Source of the DNA: Podarcis muralis
Taxonomy: Eukaryota
Direction of reading: 5' to 3'
Assembly (NCBI RefSeq): GCF_964188315.1
Contig: NC_135668.1
Span: 55,056,001 to 55,120,000, forward strand
DNA: 64,000 nucleotides
Shown here: positions 1 through 64,000 of the stretch, piece by piece
Layout of the letters: each line of letters starts with the position of its first letter
Position numbering within the stretch: the first letter of the stretch is position 1
Notes under the pieces: generated by a model
Databases searched by the model: none
What the model saw: the letters and a program-made list of their open reading frames with translations, nothing else
Told to the model about the DNA's origin: nothing
Position numbers and translations under genes: made by a program

Positions 1-197
1 AAGGCAGAATGCAGAGTTCAGAAACGAACTATCTCAGCAGGGTTTTGTGGCTGGGAGCTCCTGTCTTTGCCCTTGGCATCTTGAAGTGATGCCAGAAGGT
101 GAGTTGGAGTGGCCCGGGCTGCCTTCCTCATCCACCAGCCACAGACTCCCAAGGAGGTTCCAAGGGCAGCTCTGACTTCTCCTCTCCTCCCTTGCAG

Positions 198-314
198 GTC
201 CTCTGTGTGCTGGGGACCCTGTTCATCGCCATGTCACTGCAGCTGGACCGCCGAGGGGTTTGGAACATGATGGGGCCCTGCCTCGTTGCCCTCCTCATCA
301 TGATTGCAGCTTGG
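198..314 (+). CDS. PGAP6: PGAP6/TMEM8A penultimate coding exon
   Basis: cag|GTC...TGG|gtaggt, 117 nt, VLCVLGTLFIAMSLQLDRRGVWNMMGPCLVALLIMIAAW (transmembrane segments); phase 0 into the next exon. Confidence 0.9.
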
Positions 315-645
315 GTAGGTGGCTCCTGCTCTCACCCTTTACAGATCAAGACTTGAGCATCTCCTGGCTCAGGTTGCAGCTCTTAGCAGTGGGCTGGGCA
401 GAACCTGCAGCAGGTATTTTACCTTTAAGGTGTGGGCTTCCCCCGCCCTTAACTTCATCACCCATCATGCGCTTTTGGAGTGTAGCCAGCTGAAGAAAGA
501 CCCAGCTGACTTCTCCCAGAGCCTTGGGGTGGGTGGGTGGGTGCATCTGGTCTCGGTGGATGGGCAGAGCCCACATCTAGAGACCCTCTGTGGTTGCCCT
601 CTGCCCCACCTGGGATGGCCCGTAACCCCCACCTTCCTCCTGCAG

Positions 646-942
646 GTTCACCGTGGCGTGACCCGGCGCGACTGCTACCCGCCCTCCTGGAAGCGCTGGG
701 CTTTCTTCCTCTGCCCTGGGATCACCCTGGCTGTGGTGGCCATTATGGTGTATGCCTTCATTCAGACCAAAGAGAACTACTTCTACACGCACAGCATCTG
801 GCACATCCTGGTGGCCTCCAGCGTGGCCTTCCTCCTCCCACCTGGAGACAAGCTCCAGAATCCGTGGGACTGGTCCCGCAAGCTGCTCTGCCGCTACCAG
901 ATTTGCAAGAACGACCGCGAGGAGCTCTACGCGGTGACGTGA
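646..942 (+). CDS. PGAP6: PGAP6/TMEM8A last coding exon
   Basis: tgcag| acceptor, 297 nt to TGA; YYTHSIWH-like motif (FYTHSIWHIL) and C-terminus KNDREELYAVT match TMEM8A/PGAP6; upstream exons lie outside the window. Confidence 0.92.
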   Translation, partial: VHRGVTRRDCYPPSWKRWAFFLCPGITLAVVAIMVYAFIQTKENYFYTHSIWHILVASSVAFLLPPGDKLQNPWDWSRKLLCRYQICKNDREELYAVT

Positions 943-3147
943 CAGACTGAGAGGGGGCGGACTCTTGTGAGGCTCTGGCCCCAAGTGCCTCCCTCTACGC
1001 TTCTGGGTCGGCTTGCCAGCCGCTTTCTAGGGCCACTTGGGCGTGCAGGGAGAAGGCCAGGAGAGACCATCATGCTGGCCGGGTGAAGAACAGGGAGCTG
1101 CAAGGGTCCATAAGACAGATGGCTCACTAGTCTTCACCCTAACCTGAGAGGTCACCCACTCATGAAGCAGGTCTCTCCTCCAGTGGAAACAGCAGGGCTT
1201 TCTGGAGCCTTCCGGTGCATCGCCACAGCCTGCTTTTATTGAATCTGCGTGGCTGGGAACTGGGAACCAGGCAGTTCTGCAATCCTGGGAGTGGGGGTGG
1301 AGTGACAACTAGAGTCAAGTGTTCCTTGTGGGGCTTGTAGTGTGGTGGGCGATCACAAGACAGGAGGCTGGTGTGCAGCTCTTGGCACCCTCACTCCTGT
1401 TAATGTGGGAAGAAGAAACAGGGCTGCTCAAACCCGGGAGGGGCGTGTGAATGGTAAGAGTGCAAGGGACACACCTGGGCTGGGCGGGGAGGAGAGGCGT
1501 CCTTGCTGGCCGTGGTTGGAGAAACCATGTATTGCTCAGGGAGGTGCCAACTTTCTGTGTCCTGAACTAAAAAGCTGAGCTGGAGCAGCCCAGTTCTGTT
1601 CCTCTGCCTGTAGGTGCCAAGCGAGCTCTGCCACTCTTTGCCAGGCCTGAGACTGACTTGGTCACGTGATACTGCTGAATGAAAACCTCGTGGCACTGTT
1701 GCCATTCAGCGGTGTGCATCCACCAGCCAGGTTGTTCAAGATTCTTCAACTGCTGGTGGGCTTTGGACTTGGGTGCAAGCAGGGAGATCCTGTTCTTGCA
1801 TCTTTCTCTCCACCACTTTGGGGCTACTCCCCCTGTTTTGGGGGAGCCACAATGAATGTAAAAGCCCTCAGCCAAATGACTGAGCTCTTTGCAGTCCCAG
1901 AGCTCTTAGTCCTTGTGGCCAGGCAAGAGCCCAGCACTGTTTGCTCACCTGTCTTCTGGCTCTCGCAGCTGGCACTGCTGGGCCAGGATAAGACCATGAC
2001 AAACCCTTTTGCAAATGCAGACACAGGTGGAAGAGCCAGGGACTCCAGAGAGTTCTTTTAGCGCAATAACACACACTCCTGTTTGAAGGTCCTTAATTTG
2101 GGGTGTTTTTTTTTTTTTCTTCCCCTCAGTCACTGCAGGGCATGGAAGGGACACTAATCTTAAATGGGTAAATTGTTATTTTGTTGATTACCTCAGGAAG
2201 AACTTCAGCAACTGCAGTTCAGAAAGTTCTGTTAGTACCTTGTTAACTTTATGTTATACTTTGCCTTTTTGAAGCTGTTTAAATTGATTTAAGCTGTCAT
2301 TTCGTTCAATTAAAAGTTATGCACACTGCGCTCCTTTGCCTTTGGTGCTTATTTCTAGCAATCTAATTAGAAGTGCAGGGAGTATGTCTGAAAACCATTT
2401 GAGCAGAAGCAGGAGGCAGCCCCCACCCTGCCCCACAGCAGACTGGGCAGCCTCCATTTTGGGACTCTTACCGCCACCTTGGACCTTGGAAAAGCTGCCT
2501 TCTGCTGGGTGGGGTGATCGCTGGCCAGCCACACAAAGTTTGCTTGGAGATGAGGGGGCTTCTTGCTTCCCTTCAGTGTGTCCCTCACTTCACAGGAGGT
2601 CTGGAGGGTGGTAACACGATAACGGGGCCTTTTCTGCAGGGCCTGCCTGCTTTAGGATGCTCTCCTTGGGGAGCCTCGCATGGCACCTTTTATTGCATAT
2701 ATTTAGGCGCCAGGTGAAAATGTTCTTCAGCCAGACATTTGACAATTTATGGCTTTCTAAAGTGTGTGGGGGGGGGGAACTGTCTTTCCCCCTTCCCTTT
2801 CCCCATTATTATATTCTGCATTTTGTGTTTTATGATGTAACCCGTCCTGTGGTCTTTTGATTAAGGGCAGTGTATGGTTGGTTGGGTCCATCTGTCTCTG
2901 GGGACAATGGAGGAATGCCCCCTTGGGGGTGAAGGCAAACTCCTGGAAGGTTGCAGTGCCTGCTGTGGTTGTAGAGACTGATACAGGAGAGACATGTTTT
3001 ATTGCAGCAGGGGCAGATGAAGACATCTGGTTGTGCTGCACCACGGTGTTTCTTCTCTCTGTGCTCCTCTCAGCGGTCATTCCTCCTCTGGTCACTGCTA
3101 TGGATGCACAATCTGACTGACTGTCTCCAGGCACTGTGGTTGTAGTA

Positions 3148-3523
3148 GGGAGCAGGTTGTGCTGTGGTCTAAACCACTGAGCCGCTTGAGCTCCCAATCG
3201 GAAGGTCGGTGGTTTGAATCTGGGGGTGAGCTCCCGTTGTTCTGTCCCAGCTTCTGACAACCTAGCAGTTTGAAAGCACACCAATGCAAGTAGATAAATA
3301 GGTACCACTGCAGCAGGAAGCTAAACGGCGTTTCCGTGTGCTCTGACACTCATCACAGTCCTCCATTGCACCAGAAGCGGTTTGGTCATGGTGGCCACAT
3401 GACCAGGAAAGCTGTCCATAGACAAACGCTGGCTCCCTCGGCCTGAAAAGTGAGATGAGCGCTGCAACCCCATAGTCGCCTTTGACTGGACTTAACCGCC
3501 CAGGGGTCCTTCACCCTTTTTAC
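3148..3523 (+). mobile_element. Sauria SINE
   Basis: tRNA-like head (gctgtggtctaaaccactgag...ggtttgaatc), typical core and Bov-B-like 3' tail; aligns by eye with copies at 28068, 39270 and 53005. Confidence 0.85.
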
Positions 3524-3765
3524 TGTGGTTGCCTGCAAGGAATTCCCACATGGCAGCGTTGATATTGCCAGCCTTCATGTCCCATTTGCAGACATCTTTG
3601 TAACGCAGCGTTGGCCTGGTGCCTGAAGCCAGCTCCCGGCAGAGCACATCCTTGGGGATCCTGCCATCTTCCATTCTGCGGACGTGACCAAGCCAGGTAG
3701 ATGTCGCTGAGACAGGAGTGGGAACATGCTGGGAATGTGGGCTTGGGAGAGCACATCTGTCCTGC
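3524..3765 (-). mobile_element. RTE-clade LINE ORF C-terminal fragment
   Basis: WLGHVRRMEDGRIPKDVLCRELASGTRPTLRYKDVCK is the typical RTE post-RT motif. Confidence 0.75.
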
Positions 3766-3899
3766 CATGCGATGCCCAATTTTCCTGACGCAGCACATAA
3801 ATTTAATAATAACCATAGATTAATACACCATAATGATAAGAGGGTTTGTGACCCCCTTTCCTGCTTCAGTCATTTAAAACTGATGACGAAACCAACACT

Positions 3900-4860
3900 C
3901 GTCACTCTCGGCCCGCCTCGCGGGGTTGTTGTGCGAGGACGAGGTGGAGGGCGGGGGGGGGAGAGAAGCGCAGCTCCCGCCCCCGCCTCGAGCCCCCGGG
4001 GAAAGCGGGGCGCGGCGGAGCGACGAGGAGGCCCGGACGCCGCCGACCCCCGCGCGCGGCCTTGTGGAGCGAAGCCCCTCGGATCCTCGCAGGCCCGCTG
4101 CCATGGTAACGGCGTAGGGGCGGGACTCTCGGAAACGCGGCGCTCTGCTCCAATGAGAAACAAGCAGGAAGGACGGCCTTCTTCCCTCCCCGTCTGGCGG
4201 CCGCGCTTTGCTTCCGGGTCGGTGGTGCCCTGCGCCTGCGCGAGGCCGCTCTTGACCTTTGCCCTCGCTTTGGCGGAAGGAGCCTGCGCCGTGGCTCGGC
4301 GGGCGCAGACAGAGGCCTAGGGGACGCCCGACCGCCCTTCTTCGCCCTCTCGGTTCTTCCGGCGGCGGGATGCCTCTGCACAAGATCCCCCCGCGGCTGT
4401 GGGACGCGCTGAAGCTGCAGCAGGGCATCTACGCGCGCCTGCCGGCCCACTACCTCCGCGCGCTGCAGGAGGAGGCCGCGGCGCCGCCCCTCGCCGTCCA
4501 CTGGAGGCCCCGAGGCGCCCAGCACGTGCGGAACCGCAGGACCGGCGACCGGGAGCGCGTGCAGGACGTGCCCGTGCCCGTCTACTTCCCTCCCGAGAGC
4601 CAGCAGGGCCTGTGGGGCGGAGAGGGCCTGGTGCGCGGCTGGCGCTACGCCCGGGGAGACAAGGTGCGCTGCCGGGCCGAGGGGGCTGGGCGGGCGGGTC
4701 CCGGCTCGGGGGCCTCGGGGGAAGGCCGGGGGGCGCGGGCCTCGCGGGGAGGAGGAGGCGCCTGGCTCCAGGACCCGGGGAGCCGCTGCTGCCGGTCCGT
4801 GGAAGCGACGCCCCGCGAGGTGGACCCGCCGGGCAGCGGGGCCTCCCGTTTGGTCTGAGC
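3900..4860 (+). promoter_or_regulatory. MRPL28 CpG-island promoter
   Basis: CpG-dense; GC box near 4118, CCAAT near 4150, ETS-like CTTCCGG near 4211, spanning the start codon. Confidence 0.75.
4370..4663 (+). CDS. MRPL28: MRPL28 coding exon 1 (mitochondrial ribosomal protein bL28m)
   Basis: ATG 4370, [11 protein letters not shown]...[17 protein letters not shown]...GDK|gtgcgc, 294 nt. Confidence 0.95.
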
Positions 4861-4916
4861 TTTCCCCTCCCAGCCGCCAGGATCTTGGCTGCATCTGCTC
4901 TTCCTTGTGTCCTCAG

Positions 4917-5069
4917 CTTGCCGCCAGGGTGAAGAAGATCTGGAAGCCGCAGCTCTTCTATCGAGATCTCTACAGTGAGATCCTGGATAAGAAGTTGACG
5001 ATTACAGTCACCATGCGGACGATGGACCAGATTGACGCTGTCTACGGCTTTGATTATTACATCTTAAAG
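4917..5069 (+). CDS. MRPL28: MRPL28 coding exon 2
   Basis: cag|[26 protein letters not shown]...FDYYILK|gtagg, 153 nt. Confidence 0.95.
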
Positions 5070-5358
5070 GTAGGTTTGTGGTGATAGCTTGACAGGCTGC
5101 TGTTCTGTCTGCAAGCGTGGGAAAGCCAATATGACAGCTATCAGATGAATACTTCATGATGGCCTTGAACGGTGTGGTGTGAAGCAGCCTTTGTGGGCCA
5201 CGTCCCAGAGCTCTCCTTTGAGTGATGGAGGTCCTTCCTGAACTATTTGACAGAAGTCATAAGGACTGTCGTCTGCTTGCCATTGAAAGCCCCTCTTTGC
5301 CCTGAACATATCGGTGGAAACTGGTGACAAGCCGTTGCATCTTTCTCTGACCTCACAG

Positions 5359-5493
5359 ACCCCAAAAGCTGAGCTGTGTTCTAAACTGGGAATGGACCTG
5401 AAACGCACAATGCTTTTACGACTTGCCCGCCGGGACCCTTCCCTCCATCCAGATGACCCAGCAAAGAGGGAGGCTATTTACGACAAATACAAG
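5359..5493 (+). CDS. MRPL28: MRPL28 coding exon 3
   Basis: cag|[16 protein letters not shown]...IYDKYK|gtgggt, 135 nt. Confidence 0.95.
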
Positions 5494-5685
5494 GTGGGTG
5501 TCTTCTTTTCCTTCAAGGGTCTGGAGGGGCCCATAAGTGGTCCGGTGGCATTCCTGTGGGAATGCTGTAGGACCATTTCAGTTCCCTCTCAGTTTGGTTT
5601 GGTCCAGGGAGCTATTGTAGTGGGTGAAGAGGCAGACCTACGAATCAGGAATCCCCAGTTCAGATCTTGCAGTGTTGCTTTAAGG

Positions 5686-6692
5686 CAGTGTTTCCCAACC
5701 GGTGTTCCGCGGCACAGTAGTGTGCCGCGAGATGTTGCCTGGTGTGCCGCTCCGGCGGCTCCTCTGCGGCGGCGGCTACAGCGGCAACCTCGGGCGGCTC
5801 CTGAGGCGGCGAAGGCGGCCCAGCGGCCGGAGGCGAAGACGGTTGCGGCTGCTCCCGACGCTCACCAGCGGCCTCCTCTTCCTCGCCGCTGCTGCTTCGC
5901 GGCTTCTCCTCCTCCGCCTTCTCCTTCTCCTCGCCGCCGCCTTTTTCGGGCTCCGGCTCCTTCTTCCCCTCAGGCTCCTCCGCGGAAGGCCCGTCCGGCA
6001 GCTCGGCCTCCGAGTCGCCGCTGCTGCTGCCGCCGCCGCCTCTTTCTCCTCCGCTACCGCCGCCGGGCTCTCCTCCTCCTCCTCCGGGCCCCTCGTCCTG
6101 GGCGGGCAGAGCGGCGGGGGTCTCGGCGGCTGCCGGGCTCTCCTGGGTCTCCTGCATGGGGGGCTACGCGGCCTTCCCGCTTGCCTCACACGCGCGGCGC
6201 ACGAACAGGCAAGGCGGCGCGCTGGGCCGAAAAGGGGGAGGGAGGGGGCACAGAGCGCGCAGGGGAGGCGCCCTCTCGCCGGGCTATGTGCGCGAGAGCG
6301 GACCCGGCGGCGAGTCTCGCGAGAGGGGCAGGGACCAACTCGGCAGACGAGAGGGGGAAGGAACGGATTCCAAAACCGGTGTCTTGTATATGTTAATTTG
6401 TATATGTTAATTTCCTATGTTAATGGGCTAGGACAGGGTTTGCGATCGGTTAATGCCCAGTTATGCTTTCCCCCTAGGAATTAGGCGTTTCGGTCTTGAG
6501 GTACGCTCGCTTCACACCCCACTTGGAGGTTCCCCGGCAAGGGGGAGGGAAAAAAATTGAAAGTTACACTTTCGTGCGTCCCTTCCGGCGTGACGCTGCG
6601 CGCTGACGTCACGGGGCTGTAATGGTGGTGTGCCTCGAGATTTTTTTCATCAAACAAGTGTGCCTTTGCCAAAAAAAGGTTGGGAAATACTG
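5686..6692. mobile_element. Non-autonomous hAT DNA transposon with captured CpG-island cargo
   Basis: TIRs CAGTGTTTCCCAACC (5686-5700) and GGTTGGGAAATACTG (6678-6692), 14/15 match; 8-bp TSD CTTTAAGG at 5678-5685 and 6693-6700; subterminal GTGTGCC repeats at 5720, 5742, 6628, 6658; no transposase. Confidence 0.92.
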
Positions 6693-7315
6693 CTTTAAGG
6701 GTTACAAATAGGGTAACATCTGTAGAATGCTTTAAATACATAATAGTAAATATTATTTCCCCACCCCAAGATGTCCACATTGGTTGGATGATTGTAGCAG
6801 CTAATTTTTTGCTTTTGAGCCAGCATCCATCATAATCTGCAATTGCTGTGAACACCAATCATCATTCTTGTAGCAACACTAAGGGCTGTAGATTGGTTAT
6901 GAAAGCTTTTCTGTGCTTGCACCAATGCGTAAGGGCTAAGAGTCCCAGCTGTGCTCTGTATTTCCCACTTCCTAGAACTTGGCTAGAGGGACACATGGCA
7001 CTGGTGGAAGTTGCATAGTTAGAGGGTGTAGAAAGGCCAGTATAACTGTTGATATGCCTACATATATAATGGCTGCTGTTACTGTCTTTCCACCCCTGGT
7101 AATGCAGAATCCAGTGGCATCTTCAGAAAGGCTGTAGTGACAAGTATAATAGAGCCCAGGATAGGGTTGGGAACCCCTGAAAAGCTGCCAGTCAGTGAAC
7201 AATATGGTGGGCTAGTGGTCTGACATGGTACAAGGTAGTCTTCAATCTTGCTGTCTTTGCTGCCTCCCAGTGAGTCTCTGTGCTGAGAGCTAACGCGTGT
7301 TACCTTTGCATGCAG

Positions 7316-7402
7316 GAGTTTGTGATCCCAGAGGAAGAAGCAGAATGGGTTGGGCTGAGTTTGGAAGAAGCTGTGGAAAAGCAGCGACTCCTGGAGAAGA
7401 AG
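7316..7402 (+). CDS. MRPL28: MRPL28 coding exon 4
   Basis: cag|[29 protein letters not shown]|gt, 87 nt. Confidence 0.95.
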
Positions 7403-7911
7403 GTGTGTTTTCACCCTTTGTGTTTGTGGCCCAATCCCAGTAAAGTATTGTCTCTGGAACATCCACCTATGACCCTCAAAGCTGTGGAAAATAAGTGTGC
7501 TTTTTGCTTTTATGCCGAGGTGCAATACATTCCATTGCTAAGGTTTGCTGTCTATGGGACTACATGGAATATGCTCCTTTTGCTTAGTTATGGAGGGGTG
7601 GGAGGCATCTTAGTCGGACTCTGCAGATGCTAGACTGGCTCCTGTAATCACTGGTATCCAAAATGCTGTTGATTTCTCTCGAGGGCTGCTGTGATGCTTT
7701 GGATTGGCTCACACATAACACTAAGGCGTGTGTTACTTGGATTGTCCGAGTCCAGCCCAGAGGCTTCACGTTAGTAAATCAGGGTTTGTTTTGGGTTATA
7801 ACCTGTGGTTAACATTGACCATGGCTTTGTTTTAATGTGCAAACCTAGCCTTTGTATAATCAGGTCTCTTCCTCATTGTGTTTTCCTCCCTGCCCCCAAT
7901 CTTTCTCTCAG

Positions 7912-8007
7912 GATCCTGTTCCCTTGTTCAAAGTCTATGCAGAAGAACTGGTGCAGCAGCTTGAAGCACAGAAACTTTCTGAATCGGCTGAAGTGCAGAA
8001 GGTCTAA
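7912..8007 (+). CDS. MRPL28: MRPL28 coding exon 5 (last)
   Basis: cag|DPVPLFKVYAEELVQQLEAQKLSESAEVQKV*; spliced total 254 aa. Confidence 0.93.
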   Translation, partial: DPVPLFKVYAEELVQQLEAQKLSESAEVQKV

Positions 8008-8543
8008 CAGGAGAATCAAGCACTGTGAACTTCTCTTTGGGCTTATGTTAAACAGACCAAGGGATGGAACTTTTCCCCTGAGAGAGCTGGATCCAGAATG
8101 GTAATGTGCTCGCTGTCTGATACTTGTCATGTAAAGGCTGCTCTGCCCCCTGGACTTGGGAGGGGACTAGCTGCCTCGAGCTACCTCCTCACGTTCCATT
8201 CAGGATGCTTTTGCCGTAAAGAAAAGGAGGAGGCTTTCAGTTCATGGCTTCCCAGCTTCTCCTGCATGTTGCTGCTCAGCCTCTACACCTGCAGCCACCA
8301 TGTGGTCCGTGATCCCCAACTTTGAGGCTGGTCGTCATGAGAGCCTTTTGCCACCAGGCTTTGGAGCACCCTGGAATGCAGAGACCCTCAGGTCTTCTCT
8401 CAGGTCCTCAGAGACCCTCAGGTCTTCAGGGCCAGACAGCAACATTTGCAGCAGAATACAAAAGCCGTCGGCTGACCTCTCTTGAGGAACAAGCCACATC
8501 CTGTAACCTTAATTAAGATCCAAAGCACAGCAGGAAAGAAAAG

Positions 8544-8549
8544 AATAAA
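8544..8549 (+). terminator. MRPL28 polyadenylation signal
   Basis: First AATAAA about 540 nt after the stop, followed by U-rich sequence. Confidence 0.6.
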
Positions 8550-9215
8550 CGGCTTCTGAATTATTATTGAAACGGTGTAGTCTCTTGTTCTTTTTAGCTG
8601 GAGTAAGAAACCAAAGGGACAAAAGCTGGAGCGTTAGGAACTGGCTTGCTGTCTCCCCAGCTTGGAGGACTGTTGCTGTGTGGCAGACCTCTGAGCCCCT
8701 GGGTCCTTGCTTTCTGGAATGTCCCTCAAGCCCAGTTAAGGCACATGCCTACCAGGACATGGTGTGGCAAGGATACAATCCCATTCGCCCTCCCAGGCAT
8801 GGACCAGGAAAGTGGCAGCAGCAGCCACTGGGAGAACCAGTGTGGGCAGCCTGGGCATCATCGGGGGTGGGGGGCGGCACGGCGGCTTTGTTTACAAGAG
8901 CAGCCAGAATTACTGTATGCAAACATCTGTTCTTGTCCTGAAGTCATCTGAGTTAAGCTTCAGTTGCCAAGTATCCTATGGCTCCTTAGTTTTAAATGAA
9001 AGAGCCACCTTGATGGGTCTGGCTGCAGTGTAATGACTCATATTTAGTTTAAAATTATACATCCCACTTTTCACCATTTTTTAGGGTGCAAAGTCGCTTA
9101 CAGCAATAAACTACACAGTATACAACATTTAAAATGCTTAAATTTAAAATCTGAAGAATTTAAATAGCATGTGGGCCTGAAAGTTTCTACTCCAAATCCT
9201 GCCTTGCAGAATGTG

Positions 9216-9250
<35 letters not shown>

Positions 9251-9329
9251 GTGAGGATAGTATAGCTTGCCACAAAAAGGTGGTCATTGGCTGCTAGTCA
9301 TGGCTCTGTACCACCTCCAGTGTTGGAGG

Positions 9330-9490
9330 TTGTTTGCCTCTTCACCTGTTTGTTACACTTGTTCTTCTCCCCACTTTCCCCTTTATCCTCACAACAACCC
9401 TGTGAGAGAGTCACTGGCCTAAGGTCACTGAGCAAGCTTTGTGGCTGAAAGGGAAATGGAACCCTGGCCACTCCAACCGCTGCCCCACCC
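9330..9490 (-). mobile_element. tRNA-derived squamate SINE fragment
   Basis: Contains cctcacaacaaccctgtgag and a reverse-complement B-box; related to the copies at about 15.1, 16.8, 23.8, 29.7 and 61.6 kb. Confidence 0.6.
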
Positions 9491-11030
9491 TGGCTCTTGA
9501 GTAGCAGTTGCTTGGGGATACCAGTAAAGAGTGCTGTTGTGATCACGTCCCACAGGCATCTGCTTGTGAGTACAGGACTAGATGAGCCTTTGCAGCCAGG
9601 CTCTTCAGATGTGCTGATGTGAGCAGGGCGGATAGGAGAGCTTGTGGAGTATGGTAGCTTCTGCTTGCTGCCTCTGAGTGGCGTCTGCCAGATACCTCGG
9701 GGAGGCACAGAAACAGGGCCTTCATCATGGGTCAGACTTTGCTGTCTTGTCTAGCTGGTAATGAATGACAAGATACCTTGAAATAAGTGTTTCTGAAGTC
9801 ATTTTTGTTATGGTCATTACAACATAGTTGACACCAGGTGGAGGAATCCTGTCTTTTCGTTTGGGGCCTGTTGCCTGCTGTTGCCTCTGATGTTTTTGTG
9901 TGTTTTGGGGGCTGTCTAAGAAATAACAGCTCCAGTCTCTAGTTCTACCATCCTCAAATTCCCTGATGGCCTCAGCTGTCCTTTTCTGCGAATTTTCCAA
10001 TGCCAGGCTATCCTTTTTGAGACTCTCTCTATCTCTGTTGCCATTGCCTGCTCCAGATTCTCCAGATGCTCTCTGGAACATACCTCTCTGTGGCGTGGCT
10101 TCGATGGGTGGGAAGCCTCCTTGGAGAGCTGTTAGTGCTATGGAGGAGGCTCCTTTCTTCTCCTCCTCCTTTTCTCCTTTTCTTGGTGCAGCAGGTTCCA
10201 TCCTTTGGCCTTTGCCTCCTCTCACTTTGCAGGAACTTACTTCAATGTCAGTTGTTGGCTGTTAGGGTTCCAGGTCGCCCTTCGTCTCATAGCATTTACC
10301 AGCCAAGGGCACTTCAGGGCTAGAAGATCCCTATCATTGGGACTATAGGGGTGTGGGGCCACCAGACACCTGTGGGCTTTGGGGCAAGTCCAGAGCGATG
10401 CAGGTGCCCACGATATGTCCCTGTCCTGAAGGGGTCACTGCAGAGGCCCATGTGATGGTGGAGCCCCCATGGAGAGAGTCTCGTGCCTTTTACTGGCCTT
10501 GTCTTCATCTGACTCCTTGGGAAGGTGGCGTTTGGTGATGTGGCTCTTTCACGCTAGGCAGGTGCCAACTTCACCGTTGGTACAGTGGGAAGGAAGATCC
10601 TATTCAGCCTGCAGTAAATTCCCGTGAAAGGCAAAAGCAGCTGATGCAAGTATAATTTCCATTCAATGGGACTGCCACAATATCCTCTCCCCCGCCGCAG
10701 CTCGATGCTTTTCGCTGTCCTCTCTCTCTGCCTTCAGCCTTCGTTTTCCGCCCAAAGATTCCTCGGTTTGGCGCAGGGTAGGGCCGCCCATGCACAGAGG
10801 AGTCCCATGACCATGAGACGCTGTGCGCTCAGTTGCCGCGAGGAGCGGAAGGTGCCCAGATGGGGAAAGTGAGGTGGCACCTTCTTCCCACGGCGTCGCG
10901 GGAGTTTGCTGCCTCTTCTGGCCTCGCCCTAAAAGCCGAGGGGGGAAGCGGTCCTAGGCGGGATGAAAGTGGCCTGTCTCGACTGTTTATCCGGCAATTA
11001 TAAGTACATCAGTGGTGCCTACGGGGGCTG

Positions 11031-11118
11031 GTTGCCATAGTTACAATAGGATTTGAAGGACCATCATTTGGTCCTGGCCTCAGCCAATCAGGGTGAGGAG
11101 CCAAAGCTGCAGTATAAA
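11031..11118 (+). promoter_or_regulatory. Candidate promoter: RFX X-box + CCAAT + TATA
   Basis: GTTGCCATAGTTAC 11031-11044, CCAAT 11084-11088 and TATAAA 11113-11118 in a CpG-enriched patch; followed by ATG 11156 and donor CAG|GTGAGA at 11261. Confidence 0.5.
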
Positions 11119-13392
11119 GTAAAGATTGCCATCGTCTTCCAGCCAGTCCGTGGCCATGAAAGGCAAAGAGGCTCCCAGAGTGCTGGGAAGTGTTCCGGAT
11201 GGGTCCTGTCATGGCGGACGGCGGAAGAACCAGCAGGAGGCCGGCGCTGCGCAGACAGCAGGTGAGACAATGGAGGCCCTTCCTCGGCCGCCATTGACGG
11301 CTCCTTCTTTCGCCATCGCCCCTCGGCCGCCCCGTCCCGCCCTGGGCCACCGCAAGCCGCCACCCCGCCTTGCCCCACGAAACAAGAATAAACGGCGGAC
11401 AAAGGAAACCGGGATGGGGAAATATGGAGCTCCTCTCTCTGGGTTGCCTTTGTGGGCCTTTCAGATCGCATTTCGCAAAGCCAGCTCATTAGAAGCCCCC
11501 AGCTGGGCTCCTGCAGAGCGAGGTTAACGCCCCACGGCTGCCACCCACTGGCCCCTCCCCCCCGCAGGGCCACCATTTGCCGCAAAGCCACTCCGGCTCG
11601 GGAGGCGCCTTTCTCGGCAGGGGTGGGTGGGGGGAGCGCTGTGCCCAAATTTGCCGCCCTCCCCAGCCCCTTTCCTGGAGGTAATGTCCAAAGGCCTGCT
11701 TGGAGATCAAAGCCCCCAAGGGTTGTGGCAGGGTTGTGTGTTTGCTATTGTGATGGTGGGGGGAGGAGGGGGAGGGGGCGCTGGGTGACAGCGTCAGGAG
11801 GGCGGGGGGCGCGGAGGGAGCTCACCACTGTCCCCACTGCCACCACCACGCTTGTGAATGTCTTGGCACTAACATGACCCGCCTTGCACGATGGACACGG
11901 CAGGGAACGAAGCCTGGTGGGGAGAGGAAGAGGGGCTCCAAACTTCTCCAAACTAACACAGGGTGGTGGTGGGGTGTGTGTGTGAAAAGCAGAATTGCTG
12001 GAATCTGAGATCTGCCTGTCGGTCAGCTGCTCCCAGCAGGAGGCTCTGAGCACCTTGTGAACAGTCCAGCGGCTCTTGTCCTTGTCTGAAGCTCACAGAG
12101 GCTTTCTTTGCCAGTCTGGTGGAGACGACAGGCTGTCATTTTTCCTCCCCAAACCATGTGGCTGTGGGCTTAGGAGGAGGTGGGCACAAACTCTTTCCCA
12201 CCTGATGGAAATAGTGCCCAGCAATTTCTCTCCTTCTGCCGGATGTGAAAGCCGCCCGCCATGTATCTTGGATGGGGAGGAATCTCACAGATGGCAAAGG
12301 GAACGCCGTTGCGTCCCCTTCAAAGGGACATTCTAGGGCGATTGTTGCATTATTAGGTGAACTCAAAGAAGAAAATCTTTTAATCCACTGTGGCTAATCC
12401 AGTCTACTTTTGTTGGCCATGACACATTCAGCCCCAACAAAAGGTGCTTCAGGGTCGACACCGGCATACATAATGCATTTGTAACCCGGCTGCTCTGCTG
12501 TCGCAGCGGCAGATTGACAGGCTCCCCCCCCCGCCTCCACCGCCCCCTGGGGCTGGGACAGAGGCGCCGCCAAACTTTTATCAAGTTTTCATCTCTCGTT
12601 CCAAAGAGCTTTGCTTGGTGTGTGCAAGGAAATGAAGGACGCAGGGGGAATCGGCACCTCGCTTAAAGCGGAGTCCTCTCTCCCGCTGGGCTTGGCTGGA
12701 GCGCTCGAGGGTGGGCAGAGTGGGGCCCACATTGCCTTTTGCAGGAGCCGCCAACAGCTGGGAGAGGAGCCAGGGGGCCTTGCCCAAAAGGGACCCTGGG
12801 ATCTTGCCACTGGTGCCGTCAAAAGTCCAGCAGCCCCTTCCTCGCCGTCACTGCAGGGGGAGGCTGCCCATTCCCTGCCAAGCGCAGCACCACAGGCCTT
12901 CAGCACCAAAAGGATTCAGGACACAGAGCAAGCACATTTTGGGCAGGGTGGGGGTAGGTGATAGTTGAGGGGGCTGCTGATCGGATTAAGCAGGGTGGGG
13001 GTGTTCACAGCCTGCGACCTGCCCCTCCTGGTCACTTGGGTCCCCCTGCCCCCCTTAAGCCACGAGGAAGTGCCATGGGCTGTGTGCGGCTTCAGAGTGG
13101 GCAGGAATAGGGCGGCACAGTCTGTCCTTCCAAAGGAAAGGGGCAGCTGCATCTTCCCTGGCAAGGGCTCAGGAGAGGGCAGGGAAGATGGTCCTGGGAA
13201 GAAATGTGAAAAGGGGGTGGGAAGAGGGAGAGCCTGCAACCCCCCCCCCCCCCGAGGCTGAGAGGAGGTATGAGGGGCAGAAGGAAGGCTGGAGAGCTCA
13301 GCTGAGCAGCAGAGGGAGCTTCTTGGTACCAAGGGTGCTTTCACTATGTTTGCTGTACCTTAAATGCTACCAGATTTTATTACAGCAGACGA

Positions 13393-13529
13393 AGCTGTTC
13401 TCAACCTGTGGGTCCCCAGATGTTGTTGGACTAAAATTCCCATCATCCCTGATCTCTGGCCTTGCTAGCTAGGAGTGATGGGAGTTGTAGTTGAACAACA
13501 TCTGGGGACCCACAGGGTGAGAAAGGCTG
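13393..13529. mobile_element. Palindromic hAT-type MITE
   Basis: Inverted ends ttctcaacctgtgggtccccagatgttg / caacatctggggacccacagggtgagaa. Confidence 0.75.
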
Positions 13530-15039
13530 CAGCAAGAGGCTTTTGGAGGTCCATTTCACCAGAGGAATATCATCATCATCATTTTATTTGTATGTCGCCT
13601 TCTCACAGTTAAAACAATGCTCAAGGCGGCTTACAACATGATGAGATTTACATAACGACCAAGATAACAAAAGTCATAAGCAATAAATAAAACACATCCA
13701 AAGGCACACAACCAAATGGAAAACATTTCCACATAAATCATAAAATCCAAAACTAAAAAAACATTAATATTAATAACAATTTAAAATGACATAGAGAAAA
13801 AATACATGCAGATGTGGATGGCTCCCAGCCAGGAGGGCTCTGCTGTGGCTCCACAGCTGGGAGCTGCAATCCTCCTGAATCGCAGCGGCTGGAAAGCGCT
13901 GGAAGGGAGAGGGGAGTTGGGCTCAGGTCCTGCGCTGGGACTTCTGGTTGAGAACAGGATGCTGGGCGAGGTGAGCCATGGGCCTGATCCAGCTGCAGGC
14001 TCTCCTTCTGTTCTTAGGCACAAAGTGTTACTCTCAATGGCAGGTAAATATGATTAATATCAATATTCAATTCACACCCCACCATTGCTCCCAAAGGAGT
14101 CCAGGGCAGTCAACATAGAACTGGAAACCTCCTAAAAACTTCAGAACGTTCACTTTTCTCCCCACCAATGATTTCAGGGTTGCCAGGATCAGTATCTCTC
14201 AGCCATCAAACGCATCTCTCTCGTCCCAGCAGCGCTTTCAGGGCCAGTGACAAAGACATTATTTGGAGGTGGGGGGCATCCCACAGACACCCCCCTAACT
14301 GTGGGGGTGCTGCTGCTACTGTGCAAAGTGCCCCCCTGCCCGTGTGCAAGATTTGGGCTTAGTGGGCTGACTTGTTTTGCTTACACTAGGATCTCTTCAA
14401 TTTTAAATGCATGAGTACGAAGTATCTCTAAATAGCTATGAGGTGAGAAGGTGCCTCAGGATGAGGCCTGGCCATCCTGGCCTTCTTTTGAAGCTGCCCC
14501 CACCCCGATTCTGTAGAACGCTGCTTGGTTTTGCTCCCACATTTCTCTGTGTGCATGAATGCCCCCCACCAGCACAGGTTGGTGAGGAAGTTCCTGTGAA
14601 CCTTCTGTCTCCCCGCTCCTTTGACCTTGCATGGGTATCCTTGTATAGCCCAAATCTCTTGCACTGCTGCTGATGCCAAGGGGCACTGATTTATGGGGTA
14701 GGGGAGCCACTGAAGGGCACAGTGGCTTCTTGCTCTTTTCAGTGTTTGGGGAGGGGAGACAGGTGGGTTAATGCTGTGCAGAAAGGGGCTGGGAACAGAT
14801 CTAGTGTATTTCCAAGATGTTCCCAAAGGGCTGGCAGGGCTTGTGATGGGTGATGCCACAAATGATGATGTAGAAGGGCACCAAGGCAGTCCAGCCGCCA
14901 CACTTGCCAGGGATCTGTGGCCCACGGAGACAGACATTGCAAGTCTACCTCCCGGTCAAGGCGCTCAGAGGTGTTTTGGAGACTAATAAAGAATAACTGA
15001 GGCGATCTGTTATTTAAACAGACTTTTATTGTTTATTGT

Positions 15040-15245
15040 TTGGATTTCTATCACGTTTCCTCTGAGCAGCTACAGGTGGTGCACGTGGTCCCCTCTGCAA
15101 CGTTTTAACCTCACAAGAACCCTGAAAGGTAAGTCAGGCAGAGGGAGGCAGTGACCAGGCCAACGTCCCCCACTGTGCTTTGATAGCTGGGCGGGGAATC
15201 CGAACCCTGGTCTCCCAGGTCCTGGTCCAACACACTGCTATAGCG
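15040..15245 (-). mobile_element. tRNA-derived SINE fragment
   Basis: Reverse-complement B-box ggaatccgaaccctgg and cctcacaagaaccctg core. Confidence 0.55.
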
Positions 15246-15829
15246 CACAGTCTCTGTGACCTCTCCATCTGTCTCTGCTGTGTGCTGGGGATCTGCTGAA
15301 GCTGCTGGGTGGAAGGGAGATGCTTAGAAAATGCTTTTAAATGTCCTGGGAGAAGAGGAAAGTGTCTGGCCGCCGTGGCATCACTGTTGGTCCCACCCCC
15401 CACCTTGCCCCTCTTTGCACCTTGGGGCAAATGGGCCCTTGGAGGGCCTCTGCAGCAGACCTTCATGTCTGCATGGGCAACTGGAGAGAGAGAGAAGCCA
15501 CACACCGTTTAGGATTTTCTCTGTAGGCGAAACTCATCACCTGGAATGGAGCCCACAAAAGAACCTGCAGCCTGTGCTGGGTTGGGGTCATGGGGTCCTT
15601 TCCCCCCGGCTGAAGGAGGCCGATTGTTTTCAGAGACATGAACCCCCCCCCCAACCCTTCGCTGCAGGTATGCAAGAGGACAGCTTCTCTTAAGGTAATA
15701 GCAATCTTTGTATTTAATTATTTGTAAGCTGCTCTTTCATGATGAATGTGACCTGGTCAATGCAATAAAACCAGTAAAAACGTCACTAGCATTTCAAGGA
15801 ATGGATTGGTGCAGTGGCACCTTGGTTCT

Positions 15830-16240
15830 CAAACTTTTTTTAAAAAATACATTTTTATATGCTTTTTTAACATATCATTTCCAACAGTCATATAACATAA
15901 CTTTTCATCTTATACAATGTTTTAGACTTCCATCCACACCTCTGATGATTTTTCGTTCTTTATCACTTATTCTGCACTTCTTAATTTCACTATTACTCTT
16001 AATTGTCATTAACTAATAATTCTCATAGTCTTCCTTGCAATATTTTGAATATTCCTCCTTACAAAACTTCTTGCAGTCCTACTAGCGTAATCTGTTCAGT
16101 ACAATTACTTTCCAAATAGTTTGTGTATTTACTCCAGTCTTCTAAGAATCTCTGATCCCCCAGGTTTTGAATCCTTCCAGTTAATTTATCAAGTTCTGCA
16201 TAGTCCATCAATTTCATCTTCCATTCTTCTTTCGTTAAAC
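15830..16240 (-). mobile_element. L1/Tx1-type LINE 3' fragment
   Basis: Minus strand encodes an EEWKMKLMDYAELDKLTG-like ORF2 end; same family as 56830-57300. Confidence 0.6.
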
Positions 16241-16242
16241 TT

Positions 16243-16446
16243 AATCCGTTCCGGGAGTTCCTTCGACTCCTGAAACCGTTCGAAAACCGAGGCGTGGCTT
16301 CCTATTGGCTGCAGGAGCTTCAGCGGAAGTTGCGTCGGATGTTTGGCTTCCGAAAAATGTTTGCAAACTGGAACACTTATGGGTTTGCGGTGTTTGGGAG
16401 CCGATTTGTTTGGGAGCCAAGCCGTTTGAGTCCCAAGGCACCACTG
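16243..16446. mobile_element. Tc1/mariner (Tigger-like) MITE, truncated
   Basis: Ends ccaaggcaccactg|TA; inverted homolog of 38795-39025. Confidence 0.65.
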
Positions 16447-16699
16447 TACAGAAAAAGCTCACATTCCGATGGTCTGTGTTAACAGCACAGTTTTTAGATC
16501 TCGAAGGAAGCGGGCAGTGCCTCCCGCTGGACTTGAGGGGTGCAGGTGCCCCCCCACGCCCCCCACCCACTTCAGATGGGCTGGGTGCTGCCTCCTGCCA
16601 GCAGCCATCTACCATCACGCGAGAGGCAGCGGACCTGGGAGACCCGGGTTCAGATTCCCCACTCGGCCAGTGCTTTCCCCCCAGGGGTGCTCAAGAGCA

Positions 16700-16930
16700 C
16701 GCAGTAGTGGCACCTCGTTGTTGTTAATAAGATTGGCACTCACTGTACTGGCACCTATTTTGCCAGAGAAAAGCTCGGCCATTGGGCGCAGGGGGTGACC
16801 TTGGGGACAGTGCCTGCCTCTCAGCCCAGCTTACCTCACAGGGTTGTTGTGAGGGTGAAACAGGAAGAACAACATGCATGCAACCTGGAGCTCCTTGGAG
16901 AAAAAGGTGGGAAGTGCAGTATATAGCCAT
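16700..16930 (+). mobile_element. tRNA-derived SINE
   Basis: Core cctcacagggttgttgtgagg...gagctccttggagaaaaaggtggg. Confidence 0.6.
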
Positions 16931-17629
16931 GGCCTGTCTGCCATTTTCATAGGAAAGTGGGGCTTTTGCTGGGTGCTACAGTCCCACAGCTGGGGGATTC
17001 TCAGGCAGAGGATTGTGCTAGTACAGCAGAACTGTACTAGCAAATTTACACTCCCAATTATTTGTGCTGGCCTGTAATCATGTGTAGAATGCAGCTCGCT
17101 TTGTGTCTCTCTGTGTGTGTAATGTACTGCTGTATCATAGAAATATACCATAGTGGTTTACAACAATTTTATATTATTTTTATTTTTTACAACAATTTTA
17201 AACCTGACAGCAAAATCATAAAAGGTTGATGGCAAGGGGAAGCCAAAAACGAAAGGTTCCCACAGTTGGCTTCTCCTGCAAGGTGGTCTTCCATCCTTGC
17301 GTTGGATCAGCGGGAGGGTGGAGCACAGTCCGAGATGTCACTTTATTTACTTATTGAATTTATATAGCGCCCAGAGGTCTCAGGGCGCTTCACTTGTGTG
17401 ACGCAGGCCCAGAAATCCCTCAGGGGGAGATGGAGGGGGAGAGTCTTCAGGCGCTTCCTGTGTTTGCTGGACAAGCTTGCGGAAGCTGATTGAGTTGGGC
17501 CAGGTGACCCTCCCAACTCCATGATTCTCCTATGATGAAGGCGTGTGTGTGTCAGCCTGGCCACATGGGCCTCCGTGCCGCAGTGTGGATGGGGCTGGCT
17601 TGTTCCTTGGCTTGTGTGAACAGGCAGAG

Positions 17630-18484
17630 TTTCAGCTCACCAGTTTTTTGAACTCTGCTGAATGGTGGCTAACAGATTGAGGTTGAATCCTGACAAGACA
17701 GAAGTACTGTTTTGGGGGGACAGGGGGTGGGCAGGTGTGGGGGACTCCCAGGTCCTGAATGGGGCAACTGTGCCCCTGAAGGACCAGGCGTGCAGCCTGG
17801 GAGTCAATTTGGACTCACAGCCGTCCATGGAGGCGCAGGTCAATTCTGCGTCCAGGGCAGCTGTTTATCAGCTCCATCTGGTGTGCAGGCTGCCCATAGA
17901 CTGCCCCGCCAGAGTGGTGCATGCTCTAGTTATCTCTCTCTTGGACTACTGCAATGCGCTCTACGTGGGGCTACCTTTGAAGGTGACCCGGAAACTGCAA
18001 TTAATCCAGAATGTGGCAGCTAGACTGGTAACTGGGAGCAGCTGCCGAGACCACGTAACACCGGTCTTGAGAGACCTGCATTGGCTCCCAGTACATTTCC
18101 GAGCACAATTCAAAGTGTTGGTGCTGATCTTGAAAGCCCTAAACGGCCTCGGCCCAGTAGACCTGAAGGAGCGTCTCCACCCCCATCGTTCTGCCCAGAC
18201 ACTGAGGTCCAGCGCCAAGGGCCTTCTGGTGGTTCCCTCCCTGCAAGAAGTCAAGTTACAGGCCTTCTCGGTAGTGGCACCCGCCCTGTGGAACGCCCTC
18301 TTGTCAGATGTCAAAGAGAAAAACAACTACCAAACTTTTAGAAGACATCTGAAGGCAGCCCTGTTTAGGGAAGCTTTTAATGTTTGATTCTATTTTGAAT
18401 ATTCTGTTGGGTTATTGTATTTTAGTGTTCTGTTGGAAGCCGCCCAGAGTGGCTGTGGAAACCCAGCCAGATGGGCGGGGTATA
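17630..18484 (+). mobile_element. L2-clade LINE 3' fragment (RT C-terminal region and tail)
   Basis: ORF 17662-18387 (RLRLNPDKTEVL...LDYCNALYVGLP...LHWLPV) followed by a 3' UTR and (TAA)n tail; the same tail recurs at about 25100-25195 and 45145-45245. Confidence 0.85.
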
Positions 18485-18529
<45 letters not shown>

Positions 18530-18552
18530 TATTATTATTATTATTATTATTA
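18485..18552. repeat. (AAT)n(ATT)n microsatellite
   Basis: Direct reading; LINE tail. Confidence 0.9.
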
Positions 18553-19399
18553 CACCCACTAAGTGTCTAACACCCCTACTCCAAGGGGCAAACAGAAAAG
18601 GAGTTGCTTATTTCCTTTGGTTTCACCTGAGTTTATTTTTCTGGTAAGGGCTCTGTTGCTCTTTGATCCGAGGGGGGGAGCAGCTCTGAGGTTTGGAGTG
18701 TAAATATGTATAAATATGAACGTGTGTGGGGTGTGTGTCTCTCCTCTTCCCTCTTCTATTTAGGGGGGAGGTGAGACTGGGAGCCTGTCTCCTCTCCTAT
18801 TTGCTCCCCCGAGTTTGAAATCGGAAGCATTGAGTTTTTTAAAAGGTGGTCAAGCTGGTTTGTTTAATAAATAAAACCAAAAAAGTTGTTAAAAAACCCC
18901 AATTAACATAAATAAGTCAGACTGTGAAAAGAAAAGAAAAAAGCAGAAGCGGCTGCCTCCCGCCTCCCTGCGCTTGGCTGCTGCCTTCTATTTATTTGAT
19001 TTATACCGCCCTCCGTCAAAAAATATCTCAGGGTACTTTGCAAGATTTTTTTTAAAAAAAAGCTAGATCAAAAATGCAGAAACAGATAGCCCCGAAAGAA
19101 ATTTATGCAGAAATTTTTTATTTGATGGATATGATTTTGTATAAATTGTTGGTTCTTTTTTTTGTCTTTTTAAATTTTTTTCTGACCCTTACGTCTTCAT
19201 GTTTTCTTCTTTTGTATTTAACTCTTCTATCCTTATCTTTGCTGTACGTTTGTATTTTAAATCAATAAAGATTTACCATGATTTTTTAAAAAAAAAACCT
19301 AGATCAAAGATGCACAAATAGCCACGACAGAAGCAACAAAACAGTGAACTCAACCCCCCAAAATGAACGTATTTAAAAAGCTGTGGAATATTAATCGTC

Positions 19400-20200
19400 C
19401 CAAGGCCTCTTCTAGGACCCCGCGCCACGGGGCCCGGAGGGACACGAGGGGTCATCTAGTCCGACCCCGCGCCGCGCCGGTGCCCCAGAGAAAGCCTTCC
19501 TCGCTTCCGGTCCGCTCTCTCCCCGCCCCTGGCCGGCAGCAGCGCCGCCTAGTGGTCCGCGCCGGGCCTCGCCCTCCCCTGGCGTTGCTAGGCGACCTCC
19601 CCCGCGGCCCGCGTGCGCGCGCAGCCCCTTCCCTCCCTCCTCCCCTCCCTCGCTCGGCCTCCGGTTTCCCCGGCGCGGCCTGCGGGGGCGCTGGCGAGCC
19701 TCGTCCGTCTCCGGCGGCGGCGGCGGAAGGGAGCGCGAGGGAGGCCGGAGAGGAGGCCCAGGCCAGGAGGCGGAGAAGGCGGAGACCAGGAGCAGGACGA
19801 CGAGGCCCACCACCGGGAGAAGCGGCGGCGGCGGCGGCGCAGCGGAGCCCTCGGCCGGGGCGGCGGCGGCAGCGCGGATGATGGCGGCGGCGGAGTCCCG
19901 GGGCCGCCGGCCTTGCGCGGCGGCTTCCCGTCCGGGGCCGCGACCGTGGCTCGCCTCCTTGTCCCGGTGAGGGAGACAGACGGAGGGAGACGGGCCCGCG
20001 GCCTCCTGCGGGGTCGGGCGGCCGCCTTCACACGTGCCTGTCGCGTGTCGGGCCGGGCGGAGGGAGGGAGGAGGGTCCCCCCTCAGGAAGTGCCCCGTCG
20101 GACCCCTTTCCGCGGCCCACCCCCCGGGCGCCCCTCTCGGCGGGCCGGGTCCCCGCGAAGGGGTGGCTCCCTCCGGAGGGACCCCCCGGGGTCATCCAGC
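19400..20200 (+). promoter_or_regulatory. AXIN1: AXIN1 CpG-island promoter and non-coding exon 1 (donor at 19966)
   Basis: CpG island with GGC repeats and donor CCG|GTGAGG; the next acceptor ttgcag| at 20970 precedes the AXIN1 ATG; TSS not determinable. Confidence 0.7.
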
Positions 20201-21063
20201 CCACCCCCTGCCAGGCAGGAGTCTGTTGCACCCCAGCCTGAGACCCAGAGGCTCCTGCCCTCCCGAGGGAGCTGTCTTGCCACCCTTGGGGGGCGCACCG
20301 GCAGGGGGCTGGCTTTTCCCAGGGCAGCTGGCAATGGGGGGGACGGGGCGGCCCCTCAGCCCCCAGAGCCGGAGGAGTGGGGTGGCTGGGCTTCTTGGGC
20401 CCCCAAAGGCTCCGAGAAGGGCTTTCTGTCATACAATGGAATATAAAATGACTCTCCTGTGCTAGAGAGAGAGCTCTTACCTGCAAAGGATTGCCCATTC
20501 CCCTCTTAAGAGCCCTCCACGATACTTTGCACAAATAATATTTTCGGGAGGTTTCTTAAAAGCCCCCGCTGCATCGTTTTGCATCCCGGTGTGCTGTCAA
20601 AAAAAGCTACACTCGGTGTTGATTTCCCCCCTTTGGGCCTTTCCAGGATCAGGACCAGAAAGGGAACTTCGTTATCTTCTCTTATCTTTGCAGTGCATGA
20701 ATTGACAGGAAGTTATTAGGGGTTCGGGGGGGGGGGGCATTGCCCGTTTGAGGATGGGGAAAGGCGTGTGTGCTGCATTCAGGTCCTTTGCGTGGCTCAT
20801 TCGGGGCCCTTGGCTCTCTTAATTTGGGGGAGAAGATGCTCAGCTTCTTCCCTCTTTGCCCGACAAAGTCTTGCCTTCTTTTCCTCGGAGGAGCGGGCTG
20901 CAGGGCCTTGGGAAGGGTGAGCCTGCGAGCGTTGTGCTGCTTTCTAACCGTCCTTCTCCAACCTTGCAGCCGGCCGTGTGTCTTCCCCCTGGGGCAGGGG
21001 CTGCTGGGCCGCTGAGGCGTGGGCCGCCGTTCTGCTGCTGCTGCACCCGCGGATGCCGTCAAG

Positions 21064-21944
21064 ATGAGTGTGCAGGGCCAAGGTTTCCCTCTGGACCTTG
21101 GGGGGAGCTTCACCGAGGATGCTCCGAGGCCCCCGGTGCCAGGAGAGGAAGGGGAACTGGTTTCCACGGACCTGCGGCTAAGCGGCCATGGGTTCTACTC
21201 TGGGAAGTGCGATGCCATCAAAACCGAGACTTCCACGGCCACTCCGAGGCGCCCCGACCTGGACCTGGGCTATGAGCCAGAGGGGAGCGCTTCTCCCACC
21301 CCTCCCTACCTGAGATGGGCAGAGTCTCTGCACTCTCTGCTGGACGACCAAGATGGGATAAACCTCTTCCGGACCTTCCTGAAACAGGAGGACTGCGCGG
21401 ACTTGCTGGACTTCTGGTTCGCCTGCAGCGGCTTCCGGAAGCTGGAGCCGTGTGACTCCAACGAGGAGAAGAGGCTCAAGCTGGCCAAGGCCATTTACAA
21501 AAAGTACATTCTGGACAATAACGGGATTGTGTCGCGGCAGATCAAGCCGGCCACGAAGAGCTTTATAAAAGATTGCGTGATGAAGCAGCTGATCGACCCG
21601 GCCATGTTCGACCAGGCCCAGACGGAGATCCAGTCCATGATTGAGGAGAACACGTACCCCCTCTTCCTTAAGTCGGATATTTATTTGGAGTATACAAGGA
21701 CGGGTGGGGAGAGTCCGAAGGTGTACAGTGACCAGAGCTCAGGGTCGGGGACAGGGAAGTGTCTCCCCGGCTATTTGCCTACCCTTAACGAGGACGAGGA
21801 ATGGAAGTGCGACAAAGAGGTGGAGGAGGAGATGGCCGGCCGGGAGTCTGCTCCCTCCAGCCGGCTCACCCAGAAGCTCCTCCTGGAGACGGCCACGCAG
21901 CGAGCCACGTCGTCCAGGAGATACAGCGAGGGGAGAGAGTACAG
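21064..21944 (+). CDS. AXIN1: AXIN1 coding exon 1 (tankyrase-binding motif, RGS domain)
   Basis: [31 protein letters not shown]...[14 protein letters not shown]...; exon starts at 20970; donor AG|gtgaga; 881 nt coding. Confidence 0.97.
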
Positions 21945-22849
21945 GTGAGAGCTGCAGGTTGTCTCCGCGTGAGCGATGCTCACTTGCCCCACCATGTGCC
22001 ACCACCTCGTGGGGCAGAAGTCTGCTTCCGCCGGGTAGCAGGGCAGGATGTGGAGGCGCCCCCTGGTGGCTGGGGAAGAGCTGAAAGGGGTTACAGGCCC
22101 AGCACTTCCTCCTTTCAGCGGCTGAGATTTGAGCGAAGCTCATCCCCTGCCGTCTGCAAGGCTTGGCTGCAGCCCCTGCCTGAAGCTCCTGGCATTTTTA
22201 CTGTCCTGCCTAACTGCTCTTGCAACAATTTTGGTGAAGTTATCGATAGATGCATTGCTGGGAATTTCTCCAGAATTGGCCTCTGAGTCTCACACCGTCT
22301 ATTCCACCCCACCCCAACAACTTTGTTATAACCTAGAATAAGCTCTAAACTTATTAGAAGAACATAGCACATAAACTAGTAAGATTTTTTTTAAAAGATC
22401 CACTCAATCCAGATATCCCACGATCTACTTCCAGGCTCAAATTGCATTTTATTTTATTTGTCTCTCTTTGCCCCCCACCCAACCCCAGCATCAGCAGGTT
22501 CTAGAAACAGCAGGGGAACTCCAAGAAGTGCTTTGGCAGGTCCCCCCTCCCTCTTGCTAGGCTCTGGAGATAAGCTCTTCCACCCCCTTCGCCTATTGCA
22601 TTTACTGTCTTAGCAGTCTGGAGGGCAACAGCTGGATCTCATCGTCCCCCAAGCAAATTCCGCCCCTTGTTGCAGATGCTGGGAGCCTTCCGTTTTGAGT
22701 ACTGTTTTCATCTGGGTTTTGAGACAGGAATGTTGCATGCGAAACCGCAAGAGAAGGAGGCGCTCCTCTGATCTCTTGCTAGTTTACTCAGGAGGCTATG
22801 AAACGATCCCAGCTACTGGGCCTTCCTTGTGGAGTTTGAACCTCCAAGT

Positions 22850-23099
22850 CCGGGGTAGGCAACCTAAGGTCCGGGGGCTGGATGCGGCCCAATCACCTTC
22901 TCAATCCGGCCCGCAGACGGTCTGGGAATCAGCGTGTTTTTGCATGAGTAGAATGTGTGCTTTTATTTAAAATGCATCTCTGGGTTATTTGTGGGGCATA
23001 GGAACTCGTTCTTCCCCCCCCTCCAAAATATAGTCTGGCCCACCACATAGTCTGAGGGACAGTGGACTGGCCCATGGCTGAAAACGTTGCTGACCCCTG
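22850..23099. mobile_element. hAT MITE
   Basis: Imperfect TIRs CCGGGGTAGGCAAC / GTTGCTGACCCCTG; 8-bp TSD CTCCAAGT at 22842-22849 and 23100-23107. Confidence 0.9.
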
Positions 23100-24431
23100 C
23101 TCCAAGTGCTTCTGGGAGATCATTTTCCTGGGGGCAAAGTTTTGGAACTCCTAAAATACCCTTTCAGAGAGAGAGAGAGAGAGAGAGAGGTTTATGACTT
23201 GTTCCTCTGTATCGCTATGGCATTCCTCCGCCTGAACTCCAGATGACATCCGTGGCCTTGGAGGTCTTCTGGATACAAAAGGTCCCAGAACTTTCCCCTC
23301 CTAGATAAGAGATGGGGAACTTTGTAGGCCAGCAAGTAGCCAGCCCTAGTTTAAGCAAGTCCACCATTTGACACTACAGAGGTCAGACCCTGAGACTTAC
23401 GTTGTGGCTGTCGTGGGCAGGTGAGTTGCTGGAAGTTTGCACAGTTGTATTTAAGGGGTGGTGCTAACATCCAGGCGAGCTGCCGCAGTTCAGGCTGTGT
23501 TAGAAAGCAAATCACCAAATGGCACCTTAAACCTCAGTTACGGTCGCCACAACGGAATGCTTAGGCGCCATTCCCTGCCCCCCCTCCCGGCCGTCGGGGA
23601 TGATGATTTATACTGCTTTATATTTTAAAGAAAATATCTTAACATCAAATTAAACAATCCAGAATAAAACAAATTCAAGCTTCAATGAAAACATTTCAGA
23701 TCCTTCTCTATGTGACATTTTGCTTTCCCCATATTATTTACATACTTAATTTATATAGCTGCCCGTAGCAGAAGGGGCGTAGTGCTTAGAGTGTCGGACC
23801 AGGGCCTGGCAGATCAGGGTTCAAATTCCCACTCAGTCATGAAGCTCACTGTGTGACCTTGAAGTCAGTCACAGCCTTTTAGGGTCATTGTAGGGATCAA
23901 ACTGAAAAGGGGTATGTGAACCATGGACTCCTTGGAGAAAAAGATGAGATATAAAGGCAATAAATAAACTCTTCTGCTCCTCTGCTTAAGAAAGCTGGAG
24001 GGGCCAGCCGGATGGTGTTGCCAGCTTGGCACCCAGAGATCTCCACGTGTGCACGATTGGAACCTCACCAGTTGCAAAACATGCTTGGCACCTGGGGAAT
24101 TTCGAACACTGGTTGTCGGGGATGGGGGGTTGGGAAGATGGTAGCTTTGAAGTAACTTTGGCTGAGTTTGGTAACCATTCATTGTTTCTCTAGACGGCAA
24201 GGCCTACAGAGGTTTCTTCTTGTTCTGCAATGACAGAGTGTGTGTGTTCCTTGTTTATGACTTACAAGGGTGTGCAAGGGGGGGGATTATATGGGTCCAC
24301 CTGTGATGCTGAAACAGCGTCACAACACAAAGCACAGCCTGGAGCCATGTGGAAGGACGGATTCTCTGCCTCCCTTGCTGGCCCCTATGACAGAGTCACA
24401 CTGGAATGAAATGTGTGGGGTGGTAGTCCGC

Positions 24432-24523
24432 TAAGTTTTACTCGGAGTAATCCCTTTGAAATGAATGAACACCCTCCATACAGGTCCATTAATTTCAACC
24501 GGTCTGCACTTGAGTAAAACTTA
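24432..24523. repeat. Small palindromic element
   Basis: 12-bp perfect inverted repeat TAAGTTTTACTC / GAGTAAAACTTA. Confidence 0.4.
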
Positions 24524-25162
24524 ATTGACCATCACCCATGATGACCTCTGGCAACGTGATCCCGGATTCCCTGTTTTAAGGTCCCCAGTGTGCTTGGAGA
24601 TGGGAAGCAGTCCCAGGAACAGGGTCCTCTGGATGAATTGTGACCTGGGGGGGGGGCAGCTGTCAGTACCACCTTCATGAAAAACATTCCAGGTGGCTGC
24701 TCCTTAATAGCCCCTTTTGCACCCAGCCCTTGAATTGCACGTGAGGCGGTGAAGCCCTTGTCTGCCACGACAGAGCAATGCTGGTCTCTGAAATGACTGA
24801 CGGTCTGAAGGGTGTTCCAGGGGGGAGGGAGGCGAGGGGGCGGAGGGAAGCTTTGGGACCTGATGGGGCACCTGCTGATGCTGAGATGGGACGGTCAGGT
24901 GGGGATGCTTTGCCTAAACATCCTGTTTTTGTTCATGGCTGCAGGTGGTGGTGTGTTTTCTTTGCAAAGTACACCTGTGGTCCTTGTTTCTTAGGGGCTG
25001 CTTTCAGACTCCTAAGGAAACCCTGTTTCAGGGTCTGTGTGAAGAGAAACCTTCTCCTTCTGCTCCTCCTCCCCAGTTTCCAGAGCTAGCAAGAGAGGGC
25101 AGTCAGAACCACCCAGAGTGGCTGGGGAAACCCAGCCAGGTGGGCAGGGTATAAATAATAAA

Positions 25163-25197
<35 letters not shown>

Positions 25198-28067
25198 GCA
25201 GAGCCCACAGCCACCTGGTTTTCTTACTTCACTGGTTTAAAAGTTGCTGCTGCCCTGCGTAAGGGATCAATGGGATCGTCATCTTTGGGCCCCGATACTG
25301 GCAGTGGAAGTGACAAGCTTCAAGGCCGTTTTAACCCCAGTTCCCCCAAAATCACAGTCTCATTGGGTGTTTGTTTCGTGTTTGAAGTTGATGCACCTGA
25401 ATCAGTTTGGAGTTCCACTTCAGATTGCACCTTGGTGTGTTTCCAAGAGAGAAGAACTCTTTCAGCTTCAGGAAAGTGTTTGTCATGGCACATAATGTGA
25501 AAAAGCACATTCTCCTCCTCGCACAATTCCATGTGGGAGTTCCCGACCCAGGAAGGGTCTCGGCAGTTTTGCCAGCGCACTTGGGCGGCTGTTTTTCTCT
25601 CCCTTGGAGTCACCCAAATGAGCCCTCCTAGCTATACATTTGCACAATCCATCGAAGGCAGGTAGACTTTTTGACTGGATCAAAACACAATTTGCCACAC
25701 GTCCTCTGCGTTACAGGATCCATTTAAAAATCTTAACTGCCTCTTGGAACATAAGTCCCATTTCTGCATGAATATCTTGCCGATTTTGCTGTTTTATTTT
25801 TAACCATTTCCACCATGATGTCCTGCCTGCCTTTCCACAGTCGTGGAACGCAAGGCAGCACCTGAGTCCTTTCCAGGTGGCTCCCCCCGCCCCCCAGACC
25901 TGCCCGCCTTCAGCAGGGTAGCTGTGCCAGGTGCCTCCAGACCATAAAGCTCAAGTTGGAAATGCCCTTTGTGGGTGCAATAGGCACCTGCGGCACTTCC
26001 TACAAATAAAGGGAGCTCCAAGCACGCAGGCTTTTGCTAGCTGGGGACATTTATTTCTGCAGAGGGGCCTGCCTCCATCCCCTTTTCGACAGCTAATTGG
26101 ATTGGTGAGTGTGATCCGAACACACGTCCCGCCTTGCAGGCATCACGGCATCACCTGTTGCTGCTGCTCCTCAATTGTGCACCAAATGTTTGGGGTAAAA
26201 ATAGACCGCAGAATGGAAGGGTGAGGAATGGATGCGACTCTGTAAAAACGCTTTTCGGGGGACATTTTGCCCCTCTTGCACCGCATCCGAAGTAGCACAG
26301 GTGTTTTTAAAAAAACAACCCCAGAAGCTTTGCAGATGGGATTTGGCTGAAATGGAAAAAGTGGCTCCGAATCTGGCGGCCTGGGAGGGGGCGGGGGAGG
26401 CTCTTGTTGTTTAAATTGTTGAGATTCCTTCTGAGCTCTGCAAAGAGAGACGTTTCAGCCACCAGAGCTGAAAGCCCCCAACTTGCTCACGCTCAAGGCC
26501 GGCCTGTGCCACTAGCTGAAGCCAGGCTGGTATGCTGCTGGATGCAGACTGGGCCCCTGAGCCCACCTCGTTTGTGGCCTGCCCTGTGGATGGGCATCCT
26601 CGGACGACTCCTCTGTGCTTTTAATATGGAAACCCGCAGCTTGGGGACATGGGTCTGTTTCCGTTGGGTCGGGGCCTGTCTCCTTCCTTTGGTCTTCCGC
26701 CCAGGAGGGAACATGGCCACGGCCTGACCCTTCCACTCCCCCTTGGGTCTGTCCACCTCTCAGACTCTTGCCCAGATCCTGCGTCACACAGCCAGAACTG
26801 CCTGACAGAGAAGGCCTCTGCCCCTTTGCTCAGCCTCCTCTGCATGCCTTGTTTCCTTCCAGCCCCCTGCCACCTCCGGCCAGTCCTCCTGCTCCTCCCA
26901 GGCCCTGACTCTCCTCCTCCCCTTCCCCTCACCTGAAGCTCCTCTTCCTGGCATCTCAGCAGCCTAGCTTGCTCCATCTTTCCCTTCCATCGCCAGTGCT
27001 GAGCATTTCTACCAGTCCCTTAGGTCAGGCCTCCTGCTAGCATATTCTGGTGGAGTGTGTGCCCCCCCCATCCTGCTGCCCCTCTTGCTTTGGCCACTGC
27101 GGGCTGCTCTTGGCCCAGCTGGGTGTCCTGAGCCACGTGAAGGTGGCAAGGGCTGGCGTGGCCCTTTGCTTTTGCCCATGCTGGGACCTGGGTCCTGCTC
27201 CTTGGAGGTGAAGCTGGCCCCGGAGGCTGCCTGCACCCTGCGGGAACAATGGCTGGCGTTCCCGAAACAGGAGGCCTGCTTCCCTAGCCGAAGCCGCTCT
27301 TGTAAACAGGGCAGGAAGGGATCTGGAACAGTTTGCCCCCGTCTGTGTGCGGACGGTGGCGTTTCTTTCATTCCTTCCTTCTGCTCATAGTAATGCATTC
27401 CAGATGAAAAGCTCCCTGGAATTTCTGTTAATAAAGGGAAACGTTCATGGCTGCCTGCCCTGAGCTGGGCCTGCTGGATGCGGAGAGAGCCTGGGCCTTT
27501 CTGGGAAGGGCCACCTGGAGAAGCTCAGGGGCCGCTTCTTGCACAGCCAGCAAGGCAGGGACGCTGGTGCCTTTGGGGAGCGCTCCGCTGCCTTGGGTCG
27601 GAGGAAGCCTTGTGCTGCCACCTCCAAGGGCCCTAAACGTGGATCAGCCTGATCTCCAGATCCACACCCCAGGGGGGCAGTATGCGGGTGGGTGAAGGAC
27701 GCAGGTGCTTCTTCCAGAATCCCTTTCTGTTTGCCCCACACCTGGTCATGTTATTGTTGTTGTTGTGTATTAGATTTATATTCAGCCCTTTCTTACAAGA
27801 TCTCAGGGTGTGAGTCACAGGGTAAAAATGCAAGGCAAAAGCACAAGTAAATAGTTAAAGCAAAACAAGGAAAACACAATAATCCCCCAAGCATATTTAA
27901 AAGTCTGTAGAATATTAATCAGCCTTATGTGGTGTTTTAAACTGTGCTGTCCCTGATCATGGCTGGCTGGGTCTCCCTTTGGGCATTCCACGTCCACAGG
28001 GAAGCATTTTTTAACTCCAGCCTCAAGTGAAAAACCCCAGGTCTCCTTCCCACTTTCATTTATAGCA

Positions 28068-28417
28068 GGGATGCAGGTGGCGCTGTGGTCCAAACCACTG
28101 AGCCTCTTGGGCTTGCCGATCAGAAGGTTGGTGGTTCAAATCGGGGTGAGCTCCCAACCTAGCAGTTCGAAAGCACACCAGCACAAGTAGATAAATAGGT
28201 ACCTCTGTGGCGAGAAGGTAAACAGTGTTTTCATTCGCTCTGGCTTATATCACAGTGTCCTGTTGTGCCAGAAGCGGTTTAATCCTGCTGGCCACATGAC
28301 TCGGAAAGCTGTTTGCGGACAAACGCCGGCTCCCTTGGCCTGAAAGCGAGATGAGTGCCGCAACCCCAAAGTCGCCTTTGACTGGACTTAACCGTCCAGG
28401 GCTCCCTTACCTTTACC
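28068..28417 (+). mobile_element. Sauria SINE
   Basis: Full length, ACCTTTAC tail, 11-bp TSD CATTTATAGCA (28057-28067 and 28418-28428). Confidence 0.9.
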
Positions 28418-30118
28418 CATTTATAGCACCTGCAAGAGCCCAGCCCTGGGGGCGGGTGATACGGGGTCCTTGCTCTCTTTGGGAGACTTCTGCCCAGGAA
28501 GCCTTTGGGCAGATGGAAGACCCTCTCCAGAGGCACACGCGAAGCAGCCTTGGGTCCTCTCTGGTTGGCTGCCATCTTTTCTGGTTGACCACGGCTTTCC
28601 AAGGAGCTTTCCCCAGTGCTTTCCCCCACAGTTGTCAGGGAATGAATCGGGGCCTTCTGCCAGCAAGCCTGAGCTCAGCCCCTTCCGTGCCTTGGCTGCC
28701 TTCTTGGGAGCCCAGTTTTGTCTTCCTTGGTCCTTGACCCAGTGCAACGTGGTTGTGCCTTGTGGGGCTGGTGTTCTCCCTCTGCTGGCCGCTCAGTGCC
28801 ATCTAGTTTGGGAAATGGTGGAGGTCTGTGCTGGGGGGCTTTTGTACGTGTGACCAGACGCCTTTGGCACTTCCTAGTTGTGGGGCTGCTTCTCTGCAGG
28901 AGCTTCCAAGTCGCTTCTGTCCCCTTTGCAGTCCCCATTGGTGGGACCCAGAAGGTGCCAGAGGCAAATTGTACCACCCCGCCCCCCAATATGGACTATA
29001 TTGGGACCTTTACAAACAGTTACCAAGCATGAAGTGTTGCTTTCCAGGACAAAATACATGTACATGTATTATTGTCTTGTATACTGTTGTATGGGCAACA
29101 AAACCAACTTGGAAAATCTTCTACATTAAAGATTAAGCTGCCATCCTCAGGGTACACGTCAGTCTAAAGCCTTAAGATGATTTCTCCATAGCGGCTGCTG
29201 TGACTGAGATGGAAGGGAGATGGCTGTGCTGCTGTTCATCAAGGATATAAATTGAGACCGTGCAGAGTCAAGCCCACTTTTCTTTGTTATTCCTCTTATC
29301 ACCCTCCGGTGGTGAGTTAAGCGTCCTCTAAGTGCCATATTCCACTCACGTTGGCTCCATGTTTCTGTGGCGGCTCAGATATATAAGCCAATTGCCAAAT
29401 GGCACCTTAAACCTTGTTGCCACAACCAAATGTCAGAGGCTCCATTTCTCCCCAGTGGGGATTATTCTTCATCGCCATCGTTCATGTCTCCAGCGCTTTA
29501 TATTTTAAAGAAAAAATATCTCAAAGTGGTTTGCAACACATTAAAACCTCAGATAAAACCACCGAGAATAAATTTAATTCAGGCTTCCAGGAAAATATTT
29601 CCAATCCTTCTCTAAGGGACATATTGCTTTTCCGCTATTTATTTACCGACTTAATATATAGAGCAGCCCCATAGCAGAAGTACTTTAGGAAGGCAGTGGG
29701 GTGTAGTGGTGAGAGTGTCAGACAAAGACCTGGGAGATCAGAGTTTGAATCCGCACTCTGTCATGAAGCTCACTGGGTCAGTCACAGCCTCTTAGCTGAC
29801 CTCACAGGGTCGTTGCAGGGATCAGCTGGGTGGGGGGGGATGAACCATGGACTCCTTGGAGAAAAAGGTGGGAGACAAATGGAACAGATAAACACTTCTG
29901 CTGACCTGCTTAAGAAAGCTGGAGGGGCCAGCCAGGTGGGCATGTCTGTCACCAACCTGGCGCCCAGAGATCTCTGTGTGGTCGCAGTTGGCACCCGCGC
30001 CAGTTGTGAAATGCGCTTGGTGCCTGGGGAATTTTGAAGGCTGGATGGGCGGGGTCCTTGAGGGACTGGAGTCTGGAGGGTGACCGGGACCCCCTTCTCT
30101 CTTTCTGCTCCTTTGCAG

Positions 30119-30259
30119 GCATGGGCCTTGGAGAGAGCCAGTCAACCCTTACTACGTCAACACGGGCTACGCCTTGGCACCCGCCACCAGCGCCAACGAC
30201 AGCGAGCAGCACAGCATGTCCAGTGACGCCGACACCATGTCGCTGACAGACAGCAGCGT
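30119..30259 (+). CDS. AXIN1: AXIN1 coding exon 2
   Basis: [46 protein letters not shown], 141 nt. Confidence 0.96.
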
Positions 30260-32084
30260 GTGAGTACCCGCCCCGAGAGAGACAGCTGGGACTGGGCTGC
30301 CAGGACAAGGGGGCGGAGCAGAGGGGGCGTGGCCTGCACAGGAGTCCTCTCCAGGTGCGACTGGACTCCAAATCCCAGCAGCCCCAGCAGCCAGCTTGGC
30401 CCCATGGGAGCCAGGGAGGAGGAAGGGGGAGTTGAAGGCCAGCAACATCTGGAGGGCGCAGGGAGCCAGGGGGAGCCTGCTTATTGCTGCCTTGATTCAA
30501 TTCGGTTTACTGTATTTCTACACTGCCTTCCATTCCAGCGAATCCCAAAGTGGCTCACAAACAATAAACAGCAACAGCAGAACAGAGCACCGCAAGAACA
30601 GCCTGGAATATAATATGATTACATATAATACATGTAATAATTAACAAATAGTCAGTAAAACCTTTTCAGTTAACAAACCAGCAACTAAAAAATAAGCTAA
30701 GCATCACAGTTACAGCATAAGTCATGTTATATGATTAACAAGTCATCAGTAAAGCAGTTATAATCTGTAAAACAATATTAGCAAAATGGCAGCTTGCCTC
30801 GCCCTTCCCATTGCTGCAGGCAGGTAGGCCTGGCTCCCAGCAAGTGGCTGACGGGAGTCTTGTCCTCGTAGCCTGCCTCCCATTGCCTGCTCCAGCTGCT
30901 TCTGCAGACCCCCTGGGCTTTCCCAGCTGTGGGGCTAATAGCTCCACACACACACACACCCGCCCCCTGGCTTCTGGGAGAAGCTTCACGTTGCACTGTG
31001 GGCGAGGGCTCTCCATGCCAGGCCTCCTTCGTAGTGGTGGCCGGGTGTGACTTTCCCTGGCCCCGGAGGACTTGTGCGTTTGGAAAGCGTGCGCCTGCTT
31101 GTGGTCAGAGCCATTTGCGTTGCGCCGAGGGCAGAGACACGGCCGCCACCCTTGCAGCATCGCAAAGGTCTCTGCAGGCCTCGACCTTCTCTTCCTGCAG
31201 AAATTCATTTTTGAAACTCTGGATTTATTTAACCTGAGTAAATCCACGCAAGCCGTAACGAGAGCCAGCAGCAGCCCAGGGAAGGGTCTAATGAAGAACA
31301 AATGTTGGGTTTACAAGGGTTTTTTCTGTGCCGAAGGTCAGGAAACTGCCGTTGGAGCTGCAGTGGGGGATGAAGCCCCTTCCCCATTGCAGAGACGCTG
31401 GTCGAAGGCGGGTTGTGGTGCTCCCTTAAGAATGATCCCCACAGGCAGCCTATTTCTAAAAATAACACCTAATAAATCCTGAATATTTGCAGCAATTACA
31501 GCTCCATGCCTGAGGCACCCTACTCCTGGCATGCCTGCCACAGAGGACACATTTGCCAGCCTCTTCTTATAAATAAGGGGGGTGGAATATTTAGCCAGCT
31601 ACAGGTTGTCCTGGGCAGGTGGGCACCTGCGATGGAAGTGAGGGGGGGGAAAGAAGTCTGAGCCGTTGACCGCGGAGGCCGCTGTGGGCATGCAGTGGTG
31701 GCAGCCAGCCTGCGTCAGAGGAGGAAGCTGGCAGGACTTGACCGGGGGGTGGGGGCAAGATGCCTTCTTGTGAGATGCCTTGCAATGTGGCCCTCACACC
31801 CTTCCCTGTGGACCTTGCTATCCTGCTTCAAGGTGTGGGCCTGGAATCCAGGGAGGGCTTCCGGAATCAGCCTCTGCGGGGAAAGGCGGCGGCACCCGGT
31901 GTCAGGCGTGAACAGAGCATTTTTTCCTAGAAAAATAACTGCCAGTACTCACCATGAAGCCGTTACAGTATGTGCCACACTTTTTGACAACAACAAAAAG
32001 AGGTGACGGTGCTGCGTGGCCTTGAGTACCCACTGAAAAATCCTAGTGGTCTTGGGAACTCTTTCCAGGAGGTCTTGCCCCCAT

Positions 32085-32535
32085 TAATAATAATAATAAT
32101 AAATGTTATTTATACCCCACCCTCCCCGGCCAGAGTCGAGCTCAGGGGCTAACACCAGTAAAATTAAAATAAAAACATAATAGGAAAAAAACCCAATTTA
32201 AAATACAGGTTTAAATGCAATTTAAAATGCAGCCTCATTTTAAAAGTAGCCTATAGATCAAATCCATAAGGGGAGGGAAACATAAGGGTCAGACTGAGTC
32301 CAAACCAAAGGCTAGGCAGAACAGCTCTGTCTTGCAGGCCCTGCGGAAAGATGTCAAGTCCCGCAGGGCCCTGGTCTCTTGTGACAGAGCGTCCCACCAA
32401 GTCGGGGCCAGTACTGAAAAGGCCCTAGCCCTAGCTGAGACCAATCCAACCACCTTGCGACTTGGGACCTCCAAAGTGTTGTCATTTGTGGACCTTAAGG
32501 TCCTCCGCGGGGCATACCAGGAGAGGCGGTCCCAT
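32085..32535 (-). mobile_element. L2-type LINE 3' fragment
   Basis: Minus ORF end RAFSVLAPTWWDAL...FRRACKTELF plus (TTA)n tail; close copies at 37618 and 52850-53900. Confidence 0.75.
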
Positions 32536-32559
32536 GGGTGCCTGGATCCTAGGCCGCAT

Positions 32560-33000
32560 AGGGCTTTAAAGGTCAAAAAGGTGCCATTTAAAGGGTGCCA
32601 TTGAAGGAGTTCCCTTCGCTCTCCAAGGCTCCTTCCCCCGTGGCCCAAGCCTTTGTCTTCTTGCCTCTCGTGGCTCCACTGTTGTAATTTCTCTGCACAT
32701 TCTGGGAGACCAGCGGGGAGGGCAGCTGCTCACAGCAGGAGGGGAGGCTCCCTGTCTTCTTCCACAGCCTGCCTGCACTCTGCCTCTGAGTCTGCACTGC
32801 TCTCTTCCCACTCGCTAAGCCCTGTTGCCTCTTCTGCTTCCGACACCTGCCAGCAGTCTGCTCCCTCTTCTCCCTCTGACCACCCCTGGTCGCCCAGCCT
32901 ACTTGCCCTGGGGGGTTCCCCGGCTGCTACCTCCCCCTCTACTCTGCCTCCAGCCGGTCCATGACCCCTGGCCGTCTGCACTGTCCCCGCTGTACCCCTT
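32560..33000. mobile_element. Probable LTR-derived fragment (related segment at about 33680-33950)
   Basis: CT-rich dispersed repeat sharing ccctgttgcc...ggggttccccggctg with 33680-33950; family not assignable without a search. Confidence 0.4.
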
Positions 33001-33054
33001 TCCGCCTGGAGCTTGCCTTGCCCTGCGCAAACTCTCACTGTTTCCTCTTGCCAG

Positions 33055-33151
33055 AGACGGGATCCCGCCGTACCGACTCCGGAAGCAGCATCGCCGAGAG
33101 ATGCAGGAAAGTGCCAAAGCAAATGGACGTGTGCCACTACCTCACATTCCC
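33055..33151 (+). CDS. AXIN1: AXIN1 coding exon 3
   Basis: [32 protein letters not shown], 97 nt. Confidence 0.96.
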
Positions 33152-33372
33152 GTGAGTCACGCCAAGCCTCCTCCTGTCTTCCAGAGGGAGAGCATCCGCT
33201 CTGCTTATGGGATGAGGCCCAGCAGGGCCAGCCCCTGGGAAAGGCCTTTCTCCCTCTGCAGCTGCCAGTCAGAGTCGGGAGGGCTGGTGGACGGGGCCTT
33301 GTGCGCTGCATGGCTGGGGTGTGGGGTGTGGCCGGCCCTTTTGCCAACCAGGGCTGCGTGTCGTTCCCACAG

Positions 33373-33510
33373 CGTACTTACCGAATGCCAAAGGATATCC
33401 ACGTTGAACCACAGAAATTTGCTGCCGAGCTGATCAACCGCCTGGAGGAAGTCCTCAGGGACCGGGAGGCGGAGGCCAAGCTTGAGGAGCGCCTGAAGCG
33501 TGTCCGAGCG
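33373..33510 (+). CDS. AXIN1: AXIN1 coding exon 4 (GSK3-binding helix)
   Basis: [27 protein letters not shown]..., 138 nt. Confidence 0.96.
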
Positions 33511-34047
33511 GTCAGTAGGGGCGGCGGGGACAGCTGCGGCTTGCTTGGAGATCCCTGCCCCAGCCTCGCCTGGATGTTTCCCAAGCCGTATCAGATGGTG
33601 TCTGTGCACCTCTGTTCTGCTCTCCTCATTACTCTGCACGTTCTCAGAGACCGGGGGGAGCGGGGCTTGTCACAGGCGGAGAGGGAGACTCCCTGGAGTC
33701 TTCTGCAGTCCCTTGACCCCCCCCCCCTCTGCTTCAGCCTCTGAGTCTGAACTCCTCCCTATCACCTGCTCCCTAAACCCTGTTGCCCCTTCAGCATCCA
33801 GCACCTCCCAATCTTCTCCCTCTGACGTCTCCCTTGTGTCCCACCACCCTGGCTCTGAGCCATCCTCCTCTGGGGGTTCCCTTGGGGGTTCCCCGGCTGG
33901 CACCTCCCACCTCTCCTCTTTGTCCAGCTAGCCCCTGACATCTCCCCCCCCCCCCCGTCCAGCCCCCTCACTTACTCTTCCCGGCCGGTGTTCCCTAAGA
34001 CCTGTCTTCCCCCACCCTCCCTTGACCCGCCTTGTGTTTCCCAGCAG

Positions 34048-34580
34048 GAGGAGGAAGGCGAGGAAGCCGACATCTCCTTGGGGGCCCCCCTGGCGGGCCA
34101 CAAGCTCCCCCTGCCGCAGGCCTTGCCCCACTTGGCCCCCCGCTTTGCCGAGATGCAGCTCCGGGACGCCCACGAGGAGAACCCCGAGAGCATCCTGGAC
34201 GAGCACGTGCAGCGGGTCATGAAGACGCCGGGCTGCCAGTCCCCGGGCCCCGGGCGCCACTCGCCCAAGCCCCGCTCCCCCGAGGGCGGCCTGGCCGGCA
34301 AGCTGCACGGCTTCCTGGGGACGGTGCCCCTTGGGCACGGCAAGCACGGGGCCAAGGCGGCCCTCAAGGCGGACGCGGCCGGCCTCCACCACCACAAGCA
34401 CGTCTACCACCACCACCTGGTCCACCACCACGGGGCGCTCAAGCCCAAGGAGCCGCCCGAGGCGGAGGCCGGCCAGGGCGCGCCAGGACCCTTCGCCTGG
34501 AACGTGGACGCGCACAGCTACGCTGCCAAGTCGCGGGCCTATGGGGAGAGCCTGGGCCCCACGGAGCCCTCGGCTTATGG
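34048..34580 (+). CDS. AXIN1: AXIN1 coding exon 5 (beta-catenin-binding region, His-rich tract)
   Basis: EEEGEE...EENPESILDEHVQRVMKTPG...; tandem CAGCAG acceptor (34045 or 34048). Confidence 0.93.
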
Positions 34581-34961
34581 GTGAGTGGCGGCGGAGGGGG
34601 CCCATTGGGACGGGCGTTGGCCCCTGTGAGCCGCAGGTGGGCAGGGGCAGCCAGGCAGAAATGTTCAAGGGGGGAAGGGGGGGGGGAAGACTCCATGGAG
34701 CTTTCTTCCCGGCGAGGAGGATTTCTGGTGCAAGCCAGTGGCAGGATGGAGGGCTGGGGCTGGAAGAGGTCCAGTGTCTGTGGGGCAGCGAGGGAGGGCG
34801 TTCCAGCACACACAGAGAGCTCATGCTGACAAGCGCAGGGTTGGGGTCCCGATCCCCTGGGTTTCTGCTGCCTGCAGTGCAGCAGATCACCCCCCCCCCC
34901 AATCCCACTCTTGGGAGCAACGCATGACTGAGGCGGTTGCTTGCTTCCTCCTTCCTCACAG

Positions 34962-35138
34962 CGGGAAAGCCGGCCTGCTCTCCAAGAGGAGCGTCAAGAA
35001 AGCCGATTTGGGGAAGAGCGACGGCAGTGGCTATGACGCTCCAGGCTCCTCGGAGGACGTGGAGAAGAACCAGAAGATCATGCAGTGGATCATCGAAGGC
35101 GAGAAGGAGATCAGCAGGCACAAGAAGACAGGCCACGG
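34962..35138 (+). CDS. AXIN1: AXIN1 coding exon 6
   Basis: GKAGLLSK...EKNQKIMQWIIEGEKEISRHKK, 177 nt. Confidence 0.95.
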
Positions 35139-35247
35139 GTGAGAGGGGCAGGGGGAGCTGGCGGCCACGGGTGCGAAAGCTCCATTGCCGGAAAGCAAGG
35201 CTGCCTGGCTACAGGGGGCAGCCCAAGGGGGCTTGCCTCCTTAAGCG

Positions 35248-35431
35248 GCACCTTGTTTTAGAGGGGGAAAACAAGAGGGGGAAAATTCTCCCCCTCTCTG
35301 CGCAGCGCCTCCTGCCGCTTCGCGGAAGGGGTGCTGGGCAGAGAGGGGGAGATTTTTTCCCCCTTGTTCTCCCCCCTCTAAAACAAGGTGCGTCCTATTG
35401 TCCGGTGCATCCTATAGAGCGAAAAATACGG
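35248..35431. mobile_element. Tc1/mariner MITE remnant with internal hairpin
   Basis: About 60-bp inverted arms (35248-35391) and a right TIR gaaaaatacgg|TA like that of 53471-53723. Confidence 0.6.
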
Positions 35432-35797
35432 TATATATTATGTTTTGCTGCCCCCTCTTCCCCCCTCCAGGCCTTCAGAAGAAGATGCCCACCCCCTCAA
35501 CTTTCCAGTTCCTCGGGGAAGGGGCAGGAGGCAGAGGGCCCCTTATCTGTTGCTTTGCATTGATCTGTTGGGGGGGCAGTTCTTGTGGGGGGCACATAGG
35601 AGAGGGAGAGAACTGGCCAGACCTTTGACAGGTTTTTTTTCCAATTCCACAAGGAGGTGGACATTGGGCTCTCTCATTCCAATGGCAGCCTGCGTGATGC
35701 TAAAATTCAAGGGCCCCCCGCCTCTTTCACTCTCTTCTACAGCACTAGTTGTACTATCCCAAAACCTTTTCTGCTTTGTCTCCCCCCCCCCCCCCAG

Positions 35798-36043
35798 CTC
35801 TTCCGGGGCCAAGAAGCAGCTGCCCCATGAGTTGCCCCGGCCAGTCTCCGTGGAGCGCCCCATGGCCGTCCACCCGTGGGTCAGCGCCCAGCTGCGCAAC
35901 GTCGTCCAGCCTTCGCACCCCTTCATCCAGGACCCCACCATGCCCCCCAACCCGGCCCCCAACCCGCTGACGCAGCTGGAGGAAGCCCGGCGGCGCCTGG
36001 AGGAGGAGGAGAAGAGGACGGGGAAGCCGCCGGCCAAGCAGCG
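35798..36043 (+). CDS. AXIN1: AXIN1 coding exon 7
   Basis: [34 protein letters not shown], 246 nt. Confidence 0.96.
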
Positions 36044-37356
36044 GTACGGCCAGGGGGGGCGCTTTTGGGGGGAGGGGGTGTGGCCTTGTCCTGGCCACGG
36101 GGTTGACCAGGAGTGGGTGGGTGGTTGTCTCCCCCCAGACCCCCTGGCCCTGCACCTGCCTTTCAGAGTGAGGAGGGGGCTGCTGGGTTTGGCTCCCTGG
36201 AAGGCAGGCAGAAGGGCCTTGAACAGCTGGAGATGGGGGCCAAAAGACACTCCCCTGTAGCAAAACCTGGGGGGGGGGCGGTGTGCCTTGCAGGGGGTCT
36301 GCTGCCCTCCAGGGGCTGGTCTGGCCCCTCCACTCCCGTGAGGAACTGGAGTCCAGAGCTTGCTGCTGGCTGGTGGGTGTTCTGCACAGCCCTCCCCTTT
36401 GCACTTTTACCTGCTAAGCAGAGCAGCACTTCTCCTCTGGGAGAAAGCGCCTCCTTCTCCTCTGGGACTTTGGGGTGGGGGCTGGTGGGGGTATCTCAGC
36501 TGCAACGGGCAGAGCAGCTCCCCTTGCTTCTTGCCTCTTGGCGCTCATTTCTTCTTCGACTGGAGGAACAGACAGAGATGCTTGGGGGGGGCTCTGTGCT
36601 GCAGTTGGGAGGCTGCGGTGTGAGACTTGCCGGCTCTGTGACGAACCCCCCCCCCAAAGACACAGGCGACTTGCAAGGGAGCTGAGGGGGCTTGTTTGCG
36701 CCAGAGGGGTGGGGTGCGTGTGTGCATTTTGGGCCCAGGTGACTAGCTCTCAACCCCCTTTGTCATGGAGGGGGGGGAAGACGCCTCCGCTGCTGCTGGC
36801 CTTTGGGGTGTGGTGCCCCCTTCATAAGGAGAGCCCCCCTGGATCTGGCCCCTGACCCCTCTAACCCAGCATCCTGTTCTCAGAGGAGGCCCCCAAAGCC
36901 CCAAAGGGAACCTGGATGTGGGGCCTGATCCCAGGAAGACTCTCAGCTGCTGTCGATCAGAAGCATCGCTGCCTCCGAGCCTAGCCAGGGGGGCTGTTGG
37001 CCATTGAGAGCCCTCTCCTCCTCCTCCTCCGCAAAGTTGTCGGATCCCTTTTTAAACCCATCCACCCTCCTGCCCAAACGGCCACCAGGTCGGCTCCTGT
37101 TGTGTTTCTGGGCCCCGAGCAGAGCTGTGCTTTGGGCCCTGGCCTGGGTCTCTTGCCAGCGCCTCTCCCGGCCCCCTCCCTCCTTCCCCACGTGGCAGAG
37201 CTTCCCTCCTGTTCTCTGAGCTCCCTGGGCAGGCCCCCGGGAGAGGGGCAGAGAGAGGAGGCCCCAGTCCCCCGGCCTTTGGGGCCTGCACCCCACGGGG
37301 CTCCCCGGCCGGCTGGCGGCAGGAAGGCTTGTCTAATGTCTGAGATTGTTCCCCAG

Positions 37357-37464
37357 GTATGCCCAAGAGGTGATCCAGAGAGGTCGCTCCTCTGTCAGGC
37401 CGGCTTGCATGCCGCTGCTGAGTGTGGTGCCCGCCGTCTCCGACCTGGATCTCTCCGAGTCTGA
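37357..37464 (+). CDS. AXIN1: AXIN1 108-nt cassette exon (36 aa; alternatively spliced in mammals)
   Basis: YAQEVIQRGRSSVRPACMPLLSVVPAVSDLDLSES; phase 2 at both ends, so skipping keeps the frame. Confidence 0.9.
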   Translation, partial: VCPRGDPERSLLCQAGLHAAAECGARRLRPGSLRV

Positions 37465-37617
37465 GTAGGTGCCCCAGCTCTTCCTGTCTCCTCCCTCCCA
37501 CCCACCCGTCCCGTAGCAGCTCTAGAACCCTCCCCACCCCCCGCCCTGCCAGGGGGCTTCGCTCTGCCGCCTTGCCAGGACCGGCCTCAGCCACGGGGCG
37601 GCTGGACCAGGGAACCC

Positions 37618-38095
37618 TAATAGTAGTAGTAGTAGTAGTAGTAGTAATAATAAATTTTATTTCTACCCCGCCCTCCCTGGCCAGAGCCCAGGGCGGCTAA
37701 CACCAATAAAATCACAGTAAAAACATAATACTGGAAAGAGAGGTGGGGGAAAACCAGTTTAAAATACAGGTTAAAATGCAATTTAAAATGCAGCCTCATT
37801 TTAAAAGTAGCTGATAAATCAAGACCATAAGGGCAGGGAAATATAAGGGTCAGACCGAGTCCAAACCAAAGGCCAGGCGGAACAGCTCCGTCTTGCAGGC
37901 CCTGCGGAAAGATGTCAAGTCCCGCAGGGCCCTAGTCTCTTATGACAGAGTGTTCCACCAAGTCAGGGCCAGTACTGAAAAGGCCCTGGCCCAAGTTGAG
38001 ACCAATCTAACCACCTTGCGGCTTGGGACCTCCAAAGTGTTGTCATTTGTGGACCTTAAGGTCCTCTGCGGGGCATACCAGGAGAGGCGGTCCTG
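37618..38095 (-). mobile_element. L2-type LINE 3' fragment
   Basis: Close homolog of 32085-32535. Confidence 0.75.
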
Positions 38096-38794
38096 TAGGG
38101 CACAGCAGGGAGGCTGCAGGGACCCCTGTGGAGCCTCCTTGCCCCCAATGTGCCCGTTCGCTCGCTGCTGGGAAGCCTCTGATCTGGCAGGCAGCTGCCA
38201 CTAGGCAGGTGGAGAGCCTCCCTCCTCCTTCCCTGCTCAGGGAGTCCTTGTTTTTCTGGCTCCTCTGGCTGCCTGGCCTCAGCCTCCCGCCTGCCCCTGG
38301 TGCCCAGTGCAGCTCAGGTGTTAGCGGCAGGTACTCTTGGGCAGCTTTAAAATGGGATTAGACAAGTAGGAGGAGGAGGAGGGTCCGTGGCTTCTAGGGC
38401 TGATGCCCCCTGGTGCCAGTGGAAGGCCGCCTGCTACTCGTTGGGGGGCAGCAGCAGGAGAGGACTGCTGGCCTCCAGCTGCTTTTGGCCACGGGGGGAG
38501 GGTGCTGGGCCAGGGGGGCCTTGGTGGCAGCAGAGCTCCTCCGACGTTCTTCCCAACTGTTGTTGCCGTGGGGCCTGTGGGGCTGGTTCTGTGGCTTGCC
38601 TTTTGGGGTTGGAGAGCTGAAAAGAATGCCAATATTTTTTGCATCTGGCCACCAACATGCCCCTTTGGTTTCAGATGGTACATGGACAGAACATGAGTCC
38701 AAAAAACCCAGGACACACATTTTCACAGATCCTCCAGAAGGAATGTCTGGAAGTGCAGACTCGATTCTGACTAAGTTAAGCCTCCTGGTGTATA

Positions 38795-39025
38795 CAGTCA
38801 TACCTTGGATCCCAAACACCCTGGAACTCAGATGTTTTGGCTCCCAGATGCCGCAAACCTAGAATTGAGTGTTCCGGTTTGCGAACTTTCTTTTGGAACC
38901 CAAACGTCCGATGGGGCTTCAGGAGCTTCCTGCAGCCAATCAGAAGCCACGATTTGGTTTTCGAACATTTTGGATGTTGAACGGACTTCCAGAACGGATT
39001 CTGTTTGACTTCCAAGGTACGACTG
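38795..39025. mobile_element. Tc1/mariner (Tigger-like) MITE
   Basis: TA|cagtcataccttgg ... ccaaggtacgactg|TA. Confidence 0.85.
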
Positions 39026-39269
39026 TATTATGATCTAGGCCTAGGAGGCTTCTTTTGGTCAGAAAATTGCCATATTTCAAAAAGTAAAAACTAGGATGCC
39101 CCAAAAGTTGTTGAACTTTCAAAAACGCCAAAAAAAGTGTTGCGTTATGTCTGGGAAAATCCGGAAGTATGGCAGCCCTAAATACATTACTTCTGGTAAG
39201 TGAGTCATCATAGCCACTAGAGGGCCATGAATATTTGTGTTCTGGGCTTTTTAATCTCATCTACCCTAA

Positions 39270-39622
39270 GGGACGCGGGTGGTGCTGTGGGTTAAACCAC
39301 AGAGCCTAGGACTTGCCGATCAGAAGGTCGGTGGTTCGAATCCCCACGACGGGGTGAGCTCCCGTTGCTCGGTCCCTGCTCCTGCCAACCTAGCAGTTCA
39401 AAAGCACATCAAAGTGCAAGTATATAAAGAGGTACCGCTCTGGTGGGAAGGTAAACGGCGTTTCCATGTGCTGCTCTGGTTCACCAGAAGTGGCTTAATC
39501 ATGCTGGCCACATGACCTGGAAGCTGTACACTGGCTCCCTCGGCCAGTAAAGCGAGATGAGCGCCACAACCCCAGAGTCGTCTGCGACTGGACCTAATCG
39601 TCAGGTGTCCCTTTACCTTTAC
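39270..39622 (+). mobile_element. Sauria SINE
   Basis: GGGACGCGGGTGG head and CCTTTACCTTTAC tail. Confidence 0.88.
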
Positions 39623-40463
39623 CCCTGCACTATCTGAAACCAAAGGGGCTCTTGTTTGCCAGATGTGAATTTTATTCCAGCTCTCCTGCCGCACTAGAAG
39701 GTTTTGTGTTTGGTCTGAGCACCCGGCCAGCGTGCAGAGAGCCAGGGTGGGCTGGCGAAGGGAAGGGACAGGCTGGTGAGTGGAGGGGTGCAGCCGGGTA
39801 CCAATGGCCCCTCATTGCTTGTGCCGGAGCAGTGGGCTGGGACGGCTTCTTGCTTTGAACCCCTCCTGCCCCTTTTCCTACAGAAGGGAGCTGAATTGTG
39901 CAGGAGCTGAGCTGTGTGCTGGTCCAGGGCTCTTGGCGAGGCTCCTTGGCAAGCGAGGGCTTTTCCCTTAGCAGGGACATCTTGGGGCCTAGTTGTTCCC
40001 AGAGAAAGAGGTGGCATCCCTTTGTCTGAACAAATCCTTCGGTCTTTGAGGCAACCAACACCCCCCCCCCTCTTTTGGAAAGGTCTTTTGCTCAGCTCCC
40101 TGCCTAGTAAGCGTTGGGGATATCTGTCCCCCTCTTCCCCAGGTAGCAATGCTGGGATGGCTGCAGCACCCACCCACCCCGGCCTGGGCACCCCCCTCTC
40201 TGAGCTGTGGCTTTTTCCTCTCTCTGTGTTCCTGCCCTTTGGCTATGGGAAGTTCCAGTCACCTGCCGCCCTTCTCCTTTGGGCTTCTGGGACTGGAGAG
40301 GAAGCTGTTCTCCCCCAGAGCTTCCTGGGTCCCGGCAGGGGGTGCCTGTGCCGTTCTTGCCCCCGGTTTGCAAGGGAGCTGGTTCCCTCCCTCCAAGGAA
40401 GTTCAGCAGGTGGTGTATCGGCTTCCCGCCGTGTAAAGGGCTTGTGCTGTGTTTGCCTTGCAG

Positions 40464-40631
40464 GGCGAAGGTGCAGAAGAGGCCGGGGGCCAGCTCCGCT
40501 CAGCCCTGCGAGAACATTGTGGTAGCCTACTACTTCTGCGGAGAACCCATCCCCTACCGCACGCTGGTCAAAGGCCGTGTCGTCACCCTGGGCCACTTCA
40601 AGGAGCTGCTCACCAAGAAAGGGAACTACAG
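40464..40631 (+). CDS. AXIN1: AXIN1 coding exon 9 (DIX domain)
   Basis: [37 protein letters not shown], 168 nt. Confidence 0.97.
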
Positions 40632-41635
40632 GTGAGCAGGGAGGGATGCCTCGGGTCCCTGGGCAAGAAGCCTTGCCTCTGGTGCTTCCCCTCTTTGGCT
40701 CGTGGCCTCCAGCCTCTGCCCCTGGGGATGAGAAGTCCCACAAATGTGTGGGCCCCAACTCTGTCGGTTGGCACAGAAGCAGGAAAGAGGCAGGGGGAGG
40801 GTGCCCAGGAGACGGATCGCTGTGCAAATCTCACCTCCGCAGAACCAAGCCAAGAGGTATTTGGAGAAGGAAACTCAAGTCAAAACCCGATTTTGTTTGC
40901 ATCAGAGCTGAGGAAGCCTGTGCCAAGGGAAACCCCAAACACACTAAATGGCACGTCATGTTCAGAGTTGCACGCTTTCTTCTAAACTGACAATTTCCTC
41001 TCTTTTTTTTGCAGAACCTCTCCTTTAGTTTATTGGCAGAGAGCGGAATGGGCCCATTTTAGAGGTGGAGGTGGCAGGAGTCGGGGGCACCTGAGCTGTG
41101 AGGGGAGCCCATTGTCAGCGCAGCCATGCACCACATGACCCTTCTTGTATTCTGATGAGGACTAGAAACTTGCTTTAAAGCAGGGGGAGCTGTGGGGACC
41201 CTCCTGGTGTCGCCAGATTTCAGCTCCCAGCAGCATGGCTAGCGGTCAGGAATGATGGGAGCTGCAGTCCTGGAGCGACACAGATTTCTCTACCCCAGTT
41301 TAAAAAGTGCGCTGGCCTGCCGGTCATTCTGCATCAGGATCCGCAGAGGGTTTGGCTCATCAGCCTGCTCCGCGGAAGCCCTGCACAAGTTTGTGCATTT
41401 CCTCTGTCCTCGTCACTTGTGCTAAAACGCTGTCGGTGGTTTCCAGTGAATCTATGTAGAGTTGGGGCTCGGAGGACAGGGCCCAGCTGCGGGGAAGGGG
41501 GGGGTTTGGCCCGGGGTCCTCCTTGCCGCCCCCTTTGCCTTCTGCCTTGGGTTTGTGCTGGAAAGGCCCCCGAGCGCCCCGCTGAGCCTCCGAGGGGTTG
41601 CAGGCTCTGGATCTCCCACACTCTCTGTCTTGCAG

Positions 41636-41762
41636 GTATTACTTCAAGAAAGTAAGCGACGAGTTCGACTGCGGCGTGGTGTTCGAAGAGGTGCGGGAGG
41701 ATGAAGCCATCCTGCCCATTTTTGAGGAGAAGATCATTGGGAAGGTGGAGAAGATTGACTAG
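41636..41762 (+). CDS. AXIN1: AXIN1 last coding exon (DIX domain)
   Basis: [41 protein letters not shown]; spliced CDS 2616 nt = 871 aa. Confidence 0.97.
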
Positions 41763-42814
41763 CCCAGAGGAGGCCGAGCGAGATGGAAGCAGCCAGAGAT
41801 GGGCGGAAGCGCCGGCCAGGGAGGGGGGCAGGGGGGGCACCGGCAGCACTGGCATCCTTCCACACCCGCTGCCCAGAATGGCTCTGCCTTCCCCCTGCCT
41901 GCCTATGGGGCGGCCACCAGCCCCCTCAACATAACGCCGATGCTTTGCGCATTAGGGGGCCGTTCACTGAAGCTGCCCGTTTTCATATCATCAGGAACGG
42001 GGCGGTCCAGCCCCCCCCACAAAAAAAAGTGCACATGCTCCTCTGGGACGGGGAGGGCAGCAGCAGCCCCACAGGTGGGGAAGTTCCAAAGGGTGCTTGT
42101 TCACCCGTGGAACAAGCTGCCACTTGATACTTTGCACCTTGCTGCTCTACGGCTGGCGACTGGCCCCTCCATCTCAGCCCGCAGCCTTTCCACACCTTGC
42201 TGCCCACCTTGCTAGGTCAGAGGGGTTGGGGAGGGGGGAGTCTTGAGGAGAGAGCAGATTTCATCGTCTAGAGAAGGGGCAGCCTGGTATTTGCTGGGAG
42301 GTGGGACGGGACCTCTGGGCTGCCCCTTTGAGCCTCCTCCTTGCGCCCCATAGATCTGGGTGTATTCAGTGCCCCTCACCCTGGATGGTGGCTGCCCCTG
42401 CTCTGCCTCCCTGCCAGGGGCAGCCTTCGCCTCCCCAGTTGCCTGATCCCGCCCCAGCTTCTCTCCAGGTACCCCTGGGCTGTGGGGGGCGCCTGCCCTC
42501 GCCAGAGCCCTGCACCTTCTTGCGTACGTCACCGAGTGCCTTCAAACGCCTGTTCTGTTGCCACCCACTGCCCCGGACGGCCTCCTCCCCGGGTCCCGCT
42601 TGCCCTCTGTGCCGGCGGGGACCCCGAAGGCCTCAGACCCCTTGTGGGTTTTTCATTTCCCTTTTTTCCTGAAGGGTTCCCTTGTAAATATGTACATTTT
42701 CTAAAGACGGCATCAGCCACCAGCGGTTGGGCCAGCGGCTGGCATCTCCCGAACGTTTTTTTCACATGTTGACTTGTACAATTTATCTTTTAAAAGGTAC
42801 TTGGATAATAATGG

Positions 42815-42820
42815 AATAAA
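42815..42820 (+). terminator. AXIN1 polyadenylation signal
   Basis: AATAAA preceded by TGTA motifs and followed by GT-rich sequence. Confidence 0.75.
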
Positions 42821-43300
42821 AGCCCATGTTCAGATGGCAGCTCTGCGTGTTTGTGAGTTGTGTGGGTTGCCGTCCTCTGCTTGCGTTGGGGGGGGGGGCG
42901 TGAGGCCTGCTCCGACATGGACTATTTGGGGCACCGATCAGCTCACCCTTCACTGAGACCCCTCAGGAACTGAGCTCACTCAGATGTGGCCAACAGGCAG
43001 CCCTGGAAGACTCTGGACATGCTCTGGGACCCTTTTTCCATGGGGGGAACAGCAGCAGAAGCAACGTTGCTCCTGCAATCTGCGCAGATGCAGCAACGGA
43101 CCCTTGGGGGGGGGATTCTTTGCACAAGGATGTCGTATCAACCGCCCCGCCCCCCAATCACTCACTCTCAGACCCCTGTGTGCCCCATCTGCAGTGCTGT
43201 GTGGGCTGATAGCAAGGTGCTGCCTTGGCTTGCTTTGGAGGCCAGGACCTCAGCCAGACGGTGGGACATTGCTTGGGTGAAGCACACTCTTAATTTAGAG

Positions 43301-43552
43301 CAGGGGTCAGCAAACCTTTTCAGCAGGGGGCTGGTCCACTGTCCCTCAGACCTTGTGGGGGGCCAGACTATATATTTTTTTGGGGGGGGATGAACGAATT
43401 CCTATGCCCCACAAATAACCCAGAGATGCATTTTAAATAAAAGCACACATTCTACTCATGTAAAAACACACTGATTCTGGGACTGTCCGCAGGCCAGATT
43501 TAGAAGGCGATTGGGCCGGATCTGGCCCCAGGCCTTAGGTTGCCTACCCCTG
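43301..43552. mobile_element. hAT MITE (same family as 22850-23099, inverted)
   Basis: TIRs CAGGGGTCAGCAAAC / GTTGCCTACCCCTG; TSD ATTTAGAG at 43293-43300 and 43553-43560. Confidence 0.92.
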
Positions 43553-44149
43553 ATTTAGAGGCTAGGCCTTGGGTCAGCCCTCATCCCCATCCCCAAATGG
43601 TCTGTGCTTTCTGCCTTTCCCTTCTCCCTGAGGAAGAGTCCTGTGTGACTTCTAAACTAGCACTGCCACCTTCTAACTAAGCTGCAGAGATTTGCAGCTT
43701 TCTCCCCGGGATGGAGGCCGCCGCTGGGGAGGGTGGGACACGGGGGCTGCTGTCAATGAAAGGGCTGGTGCTGCAATTATCTGCATGTTTTTAATAGATC
43801 ATCATGATTGATAGATTTCTGCTAGTGCTTCATTGCTTTTCAATTGTTGCTTCCTTCCGGTGTTTTTGTCTGTGAGCCACCTTTGAGTCCCTTTCAGGGG
43901 AGAAGGCGGGATATAAATAAATATATACAGTAAAAATGAGGAGGAGGAAGGGGCTGCTGGTCTCTTCCCAGGGCAGCATTTAGGCAGGAGTGGGAGCCTG
44001 ATTGGGGGGGGGGGCGAAGGGAGCTGTTGTCCCCTACATTGCACAACTCTCACACGTGGCGACTGTCCCAGATCCTCAGGTTTTTGGCCACCGGCAAACG
44101 TGCAGCGGAGCCACGAAGGAAGCGATGCCCTCGGAGGCCACGGCCGGCT

Positions 44150-44227
44150 CTACAGCTCGTCCCTTGGTTCTGGGGAGCCTGGTGGGCTCGTTCGATTCTC
44201 CTGGGGTTCTTCGGGGGTCTCAGCAGC
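44150..44227 (-). CDS. PDIA2: PDIA2 exon 11 (ends in ER-retrieval motif RDEL)
   Basis: ttccag|AAETPEEPQENRTSPPGSPEPRDEL*. Confidence 0.85.
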   Translation of the reverse strand, partial: AAETPEEPQENRTSPPGSPEPRDEL

Positions 44228-44314
44228 CTGGAAAGCCAGAGCCCAGCATCACCGTGGGAACGGGGACAAACTCAATGTTCGGAGTGGGCACGAGGGGTTG
44301 CCGCTGAAACTCAC

Positions 44315-44404
44315 CTTGGTGTCGTCCTGGGGAGGGACCTCACCCCCGTTCTCCAAGAACGCCGAGAAGGATTCTAGGTCTCTGGCGCTCTGGTACTCGA
44401 TCAT
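44315..44404 (-). CDS. PDIA2: PDIA2 exon 10
   Basis: MIEYQSARDLESFSAFLENGGEVPPQDDTK|gtgagt. Confidence 0.9.
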
Positions 44405-44568
44405 CTGGGGTGGAAAACGGGGGGTGTTGGCCTGGCTTTGCCCCACAAGCAGCTGCCGCCTCCCTTCTACCTCCTGGGGGAGCCTCCTTGCTCTACTGTC
44501 CCGGAGGACCTGGGCACATCCTGCGGCCACAGTTTCCCCCACCCCATGCCATGGGGCACCTGCATTAC

Positions 44569-44750
44569 CTTCTTGTCCTGCCCTGCAGGGAAGTAGTAGA
44601 GCGTTGGGTAGGCTCGGATGGGGAGCCCTGCTACTTCGTTGGCCGTGGCGTCCATCTCTGCGATGAGGACGTCCTCACGGTCTTTATATTTCTCGCCCAG
44701 CTCTGCCCAGGCGGGCGCCATCGCCTTGGAGTGCGGGCACCAGGGGGCAT
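44569..44750 (-). CDS. PDIA2: PDIA2 exon 9 (a' domain, site WCPHS)
   Basis: YAPWCPHSKAMAPAWAELGEKY...IAEMDATANEV...YPTLYYFPAG, 182 nt. Confidence 0.93.
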
Positions 44751-45135
44751 CTGTGGAAGCGGAAGAGAAGGGATGGAGTTAGGAAGACGCAAGTCTGTTT
44801 TGTCGTCAGGCCGGTTCACCAACTGCAGCCCTCTCTGGAGAAAGCTGACCTGGTTTCAGTTGTGCAGGCTGCGTCCCTCTTAACACCTCCCTGTGGGGCT
44901 GCCTTTAAAAATGACCCCACAACTGGCACAGAGGATGTAATGGGTGTTTGCACTGATCTGGTACCAACTGCACTGGCTGCCGGTTGCTTTCTGCTCCCAT
45001 TTTCAGGCCCTGTTTTAACTGTTAAAGCCCTACATAGTTTGAGACCCCTTGCCCCACTGTAAGCCCACCGGGACTTTAAGTTCAGCTTCAAAACCCCCGC
45101 TCTGTTGTGGCCTGTTATGGCCTATTGGATTGATG

Positions 45136-45189
<54 letters not shown>

Positions 45190-45527
45190 TTATTTATACC
45201 CCGCCCATCTGGCTGAGTTTCCCCAGCCACTCTGAGCAGCTCCCAATCAAGTGTTAAAAATGGGAAACAGGACCTTCTCAGTGGTGGGCCCAGCCTTTCA
45301 GGATTTCCTCCTCAGGGAATTATGGCCCCATTGAGCATTCTGGCCCCATTTCAAAGTATCCTGAAGACTTTATAAATTCCAGACTGTTTGGCTGATACAC
45401 ATTTGTTATCACACTGGTAAATTATTTCTATGCGGTTTTTGTAATAAATGTTTTCTGAACCGCTTGGGAAGGGCTGGGCTCTGAAAGTCTGTAAAGCAAG
45501 CAAGTTCTCTCAGCAGCAATTTTCCAT

Positions 45528-45604
45528 GAGATAGCTCAGTCAGTAGAGCGCGAGACTTTGAATCTCAGGGTTTCAGTCCCACACCGGGTAAAAAGATTCC
45601 TGCA
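45528..45604 (+). mobile_element. tRNA-derived SINE head fragment
   Basis: A-box tagctcagtcagtagagc, deleted T-arm, continues into aaaagattcctgc SINE body. Confidence 0.6.
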
Positions 45605-45812
45605 GTTCTGTATATGTATATATCATTGAGCTCTGTATATGTACCTGAAAAGTCTGGGTCAAGCCTGTTTCTGCCAACTGGGGATGAGAGGGGAAAACCC
45701 CCAAGGAGGGCTGCCCTCCCAGTAAGTTTCCAGAGGATGCCAGGAGGGAACGTGGACGAGCCCCAGAGGCAGCTTTGAGGTTCCTCCTCCCCAGTCCCAA
45801 AGTGCCACTTAC

Positions 45813-45933
45813 AGAACTTCACAAAGACGCTCTTGCTCTCGTCAAACGCCACTTGATCAAAGTTTCTCCCAACCAGGGTCTTGACGGGCGCCTTATCCCA
45901 GTCCTCTGCAATCTCCTCGCTCATCAGGTATGG
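45813..45933 (-). CDS. PDIA2: PDIA2 exon 8
   Basis: [40 protein letters not shown], 121 nt. Confidence 0.94.
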
Positions 45934-46717
45934 CTGGAAAGAGGAAGCAACGCTTAGTGCTGTGGGTCGGTGGAGTGGTGATAGACTTGTTTTTTATTTT
46001 ATTTTATTTATGATTTTCAGTTTTATACATTTCAATAATTTTACAATCATTTTAACATTTCAAAACTTGACTTCCTCCCCCCTCTTTTTGTAGTTCCTTA
46101 AATTTATTTTTAATATTCTCTGCACATCCATGTTAATTTGCTCATTTATCCATCTACTTTAAATTCATACTCTTATAAAACTGCAGCTTATTACAATAAC
46201 CCTGCCAATGTTCTTATCTGCTTACAGTTTGTTTGTAAATATTCAATAAACCATTTCCATTCTTTTACAAAAAGTTTGCTATCTTGATTTCTTGATTTCA
46301 AAGAGACTCCAACCAGAGAATGGTGGCTTATAAAATGAATGGATTATGCTGAAATGGCAAAACTGACGGTAAAACTCAGAGGACAGACACAGCGATGAAC
46401 TGTTTATGGAAAATGGGAGGCCTTTTTTTTGGACTACCTGCCAAATATTTTAGCAATAGGAAATTGCGTGCAGGATTTGAAATATGAACAACAACAAGCA
46501 ACATGCCGGCTAATAATATACTGACTATTTTTATAACACTATACTGTTTCAAAATTCATAAACAGAAGACATACAATATGTGCATGGGGTCACAAACTAA
46601 TAAGAATCAAATAAATGTTCCATGAACAGGAATGGTAGGAGTGGATTTGAAATATGTGTGGGAGAAAAAAAGAATGGTCAGATGGAATTGGGGGGGTTTA
46701 GTAATAAGTACAAATTA

Positions 46718-47071
46718 TGGTGCTGGAGGAGACTTGAGAGTCCCACGGACTGCAAGAAGCTCAAACCTCTCCATTCTGAAGGAAATCAGCCCTGAATGCT
46801 CACTGGAAGGACAGATCCTGAAGCTGAGGCTCCAATACTTTGGCCACCTCATGAGAAGAGAAGACTCCCTGGAAAAGACCCTGATGTTGGGAAAGATGGA
46901 GGGCACAAGGAGAAGGGGATGACAGAGGACGAGATGGTGGGACAGTGTTCTCGAAGCTACCAGCATGAGTTTGACCAAAGTGCGGGAGGCAGTGGAAGAC
47001 AGAAGTGCCTGGCGTGCTCTGGTCCAGGGGGTCACGAAGAGGCGGACACGACTAAACGACTAAACAACAAC
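46718..47071 (+). mobile_element. Bov-B (RTE) LINE 3' fragment
   Basis: SLEGQILKLRLQYFGHLMRREDSLEKTLMLGK and tail gacacgactaaacgactaaacaacaac. Confidence 0.9.
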
Positions 47072-47260
47072 TACAATAATAAATGCAGCAATTAAGGATA
47101 AAAAACATCAGTGCAGGGTGGGTGGGAAAGACAAAAGGAAACATATAAGTGAATGATAAATTGTATGTGAAGTACATTTTTTAAAAAAAGGAATATAAAA
47201 AAGAGTCCTTGTCCCTTTCTCCCCCCCCCCCCCAGCCTCACCATGCAGCTGGCTGCCCAC

Positions 47261-47458
47261 CTGGACTTTGCCCTCCATCACCTCCTGGCAGAAGGCATGG
47301 ATGGCAGGAGCCGTGAGGGATCCGTCTGCGCCCAAGAGGTATTTCCTGTTGCTCTCAATGTTGATGAAGCGGATGGCGGGAGCCTCGGGGCTCTTGAGGC
47401 CAAAGAAGTGCAGGATCTGGGCTCCTTCCCCGTTGACGTCGGCCAGCACGAAAAGCAC
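47261..47458 (-). CDS. PDIA2: PDIA2 exon 7
   Basis: VLFVLADVNGEGAQILHFFGLK...EGKVQ, 198 nt. Confidence 0.93.
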
Positions 47459-47650
47459 CTGCCCAGGGGGTGCACAGAGGGGCAGAGATGAGTCTAGTCC
47501 AACCCCCGGCAGGGCAGGAATATGCTCCCTGGGACTCGCCTCCCAGAAGCAGAAAACACAGCACCCACACAAACCCCACCCCCTCCCTGCATGGGACCCC
47601 CCACCCAAAAGCCCCAGGGCAAATGTGCCGGCTGGCCACGGGGGGCTCAC

Positions 47651-47776
47651 CTGTCCCCGGAAGGCAGGGGCAGCATCTCGGAAGCTGCTGAGGAGCTCCA
47701 GCTGAGAGTCCTGCGTCTTGTTGATGAAGAGCAGCAGGTGGTTTGGGATCTTTGCCCCAAATATCCTGGAGGAGTT
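47651..47776 (-). CDS. PDIA2: PDIA2 exon 6
   Basis: NSSRIFGAKIPNHLLLFINKT...FRGQ, 126 nt. Confidence 0.93.
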
Positions 47777-48480
47777 CTAAGGGAAAGACACAGGCGGGTG
47801 TAGTGATCAGGTGGGATTGCTAGGAGGAATTATACAAAATATGGAGCAAGCCATCTGTGTCAGCAATGAAAGCATTGCGTTGACTGGGTTTAAGCCATTT
47901 TTAAATGATTTTTGATCAATCCACGCCTCTGCATCCCTGTCCTATTTCTCTTGCTTGACAAGTCACTTACACAGCCCAGTTGCCAGTTGCTTCGCCAGGC
48001 CATGAAAGATAGTAGGCAGTTCTTTGATGTGCCCTTCCTTGATTTTGTTCATCTCAGGGCCAAGAAATAGTTTTTCACATGAAGGTGATAAAGATCCCTA
48101 TCGTCCTTGCCATCCTTCCTATCATGTTTATTGCTGTTTATGACCTCCGGGGTTGCTGAATGCATCCCTCCTTTTTTGTTCTGTTTTATTTACCCCAGAA
48201 GTATGCATGCTTAATTAGTTTTTGTAGTTTAACTTTGTCCCACATGGGTTTTTTGAAATGCTCAGAGGAAATCTGATTGGTTCTTAAGTACACTGTGTAA
48301 AAAGTTCTTTTGTGAATAAAACGACCTGGGCCGGAGGGTGGACAGGCATTATTATTATACGCACACCTCCCAGAGTCTTGCTGGTCAAGCCTCTGTGTGT
48401 CTTCTATTAAGCAGAGTCTAATCCTTCCTTTGCTTTGGGAATGCCAGAGTGGGGACCCCCCAGGGGTGGAGGGGTGTGAG

Positions 48481-48957
48481 TGTTAGGTTTCTGTTTTGAC
48501 ACACTGCCCAGTGGTGTTCACAGAAAAGGGAAGGATGTTAGATTTCTGTTTTGCCGCTGTGCAGCGCTTGGAGTCACAAGACTCTGTTTACATTCCAGAC
48601 ATTCCAGACTGTTGGAAGTCTCACGGGAGACGGATGTTGATATTACTGGTTTCCTGTTCCTTTGTTCCAGTTGCCTCTCTGCTTTCAGAGAGAGGGGATG
48701 TATATTCTTTTCTGTCTGTCTGTCTTAGCAATGTAGCTCATATTTCTCGTCCTTCTGCTGCTTGGATATGTTAAAACTCTGCTAAGTTATAGAACTTGCT
48801 AGGGCAACTTGGGAAGGATTTTAATAAACAATATATCCTCTCCTGCCTCCCTGAACATTCCCACAATTTCTGTGTTCTCTCTCTGTAAATATTGAATAAA
48901 AGACTTGGTAAGAACTCTTCTTTTTTTAGCTGCTTCCTGGCTGCCACTGTGGGAGGG
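48481..48957 (+). mobile_element. Possible solo LTR
   Basis: Starts TGT, LTR-like composition, internal AATAAA near 48896; boundaries uncertain. Confidence 0.3.
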
Positions 48958-49370
48958 ATCATAGAATCATAGAGTTGGAAGAGACCACAAGGGCCATCGA
49001 GTCCAACCCCCTGCCAAGCAGGAAACACCATCACAGCACTCCTGACATATGGTTGTCAAGCCTCTGCTTAAAGACCTCCAAAGAAGGAGACTCCACCACA
49101 CTCCTTGGCAGCAAATTCCACTGTCGAACAGCTCTTACTGTCAGGAAGTTCTTCCTAATGTTTAGGTGGAATCTTCTTTCTTGTAGTTTGGATCCATTGC
49201 TCCGTGTCCGCTTCTCTGGAGCAGCAGAAAACAACCTTTCTCCCTCCTCTATATGACATCCTTTTATATATTTGAACATGGCTATCATATCACCCCTCAA
49301 CCTCCTCTTCTCCAGGCTAAACATGCCCAGCTCCCTTAGCCGTTCCTCATAAGGCATCGTTTCCAGGCCT
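48958..49370 (-). mobile_element. CR1 LINE 3' fragment
   Basis: PYEERLRELGMFSLEKRRLRGDMI...VESPSLEVFKQRLD plus ATTCTATG-type tail. Confidence 0.92.
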
Positions 49371-49657
49371 TTTGGCTGGCCCTTGTGCTCTATGTGGATC
49401 AGATTCCCTGGAGCCTGACATGCAGTGGCTCCTCTCCCTCTGGAGGTGCTGAGCTGTGGCAGGGCTTTGCTTGCTAGAAGGGGAGGTAACGAGTTGGAAG
49501 GGCCCCCCCCCCACGGTCATCTGGGCCAACCCCCTGCAATGCTGGAAAATCCCTAAAAGGGACAAGCAACCCTAGCAAGAAAGAGCCAAGAGGAGCTGGG
49601 CTCTGGCTGGCAGCCAGGAGGAAGAAGGGTCTGAGGAACTGCAGAGCTTCCTCTCAC

Positions 49658-49774
49658 CTGGCTCGTATACTCCATCACCAGCTCCAGGCTCTGCACCAGG
49701 ATGAATTGTGCCAGCTCCGCCCCATCCAGTCCTAGCTCTTCATCCACCAGGAAGTCTTCCCGGGACTCATCATG
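49658..49774 (-). CDS. PDIA2: PDIA2 exon 5
   Basis: HDESREDFLVDEELGLDGAELAQFILVQSLELVMEYTSQ, 117 nt. Confidence 0.92.
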
Positions 49775-50505
49775 CTGCAAGCGAATGAATGAATGGATTA
49801 ATGAATGAATGAATCTTTCTTTGCATCAGCCATCAGCCATAAAAATAAAGCAAACAAAATTGTGGTATACAGAGGATAAAGGTAAAAAGTCAATTATGTA
49901 AAAAACATTTTGGGGGTTTGGGTCAATGGTCAAATAAGGGATCTTATTCTAATTGCCCCGGTGAAAAACCTTGCAACCTTTGCTGTCACCTGCTCATCTT
50001 GATCTGCCAAGAGAAAGGACACTGTAGCAGTGGTTGGGCAACCCAGAATGGACAATAATAGAAGGATGATAGCCCAGCTACTCACACTGGGTTTTAGAAA
50101 AGTGAACAACTTAATTAGGCAGTGCTTAAAATGATATCGAGCAACAGAATAATCTGGCCACAATAAGGAAATTTTGGGCATGGTATGACTATTTCCCACC
50201 CAGTCGTCTTGACTCTCTGGCACCCTGTTTGCATAACTTAATAATTCAAAAATATAGGCACACTTATACTCTTGCAAGATTGAATATACTGCCTTCAGCT
50301 GTACTTGAGAGATGTTTCCAAAAAATTCCACTCAAGAAACGGTTATGTGACAGAGTCTGTCTGGGCAGATCCAGGGAGCACCATCTAAATCTCAGCAGCT
50401 GCACCAGTCACAGAAAGATACGCCTCCCCTCTAAATGCCCCCCCCCCCCGTCTTTTAACCAACCCTGCTAAGCTCCTGGAAGTGCCCGCCTGGCCCAGCT
50501 CTCAC

Positions 50506-50646
50506 CTTCCGGAAGAGAGAGACGGTGCCAGGGTGGGTCACGTTGAACTTCTCAAAGAGCTCCGAGCAGTTGGTGAGTGCGAAGGCAACGTCCGGAGCAT
50601 CGCTGGCCACATCGTAGAAGAGGCGCACGTCTTCATCCTGCAGGTC
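50506..50646 (-). CDS. PDIA2: PDIA2 exon 4
   Basis: DLQDEDVRLFYDVASD...TVSLFRK, 141 nt. Confidence 0.92.
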
Positions 50647-50999
50647 CTGCAAGGAATGCGTGGCGGCTGAGCCGGGCACAGGATGCCAGGAGCAGCACGC
50701 ACAGGATATCCGAGGCCTGCGCTCCATTTGTGGAGAGGAAAGAGAGTCTCGTTCTGGGAGACCTGCTTCCCCCGGCAGGGCCTTGGGTGCGGGGAAGCTA
50801 CCCTAAGACAGCAACTCCCTGGGGGCTCCCCAGCTGGGGCCCAAATGTCCCCTGGAATGTGCCAGAGGCTGACCCTCACATTTCCTCCCTTTCCCAGCTG
50901 CAGGGAGCAGGCAGCTGGCTGCACCACCAGGAAACAGCAGCTCAGGGGTAGCAGCTTGGCTTGGCTGCAGGAGTGCAGAGGCGCAAGTGGGGCACTCAC

Positions 51000-51133
51000 A
51001 GGGAAGAATCCGACCACCGCCACCATGTTGGCATCCAGGAAAGCAGCCGCCTGGCTGGCATTCTCCAGCAGCACCGCACTGGGCCCAGCTTTCCGTTTCA
51101 GCCACTTCACGATTCCCTCTGCGTCTCGCTGGC
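51000..51133 (-). CDS. PDIA2: PDIA2 exon 3
   Basis: QRDAEGIVKWLKRKAGPSAVLL...VVGFFP, 134 nt. Confidence 0.93.
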
Positions 51134-52085
51134 CTGGCAAACGGGCGGCAAAAGTGTGAGTTGTGGGGCAGCACCACCTGCTTGACCAGGCACTGTGTTA
51201 TGAAGGGAGAGCGGCGAATGGCACCACTCCTCTCGCAGGGGCTCATGGCGGCTGAGGTTCAGATGAGAATAAGCCCCTGATGTGATGCAAATGCAATCCC
51301 GGGAAATCTAGGCGAGGAGCTGCAAGCGAAGAGCTTTCTTGCTCCCTCTGAGGTGAAGCCCTCATGTCAGGGAATGGTCTGGATCTGAAGATTGGGGAAT
51401 GCAGTCTCAGGCAGATCAGCTCCTCTCAAGAGGAAGGGGGATATCCCCCCCCCCCACCAAACTCCAGCATTTCCAGAAGCAGAGAGAGAGAGGCAGAAAC
51501 AAACGTAGAAGCTGAACAGGTTAGGGAGGAGTTACCCAGCTATGAGATAATGACAAGCGATCCGGAAGGGAGCGGTCAGCTGGAAGATACATCAATTGAA
51601 AGTGGGGGAGAGACCCCCCTCCCCTTGGACTCAGAGCTCTGAACGTATCGGAGAACAAAGGAGACTGAGAGGGGGAGGGACTTCCCATTGGCGCACTCCT
51701 TGCTGCAGAAGTTGGAAGTCAGATTCAGAATAGGCAACTGATCTCCTTGCAGAGGGTTGTCTGTGTGTGCAACACGACGTTGTAATAAAGGACTAGAAAT
51801 CTATCAACTGCTCATTAATTCTTATCTGTGAGCTACTGGAGGAAGAGGGGAACTCCCTCGCTTGACACCTCATGCCCAAAGAGCCACAGGATAAGAACCA
51901 AGGGAGACCCCGGCTGCTGCTGGATCAGGCCCATCTAGTCCAGCATCTTGTTCTCAAAGGGGCCAGCCGGATGCTCCCAAAGGGACCCAAGGGCCGCACC
52001 AATGGGTATTCAGAGCCACCCTGCCTCCGACAGGGGAGGTCCAGGGCGGCTGAGAACGCCCCGCAAAACCACTGCCTCTTCTGAC

Positions 52086-52292
52086 CTGTGAAGTCCGCCG
52101 GGTGAGTGCGGTTGCCGTCTCTGAACAGCTTGAGGACGGGGAAGCCGCTGACTCCAAACTCTGCGCTCAGCTCCTTCTCCTGCTCCCCGTCCACCTTGGC
52201 CAGGCGCAGCGCAGAGCCCTCCTCCTTCAGCAGGGCGGCGGCCTTGGCGTACTCCGGGGCCAGGGCCTGGCAGTGACTGCTCCAGGGGGCAT
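52086..52292 (-). CDS. PDIA2: PDIA2 exon 2 (a domain, site WSSHC)
   Basis: [22 protein letters not shown]...LAKVD...[19 protein letters not shown], 207 nt; the GNRTHP motif is typical of PDIA2. Confidence 0.94.
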
Positions 52293-53004
52293 CTGGGAGG
52301 GAAAAGGAGGAGGGGTGAAGCGTCAACCCCACAGGCAACCAAAAGCAGTGCGGAGGTGTGTAAGGACATCTGAGGAGCCTGCTGGATCGGGTCCAGCATC
52401 CTGTTCTCACAGTGGCCAGCCAGAAGCCCCACAGGGAAGCCCACAAGCAAGACCTGGGTGCGAGAGCTACTCTTCCCTCCTGCGCTTTCCAGCAACTGGC
52501 CTTGGGAAGAATTTGCTGTCTCTGAGTGTGGGGCCAGGGCAACCCCACTGTGGTGGTGATGGGGGGGGTGTACATGCACACCAGTGGGTCTCAGGGGCCA
52601 CAGGCACAGCAGGAGAGTGTGGTTCTGTAGGCTGCCCTTCCTCCTGCCCCGTGGGTCTGGCAGGCCATGTTTGCTCTCCCAATAGGCCGCTGATAGCTGC
52701 TTTTGCTTAATCTCATCTCCTTCATCTCTTTTTCGCCTTCCAGCGCATAGAACAGGTTTGCTCCAACAGAAGCAGCTCTGTGGTGCCACAGGAGGACACG
52801 GCTGGGGTGGGGTGGGGGGCTGGAAGGTGAGGCGGGAGCTACAAGAAGGGTAATAATAATATAATGATAATTTTTTTTATATACCCTGCCCTCCCCAGCC
52901 AGGGCCAGGCTCAGGATGGCTAACACCAAATATAAATTACAACAAAACGTAATGGGGGGGAAAGTTAATTAAAATACTGCTTAAAATGCAGTCTCATCTT
53001 AGTA

Positions 53005-53363
53005 AGGTAAAGGTAAAGGTACCCCTGCCTGTACGGGCCAGTCTTGCCAGACTCTAGGGTTGTGCGCTCATCTCACTCTATAGGCCGGGAGCCAGCGCTG
53101 TCCGCAGACACTTCCGGGTCACGTGGCCAGCATGACATCGCTGCTCTGGCGAGCCAGCGCAGCACACGGAACGCCGTTTACCTTCCTGCTGGTAAGCGGT
53201 CCCTATTTATCTACTTGCACCCGGGGTGCTTTCGAACTGCTAGGTTGGCAGGCGCTGGGACCGAACGACAGGAGCGCACCCCGCCGCGGGGATTCGAACT
53301 GCCGACCATGCGATCGGCAAGTCCTAGGCACTGAGGTTTTACCCACAGCGCCACCCGCGTCCC
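53005..53363 (-). mobile_element. Sauria SINE
   Basis: Full length, CpG-rich, 12-bp TSD CTCATCTTAGTA (52993-53004 and 53364-53375). Confidence 0.93.
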
Positions 53364-53470
53364 CTCATCTTAGTAGCAGCCCATAAATCAAGACCATAAA
53401 GGGAGGAAACATCAGATATTCAACCATGCTGGTCCTACATGGGCCAGCAAAAAAGCCAAGGGGGAAATTA

Positions 53471-53723
53471 CTGTATTTTTTGCTCTATAAGACTCACTTT
53501 CTCCCTCCTAAAAAGTAAGGGGAAATGTGTGTGTGCATCTTATGGAGCGAATGCAGGCTGCGCAGCTATCCCAGAAGCCAGAACAGCAAGAGGGATTGCT
53601 GCTTTCGCTGCGCAGAGATCCCTCTTGCTGTTCTGGCTTCTGAGATTCATTTTTTTTGTTTTCCTCCTCCAAAAACTAGGTGCGTCGTGTGGTCTGGTGC
53701 GTCTTATAAAGTGAAAAATACGG
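53471..53723. mobile_element. Tc1/mariner MITE with internal 25-bp perfect hairpin
   Basis: TA|ctgtattttttgctctataagac ... gtcttataaagtgaaaaatacgg|TA; arms 53572-53596 and 53618-53642. Confidence 0.88.
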
Positions 53724-54111
53724 TATGTACCAAATCCCATATAAGGGGTCAGAGTGAGTCTAAGCCCGAAGGCCAGGTGGAACAGCTCCATCTTGCAGGC
53801 CCTGCGGAAAGATGTCAAATCCCGCAGGGCCCTGGTCTCTTGGGACAGAACGTTCCATCAAGTTGGGGCCAGTGCTGAAAAGGCCCTGGCCCTAGTTGAG
53901 AGGGTACCCTTGCCGGAGGGGATGTCCCTTAACAGGGTCCGCTGTGCCCCCTCCCCTAAGCAACCAAGCAGCCACCCTCTGAAGGGGGCGCTCCAGTTTG
54001 CCCCACCTGCCCCCTCCCAGCGCCTGCTGCTTTTTGCCTGGGGGTGCAGGCCAGGGGAGTCCCTGGTGGTGCCCCGTTCAAGCTCTCCCCCCTGCAGCAG
54101 CTGCTACTCAC

Positions 54112-54301
54112 AGAACTCCACCAGGAGCAGCTTGTGCTTCCGCAGGGCTTGGGCAAAGTTGCTCTGGTTGAGCACCAAGACCCCCTGGTCCTCCTCTTCC
54201 TCCTCTTCCTCTGCCTGGTTCCTGCTCTCCTGGGCCCCCAAACGATGCACTAAGGCCACTGCCAGCCCCAGTGCCAGCAGGAGTCTCGGGAGGCAGCCCA
54301 T
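54112..54301 (-). CDS. PDIA2: PDIA2 exon 1 (signal peptide)
   Basis: MGCLPRLLLALGLAVALVHRLGAQ...EEEEEEEDQGVLVLNQSNFAQALRKHKLLLVEF; spliced CDS 1584 nt = 527 aa; tail-to-tail with AXIN1 as in human. Confidence 0.92.
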
Positions 54302-54395
54302 AGCGGCCTGGAGAAGAGAGAGAGGCAGAGTGCCGGAGCCAGGAGATGCCAGGCAGGGAAGGGGGCAGATAAAGCTCCCGGGGCAAGCCTTTCCG

Positions 54396-54425
54396 TGACG
54401 TGGAGCCAGAGTTTGCCCCACGTGG
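54396..54425. promoter_or_regulatory. PDIA2 proximal UPRE/G-box-like motifs
   Basis: TGACGTGG 54396-54403 and CCACGTGG 54418-54425, about 100 nt upstream of the ATG. Confidence 0.45.
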
Positions 54426-55379
54426 CCCTTCCCCACTGGCTGCCCGATAAGAGCTGCTGGGGAGGGGGTGCTGAACCCAAGGCAAACGGCTCTGGAAGCT
54501 CTGCAAACACTATCTTGGAAGTCAAGATAACCCCACAATTAATAGTAGCAATGAATGCATTTATACTCACTTGCTTTGATGTGAGCTAATTGACGGCATC
54601 AGTGCTTTTTTTCTGGGGGTATTCAAGGGGACACAGCACTGGTAGAAAAGCACCCAATCTCCAAGCAGGGCGAGATTGCAGGGGTTCCAGACTGGGGTCC
54701 CTTGGAATGAGGGACAGCAGAGACTGTGGTGTTTTTAGGATCTATGGTTTATTTACACGTCTACAGCCTGAGCCAAAGATGGAGGATCTTGCAGCATCGA
54801 CACCCCAAAAGGCCTTTCTTCTCTCACAGTGACAGCCTTGGAATCGCCCATCAATCAAGCATGGCGCTGTCTCTCTGGCTTCTCAGCCTGCAGCCTCCGC
54901 TCAGCTCTCACCCAGCCAGGCTGGCCATCTTCCTTCCACATCCCAGCCAGGAGAGGCACCCGCAGGTAGTCATTGCCCTGGCAATCCAGCTCCTTATTTT
55001 CGGACGCTGATGGTCCTTGGTGTGAATTTCCCGGACATACCCAGAATACTGCAGTGGGAAGCCCCCCCCCCAAATAATAATAATACAACAACAATAAGAA
55101 ATAGCAGGCCATCTAGAGAAGGCCTCTCCTTGGCCAGACCTCCTGGGCTGCGGTTGTGCTCAGCAACCCAGAGGGGGCTTCCCAGGGAGTGTTGGCCAGA
55201 CCCAAGCAGGAGCAGCGGCCGCACATGGGGGTCTTGTGTGGGGTCCTGCCCAGCTTCCCCTTGATCTTCCTCACTTGGTCCTGGCCGGACGCAGCGCCAT
55301 TCCATGGAATGCCCGCCCTCCTCCAGGCATTGTTTGAATTCCACCCCAACGGCTGCTGCCCACGCAGAGTGGCACTGCC

Positions 55380-55392
55380 ATGGGGCTCAGCG
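55380..55392 (+). CDS. EHMT-like gene, putative first coding exon
   Basis: gccATGG Kozak, upstream in-frame TGA, MGLS + G|gtgagg; phase-compatible with the next exon. Confidence 0.55.
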
Positions 55393-55769
55393 GTGAGGCA
55401 GGTTTGGTGGGGAGGGGTTGGAAATGGGAATCTTGGCACAGAGTGGGGGGCTTATTCTCTGGGCGGGGGGAGCAAAGGAAACTGAGGAACATAGTGAGCG
55501 CCCTCCAAGAAGTGTGTGTGTCTCAATTGCTCACCCCCCAATGTAGGAGCCAACTCCTATTGGCTGAAGTCCCTTTGGCCTCCCCAATAACATGTTTGAG
55601 GGGGCCAGACCCCTCCCCAAAGTTGATTGCCATTCAAATAGTGCACATGCACTGCTTCTTGTGATTGATTATATGGGATGGGGCTTATCCCCACCCCCAT
55701 ATTTTATTCAGCTTTGCACCCCAGCCAGCATCAAGCTAACTGCATGTTGTATTAACCTTTTCCCCACAG

Positions 55770-55813
55770 AGAGTAGAGGTTTGGGGCCTGGCGAAGCCCC
55801 CTCTGAAAGACAG
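55770..55813 (+). CDS. EHMT-like gene exon 2
   Basis: ttttccccacag| ... CAG|gtaagg, 44 nt, ESRGLGPGEAPSERQ. Confidence 0.65.
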
Positions 55814-56136
55814 GTAAGGAATGCTTCTGGGCAGAGACCCCCTTGGGGTGCTTGCTGACGTACCTGATGGGGGGACTGGCTTCTTTCCTCCCTCCCTCCC
55901 TCCCCACATTGCTGAGCAAGAGGGGAGCCTCCATCTCCCTGACCCTTGGCCGTCTGCTCCATTGCCCAGCAAAGCAGATTCTCCAGGTCTCTGGCCTTGA
56001 CCCTCTGTGAGGAGGAGAAGGGGGTCCCGCAGACTCCCTTGGGCTGGGCCACTCTCAGCCAGGACGACCCGTTTGTGGGGAGGGCCAGGGCAGGGGGGCA
56101 GAGGCTGCTTGGAGGCCAGTTGCTTCCTGCCTGCAG

Positions 56137-56256
56137 GTGGACGAGGAGGATGAGGCGGTGGCCGCAGACCCCCTTTTGCACATGGAGGCCAGGAAGGGCC
56201 ACTGTGACACAGCCCGCCAGCTCCTTGCCCAGGACCCAGAGGCCCTCAACAGCCAG
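56137..56256 (+). CDS. EHMT-like gene exon 3 (ankyrin repeat)
   Basis: VDEEDEAVAADPLLHMEARKGHCDTARQLLAQDPEALNSQ|gtaggc. Confidence 0.8.
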
Positions 56257-56453
56257 GTAGGCCAGCCAGCGGCGGCAGAGGATGGCTTGGAGGGCCCCCT
56301 GCCCCACAGGCTGTGGTGGACCCCCTTCCCTTGGTGGGAGGGCTGGGATGTGCCTGCGATGGGGGGAGATGACTCCTTGCCCCCCTCCAAGGCCCCTCAC
56401 CTGGACAAGGCCCACCCCACAGCTGTTCTCTTGGCTTCCCCCTCACTCTCCAG

Positions 56454-56558
56454 GACGCCAGTGGCCGGACGCCCCTTTTCTGGGCCACGGAGTACAGACA
56501 CGAGAGCCTGGTGGAGCTCCTGCTGGCCCACGGAGCAGACCCAGCTGTGCGGGATCAC
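56454..56558 (+). CDS. EHMT-like gene exon 4 (ankyrin repeat)
   Basis: DASGRTPLFWATEYRHESLVELLLAHGADPAVRDH, aligns with GLP DDGGWTPMIWATEYKH. Confidence 0.88.
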
Positions 56559-56829
56559 GTGAGGAATTCGCCCTCCGATTGCGCTGCGAGGCTGGATCCC
56601 TGGGGGGGGGGGGAAGAATGAATTGGGGTGGGGGTATTCACTCCCTATTGCCCACCCAGACAGAAGACCAGTTGGGAGCAGTGATGGACCTGCAATTTGG
56701 GGCCCCTGAAGCTTAATATGTTATGGAAGCCCCTTCGCAACCTGTTAGAAGGTCTGTTAGAAGGGAGGGGGGCATAGCAGGGCAGCCAACTTTCCCCTTC
56801 CTTCCTCCCTTACAACATCTGTGCTACTT

Positions 56830-57300
56830 ACTCTATTTTTTATATTTTTAAATTAATTTTCAACATTACTTTCAACAATAATTAAACATATTTTGAACAT
56901 CTTATATATTTAAATTTTTTTGGACTTCCATCAATCTCATCTGGAAATTTTCCAACCTAATCACTAAATATACATTTCTCACTTCTGCAATTACTTTTGA
57001 CTCATAACTAACATCACTATTCTTTCTCTAATCTGCAATGCTTCATACATTTCTCCTTACAAAACTTCTTGTGGTCCTACTAGCGTAATTTGTTGATTAC
57101 AGTTGCTCTTCAAATAATTCATATACTTCTTCCAATCTGCTGTAAATCTCTGGTCCCGCAGGTTTCGAATCCTTCCTGTCATTTTATCTAATTCTGCATA
57201 ATCCATTAATTTTGTCTGCCAGTCTTCTTTCGTCGGAACTGTGCTCCTTACTCTCAAACTTTGTGTGGGTTGATATATACACAACAAAATATTAATCAAT
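56830..57300 (-). mobile_element. L1/Tx1-type LINE 3' fragment
   Basis: PTKEDWQTKLMDYAELDKMTGRIRN...VL* followed by an A/T-rich 3' UTR. Confidence 0.65.
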
Positions 57301-58161
57301 TTGAGTCAAAGCAATTGGCCTCCATCATGTGGCTCAAATGGGGTCCCCCAAATTAAGCCATGTGGACTAAAGTGGCTTCTGGGGCCCCTCCGGCCCAGAA
57401 GCTGAAGCTTTGTTCCTTTCTTAGTAGATCTGCCCCAGTTGGTAGGAAGAGGGCAGAGCTGAGCGGGGAATCTCCAAAGTGGGCTGGGCTGCCAGTGTGG
57501 ACAAGCAGCTCTCACAGGCACACATTCCCTGCTGGCATACTGCCACGCGATGCCACGGCACTGGCAGGGGTGGAGGAAGGAGTGGGGGTGGGCCGCCCCT
57601 GGTGTCACCACTGAAGGGGGTGACAAAAAGCCAGGTGGCACTCACCCAAATGGTCCGCCCGCTGCCTCTCCCTCAGCTGTAGGGCGGCTAAGAGGAGGCA
57701 GGCAGACTCCTTGGAGGCCCCGTGGAGCGTACTGCCCCAGCTGGCCCCGCTCCTGGGCACATGGCAGGCGTGCCTCCCCAGTCGCTTGATCGGCTTGCTC
57801 TGCCCCTGGGCACTGGAGGGGGTGGGCTCTGCCAGCCAGCGAGGAAGCTGGAGGCACCTTGTGGGGCTGACCAAGGAGAGGCTGTGTGTGACTGTGTCTT
57901 GCAACCAGAGGCAGGCAGGGAGGCTGCAAGGGAGGGCTGCTGCTCACTTGTGCCAGGCGCAGGTCCTCCTACCTGGAGGATCCTGGGGGCAGCAGGCCGT
58001 GGGGGCCTTGGGGTGCACAGACTGCTCCCCTGTGGAGAAAGGCAGCAAGCCTTGCAGAGTCACACAACCCCTCGAGGGTGGCCTGGGAGGTGCTTGGCCG
58101 AGGGCTCCCCCAGCTCAGCTCACCCCATTCTCTCTGCTGCCCACCCCCCTTCCCTCCTTAG

Positions 58162-58316
58162 GAAGGGAACCTCTGTCTGCACTGGGCGGTATATGTCGGC
58201 AGCCCCTCCATCGCCAGAATGCTGCTGGATGCCGGCTCCGATGTGGATGCGCTGAATGGCCAAGGCGACTCTCCCCTGCACCTGGCGGCCCAGGAGAGGC
58301 GCTACGAATGTCTCGT
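58162..58316 (+). CDS. EHMT-like gene exon 5 (ankyrin repeats)
   Basis: EGNLCLHWAVYVGSPSIARMLL...GDSPLHLAAQERRYECLV, aligns with G9a EENICLHWA...GDTPLHIAARE. Confidence 0.9.
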
Positions 58317-59408
58317 GTGAGTGCCGCCCACCCATGTGGGAATGTTGTGGACAGTGGGAGAGGATATATTAATTAAATATTATCCTTCCTCACTCATGCT
58401 AGTACATTCCCCTGTGTATTGCAAGAAGCTTGTAGATTCATTAGAATCTCTTGAGTTAAGCAATCCAGTCTGGCTTCTCCAGATTGGGTTTGTTCCTGCT
58501 AAATTCCCTTTTAATTCCCTCTTAAAAAGAATAAAGACACAACAGTCTTCTCTTAAAAGTAAGAAGTTTACTTACATTCAGTTCACAGTATGATCCTGAA
58601 GGCAGCCTTTAGCTTGTAGTTACAGAAGAGAGTGTGAGTTTATCCCATATGGGGATTGAGCCCATGCGCTGCTGGCTGAGAGCCAGCAGACAGCAAAAGA
58701 CATCAAGAGAGCAGCATCAAGAGAAGCGTCAAGAGAGAGGGAGAGGGAAGATGGCTGCATGAACAGTCCTTTTACGGGGTCTCCCAGGGTCACGCCCATC
58801 TACCTGGTCACACGCAGGGGGAGGATGCTCCAGAAAGGTGTGACAGGAAGTCCTCCTGGCACTGGAGTAACACCCCCTTGTGTGTCCACTCTGGGCAAAC
58901 AGGAAATGTTGTATTTGACTGCTACATCCCACAGCCCAGTGGCCCCAGCCAGGCCCAGAGCTTGGCTGCGGAGGAGAAGCAGCCATCGCCCAGAAGCTCC
59001 CTTGCGCCCTTGGCAAGGAGATGAGAGGTCAGCACCCGCCTCTCCCTTGGCCTGGCTGTGCAGGGTGGGATAGTCAAAGAGCAGTATAGGCCAGACGCCC
59101 ACTCTTTGCTAGGCTGGCACATGAGAGGCGCTGAAGCTCTAGTCTGCCAGAGAGGACTCTGCAGTGAGAGATGCTCCCGCTGTGCCCTGAGAGCGAGGGG
59201 GCCCAGCTCTGTATCTCCTCCAACCTGCCTGGGCTCATCCTCTCTTCTTCGTCACTTTCCACCCAGCCAACTGTGAGAGCATCTGCCTTAAAGCAGCCGG
59301 GATTCCTCCATCAAAAAGGCTCAAACCAGCTTCCCTTTGAAGCTGCAAAGGAATGACACCCTGCTGAACTCACAAACCTGAGGAAGGAAGGATAATATCT
59401 AGCAAATA

Positions 59409-59845
59409 CCGTATTGGCCCGAATATAAGCCGCACCTTTAAAATTGGGGGGGGGGGGGAGAGAAAGACAATACCTGAATATAACCCGCTCCCTTAAAATT
59501 CTGCAGGCACTCACACCTGTAAATGGCAGATGTAGAATAAAATCCTGTGGGTACTAGAGAGGACCCGCCAGTGGGTTAAACACTTGTTCATAGCACCGTA
59601 AATGCAAATAAAAAACCAATACTGCACTGTAAAATTCGGGGAAAGCTATGAATGACATTAGAATTGATTGCACAACAGTCTCAAGCTTGCAAATCGGCAA
59701 GAAAACATTTTGACCGCATGTCTGTTTCAGCAGCTATATCGTAAAAGTCAATCTTTGTAAGGTCGCGAATTTAAGCCGCACTTATAACTTTTCACGGTTG
59801 GAATTTGGCAAAAAGAAAGTGCATCTTATATTCAGGCCAATACCG
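59409..59845. mobile_element. Tc1/mariner MITE
   Basis: TA|ccgtattggcccgaatataag ... cttatattcaggccaataccg|TA. Confidence 0.8.
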
Positions 59846-60222
59846 TATATCCTCTCCCAGCATCTATTCTTACCCCAACAGAGAGCAAGCTCCTAGCCAC
59901 TCTGAGCCAGATGGGAAGGATGTGGGGGTCAACCTAACTGACCCCCAGGGAGTCAGGAGTTGCAACGGGAGAGGAGGGAGGTCTGGGGGGAAGCCTGGCT
60001 AGAGGAGAAGGCAGCAGGAAGCTTCCACTGGGAGGGGGGCTGTTTGAGTGGATGGAGAGCAAAGGAAACCGCCCCCCAGAGGTTCTCCCCGGGGCTCCTC
60101 TCTGGGTAGGTGGGGCTGCCACAGCCCTTCTTAGTCCTTCCTTGGTGCTCCAGCTTCTGACTGGAGGACCTGGGGGCTCCCCCCCCCCAGGGTGCTCAGC
60201 TGCCCCTCTTTGCGTCCCACAG

Positions 60223-60372
60223 CTTGCTTCTCGCCCACGGCGCCAAAGTCTCCCTGAAGAACAGAGCCGGCCAAGTGGCTCTGCAGTGCTGCAAGCCCAG
60301 CTCCCCTTCCTGGCGGGCCCTGGAGGCCGCCTCTGCGCGGCCCCCCCACCCGACGGAGAGGCTCCTCTGCAG
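60223..60372 (+). CDS. EHMT-like gene exon 6
   Basis: LLLAHGAKVSLKNRAGQVAL...TERLLCR, 150 nt. Confidence 0.88.
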
Positions 60373-60471
60373 GTGAGCGGCACCCGGGGGCGGCTGGGCT
60401 AAGGCGGGAGGGACCCCCTCCCTCCAACCGGGCTGCAGCTGTGGCTCAACGGCCGCTCTTGTCGTCCCCAG

Positions 60472-60619
60472 AGACATCTCCCGGGGCTTTGAGCAAGTCC
60501 CCATCCCTTGCGTCAACGGGGTGGACGAGGAGCCGGCGCCCGGAGCCTTCCTCTACGTCACGCAGAACTTTGTGTCGGACTCTGCGGTGCTTCCAGCGAC
60601 GGGCTGGGGCAGAAGTCAG
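60472..60619 (+). CDS. EHMT-like gene exon 7 (pre-SET N-flank)
   Basis: [23 protein letters not shown], aligns with G9a [23 protein letters not shown]. Confidence 0.92.
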
Positions 60620-61201
60620 GTGAGGGGCATTGTCCACCCACTCCTCTTCCGTGCTCCAGGGTGAGTCGGAGGGGCTGAAGTTGCTGGGTGGGCAGGGAAG
60701 CCCCACCATCCATCCAGACGCCCCACAACTCTGGGGCGTCTTCTGAGCAGCCCTCCAAACCAGAGACATTTCATAGGGCTGCGTTTCGACCATTCAGGCC
60801 TCCTTGTGCTGTTTGAAGGCATCCTCTGCCAACCTGGCGCCCTCCCAAACCCAACAAATAGCATGTTTTGGAAGACCCGGGGCTGACAGGGTCTGTCCTC
60901 AGAAACCCTTGGAGGGCGCCAGGTTGTCGAATGGTGCAGAGAAGTGATGCTGCTCCTGTTGACGTTGTTTCCGGCACCTGGAGCCTTGAGGGTACCCAAA
61001 CCAGGTGGCTTGAGAAGGAAGGATCTGGCGGGCCTCTGCCAGGGCTGGCTCCCTGTAGAGGACCGCCGAAGCAAAATAGTAATAAAAATAAATAATAACG
61101 AATTAGGCGTCTGCCAAGCTGTGGCTGCAGAGTGCCCTCTGGGGGCCTTGTAGGGGCCTGAGCGTGACCCCGAATCGCCTGACCGCCTTGCCTTCTTTCA
61201 G

Positions 61202-61279
61202 CACTGCGAGTGCGCCAGTTCCTGCTCTGCGCCCACCTGCCCGTGTGTCGAGCGCAGCCTGCGCTCCTGGTACACTCCG
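61202..61279 (+). CDS. EHMT-like gene exon 8 (pre-SET)
   Basis: HCECASSCSAPTCPCVERSLRSWYTP. Confidence 0.9.
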
Positions 61280-61373
61280 GTGAGAGCCGCTCCCGCCCTT
61301 CCTGGGGCCAGGCGGGGAGGTCAGCCGGAGCCACTGAGGGCCAGCCGGCCGTTTCTCTCCTCTTGTGGTCCAG

Positions 61374-61495
61374 GATGGCCGGCTGGCGCCAGACGCGGCC
61401 GGCAGCAGAGCCGAGGCGGGCCCCATCTACGAGTGCCACATGCTTTGCTCCTGCGCCAGCTCCTGCCCCAACCGGGTGGCGCAGAGGGGCCTCAG
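61374..61495 (+). CDS. EHMT-like gene exon 9 (pre-SET)
   Basis: DGRL...IYECHMLCSCASSCPNRVAQRGLR. Confidence 0.92.
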
Positions 61496-62521
61496 GTGAG
61501 CCCCCTTTCCCTGGGCCAGGGGCCTGCGGGCTCCCCGGTAAGTTCACCGACTTAATATATAGAGCTGCCCCACAGCAGAAGTACTTTAGGAAGGCAGTGG
61601 GGTGTAGTGGTGAGAGTGTCAGACCCTGGGAGATGAGGGTTCGAATCCCCACTCTGTCATGAAGTTCACTGGGTCAGTCACAGCCTCTTAGCCGACCTCA
61701 CAGGGTCGTTGTAGGGATCAAATGAGGAGGGGGATGAACCGTGGACTCCTTGGAGAAGAAGGTGGGAGACAAATGGAACAGATAAACACTTCTGCTGACC
61801 TGCTTAAGGAAGCTGGAGGGGCCAGCCAGGTGGGCATGTCTGTCACCAGCCCAGAGATCTCCGTGTGGTCGCAGTTGGCACCCGCGCCAGTTGTGAAATG
61901 CGCTTGGTGCCTGGGGAATTTCGAAGGCTGGGTGGGAGCACCCACCAGCCTGGGTCAGATGCCTTGGCACCCTCTTCCTTTGCCCCCTGGCCAAATGGCA
62001 CACGATGGTGTCAACGGCCTCTCCTTCTGAGGACGTTCTTAAGCAGAGCTTGGATGGCCGCCCATCAGGGGTGAATTGGTTTGGACTCCCGCATGGCAGG
62101 GGGTTGGACTAGATGACCCCTGGTGTCCCCCCCAACCTTGCCATTCTGTGATTCTACGAGCAGCCCCTTTCCAGATTCCTGCTTCCCGTGAGGGGACCCT
62201 TTGTTCTTTTCCATTAAGGAGACGGCGCTTTGCGCGTTCAAACGCTGCCACTTTCACAGGGGCAGAAATACTTGCCGCAGCCCTGCGAGAGAAGCAAAGG
62301 AGGGAATCGAAGCCCACCCCCCCTCGCCACTTGGCTCTCCCTCCGTGCCAGCCCACCCAAGTCGCCCCCTTAGAAAAACAACCCCGCTTGCCACCCCGCC
62401 CTTGGGACTCTTGCTTGCCTGCTTCTCTTCTCGCCCCGCAACCCCCCTCGCCCCTCTGGTGCCCAGTGGGGGTCCCGCTTTCCGCTGCCCGAGGTGGGCC
62501 CCAGCACCCTCTCATCCGCAG

Positions 62522-62608
62522 GACGCAGCTGCAGCTGTACCGGGTGCCAGGCAAGGGCTGGGCAGTGCGCACGATGCAGGAGGTGCCCCGAGGAGCCTTC
62601 CTTTGCCA
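62522..62608 (+). CDS. EHMT-like gene exon 10 (SET)
   Basis: TQLQLYRVPGKGWAVRTMQEVPRGAFLCQ. Confidence 0.92.
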
Positions 62609-62700
62609 GTAAGTCCCGGCGGGGGGGAGAAGAGAGGGGCTGAGTCCAGGCAATTCCCCTCCCCCCAAAAAAACCCTCATGGCCCTTTCCTCCCCGCCAG

Positions 62701-62779
62701 GTACTTTGGGGAGCTGATTTCCAGCGCCGAGGCTGCCCAGCGAGAGGACGCCGCCTATTCCTTTGTGGTGGACATGCAG
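62701..62779 (+). CDS. EHMT-like gene exon 11 (I-SET)
   Basis: YFGELISSAEAAQREDAAYSFVVDMQ. Confidence 0.92.
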
Positions 62780-62876
62780 GTGACATTTCCGCCTCCACTT
62801 GGGGGGCGGGAGGGGTTTGTGCCCCCTTCCTGGGGGGCGGGCACTGGAGCTCAGCGTTGCCCCCCTCTCCCCGCAG

Positions 62877-63043
62877 GCGGGCCCCGAGTGCTGCCTGGAC
62901 GGGCGCTTCTACGGCAGCGTGGGCCGCTTCCTGAACCATTCGTGCCAGCCCAACCTGGTGGCTCTGCCGGTGGTCGTGGGGCACGAGATCCCCGGCATCG
63001 CCTTCTTCAGCGCCCGGGCCATCCAGGCGGGCGAAGAGCTGGC
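62877..63043 (+). CDS. EHMT-like gene exon 12 (SET)
   Basis: CLDGRFYGSVGRFLNHSCQPNL...IAFFSARAIQAGEEL. Confidence 0.93.
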
Positions 63044-63512
63044 GTAGGTGGTGCTGCTGGAGAGAAAGGGGGCTGCCGTGGGGTGAAGGGGCCCCCACCT
63101 CCATGCCTGCCCCCTGGACTTGCAACCAGCCAGGAGGCGGGGGGCTTCTCGGACTTCAGTCTCAGGTTTGCCCTTGCAAGACTCAGCCGGGAGGAGGCGC
63201 TGCTTGGAGCCAAGCCACTTGGCGCTGCCCGTCATTAGCTCTGGCGCCACCTGCTGGTGACCTCCCGGGGGCTTCAGCCACTCCCGAATGGGCGCCTGGC
63301 AACCGCAAGAGACGTGACTCTCCGCTCCTGCTATCCCCCGCCCTTGAACAGAGCAGCACTTTGGCTGCAGCAAATGGGGTGGCGAGAGCCGGTCCCGGAG
63401 TGTCCTCTGATCTCCTGCCGGATTGGGGGCGGCGGGAGGGGCCCAGTTTGCCCCCGGCGACGAGGGGAGCGGGCGCCCCGTCTTCACTCGGCGGCGTTTC
63501 TGCCCCTCGCAG

Positions 63513-63768
63513 GTTCGATTACGGCGAGCGCTTCTGGGAGGCGAAGGGCCGCCGCTGGGCTTGCTTGTGCAAGTCGCCCGGCTGCAGATACCGGCCGTCG
63601 AGGGAAGGGCCAACGGCAGACGACGCTGCCGCCGCCGCAGGAGACCCCGGCCTGGGCACTTCCACGTCCTACCCGCTACGCGGCTTCTCGCGCAAATCCG
63701 CGCGGAGCAGCCCGCTGAAGACGGCCCCGCGCCGCTCCGCGCGGTCCCGACGGCGCCCCCTGCGCTAG
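63513..63768 (+). CDS. EHMT-like gene last exon (post-SET and basic tail)
   Basis: FDYGERFWEAKGRRWACLCKSPGC...RRPLR*; spliced CDS 1524 nt = 507 aa. Confidence 0.9.
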
Positions 63769-63801
63769 CCCGCGGCCCCAGCTCCTGTCTTGATCCCTCC
63801 C

Positions 63802-63807
63802 AATAAA
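63802..63807 (+). terminator. EHMT-like gene polyadenylation signal
   Basis: AATAAA 34 nt after the TAG. Confidence 0.75.
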
Positions 63808-64000
63808 GAGCCGAAGCCAGCCGCCTGTCTCGGGCCTGATTGCTGCGTCGGGGGCCGGGTTCCGTAGGGCGAGGTGGAAGAGGGAGCGGAGGCTCCTTCG
63901 AACAGAAGGCGCTTGGAACGAGCTTTCTGCAAATGCGGCCCCGAAGTGCAAATAAGGGGCCAGGAAGGATGGCGACGGCGACCCAAGACGGGAACCCTTC

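Follow-up and report, generated by a model that had tools for sequence, protein, structure and literature searches.

A non-canonical CXXS class of thioredoxin-fold proteins is known in the ER, comprising Eug1p, ERp44, AGR2/3, and TMX5. A CXXS site cannot form an internal disulfide, is suited to disulfide shuffling, and cannot by itself carry oxidizing equivalents (PMC2195995). CXXS protein disulfide isomerases (PDIs) hold their clients longer, and CXXS-PDI catalyzes isomerization, yet neither oxidation nor reduction (PMC12384036). In the engineered CGHS form of PDI, replacing the resolving cysteine by serine keeps the isomerase activity, abolishes the oxidase and reductase activities, and lengthens client trapping (PMC12384036; PMC2195995). 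Among natural proteins, yeast Eug1p (CLHS/CIHS) is a full-length PDI homolog with only the N-terminal cysteine in each site, unable to carry oxidizing equivalents but fit for shuffling (PMC2195995), and AGR2 (CPHS) and ERp44 (CRFS), the latter ending in RDEL, form mixed disulfides with clients and serve as holdases or in thiol-mediated retention (PMC12384036). PDILT (SKQS/SKKC), a vertebrate abb'a' paralog that has lost catalytic cysteines, is regarded as a chaperone (PMC4894388). Human PDIA2 (PDIp, pancreatic PDI) has CGHC and CTHC sites and is redox active (PMC3500226).

We analyzed a window of 64,000 nucleotides from the lizard Podarcis muralis (contig NC_135668.1, positions 55,056,001 to 55,120,000), in which the PDIA2 gene lies on the minus strand at 44150-54301 of the window, with 11 exons encoding 527 amino acids. 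The coding sequence of 1584 nt has a single terminal stop, and all 11 exons have AG/GT splice sites and compatible phases. The intact exon structure described in the original prediction was confirmed, as were the FPV and YPT cis-Pro loops and the RDEL tail. The features are as follows, in window positions.

21016-40632, plus strand: AXIN1 (context), with a tankyrase-binding and RGS exon at 21016-21945 and a DIX exon near 40.5 kb
54112-54301, minus strand: exon 1, with the start codon at 54301, the acidic run EEEEEEED, and the beginning of domain a; its phase-1 end falls after the T that opens the VEFY Tyr codon
52086-52292, minus strand: exon 2, the thioredoxin core of domain a, holding the altered a site
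52270-52284, minus strand: a-site motif WSSHC, codons TGG AGC AGT CAC TGC, exon 2
52135-52143, minus strand: cis-Pro loop FPV of domain a, exon 2
52105-52113, minus strand: N-glycosylation sequon NRT, exon 2
51000-51133, minus strand: exon 3, last part of domain a and first part of domain b, with Arg135 at 51126-51128
50506-50646, minus strand: exon 4, domain b, with the non-conserved Cys204 at 50566-50568
49658-49774, minus strand: exon 5, the b/b' domain boundary
47651-47776, minus strand: exon 6, domain b' (Thioredoxin_6), with sequon NKT at 47714-47722
47261-47458, minus strand: exon 7, domain b' and x-linker, with Cys362 at 47288-47290
45813-45933, minus strand: exon 8, first part of domain a'; its phase-1 end falls after the T that opens the VKFY Tyr codon
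44569-44750, minus strand: exon 9, the thioredoxin core of domain a', holding the altered a' site
44728-44742, minus strand: a'-site motif WCPHS, codons TGG TGC CCG CAC TCC, exon 9
44602-44610, minus strand: cis-Pro loop YPT of domain a', exon 9
44315-44404, minus strand: exon 10, end of domain a', with the conserved Arg480 at 44381-44383
44150-44227, minus strand: exon 11, acidic tail, with sequon NRT at 44189-44197
44153-44164, minus strand: ER-retrieval signal RDEL, followed by stop TAG at 44150-44152

Residues 1-24, encoded by exon 1, are hydrophobic and signal-like, and are predicted to form a low-confidence N-terminal helix.

Both active sites depart from CXXC, and the codons read on the minus strand are those originally reported. 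In alignments, WSSHC and WCPHS occupy exactly the columns of the WCGHC motifs in domains a and a' of human PDI, and likewise those of CGHC and CTHC in human PDIA2, which bears out the claim that the a domain has lost its nucleophilic cysteine and the a' domain its resolving cysteine. At the a site the nucleophilic cysteine is replaced by Ser68 and the glycine by Ser69, with the C-terminal Cys71 kept; at the a' site the nucleophilic Cys416 is kept, threonine is replaced by Pro417, and the resolving cysteine by Ser419. Neither motif is the W-C-x-x-C site of which a classical PDI has at least one, so Podarcis PDIA2 should not be classed among the classical oxidoreductases, regardless of its annotation name. 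The a' site has the features of the CXXS class, keeping the N-terminal cysteine, with serine at the resolving position, the cis-Pro loop YPT, and Arg480.

Like the Eug1p sites, the squamate a' site retains only its N-terminal cysteine, but Eug1p has CXXS in both domains, whereas Podarcis has it only in a' and an SXXC site without a nucleophile in a; the two are of independent origin, in fungi and squamates. Rhineura, Varanus, and Elgaria, which combine a CXXC a site with a CXXS a' site, are partial analogs of Eug1p. The a-site SSHC falls in the same SXXC class as PDILT, which is nevertheless a different gene at a different locus. Squamate PDIA2 has kept the nucleophile Cys416 in a CXXS site, and PDILT contains no site of that kind. 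The a' tetrapeptide matches CPHS of AGR2 exactly, as had been pointed out, and the identity is convergent: AGR2 consists of one thioredoxin domain, ERp44 is arranged a-b-b', and neither is homologous at the family level to a' of a PDI with four domains. The CGHS forms of PDI are laboratory mutants, in contrast to a natural, clade-wide squamate change kept by selection.

The gene is a PDIA2 ortholog by synteny, phylogeny, and domain architecture, in agreement with its first identification. AXIN1 is convergent with PDIA2 in the window, tail to tail, as at the human 16p13.3 locus, and adjoins it in Sceloporus and Hemicordylus as well; the upstream neighbor of PDIA2 in the window is an Ank/SET gene, as it is in Rhineura, Tiliqua, Sceloporus, and Hemicordylus. 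The product matches the RefSeq entry 'protein disulfide-isomerase A2 [Podarcis muralis]' at 100% identity along 527 amino acids, every one of the best 120 protein matches listed is named PDIA2, and in the gene tree squamate PDIA2 forms a 100/100 clade inside sauropsid PDIA2. The protein scores 466 bits against TIGR01130 ER_PDI_fam (cutoff 344) and contains two Pfam Thioredoxin domains and Thioredoxin_6. Its AF2 model (mean pLDDT 81.7) has human PDI abb'xa' structures as best neighbors (TM 0.67/0.74 to 4EKZ). With human PDIA2 it shares the AXIN1-adjacent position, 56% identity, the a-b-b'-a' order, three N-glycosylation sequons in corresponding positions, and a tail of the KDEL type (PMC3500226). 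PDILT was considered as an alternative identity and rejected: identity to PDILT (5xf7) is 32%, compared with 46-47% to PDI, the locus is the AXIN1-adjacent PDIA2 locus, and the PDILT chain matches exons 2 and 9 at just 34-39 bits.

Such changes are shared by nearly all sampled squamates. The original prediction had presented them as a change in this lizard, but only the second a-site serine (SGHC to SSHC) is specific, and that to Podarcis. The a' motif is CP[HY]S in 26 of 27 sampled squamate species (a sample without geckos, tuatara, teiids, xantusiids, or gerrhosaurids), the exception being the cordylid Hemicordylus, which retains CGHC and CTHC. Among 145 non-squamate PDIA2 proteins, CxxC is present at the a site in all 145 and at the a' site in 143. 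We found no paper describing CXXC loss in squamate PDIA2 in the literature searched.

Every sampled lacertid has the a-site cysteine-to-serine change, which also arose independently in snakes, iguanians, and skinks, while both a-site cysteines are kept in Rhineura, Varanus, and Elgaria and the position 68 cysteine also in Hemicordylus. Lacertids and iguanians encode the position 68 serine by AGC, snakes and the skink by TCT, a distribution of codons and species that implies four separate losses of the a-site nucleophile on the species tree. These losses came after the a' change, independently in at least four squamate lineages. At position 419 the serine codon is TCN in most species and AGC in Tiliqua and Varanus; occurring in both codon families, the a' serine has had at least two origins or was retained through a codon switch. 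The altered state is old, being common to lacertoids, anguimorphs, iguanians, snakes, and skinks. The codons for Cys71 and Cys416 show no nonsynonymous changes in 12 species, and Cys416, the a' cis-Pro loop, and Arg480 are invariant across all sampled squamates.

The reading that we favor, with a probability of roughly 65%, is that Podarcis PDIA2, a functional ortholog with both sites rebuilt and neither able to form a CXXC disulfide, uses a single cysteine to shuffle disulfides or hold clients. From thioredoxin-fold chemistry, such a protein would carry no oxidizing equivalents and complete no reductase cycle. Lacking a thiolate that could attack, domain a would be silent in catalysis. Domain a' would keep one exposed reactive thiolate, which could attack client disulfides and form mixed disulfides resolvable only by a client thiol, glutathione, or another PDI. 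Single-cysteine shuffling or holding, the most likely mode, would act alongside the chaperone site of the b' domain, much as in yeast Eug1p or the engineered CGHS-PDI and, as far as holding is concerned, AGR2 and ERp44. By analogy with known CXXS and SXXC sites, the move to a thiol-trapping or chaperone role that was first proposed would be a reasonable expectation. That the a site was lost repeatedly, and only where a' was already CXXS, suggests that redox activity at a became useless or harmful once a' could no longer cycle.

A purely redox-independent chaperone resembling PDILT, binding clients through the b' pocket, is the strongest competitor, although we consider it unlikely. Under this explanation Cys71 and Cys416 would be structural only, and the conservation of Cys416 might indeed be structural and not catalytic. 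The a-site SxxC belongs to the motif class of the conserved SKKC of the presumed chaperone PDILT (PMC4894388), the surroundings of the a site erode further in some lineages (Glu62 to Leu or Ala in iguanians and skinks, Trp67 to Leu in skinks), and most comparisons show purifying selection on the b' domain. However, Cys416 is invariant together with its loop and Arg480 in the very proteins that lost the equivalent a-site cysteine four times, which speaks for a role particular to the a' thiol, and Ser419 is kept across two codon families. Van Lith et al. (2005), judging by the title, tie PDILT itself to disulfide-dependent interactions.

Less probable still is that the protein remains an oxidoreductase with near-normal cycling, in which Cys362 in b'/x, Cys71 acting across domains, a partner PDI, or glutathione replaces the resolving thiol. 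A third cysteine such as Cys362 could in principle serve in this way, as ERp44 is thought to release clients by its second cysteine, C63 (PMC12384036), and Cys362 is conserved in every sampled squamate and replaced in turtles, gharial, and chicken. Its presence in human, caecilians, coelacanth, and bowfin, however, makes it ancestral and therefore no compensating gain. No new conserved cysteine was found in squamate PDIA2, whose mature proteins have 3-5 cysteines, and a CXXS site alone cannot carry oxidizing equivalents (PMC2195995).

Damage to both catalytic motifs could also mark a dispensable gene drifting toward a pseudogene, and three runs labeled 'RNA?' that hold the 3' end contained only unspliced contigs, at 2-3x depth and with no exon-exon joints. 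We nevertheless regard decay as very improbable: PDIA2 is intact, at its orthologous locus, and under purifying selection. Each of the 12 species threaded has an intact 11-exon frame, and more than 20 squamates have full-length models. Decay predicts dN/dS near 1; we obtained 0.19-0.31, paths confined to the altered state included, with p values as low as 1e-34 (Podarcis-Zootoca 0.20, Fisher p 5e-10; Candoia-Liasis 0.30; Sceloporus-Pogona 0.22; Varanus-Elgaria 0.19), the same as in the canonical-site comparison Hemicordylus-Mauremys (0.21). Taken separately, domains a and a' give 0.13-0.28 in altered lineages. The a' domain, at 0.125-0.17 compared with 0.07 in the canonical comparison, is about twofold higher, and PDIA2 of snakes, iguanians, and the skink evolves faster than that of the cordylid, so some relaxation is possible. 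The ER-retrieval tail, sequons, and cis-Pro loops are retained, and the age of the altered state also weighs against decay.

We dismiss a sequencing or assembly error, or a PDILT or P4HB paralog taken for PDIA2, for which we found no supporting evidence: an error predicts TGC at these positions, but the same codons occur in other individuals and species, with WCPHS in an independent genomic sample (a contig over 44100-45129 with six SNPs, none in the motif), WSSHC in separate P. raffonei and P. lilfordi assemblies and an older P. muralis model, and shared codons in assemblies of three Podarcis species, Zootoca, and Lacerta, while the orthologous gene order in five squamates, the PDIA2 names of the nearest proteins, and the low identity to PDILT oppose misassignment.

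Going beyond the favored single-cysteine role, a tentative and on balance doubtful extension is that an epistatic ratchet gave squamate PDIA2 a function it did not have before. The a' CPHS would have had at least two independent origins, by TGC to AGC in skinks and by TGC to TCC in the clade of lacertoids, snakes, anguimorphs, and iguanians, after which selection would have removed the a-site nucleophile at least four times because a redox-active a site would resolve the a' client adducts and be harmful. The outcome would be a PDI dedicated to ER thiol retention or to holding, with squamate-specific clients. If this were true, those clients may sit in the pancreas or the oviduct, the latter suggested by PDIA2 having reportedly been listed as an eggshell-formation candidate in Zootoca.

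We rebuilt the PDIA2 gene model of the window from open stretches; it has 11 exons on the minus strand:

54301-54112, minus strand, PDIA2 exon 1
52292-52086, minus strand, PDIA2 exon 2
51133-51000, minus strand, PDIA2 exon 3
50646-50506, minus strand, PDIA2 exon 4
49774-49658, minus strand, PDIA2 exon 5
47776-47651, minus strand, PDIA2 exon 6
47458-47261, minus strand, PDIA2 exon 7
45933-45813, minus strand, PDIA2 exon 8
44750-44569, minus strand, PDIA2 exon 9
44404-44315, minus strand, PDIA2 exon 10
44227-44150, minus strand, PDIA2 exon 11

Each of the ten introns starts with GT and ends with AG, the phases are compatible throughout, and the 1584-nt coding sequence has one stop, at its end, giving a product of 527 amino acids with a C-terminal RDEL. 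Read directly from the minus strand, the active-site codons are TGG AGC AGT CAC TGC in domain a (52284-52270; WSSHC) and TGG TGC CCG CAC TCC in domain a' (44742-44728; WCPHS), exactly as the original prediction had placed and translated them, and the intact 11-exon frame, the cis-Pro loops FPV and YPT and the RDEL tail that it described are borne out. The protein also has three N-glycosylation sequons, and its two motifs match the WCGHC of human PDI domains a and a' column for column (phmmer against PDB chains). Introns 5, 7 and 8 contain high-copy repeats (48900-49500, also 46700-47100 and 45130-45198; word depth 10^4 to 10^6 in all runs), and a 161-residue minus-strand open stretch (49516-49034, '...MFSLEKRRLRGDMIAMFKYIKG...') resembles a LINE/CR1-type reverse transcriptase in its C-terminal part.

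Over its 527 residues the product matches RefSeq 'protein disulfide-isomerase A2 [Podarcis muralis]' (P0066) with 100% identity, and over domains a to a' it is 56% identical to human PDIA2. It scores 466 bits against TIGR01130 ER_PDI_fam (cutoff 344), Pfam places a Thioredoxin domain either side of a Thioredoxin_6 region, and the closest structure to its AlphaFold2 model (32-sequence alignment, mean pLDDT 81.7) is full-length human PDI (4EKZ, TM 0.67/0.74), the PDILT structure 5xf7 sharing only 32% identity with it. AXIN1 lies tail to tail with PDIA2 on the opposite strand (TNKS-BD/RGS exon at 21016-21945, DIX exon near 40.5 kb), the arrangement also seen at human 16p13.3, where AXIN1 adjoins PDIA2. 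An Ank, Pre-SET and SET gene (55380-63807 in the window) also lies upstream of PDIA2 in Rhineura, Tiliqua, Sceloporus and Hemicordylus, with products of 504-572 residues in these four (squamate loci L001:1-286, L002:1-757, L006:1-631 and L007:1936-8279); this compact gene is squamate-wide. AXIN1 is downstream of PDIA2 in Sceloporus and Hemicordylus, and the Hemicordylus PDIA2 sits at the orthologous locus, in the order RGS11-like, Ank/SET, PDIA2, AXIN1. Human PDIA2 maps to 16p13.3 (PMC3500226). Identity, domains, structure and synteny thus make the window gene the orthologue of PDIA2 by both position and phylogeny, and not PDILT or P4HB. Elsewhere in the window, Pfam returned no match for the open stretch at 5287-6393 (putative MRPL28 region), and a 241-residue plus-strand open stretch upstream of the AXIN1 RGS exon (17662-18384, 'MVANRLRLNPDKTEVLFWGD...') resembles a retrotransposon reverse-transcriptase fragment.

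Sequencing or assembly error at the motif codons is excluded by genomic reads for the a' site and by independent assemblies for the a site. In X15, a genomic run of another individual at about 11x, a contig over 44100-45129 carries six differences, none within 44728-44742, leaving the predicted WCPHS unchanged in raw reads; the X15 C>T difference at 44712 is the Ala-to-Thr difference of the older RefSeq P. muralis PDIA2. The read check covered the a' region (44100-50099), and confirmation of WSSHC rests on the assemblies of P. raffonei and P. lilfordi, in which it is also found. The older (P0242) and newer (P0066) RefSeq P. muralis proteins differ at 9 of 527 residues, a considerable level of protein polymorphism within the species that affects neither motif.

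We surveyed both motifs in an alignment of named PDIA2 orthologues from 27 squamate species together with 145 non-squamate proteins. A representative search with the b' exon had returned mostly fragments, and one seed from it (P0002) led to the named orthologue lists; the Hemicordylus protein used is isoform X1, from the cluster of P0002. The a' change that the original prediction had described in this one lizard turned out to be clade-wide, with a CPHS-type site (WCPHS or WCPYS) in 26 of the 27 sampled species.

Active-site motifs of PDIA2 in the sampled squamates
Lacertids (three Podarcis species, Zootoca, Lacerta): a, WSSHC in Podarcis and WSGHC in Zootoca and Lacerta; a', WCPHS
Amphisbaenian Rhineura: a, WCGHC; a', WCPHS
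Varanus: a, WCRPC; a', WCPHS
Elgaria: a, GCGRC; a', WCPHS
Ten snakes: a, WSGHC and variants; a', WCPHS (WCPYS in Liasis)
Six iguanians: a, WSELC or WSDLC; a', WCPHS
Skink Tiliqua: a, LSGHC; a', WCPHS
Skink Lerista: a, LAGHW (low-quality model); a', WCPHS
Cordylid Hemicordylus capensis: a, WCGHC; a', WCTHC

CxxC is present in the a site of all 145 non-squamate proteins and in the a' site of 143. The two a' exceptions, gene models from the beaked whale Mesoplodon densirostris (P0202, WSTHC) and the caecilian Microcaecilia unicolor (P0206, WSTHS), are candidate independent a'-site losses outside squamates; Rhinatrema bivittatum (P0212), a caecilian relative of Microcaecilia, has kept WCTHC. Proline in the first variable position of a' is compatible with CXXC, since WCPHC occurs naturally in passerines (P0127, P0147, P0160) and in Equus quagga (P0222), and the squamate CPHS could plausibly have arisen through such a WCPHC intermediate. 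The best 120 matches of either homologue search included no PDIA2 from geckos, tuatara, teiids, xantusiids or gerrhosaurids, although annotated genomes exist for several of them; their absence among those matches could reflect loss, strong divergence or just the cut-off of the listing, and is not evidence of loss.

To obtain exact coding sequences, 12 annotated proteins were threaded onto their own loci, and all 12 gave 11 exons and an exact translation. Serine at position 68 is encoded by AGC in Podarcis, Zootoca, Sceloporus and Pogona and by TCT in Candoia, Liasis and Tiliqua, while a cysteine codon (TGY) is retained in Rhineura, Varanus, Elgaria, Hemicordylus and the turtle. Fitch parsimony on the accepted squamate phylogeny requires four Cys-to-Ser events at this position, in lacertids, iguanians, snakes and skinks. 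Each a-site loss in the sampled PDIA2 proteins came after the a' change, and none occurred on a CXXC a' background.

The number of origins of the a' change itself is less clear-cut. At position 419, lacertoids, Elgaria, snakes and iguanians use a TCN serine codon (TCC, TCG or TCA), and Tiliqua and Varanus use AGC. Two steps separate the TCN and AGY codon families, and the skink AGC is one step from the TGC of the related cordylid. This suggests that skinks changed from Cys to Ser independently; for Varanus, it suggests either a switch between codon families or one more event. A single CPHS origin with lineage sorting is possible, because the gene tree, built after exclusion of the motif columns, does not resolve the base of Squamata: Hemicordylus falls weakly outside all CPHS sequences (support 77/89), and the accepted grouping of the cordylid with skinks was not rejected (p-AU 0.27). 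The codon families favor parallel changes at 419 over this single origin, without being decisive. Whichever count holds, Ser419 appears to have been favored or maintained.

The altered PDIA2 is under purifying selection. Pairwise dN/dS (Nei-Gojobori, with Fisher p) is about 0.2 in altered lineages, and the value near 1 that the original prediction associated with decay was not found.

Pairwise dN/dS of PDIA2
Podarcis-Zootoca (path wholly SxxC/CPHS): 0.20, Fisher p 5e-10
Candoia-Liasis: 0.30, Fisher p 3e-8
Sceloporus-Pogona: 0.22, Fisher p 7e-32
Varanus-Elgaria: 0.19, Fisher p 2e-32
Podarcis-Rhineura: 0.22, Fisher p 4e-27
Hemicordylus-Mauremys (canonical state): 0.21, Fisher p 1e-34

By domain, dN/dS in altered lineages is 0.14-0.28 for a and 0.125-0.17 for a', compared with 0.07 for the canonical a', which leaves room for no more than mild relaxation. 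None of the 12 coding sequences has a non-synonymous change at Cys71 or Cys416; across the sampled squamates Cys416 is invariant, and Cys71 is missing only from the low-quality Lerista model. Arg480, the cis-Pro loops, xDEL-type tails and two of the three N-glycosylation sequons are retained in nearly all squamate models. Gene decay is rejected by the dN/dS of 0.19-0.30 in altered lineages, the constancy of the two cysteines and the retention of loops and tails. In relative-rate tests against the cordylid, lacertids, Rhineura and Elgaria were not faster, and snakes, iguanians and the skink were; the latter may reflect generally faster rates in these lineages, which the tests cannot separate from change specific to PDIA2.

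In three 'RNA?' runs (read sets of presumed RNA type, examined over 44100-50099), 3'-end contigs at 2-3x sit at 44100-44600 and run unspliced through introns 9 and 10; no exon-exon joints or coverage of exons 6-8 were seen in these low-depth runs. The contigs may derive from DNA carry-over, pre-mRNA or antisense AXIN1 3'UTR read-through, the first and last (AXIN1 being convergent) equally possible. A preprint, citing Recknagel et al. 2021, lists PDIA2 among Zootoca eggshell-formation candidates and reports episodic diversifying selection on it in oviparous snakes (10.1101/2023.10.22.563505). A full-text search of the literature library used found no description of PDIA2 motif changes in reptiles, squamates, lizards or Zootoca.

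In PDI motif chemistry, the first cysteine forms an adduct by attacking a client disulfide, and that adduct is then resolved by the second. CXXS sites form no internal disulfide and carry no oxidising equivalents (PMC2195995); of the three reactions, oxidation, reduction and isomerisation, they catalyze the last alone, and they keep clients bound for longer (PMC2195995; PMC12384036). Natural CXXS proteins include Eug1p (PMC2195995), ERp44 (CRFS, with RDEL) and AGR2 (CPHS) (PMC12384036), and PDILT, with SKQS and SKKC, is regarded as a chaperone (PMC4894388). The CPHS of AGR2 is that of squamate PDIA2 a', and the RDEL of ERp44 is the tail of the Podarcis protein. Human PDIA2 is redox active with CGHC and CTHC (PMC3500226), whereas Podarcis PDIA2 has SSHC and CPHS. 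From this chemistry we infer that Podarcis domain a would be catalytically silent for want of its nucleophile, that domain a' would present a single reactive thiol, and that the protein would most likely act in the ER, jointly with the b' binding site, as a single-cysteine shuffler or holder. The a site was lost recurrently and only after a' had become CXXS, a pattern suggesting that a redox-active a site had ceased to be of use; more speculatively, such a site might have got in the way by resolving a' adducts.

The observation holds up and can be reproduced, and selection acts on the altered gene. Squamate PDIA2 sequences were already publicly available under that annotation; the apparent novelty is the recognition that the squamate protein has lost CXXC chemistry, that the loss is clade-wide, ordered and recurrent, and that the altered sites are under selection. 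On sequence grounds, squamate PDIA2 would belong among the non-canonical PDIs; automatic annotation calls the altered proteins 'protein disulfide-isomerase A2', although they should be incapable of classical disulfide oxidoreductase activity. PDIA2 is among the least understood classical PDIs, and no PDIA2 knockout study was reported when the human PDI gene family was reviewed in 2012 (PMC3500226). Squamates offer a natural experiment, with intermediates for biochemical comparison in the cordylid (CGHC/CTHC), the amphisbaenian (CGHC/CPHS), Varanus (CRPC/CPHS), and lacertids and snakes (SxxC/CPHS). The ordered Cys-to-Ser changes, a' then a, four times, are a clean case of parallel molecular evolution, making testable both the interdependence of the two PDI sites in vivo and the transition from foldase to holdase. 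Squamata, an order of roughly eleven thousand species, appears to do without a CXXC-bearing PDIA2 while purifying selection keeps the gene.

What the first reader, a model, noticed from the sequence alone, without database searches (positions are those of the whole stretch)
55380..63807. Compact third EHMT (G9a/GLP)-family gene: about 4-5 ankyrins plus pre-SET/SET/post-SET in 507 aa
Seen: 13 phase-consistent exons, no stops, and a polyA signal. All nine pre-SET Cys, RFLNHSC, the EELxFDYG motif (F switch, catalytic Tyr) and post-SET CxCxxxxC are retained. Exon boundaries fall at the positions I recall for EHMT1/2, so it arose by DNA-level duplication. Established: EHMT1 and EHMT2 are over 1200 aa with long N-termini and seven ankyrins, and neither lies beside AXIN1/PDIA2 in human. 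Inference: a divergent paralog lacking the N-terminal half, absent from or lost in mammals, and probably uncharacterised even if auto-annotated as EHMT-like.
Basis: partly seen in the sequence, partly recalled or inferred. Interest (0 to 1): 0.85.

Follow-up and report, generated by a model that had tools for sequence, protein, structure and literature searches.

The report
Short lizard-and-snake copy of EHMT1
This is a real, expressed and conserved gene found only in lizards and snakes: a half-length copy of the chromatin enzyme EHMT1 (GLP) that keeps its catalytic core, has a rebuilt substrate groove, and has gained a lipid-anchor-type start, so it probably methylates something other than histone H3 lysine 9.

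Summary
A 13-exon gene (55380-63768, + strand, all introns GT..AG) encodes 507 aa with four to five ankyrin repeats plus pre-SET/SET/post-SET. The window is Podarcis muralis; RefSeq already calls the gene "EHMT1-like".

- **Distribution:** 460-590 aa orthologs sit in the same slot (AXIN1-PDIA2-gene-RGS11-FAM234A) in geckos, skinks, lacertids, amphisbaenians, iguanians, varanids and snakes. None was found outside squamates.
- **Origin:** Ten introns match EHMT1 exons 16-26 in position and phase, so it arose by partial DNA-level duplication. Trees place it inside the EHMT1 lineage. AU tests reject a grouping with EHMT2 and a position outside EHMT1+EHMT2. The date of origin is unresolved.
- **Function retained:** It is spliced as modelled in RNA of a related species and is under purifying selection (dN/dS 0.14-0.25). 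All zinc cysteines, the NH motif and the catalytic tyrosines are invariant.
- **Function changed:** The residues that hold H3 Arg8/Lys9 (D1074, D1078, L1086, D1088) and cage tryptophan W839 are replaced family-wide.
- **New parts:** A conserved MGL(S/N)xS(K/R) N-myristoylation-type start and a conserved basic C-terminal motif.

Most likely it is an active lysine methyltransferase with new specificity and localisation. I found no paper on it.

The parts
54301..55379 (.). Intergenic region shared head-to-head with PDIA2; it presumably holds the promoter and is not a CpG island.
   Evidence: The PDIA2 initiator ATG lies on the minus strand at 54301 (signal peptide plus the first thioredoxin exon). 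CpG observed/expected is 0.33-0.35. PDIA2(-)/gene(+) has the same arrangement in Lacerta, Rhineura, Pituophis and P. lilfordi.
55380..55392 (+). Exon 1. It is 13 nt long and encodes MGLS plus one base. It carries a good Kozak context (GCCATGG) and the start of an N-myristoylation-type motif.
   Evidence: There is no in-frame ATG upstream, and an in-frame stop lies at 55335. The same mini-exon, ATGGGNCTNARYG followed by GTRAGG, is present upstream of the annotated starts in Lacerta, Rhineura, Eublepharis, Pituophis and P. lilfordi. Annotated proteins from Podarcis, Hemicordylus, Paroedura, Gekko, Tiliqua and Pantherophis start with MGL(S/N)xS(K/R).
55770..55813 (+). Exon 2. It is 44 nt long and encodes ESRGLGPGEAPSERQ. 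This coding exon has no counterpart in EHMT1.
   Evidence: AG/GT borders and phase were checked. An identical exon is present in P. lilfordi. It can be reconstructed in Lacerta and Eublepharis. It has no EHMT1 counterpart in the alignment.
56137..56256 (+). Exon 3 encodes ankyrin repeat 4 of EHMT1. The first 18 nt are new.
   Evidence: The donor sits at the same column and phase as the EHMT1 exon ending at codon 846.
56454..56558 (+). Exon 4 encodes ankyrin repeat 5. It carries the altered methyl-lysine cage: R64 at 56466-56468 replaces W839, while W69 and E72 are kept.
   Evidence: It is 105 nt long, the same as the EHMT1 exon. W839 is R in 14 of 15 squamate orthologs and W in 9 of 9 canonical EHMTs. 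The cage residues are defined in PMC4255711.
58162..58316 (+). Exon 5 encodes ankyrin repeats 6-7, including W102 (equivalent to W877) and D130 (equivalent to D905).
   Evidence: It is 155 nt long, the same as the EHMT1 exon. The junction 58316>60223 is present in RNA contig record 1 of run X1.
60223..60372 (+). Exon 6 encodes the end of the ankyrin domain and the linker.
   Evidence: Spliced junctions are seen on both sides in run X1. Column and phase match EHMT1.
60472..60619 (+). Exon 7 encodes the N-SET segment (DISRGFEQVPIPCVNGVD...).
   Evidence: The PDB search gives EHMT1 at E = 8e-10 and EHMT2 at 1e-8. The junctions are present in run X1.
61202..61279 (+). Exon 8 encodes the first five pre-SET zinc cysteines.
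   Evidence: The cysteines are invariant in 15 of 15 squamate orthologs. The junctions are present in run X1.
61374..61495 (+). Exon 9 encodes the last four pre-SET cysteines.
   Evidence: The cysteines are invariant in 17 of 17 orthologs. The junctions are present in run X1.
62522..62608 (+). Exon 10 encodes the start of the SET domain. The GWG(V) loop reads GWAV in lacertids.
   Evidence: It is 87 nt long, the same as the EHMT1 exon. The G-to-A change is shared by the three Podarcis species and Lacerta.
62701..62779 (+). Exon 11 encodes the rebuilt substrate groove. Y342 (equivalent to G9a Y1067) is kept. D1074 is S, D1078 is A, D1083 is A, L1086 is S and D1088 is V.
   Evidence: See the site table. 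The roles of these residues in G9a are described in PMC7948220.
62877..63043 (+). Exon 12 encodes the SET core, including RFLNHSCQPN and a 3-residue deletion relative to EHMT1.
   Evidence: The PDB search gives EHMT1 at 56.5 bits, EHMT2 at 49.1 and SETMAR at 43.9. N, H and C are invariant.
63513..63768 (+). Exon 13 encodes FDYG (F/Y-switch Phe and catalytic Tyr), the post-SET CxCxxxxC, a 52-residue basic tail (63610-63765, net charge +9) and the TAG stop. The tail carries the conserved motif PLRGF..K..R..PLK (63673-63765).
   Evidence: The junction 63043>63513 is present in run X1.
63802..63807 (+). AATAAA polyadenylation signal.
   Evidence: Located. An RNA contig of run X5 ends at 63818, whereas the related species' contig runs further.

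Best explanation
**What is shown.** The gene is a functional partial duplicate of EHMT1 (GLP) found across squamates. A genomic copy of the last eleven EHMT1 exons (ankyrin repeats 4-8, pre-SET, SET, post-SET) sits between PDIA2 and RGS11. It has two new 5' mini-exons. It has been kept in that slot from geckos to snakes, is transcribed and correctly spliced, and evolves under purifying selection.

**What is inferred.**
1. The protein is still a SAM-dependent lysine methyltransferase. Every zinc ligand, the NH motif, Y1067, F1152 and Y1154 are invariant.
2. It no longer works like G9a/GLP on H3K9. It lacks the N-terminal half with the Cys-rich recruitment region. The acidic groove residues that hold H3 Arg8/Lys9 are replaced by neutral or aromatic residues in every ortholog. 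The first tryptophan of the H3K9me1/2-reading cage is Arg in every ortholog.
3. The conserved start MGL(S/N)xS(K/R) fits the N-myristoylation consensus. Together with the conserved basic C-terminal motif, this suggests a new localisation (membrane-associated or otherwise non-canonical) and new, possibly non-histone, substrates.
For: **Gene model.** The model is established. P0476 is 100% identical to residues 35-507 and P0474 is 98% identical over all 507 residues.

**Orthologs and synteny.** Orthologs occur in at least 20 squamate species. Synteny is conserved in Lacerta, Rhineura, Eublepharis, Pituophis and P. lilfordi.

**Origin.** Introns 3-12 are identical in column and phase to EHMT1 exons 16-26. 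The squamate clade sits inside EHMT1 (100/99*) and with tetrapod EHMT1 (97/95* and 96/89*). AU tests reject a grouping with EHMT2 (p = 0.0018) and a position outside EHMT1+EHMT2 (p = 0.0025).

**Expression.** All junctions from exon 5 to exon 13 are present in RNA contigs at depth about 17.

**Constraint.** dN/dS is 0.14 against P. lilfordi (28 synonymous, 12 non-synonymous changes), 0.14 against Lacerta and 0.25 against Rhineura. For the SET domain it is 0.07-0.13.

**Residues.** Catalytic and zinc residues are invariant. D1074, D1078, L1086, D1088 and W839 are replaced family-wide. Their roles are described in PMC7948220 and PMC4255711.

**New terminal motifs.** The MGLS mini-exon is conserved at DNA level in five loci and in annotated proteins. 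The C-terminal motif is conserved.

**Fold.** In the AlphaFold2 model the ankyrin region has pLDDT about 90. The SET region matches GLP structures at target TM-score 0.8 and 49% identity.
Against: - No activity, substrate, lipid modification or localisation was measured. Points 1-3 above are inferences from sequence.
- Lacertids carry GWAV instead of the otherwise invariant GWGV loop, and they have also lost D1083. Either change could weaken catalysis in this particular lineage.
- In the window's own species the RNA evidence is weak. Run X5 shows only low-depth, partly unspliced pieces and an alternative donor in intron 12 that would bring in a stop. Two deep 2026 RNA runs show no exon cover. 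The newest RefSeq annotation splits the gene into two truncated products.
- In Sceloporus and Lerista the annotated ORF starts upstream of the MG, which would prevent myristoylation if those starts are used.
- The N-SET/linker part of the model has low confidence.
Confidence: 0.72

Rival explanations
1. This is an old paralog rather than a squamate invention. The duplication of EHMT1 happened before the amniote (or even tetrapod) crown group, and the copy was later lost in amphibians, mammals, turtles, crocodilians and birds, surviving only in squamates.
For: The ML tree puts the squamate clade outside a tetrapod EHMT1 clade that includes a salamander (94/90). At two or three columns where tetrapod or amniote EHMT1 share a derived Ser, the squamate proteins keep the ancestral Ala. 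Forcing the clade to group with sauropsid or amniote EHMT1 costs 16.7 or 4.2 log-likelihood units, with p-AU 0.058 and 0.052.
Against: Support falls to 78/75, effectively a polytomy, once the other long branch (Colius) is removed. The Colius copies, seen in one bird species only, are pulled to the same basal position, which suggests long-branch attraction. The squamate stem is 0.8-0.9 substitutions per site against 0.03 or less for amniote EHMT1. The gene is GC-rich and Ala-rich, so Ser-to-Ala reversal is easy. No ortholog outside squamates appeared in the searches. This scenario needs at least four independent losses. No squamate canonical EHMT1 and no tuatara sequence were in the tree.
Confidence: 0.3
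2. The protein is mainly a non-catalytic regulator. It pairs through its SET domain with canonical G9a or GLP, as those two do with each other, and diverts or damps them, so its own catalysis is irrelevant.
For: G9a and GLP act as a SET-mediated heterodimer (established knowledge). Lacertids carry a change in the GWG loop.
Against: Residues needed only for chemistry are invariant across about 200 million years in all orthologs: the NH motif, Y1067, the F1152 switch, Y1154 and the post-SET zinc site that closes the cofactor pocket. A pure scaffold would not need these. The SET domain has the lowest dN/dS.
Confidence: 0.15
3. It is a decaying duplicate or an annotation artefact, that is, a truncated model of the canonical EHMT1.
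For: Protein divergence among squamates is high (55-75% identity). The newest P. muralis annotation is split. RNA evidence in the window's own species is weak and partly unspliced.
Against: The frame is intact with identical exon structure in six species. dN/dS is 0.14-0.25. Synteny is conserved, away from the canonical EHMT1 locus. Spliced transcripts exist. PDIA2 starts 1078 bp upstream on the other strand, so no upstream EHMT exons can belong to the gene.
Confidence: 0.03

Closest known systems
EHMT1 / GLP (KMT1D)
   Same: It is the closest relative by sequence (46-48% identity over ANK-SET), by tree, by structure (target TM-score 0.8) and by gene structure (ten shared introns). The pre-SET/SET/post-SET chemistry residues are the same.
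   Different: It is 507 aa instead of about 1300 aa. It has no disordered N-terminus and no Cys-rich region; Pfam PF21533 is absent. It keeps only ankyrin repeats 4-8. Cage residue W839 is Arg. Groove residues D1074, D1078, L1086 and D1088 are replaced, and there is a 3-residue deletion in the SET domain. It has a new MGLSES start and a new basic C-terminal tail. It lies at a different locus and evolves many times faster.
EHMT2 / G9a (KMT1C)
   Same: It has the same domain family and fold, at 41-45% identity.
   Different: It is more distant than EHMT1 in every exon tested. A grouping with EHMT2 is rejected (p-AU 0.0018).
SETMAR and SUV39H1/2 (other pre-SET/SET/post-SET enzymes)
   Same: They share the class of SET enzymes with a nine-Cys pre-SET cluster. 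They are the next best hits after EHMT1/2.
   Different: They have no ankyrin repeats and only 35-40% identity in the SET domain. The N-SET exon is EHMT-specific.
Colius striatus 'EHMT1-like' copies
   Same: This is another lineage-restricted, fast-evolving set of short EHMT1-derived genes.
   Different: They have pre-SET and SET only, with no ankyrin repeats. They occur in several copies, partly in tandem, at another locus in one bird species. They appear to be a separate event.
N-myristoylated signalling proteins (Src-family kinases, MARCKS, G-alpha-i)
   Same: They share a start of the form Met-Gly-x-x-x-Ser-Lys/Arg, which fits PROSITE PS00008 (established knowledge). The motif is conserved across the family.
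   Different: There is no homology. The resemblance is a short motif only, and the modification was not tested.

Membership tests
EHMT (G9a/GLP) subfamily of SET methyltransferases | A pre-SET nine-Cys cluster, a SET domain with NHxC and catalytic Tyr, and a post-SET CxCx4C. | tested here: met
   Pfam Pre-SET scores 65 bits and SET scores 75 bits. All of these residues are present and invariant in orthologs.
EHMT (G9a/GLP) subfamily of SET methyltransferases | An ankyrin repeat domain directly N-terminal to the SET module. | tested here: met
   Pfam Ank families match residues 33-136. The region aligns colinearly with EHMT1 repeats 4-8. Only about half of the eight repeats are kept.
EHMT (G9a/GLP) subfamily of SET methyltransferases | Descent from the EHMT lineage, shown by phylogeny and gene structure. 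| tested here: met
   The clade sits inside vertebrate EHMT1 at 100/99*. AU tests were run. Ten introns are shared in position and phase.
EHMT (G9a/GLP) subfamily of SET methyltransferases | A long N-terminal half with the Cys-rich region (CRR, PF21533) used for recruitment. | tested here: not met
   The protein starts 32 residues before ankyrin repeat 4. PF21533 is listed for canonical EHMTs but not for any squamate short protein. PDIA2 begins 1078 bp upstream.
EHMT (G9a/GLP) subfamily of SET methyltransferases | The H3K9me1/2-reading cage in the ankyrin domain (W839, W844, E847, W877). | tested here: not met
   W839 is Arg in all orthologs. W844 and E847 are kept. W877 is Arg in snakes and Sceloporus. 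The cage is defined in PMC4255711.
EHMT (G9a/GLP) subfamily of SET methyltransferases | The acidic substrate groove that holds H3 Arg8/Lys9 (D1074, D1078, D1083, L1086, D1088). | tested here: not met
   D1074, D1078, L1086 and D1088 are replaced in every ortholog. D1083 is also lost in lacertids. Their roles are described in PMC7948220.
EHMT (G9a/GLP) subfamily of SET methyltransferases | H3K9 mono- and dimethylation activity, and heterodimerisation with the partner EHMT. | not testable with these tools
   This needs enzyme assays and co-immunoprecipitation.
N-myristoylated proteins | An initiator Met followed by Gly2, a small or uncharged residue at position 3, Ser/Thr at position 6 and no Pro at position 7. 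| tested here: met
   The starts are MGLSESR in Podarcis, MGLSESK, MGLSASK, MGLSGSR and MGLNESK. The first in-frame ATG has a Kozak context.
N-myristoylated proteins | Actual co-translational attachment of myristate by N-myristoyltransferase. | not testable with these tools
   This needs metabolic labelling or mass spectrometry.

The most novel reading that the evidence does not exclude
Squamates may possess a membrane-anchored (N-myristoylated), non-chromatin lysine methyltransferase derived from GLP. Its substrate groove would have been re-specified away from the Arg-Lys motif of histone H3. Its conserved basic C-terminal motif (PLRGF-A-L/R-K-S-K-R) could be an internal substrate, pseudo-substrate or targeting signal. 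If so, this is a new enzyme-substrate system unique to lizards and snakes.
Probability: 0.3. Interest if true: 0.8.

Novelty: new variant of a known kind. Interest (0 to 1): 0.62.

Why it matters
G9a and GLP are among the best-studied chromatin writers, and vertebrates are taken to have just these two. This gene is a third, clade-restricted relative, apparently dating back to the last common ancestor of living squamates. It keeps the chemistry but discards the recruitment half, alters the methyl-lysine reader and rebuilds the peptide groove.

That makes it a natural experiment in how SET-domain specificity is re-written. If the lipid-anchor motif is used, it would also be a rare case of a histone methyltransferase relative redeployed outside chromatin.

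It also shows that 'EHMT1-like' and 'EHMT2-like' labels in reptile annotations hide a distinct gene family. That family needs its own name so it is not mistaken for EHMT1 or EHMT2 in comparative or expression studies.

Tried and rejected
- **SETMAR-rooted tree.** The root fell inside the squamate clade, which is a long-branch artefact. I re-rooted on invertebrate EHMTs.
- **Searching with a single exon.** A spliced protein cannot be given to the tools by reference. One exon therefore seeded the representative search, and stored orthologs were used from there on.
- **Locus look-ups.** P0474 (P. raffonei) and P0389 (ostrich EHMT1) are not on record in the look-up of encoding contigs. I used P. 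lilfordi and Mesitornis instead.
- **First splice mapper.** The tblastn-based mapper missed short exons. I replaced it with exact k-mer chaining.
- **Canonical squamate EHMT1/EHMT2 and tuatara sequences.** The scan's own notes hold nothing on EHMT1/2 elsewhere in this genome.
- **Collins et al. 2008.** The paper is not held. The cage residues were taken from PMC4255711 instead.
- **Deep 2026 RNA runs X15 and X16.** They gave no exon coverage, so no tissue profile could be derived.
- **Exon 2 regular expression.** It did not find exon 2 in Rhineura or Pituophis, although exon 1 is there.
- **Ideas considered and dropped:**
  - A 2R ohnolog origin was dropped because the AU test rejects a position outside EHMT1+EHMT2.
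  - A retrogene origin was dropped because ten ancestral introns are kept.

Full report
**Observation.** I rebuilt the gene model from the raw sequence. Thirteen exons between 55380 and 63768 on the + strand join in frame through canonical AG/GT borders. They give a 1524-nt CDS and a 507-aa protein ending in TAG at 63766-63768. AATAAA follows at 63802-63807. The nine pre-SET cysteines, RFLNHSC, EELAFDYG and the post-SET CxCxxxxC are all present. Single exons already hit solved structures of human EHMT1: exon 12 at 56.5 bits (E = 1e-14) and exon 7 at 41.4 bits. EHMT2 comes second, then SETMAR and SUV39H2.

**Which genome, and is it already annotated?** An exon-12 search of 1.8 billion representative proteins returned a 524-aa skink protein that aligns over the whole model. 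Searching from that protein found 460-590 aa proteins with Ank + Pre-SET + SET in many squamates. They are labelled "EHMT1-like", sometimes "EHMT2-like", or hypothetical. The genera are:
- Lacertoidea: Podarcis, Lacerta, Rhineura.
- Gekkota: Eublepharis, Gekko, Paroedura, Sphaerodactylus.
- Scincoidea: Tiliqua, Lerista, Hemicordylus.
- Iguania and Anguimorpha: Sceloporus, Varanus.
- Snakes: Pituophis, Pantherophis, Ahaetulla, Crotalus, Vipera, Protobothrops, Ophiophagus.

The Podarcis muralis entry XP_028561118.1 (P0476, 473 aa) is 100% identical to residues 35-507 of my model. The P. raffonei isoform X3 (P0474, 507 aa) is colinear at 98% identity, including the N-terminus. Pfam on these stored proteins gives Ank, Pre-SET and SET above the curated thresholds, and no EHMT Cys-rich region. 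The only non-squamate short relatives found were several Colius striatus (a bird) genes with pre-SET and SET only. I found no paper on the squamate gene.

**Neighbourhood.** PDIA2 lies on the minus strand. Its initiator ATG is at 54301, which is 1078 bp from the ATG at 55380. The interval is not a CpG island. In Lacerta, Rhineura, Pituophis and P. lilfordi the order is PDIA2(-), this gene(+), RGS11(+). In the snake and the gecko AXIN1 lies further upstream, and in the snake FAM234A follows RGS11. In human this slot holds ARHGDIG (my own knowledge). The gene is therefore fixed at one locus from geckos to snakes, so it was present in the squamate ancestor. No upstream EHMT exons can belong to it. 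Tiliqua and Hemicordylus carry a second copy between RGS11 and FAM234A.

**Origin.** I mapped a bird EHMT1 protein exactly onto its 63-kb gene (Mesitornis, L006), which has 26 coding exons. Introns 3-12 of the lizard gene fall in the same alignment columns with the same phases as the introns between EHMT1 exons 16 and 26. Exon sizes also match closely: 105, 155, 87 and 79 nt are identical, and the others differ by one to six codons. Exons 1 and 2 and the first 18 nt of exon 3 have no EHMT1 counterpart. This is a partial DNA-level duplication, not a retrocopy.

The trees give a consistent answer on lineage.
- With SETMAR as outgroup the root is drawn into the fast squamate clade, which is an artefact.
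- Rooted on invertebrate EHMTs, the tree is (EHMT2, (teleost EHMT1, (tetrapod EHMT1, squamate short clade))).
- Support is 100/99* for membership in EHMT1, and 97/95* (96/89* without Colius) for grouping with tetrapod EHMT1.
- AU tests reject a grouping with EHMT2 (p = 0.0018) and a position outside all canonical vertebrate EHMT1+EHMT2 (p = 0.0025).

The date of the duplication is not resolved. The free tree puts the clade just outside tetrapod EHMT1 (94/90, falling to 78/75 without Colius). Forcing it to group with amniote or sauropsid EHMT1 gives p-AU 0.052 and 0.058. Two or three Ala/Ser columns favour an early split. However, the stem is 0.8-0.9 substitutions per site, the gene is GC-rich and Ala-rich, and the bird-restricted Colius clade is pulled to the same place. 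I rate a squamate or lepidosaur-stem origin at about 0.6 and an older origin with multiple losses at about 0.3.

**Is it alive?** I laid four RNA runs on 57860-63859.
- Run X1 is from a closely related species (95-99% alike). It holds two assembled transcripts at depth about 17 that contain every predicted junction from exon 5 to exon 13. One of them extends 311 nt upstream of exon 5, which matches exons 1-4 (282 nt) plus a short 5' UTR.
- Run X5, under the species label shared by the best holders of this stretch (probably the window's own species), shows only low-depth pieces. These include an unspliced intron 8, a contig ending at 63818 just after the AATAAA, and an alternative donor near 63163 that would bring in a stop.
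- Two deep 2026 RNA runs show nothing on the exons.

Expression is therefore real but restricted or low, and I could not identify the tissue.

I extracted exact CDSs from five other species; all have the same exon structure. Nei-Gojobori dN/dS values are:
- 0.14 against P. lilfordi (28 synonymous, 12 non-synonymous differences).
- 0.14 against Lacerta.
- 0.25 against Rhineura.
- 0.07-0.13 for the SET domain, 0.09-0.17 for the ankyrin region and 0.2-0.4 for the pre-SET region.

The gene is under purifying selection, although it evolves far faster than EHMT1.

**What has been kept and what has changed (alignment).** The following are invariant in all 12-17 squamate orthologs that cover each site:
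- the nine pre-SET cysteines;
- the NH motif and the SET Cys that completes the post-SET zinc site;
- the three post-SET cysteines;
- Y1067 and the catalytic Y1154 (human G9a numbering).

The F/Y-switch residue F1152 is Phe in 13 of 14 (Leu in Sphaerodactylus).

The following are replaced in all orthologs, although invariant in canonical EHMTs from cnidarians to mammals:
- D1074 becomes S, N or another residue.
- D1078 becomes A, G or another residue.
- L1086 becomes Y in most orthologs and S in Podarcis.
- D1088 becomes V or R.
- D1083 is kept in most orthologs but is Ala in lacertids.

In G9a these acidic residues complement Arg8 and Lys9 of the H3 substrate (PMC7948220). In the ankyrin domain the cage residue W839 is Arg in every ortholog. 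W844 and E847 are kept, and W877 is lost in snakes and Sceloporus. The cage residues are defined in PMC4255711. Lacertids also carry GWAV in place of GWGV.

An AlphaFold2 model built on 34 sequences has mean pLDDT 70. The ankyrin part is at about 90, the SET part at 65-88, and the linker/N-SET and the tail are low. Its best Foldseek matches are GLP SET structures at target TM-score about 0.8 and 49% identity, followed by G9a.

**New parts.**
- *N-terminus.* The start MGLSESR/K is shared by Podarcis, Hemicordylus and Paroedura. Close variants occur in Gekko (MGLSASK), Tiliqua (MGLSGSR), Pantherophis (MGLNESK), Sceloporus (MGASGSK, internal to a longer annotated ORF) and Lerista (MGQGGSK, likewise internal).
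- *Exon 1 at DNA level.* The 13-nt exon ATGGGNCTNARYG followed by GTRAGG is present upstream of the annotated starts in Lacerta, Rhineura, Eublepharis and Pituophis, as well as in P. lilfordi. Exon 2 can be added in Lacerta and Eublepharis. In the window it is the first in-frame ATG and has a GCCATGG Kozak context. The motif fits the N-myristoylation consensus, PROSITE PS00008 (established knowledge). The modification itself is only inferred.
- *C-terminus.* Beyond the post-SET region there is a tail that I could not align reliably with EHMT1's C-terminus and that runs further. It has net charge +9 in Podarcis. It carries a motif conserved from geckos to snakes, roughly PLRGF-A-L-K-S-K-R-x-x-P-L-K-x-V-T-R-S, which reads PLRGFSRKSARSSPLK in Podarcis. 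Its role is open: nuclear targeting, a membrane-binding basic patch, or an internal substrate or pseudo-substrate lysine.

**Most likely mechanism.** Shown: this is a conserved, expressed, constrained, EHMT1-derived half-gene. Inferred: it is an active SAM-dependent lysine methyltransferase that no longer recognises the Arg-Lys context of H3K9. It no longer reads H3K9me1/2 in the canonical way and lacks the recruitment half of GLP. It is probably sent to a new place by an N-terminal lipid anchor, the basic tail, or both. A scaffold or decoy role through SET-SET pairing with G9a/GLP is the main functional rival. The perfect conservation of residues needed only for chemistry argues against it. 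Pseudogene and annotation-artefact readings are contradicted.

**Comparison with known families and verdict.** By descent, fold and chemistry it belongs to the EHMT branch of pre-SET/SET/post-SET enzymes. It fails three features that define how G9a and GLP work: the Cys-rich N-terminal half, the intact methyl-lysine cage and the acidic H3 groove. It is best described as a new, squamate-wide variant (subfamily) of a known kind. It is auto-annotated but, as far as the held literature shows, unstudied.

Noticed in passing
window 44150-54301 (minus strand): PDIA2 lies head-to-head with the EHMT1-like gene, and the two start codons are only 1078 bp apart. The shared interval is not a CpG island (observed/expected 0.33).
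   Followed up: partly
window 62087-62130 and 59406-59452 (introns 9 and 5): Short dispersed repeats show very high depth in RNA contigs of all runs (up to 2600), with loose ends on both sides. This is repeat signal from elsewhere in the genome, not expression of this gene.
   Followed up: no
window 60620-60664 and 63044-63047: Retaining intron 7 adds 14 codons and then a stop. Retaining intron 12 gives a stop straight after exon 12 (GCG TAG). The newest P. muralis RefSeq entries (P0473, 225 aa; P0472, 209 aa) are exactly these two truncated forms. P0472 also has an alternative start inside intron 7.
   Followed up: partly
window 63163-63512: Run X5 shows a low-depth (2.5) alternative donor about 120 nt into intron 12, joined to the normal exon 13 acceptor. 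This transcript would contain the in-frame stop at 63045.
   Followed up: no
window 61338-61373; L001 29843-29878: The last 36 nt of intron 8 are open in frame (GPAGRFSPLVVQ). The Lacerta agilis annotation uses this upstream acceptor, giving a 12-residue insert in the pre-SET region. It is either an alternative acceptor or an annotation slip.
   Followed up: no
L008 10001-14892 (Tiliqua); L009 10001-18273 (Hemicordylus): Scincoid lizards carry a second copy of the short gene between RGS11 and FAM234A, in addition to a separately annotated copy on the same chromosome-scale record, whose position I did not fetch. In the tree the two Tiliqua copies are each other's closest relatives, which suggests gene conversion or repeated duplication.
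   Followed up: partly
L005 10001-30774 and 38379-40774 (Colius striatus): The speckled mousebird has several fast-evolving 'EHMT1-like' genes with pre-SET and SET but no ankyrin repeats. Two lie in tandem and others are on other contigs. This appears to be an independent lineage-specific expansion of EHMT1-derived genes.
   Followed up: partly
L001 12810-28784 (Lacerta agilis): The intron equivalent to intron 5 is 16 kb in Lacerta and 1.9 kb in Podarcis, so there has been a large lineage-specific insertion.
   Followed up: no
L003 (Eublepharis): No PDIA2 gene is called between AXIN1 and the EHMT1-like gene in the gecko locus, although it is present in lacertids, Rhineura and snakes.
   Followed up: no

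Follow-up and report, generated by a model that had tools for sequence, protein, structure and literature searches.

The wall lizard Podarcis muralis carries a gene, labeled "EHMT1-like" in RefSeq and here named sEHMT, the 507 a.a. product of which is best explained, judging from its sequence, as a third, shorter member of the G9a/GLP (EHMT) family; in this analysis, it was seen in lizards and snakes only. Both G9a and GLP are drug targets and belong to the best-studied histone methyltransferases, and their specificity is thought to depend on an acidic groove that holds Arg8 and Lys9 of histone H3. On balance, sEHMT is probably an active lysine methyltransferase that may no longer recognize this Arg8-Lys9 motif. 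So far, sEHMT is known only as an automatic "EHMT1-like" or "EHMT2-like" annotation, and literature searches, including searches for "EHMT1-like" and "EHMT3", found no paper on it.

Gene structure and annotation

The sEHMT gene lies within a 64,000-nucleotide stretch of P. muralis DNA (the window, to which all coordinates refer and which contains no N stretches), where its 13 exons span positions 55380-63768 of the plus strand (Table 1). The exons were searched one at a time, and database proteins afterwards served as queries. The exon searches returned a database protein named "histone-lysine N-methyltransferase EHMT1-like", the cluster of which holds the P. muralis RefSeq protein P0006. P0006 matches the exons of the window at 100% by tblastn, and eleven GT-AG exons, translated in series, reproduce it exactly; the splice sites are all canonical. 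Two additional 5′ exons (exons 1 and 2) add MGLSESRGLGPGEAPSERQ, as is found in the 507 a.a. P. raffonei and 504 a.a. P. lilfordi proteins. The encoded protein has, in order: a myristoylation-type N-terminus, four to five ankyrin repeats, a pre-SET domain, a SET domain, a post-SET domain, and a basic disordered tail.

The current RefSeq models of sEHMT are inconsistent, with both split and intron-retaining forms. The newest P. muralis annotation is a split pair: (i) a 225 a.a. ankyrin model, which runs into intron 7 (60620-60661); and (ii) a 209 a.a. pre-SET/SET model, which reads past the exon 12 donor to a TAG (63044-63047) and is without FDYG and the post-SET domain. P0002 stops before FDYG, and P0008 and P0017 are frameshifted. 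In P. raffonei, the frameshifted isoforms X1 and X2 have kept intron 8, which is 94 bases long.

Table 1. Exons, groove codons, and other features of sEHMT in the window.
Feature	Position	Strand	Description
Exon 1	55380..55392	+	Start codon, MGLS and first base of next codon; ATGGGGCTCAGCG then GTGAGG; matches the N-termini of P0004/P0001
Exon 2	55770..55813	+	(E)SRGLGPGEAPSERQ; AG acceptor, GT donor; tblastn with P0004; 100% identity to Lacerta
Exon 3	56137..56256	+	Acidic linker and start of first ankyrin repeat; tblastn, P0006 model
Exon 4	56454..56558	+	Ankyrin repeat with GRTPLFWATEY; W839 replaced by R, W844 and E847 kept
Exon 5	58162..58316	+	Ankyrin repeats; W877 (CLHW) and D905 (GDSPLH) kept
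Exon 6	60223..60372	+	Last ankyrin repeat and linker
Exon 7	60472..60619	+	N-terminal part of pre-SET (DISRGFEQVPIPCVNGVD)
Exon 8	61202..61279	+	First pre-SET cysteine cluster, C-x-C-x4-C-x5-C-x-C
Exon 9	61374..61495	+	Second pre-SET cysteine cluster, C-x3-C-x-C-x3-C
Exon 10	62522..62608	+	Start of SET with KGWAV; G1051 replaced by A, lacertids only
Exon 11	62701..62779	+	I-SET peptide-groove segment: S1074, A1078, A1083, S1086, V1088
D1074 replaced by S	62723-62725	+	Codon agc; EHMT2 alignment
D1078 replaced by A	62735-62737	+	Codon gcc; EHMT2 alignment
D1083 replaced by A	62750-62752	+	Codon gcc; EHMT2 alignment
Y1085 kept	62756-62758	+	Codon tat
D1088 replaced by V	62765-62767	+	Codon gtg; EHMT2 alignment
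Exon 12	62877..63043	+	RFLNHSC (SAM binding, zinc ligand); three-residue loop deletion relative to EHMT1/2; IAFF...GEEL
Exon 13	63513..63768	+	FDYG (catalytic Y1154), F1158, W1159, post-SET C-x-C-x4-C, basic disordered tail, TAG stop
Tail motif PLRGFSRKSARSSPLK	63673-63720	+	Within exon 13
Polyadenylation signal AATAAA	63802..63807	+	34 bases past the stop codon; read directly

Domains, fold, and family membership

Through Pfam, ankyrin (Ank) families, Pre-SET (7.1e-18), and SET (5.7e-21) were identified in sEHMT. The ankyrin domain lies directly upstream of the pre-SET domain, with only the C-terminal part of the repeat array present, and the C-terminal 426 residues of a newt EHMT1 (residues 834-1256) align collinearly with sEHMT at 47% identity. 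An AlphaFold model of residues 160-432 has a mean pLDDT of 87.9, with the lowest confidence in the groove segment (about 79-81), and the best Foldseek matches of the sEHMT model are GLP (49-50% identity, rmsd ~2.2 Å) and G9a, with E ~1e-30 and TM 0.85-0.9. In the alignments and residue table, the nine pre-SET cysteines, the post-SET C-x-C-x4-C, and the zinc ligand C1115 are invariant or nearly so. The motifs for SAM binding and catalysis (Y-x-G, RF-x-NH-x-C, and EL-x-FDY, which includes Y1154) are all present along with F1152 and F1158, and the sole deviation in the window is a GWA in place of GWG, a change in exon 10 that had been noted in the preliminary description of this DNA and was verified by tblastn.

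Compared with human GLP/EHMT1 (2RFI, 3HNA, 7T7M), sEHMT has a common order of ankyrin, pre-SET, SET, and post-SET domains, as well as the same zinc cysteines, NH-x-C, FDY, and lysine-channel aromatic residues. On the other hand, GLP is ~1300 a.a. long, and sEHMT is without its N-terminal half, including PF21533, a Cys-rich/RING-like region of that long N-terminal half which is listed for EHMT1 proteins and in none of the squamate short proteins. Also in contrast to GLP, sEHMT has only the last four to five ankyrin repeats, carries an arginine at the cage residue W839, has lost D1074, D1078, and D1088 (G9a numbering) and in lacertids D1083 as well, contains a three-residue loop deletion, and has a new MGLxES N-terminus, a new basic tail, and a different chromosomal position, between PDIA2 and RGS11. 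These differences apply equally to G9a/EHMT2 (human 2O8J, 3K5K, 5T0K), with which sEHMT has its architecture and fold in common (model identity 43-46%). Two H3-binding features of G9a and GLP are not preserved as such in P. muralis sEHMT: the acidic groove for H3 Arg8-Lys9 (D1074, D1078, D1083, and D1088) is gone, and the ankyrin cage for H3K9me1/2 is altered (W839 to R). Nor is sEHMT a one-to-one ortholog of EHMT1 or EHMT2, as it forms a separate clade and occupies a separate locus.

Distribution, synteny, and origin

Full-length or partial counterparts of sEHMT are present in every major squamate group. They were found in geckos (Eublepharis, Gekko, Paroedura, and Sphaerodactylus), in skinks and cordylids (Tiliqua, Lerista, and Hemicordylus, with two copies each), in lacertids, the amphisbaenian Rhineura, the tegu Salvator, and Varanus, in iguanians (Sceloporus and Anolis), and in snakes (Pituophis, Ahaetulla, Crotalus, Protobothrops, and Ophiophagus), and the reading frames are intact in more than 20 species across all major squamate lineages. 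A word-based, length-limited search, together with the best 150 of the representatives clustered at 50% identity, turned up no sEHMT-type protein in a turtle, crocodilian, mammal, or amphibian.

Two-copy pairs are P0013/P0015 (Hemicordylus), P0020/P0021 (Tiliqua), P0022/P0196 (Lerista), and P0223/P0428 (Anolis sagrei). In Hemicordylus and in Tiliqua, both copies are located on one contig; those of Anolis sagrei are on separate contigs. The groove of the scincoid copies is distinct, being Tyr-rich with Arg or Ser at 1088, and one Hemicordylus copy has Asp at 1074.

The gene order AXIN1-PDIA2-sEHMT-RGS11 is found in a snake (Pituophis) and in Anolis, and PDIA2-sEHMT-RGS11 is found in Lacerta; in the window, sEHMT comes after PDIA2. 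The Eublepharis locus (L004 1-18607) reads AXIN1-sEHMT-RGS11, with no PDIA2 gene called between AXIN1 and sEHMT. Of the five squamates examined, four have the gene between PDIA2 and RGS11, and Eublepharis has it between AXIN1 and RGS11; a gene in this position is not at the EHMT1 or the EHMT2 locus. In addition, the gecko Paroedura has both a normal 1329 a.a. EHMT1 and sEHMT, which indicates that sEHMT is an extra paralog rather than a replacement.

In a maximum-likelihood tree of the pre-SET/SET region, the 24 squamate sequences form one clade with a support of 100/100. The stem of this clade measures 1.15 changes per site, compared with 0.003-0.03 for the end branches of tetrapod EHMT1 in the same tree. 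The clade is placed within the chordate EHMT group and forms a polytomy with EHMT1, EHMT2, the paralogs of the mousebird Colius, and Ciona. Approximately unbiased (AU) tests reject none of the groupings of sEHMT with EHMT1 (p 0.41), EHMT2 (p 0.29), or Colius (p 0.54), and raw similarity alone slightly favors EHMT1 as the parent. The most likely history is that the 3′ half of an EHMT gene was duplicated at the DNA level, in the squamate ancestor or earlier, and that sEHMT then changed very fast along the stem lineage and has been under purifying selection since.

Colius striatus has several tandem, ankyrin-less pre-SET/SET genes on two chromosomes (L001 10001-39896 and L005 10001-40774). These "EHMT1-like" genes (P0027, P0135, P0165) are, like sEHMT, short, lineage-restricted, fast-evolving EHMT-derived paralogs. 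Unlike sEHMT, they have no ankyrin repeats and retain D1074, D1083, D1088, and the QDxRFP loop. They were considered as bird orthologs of sEHMT and rejected, as they are SET-only tandem arrays that keep the Asp residues and were not seen beside PDIA2/RGS11.

The substrate groove

Exon 11 is 79 bases long and is flanked by an AG acceptor and a GT donor. Its first base (62701) supplies the third position of a CAG codon begun in exon 10, and the reading frame that follows (62702-62779, plus strand) encodes YFGELISSAEAAQREDAAYSFVVDMQ. When the exon was compared with all PDB chains by phmmer, the matches were EHMT2 and EHMT1 only; human EHMT2 is the top match and aligns to the exon without gaps. 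The numbering that follows from this alignment agrees with the published names of the G9a groove residues, which are Asp1074, Ala1077, Asp1078, Asp1083, Leu1086, Asp1088, Leu1089, Asp1090, Val1096, and Tyr1097 (PMC7948220).

In G9a, H3 Arg8 and Lys9 are crucial recognition residues, and mutation of Arg8 abolishes methylation. Asp1074, Asp1078, and Asp1088 complement Arg8/Lys9 and bind compounds of the BIX-01294/UNC0638 type, and Asp1083 and Leu1086 are likewise among the residues that bind these ligands (PMC7948220). This literature supports the view, taken in the preliminary description, that the acidic groove binds the Arg/Lys of the H3 tail as well as quinazoline inhibitors, and it is these Asp residues that are gone in the wall lizard: Asp1074, Asp1078, Asp1083, Leu1086, and Asp1088 correspond to S, A, A, S, and V. 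The gap-free alignment and the published numbering thus confirm that the four Asp are replaced by S, A, A, and V, and the same alignment confirms that Y1067, Y1085, and F1087 are kept, both as originally described. Y1154, the NH-x-C motif, and all zinc cysteines are retained as well in P. muralis.

The four Asp residues are invariant in a comparison set of 12 canonical EHMT sequences, ranging from horseshoe crab and Ciona to bird, save for position 1088 in one cod paralog, which indicates that their loss in sEHMT is not due to chance. Among the 24 sEHMT sequences, position 1074 is an Asp in only one (the states are S, N, R, C, P, A, G, E, or D), position 1078 is never an Asp, with Glu in four, and position 1088 is never acidic, with Val in 17 and R or S in skinks and cordylids. 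Position 1083, on the other hand, remains an Asp in 17 of the 24, and is Ala in four lacertids, His in two skinks, and Glu in Anolis. The family-wide substitutions are D1074 to S/N, D1078 to A/G, and D1088 to V. They are accompanied in the groove by L1086 to Tyr (Ser in lacertids), L1089 to Val, V1096 to Glu/Gln, and Y1097 to Cys. Outside the lacertids, GWG is retained except for a GFG in Sceloporus, and within sEHMT the GWA is restricted to lacertids; GWA, GWS, and similar variants are found in long invertebrate EHMT representatives as well. The losses at 1074, 1078, and 1088 therefore date to the sEHMT stem, while D1083 to A and GWG to GWA are recent and lacertid-specific. As to whether the substitutions are fixed across orthologs, a question raised at the outset, those at 1074, 1078, and 1088 are nearly clade-wide, whereas those at 1083 and in GWG are not. 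Similarly, the loss of all four Asp as a set holds for lacertids; across squamates it resolves into three old changes plus one lacertid-specific change.

Two further features of this region vary or differ from EHMT1/2. The Anolis groove segment carries an acidic insert. In the loop before the IAFF strand, encoded by exon 12 (62877-63043), H-Q-D-L-R-F-P-R is replaced by H-E-I-P-G in all squamate short EHMTs.

The net charge of the 35-residue I-SET segment changes from about −10 to −6 in Podarcis, and the acidic residues D1083 and D1090 persist in most squamates, which have in addition acquired E1096. The earlier proposal of a less basic substrate is thus supported only in part: the segment is still net acidic, and most species keep or gain these acidic residues.

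Ankyrin repeats, N-terminus, and C-terminal tail

The ankyrin cage that binds H3K9me1/2 is formed by W839, W844, E847, and W877, and any single mutation of these residues abolishes binding in vitro (PMC4255711). All aligned squamate short EHMTs with ankyrin coverage have an Arg in place of W839, which in P. muralis lies within the GRTPLFWATEY of exon 4. The other cage residues, W844, E847, and W877, are kept, as are the non-cage residues E870 and D905.

The N-terminus of sEHMT follows the pattern MGL[S/N]ES[K/R], with MGLSESR in Podarcis, MGLSESK in Hemicordylus, MGLSGSR in Tiliqua, MGLSASK in Gekko, and MGLN(E)SK in snakes. The N-myristoylation pattern (PROSITE-type) begins with Met-Gly and has Ser/Thr at position 6, with position 3 occupied by a small or uncharged residue. 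With Gly2, Ser6, and a basic position 7, the sEHMT N-terminus fits this consensus, and the protein may therefore be lipidated. The 13-base exon 1, together with about 60 bases upstream, is conserved in Lacerta, Pituophis, and Eublepharis DNA; several annotations miss this exon.

The tail that follows the post-SET domain is predicted to be disordered and contains the motif P-L-R-G-F-[A/S]-x-K-[S/T]-x-R-x-x-P-L in 16 of 18 squamate sequences. The motif resembles the A-R-K-S of H3; position −1 is occupied by Arg in lacertids and by Leu or Phe in most species. When the tail was included in a second AlphaFold run, it had a pLDDT of 34-46 and showed no sign of docking as a pseudo-substrate.

The groove, cage, and tail bear on the possibility that sEHMT is still a methyltransferase of H3K9 or another Arg-Lys site, that is, a truncated and faster-evolving isoenzyme in which D1082, D1083, D1090, E1096, and E1160 compensate for the lost Asp. 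The GLP/G9a fold is consistent with such an isoenzyme, and so are the remaining charge of −6 in the I-SET segment, the D1083 of 17 of the 24 sequences, the D1090 and E1096 of most, and the H3-like S-R-K-S motif in the lacertid tail. However, the family-wide losses at 1074, 1078, and 1088 concern those Asp residues for which the most contacts to an Arg8-like guanidinium are reported, and the groove residues L1086, L1089, and Y1097 are replaced too. The reader cage has W839 changed to R, and the N-terminal regions of EHMT1/2, including PF21533, are absent. An H3K9 isoenzyme is accordingly considered unlikely.

Selection and the catalytic core

Of the sEHMT sequences covering the positions in question (24, some of them partial), all have Y1067, G1069, E1070, Y1085, R1109, F1110, N1112, H1113, and C1115, and the same is true of Y1154, W1159, C1168, C1170, and C1175. 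All SAM-binding, lysine-channel, catalytic, and zinc residues that were checked are invariant or conservatively kept across Squamata. Ratios of dN/dS were determined by the Nei-Gojobori method on codons from each species' own locus. For Podarcis and Lacerta, dN/dS is 0.127 overall (49 synonymous vs. 20 non-synonymous differences) and 0.119 in the pre-SET-to-post-SET part, and it is 0.22 for Podarcis and Pituophis and 0.24 for Podarcis and Eublepharis. The values range from 0.12 to 0.27, the SET part included, with a Fisher p <1e-5 for every pair. sEHMT is under purifying selection. Together with the residue conservation and the fold, these ratios argue for a protein in which the cofactor and lysine-channel residues are still required, and against a pseudogene, a reading that was rejected on the basis of dN/dS and residue conservation. 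The "probably active enzyme" of the preliminary description therefore stands in so far as sEHMT looks like a working enzyme, with its conserved residues, a dN/dS of 0.12-0.27, and a model that superposes on GLP/G9a, while the activity itself is a prediction from these features.

If the substitutions instead reflected a loss of constraint in a decaying, non-functional duplicate on its way to a pseudogene, the very long stem branch, the variable groove, and the inconsistent RefSeq models could all be accounted for. This is highly improbable, as the reading frames are intact in more than 20 species of all major squamate lineages, the splice sites are canonical throughout, the catalytic and zinc residues are invariant, the synteny is conserved, and dN/dS lies at 0.12-0.27 (p <1e-5).

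The main rival to an active enzyme is a regulatory pseudo-enzyme or partner of little or no activity, which would bind EHMT1/EHMT2 through its SET domain, in the way that G9a and GLP bind each other, or other proteins through its ankyrin repeats, and so modulate or titrate the canonical complex. Such a role could explain why the peptide groove is not conserved among squamate lineages, why G1051 could change to Ala in lacertids, and why the non-cage ankyrin residues E870 and D905 are kept, and the catalytic activity of GLP has been reported to be dispensable in vivo (PMC4255711). Nevertheless, a catalytic Tyr, NH-x-C motif, and lysine-channel aromatic residues that are invariant in 24 sequences, along with a SET dN/dS of about 0.12-0.27, exceed what a scaffold would be expected to need, and variants of the GWA/GWS type occur in long invertebrate EHMTs as well. 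The pseudo-enzyme is rated as rather unlikely.

Proposed function

The preferred reading is an active enzyme with an altered substrate. In sEHMT, all the features required of a SET enzyme for S-adenosyl-methionine binding and lysine methylation are retained, while the acidic clamp with which G9a/GLP hold H3 Arg8-Lys9 has been rebuilt into a more hydrophobic groove. Its target could then be a lysine in another context, perhaps with a residue other than arginine before it, and possibly outside chromatin. We infer that such an enzyme would also be insensitive to G9a inhibitors. Four observations weigh against the active enzyme with a new substrate. First, the groove differs among squamate lineages, which could reflect a peptide surface under weaker constraint instead of a single new substrate. 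Second, a basic substrate is possible with a segment at −6 in which most species keep D1083/D1090 and gain E1096. Third, the confidence of the model is lowest in the groove segment itself. Fourth, split and intron-retaining forms are present among the RefSeq models.

A more specific version of the active enzyme, offered tentatively and more doubtful than likely, is that sEHMT is a squamate-only, N-myristoylated, largely non-chromatin methyltransferase, the hydrophobic pocket of which would accept lysines that follow a hydrophobic residue in non-histone proteins, with its own tail as one candidate target. The candidate site in the tail is the motif G-F-A-[L/F]-K-[S/T]-K-R, which by its residues would be an "ARKS" look-alike in which Arg is replaced by Leu/Phe in most species.

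Significance

Squamates provide a vertebrate order with an EHMT paralog that is under selection and apparently catalytically competent, and that has a rebuilt substrate groove and an altered methyl-lysine reader cage. Were sEHMT inactive, it would represent a conserved pseudo-enzyme partner of the EHMT complex. Were it the non-chromatin enzyme with a hydrophobic pocket, it would amount to a natural specificity-switch experiment on a drug-target enzyme. If sEHMT is active, it would show how a new sequence motif can become the target of the G9a scaffold, would supply a natural set of specificity-switch mutations, and would point to a new lysine-methylation pathway in lizards and snakes.
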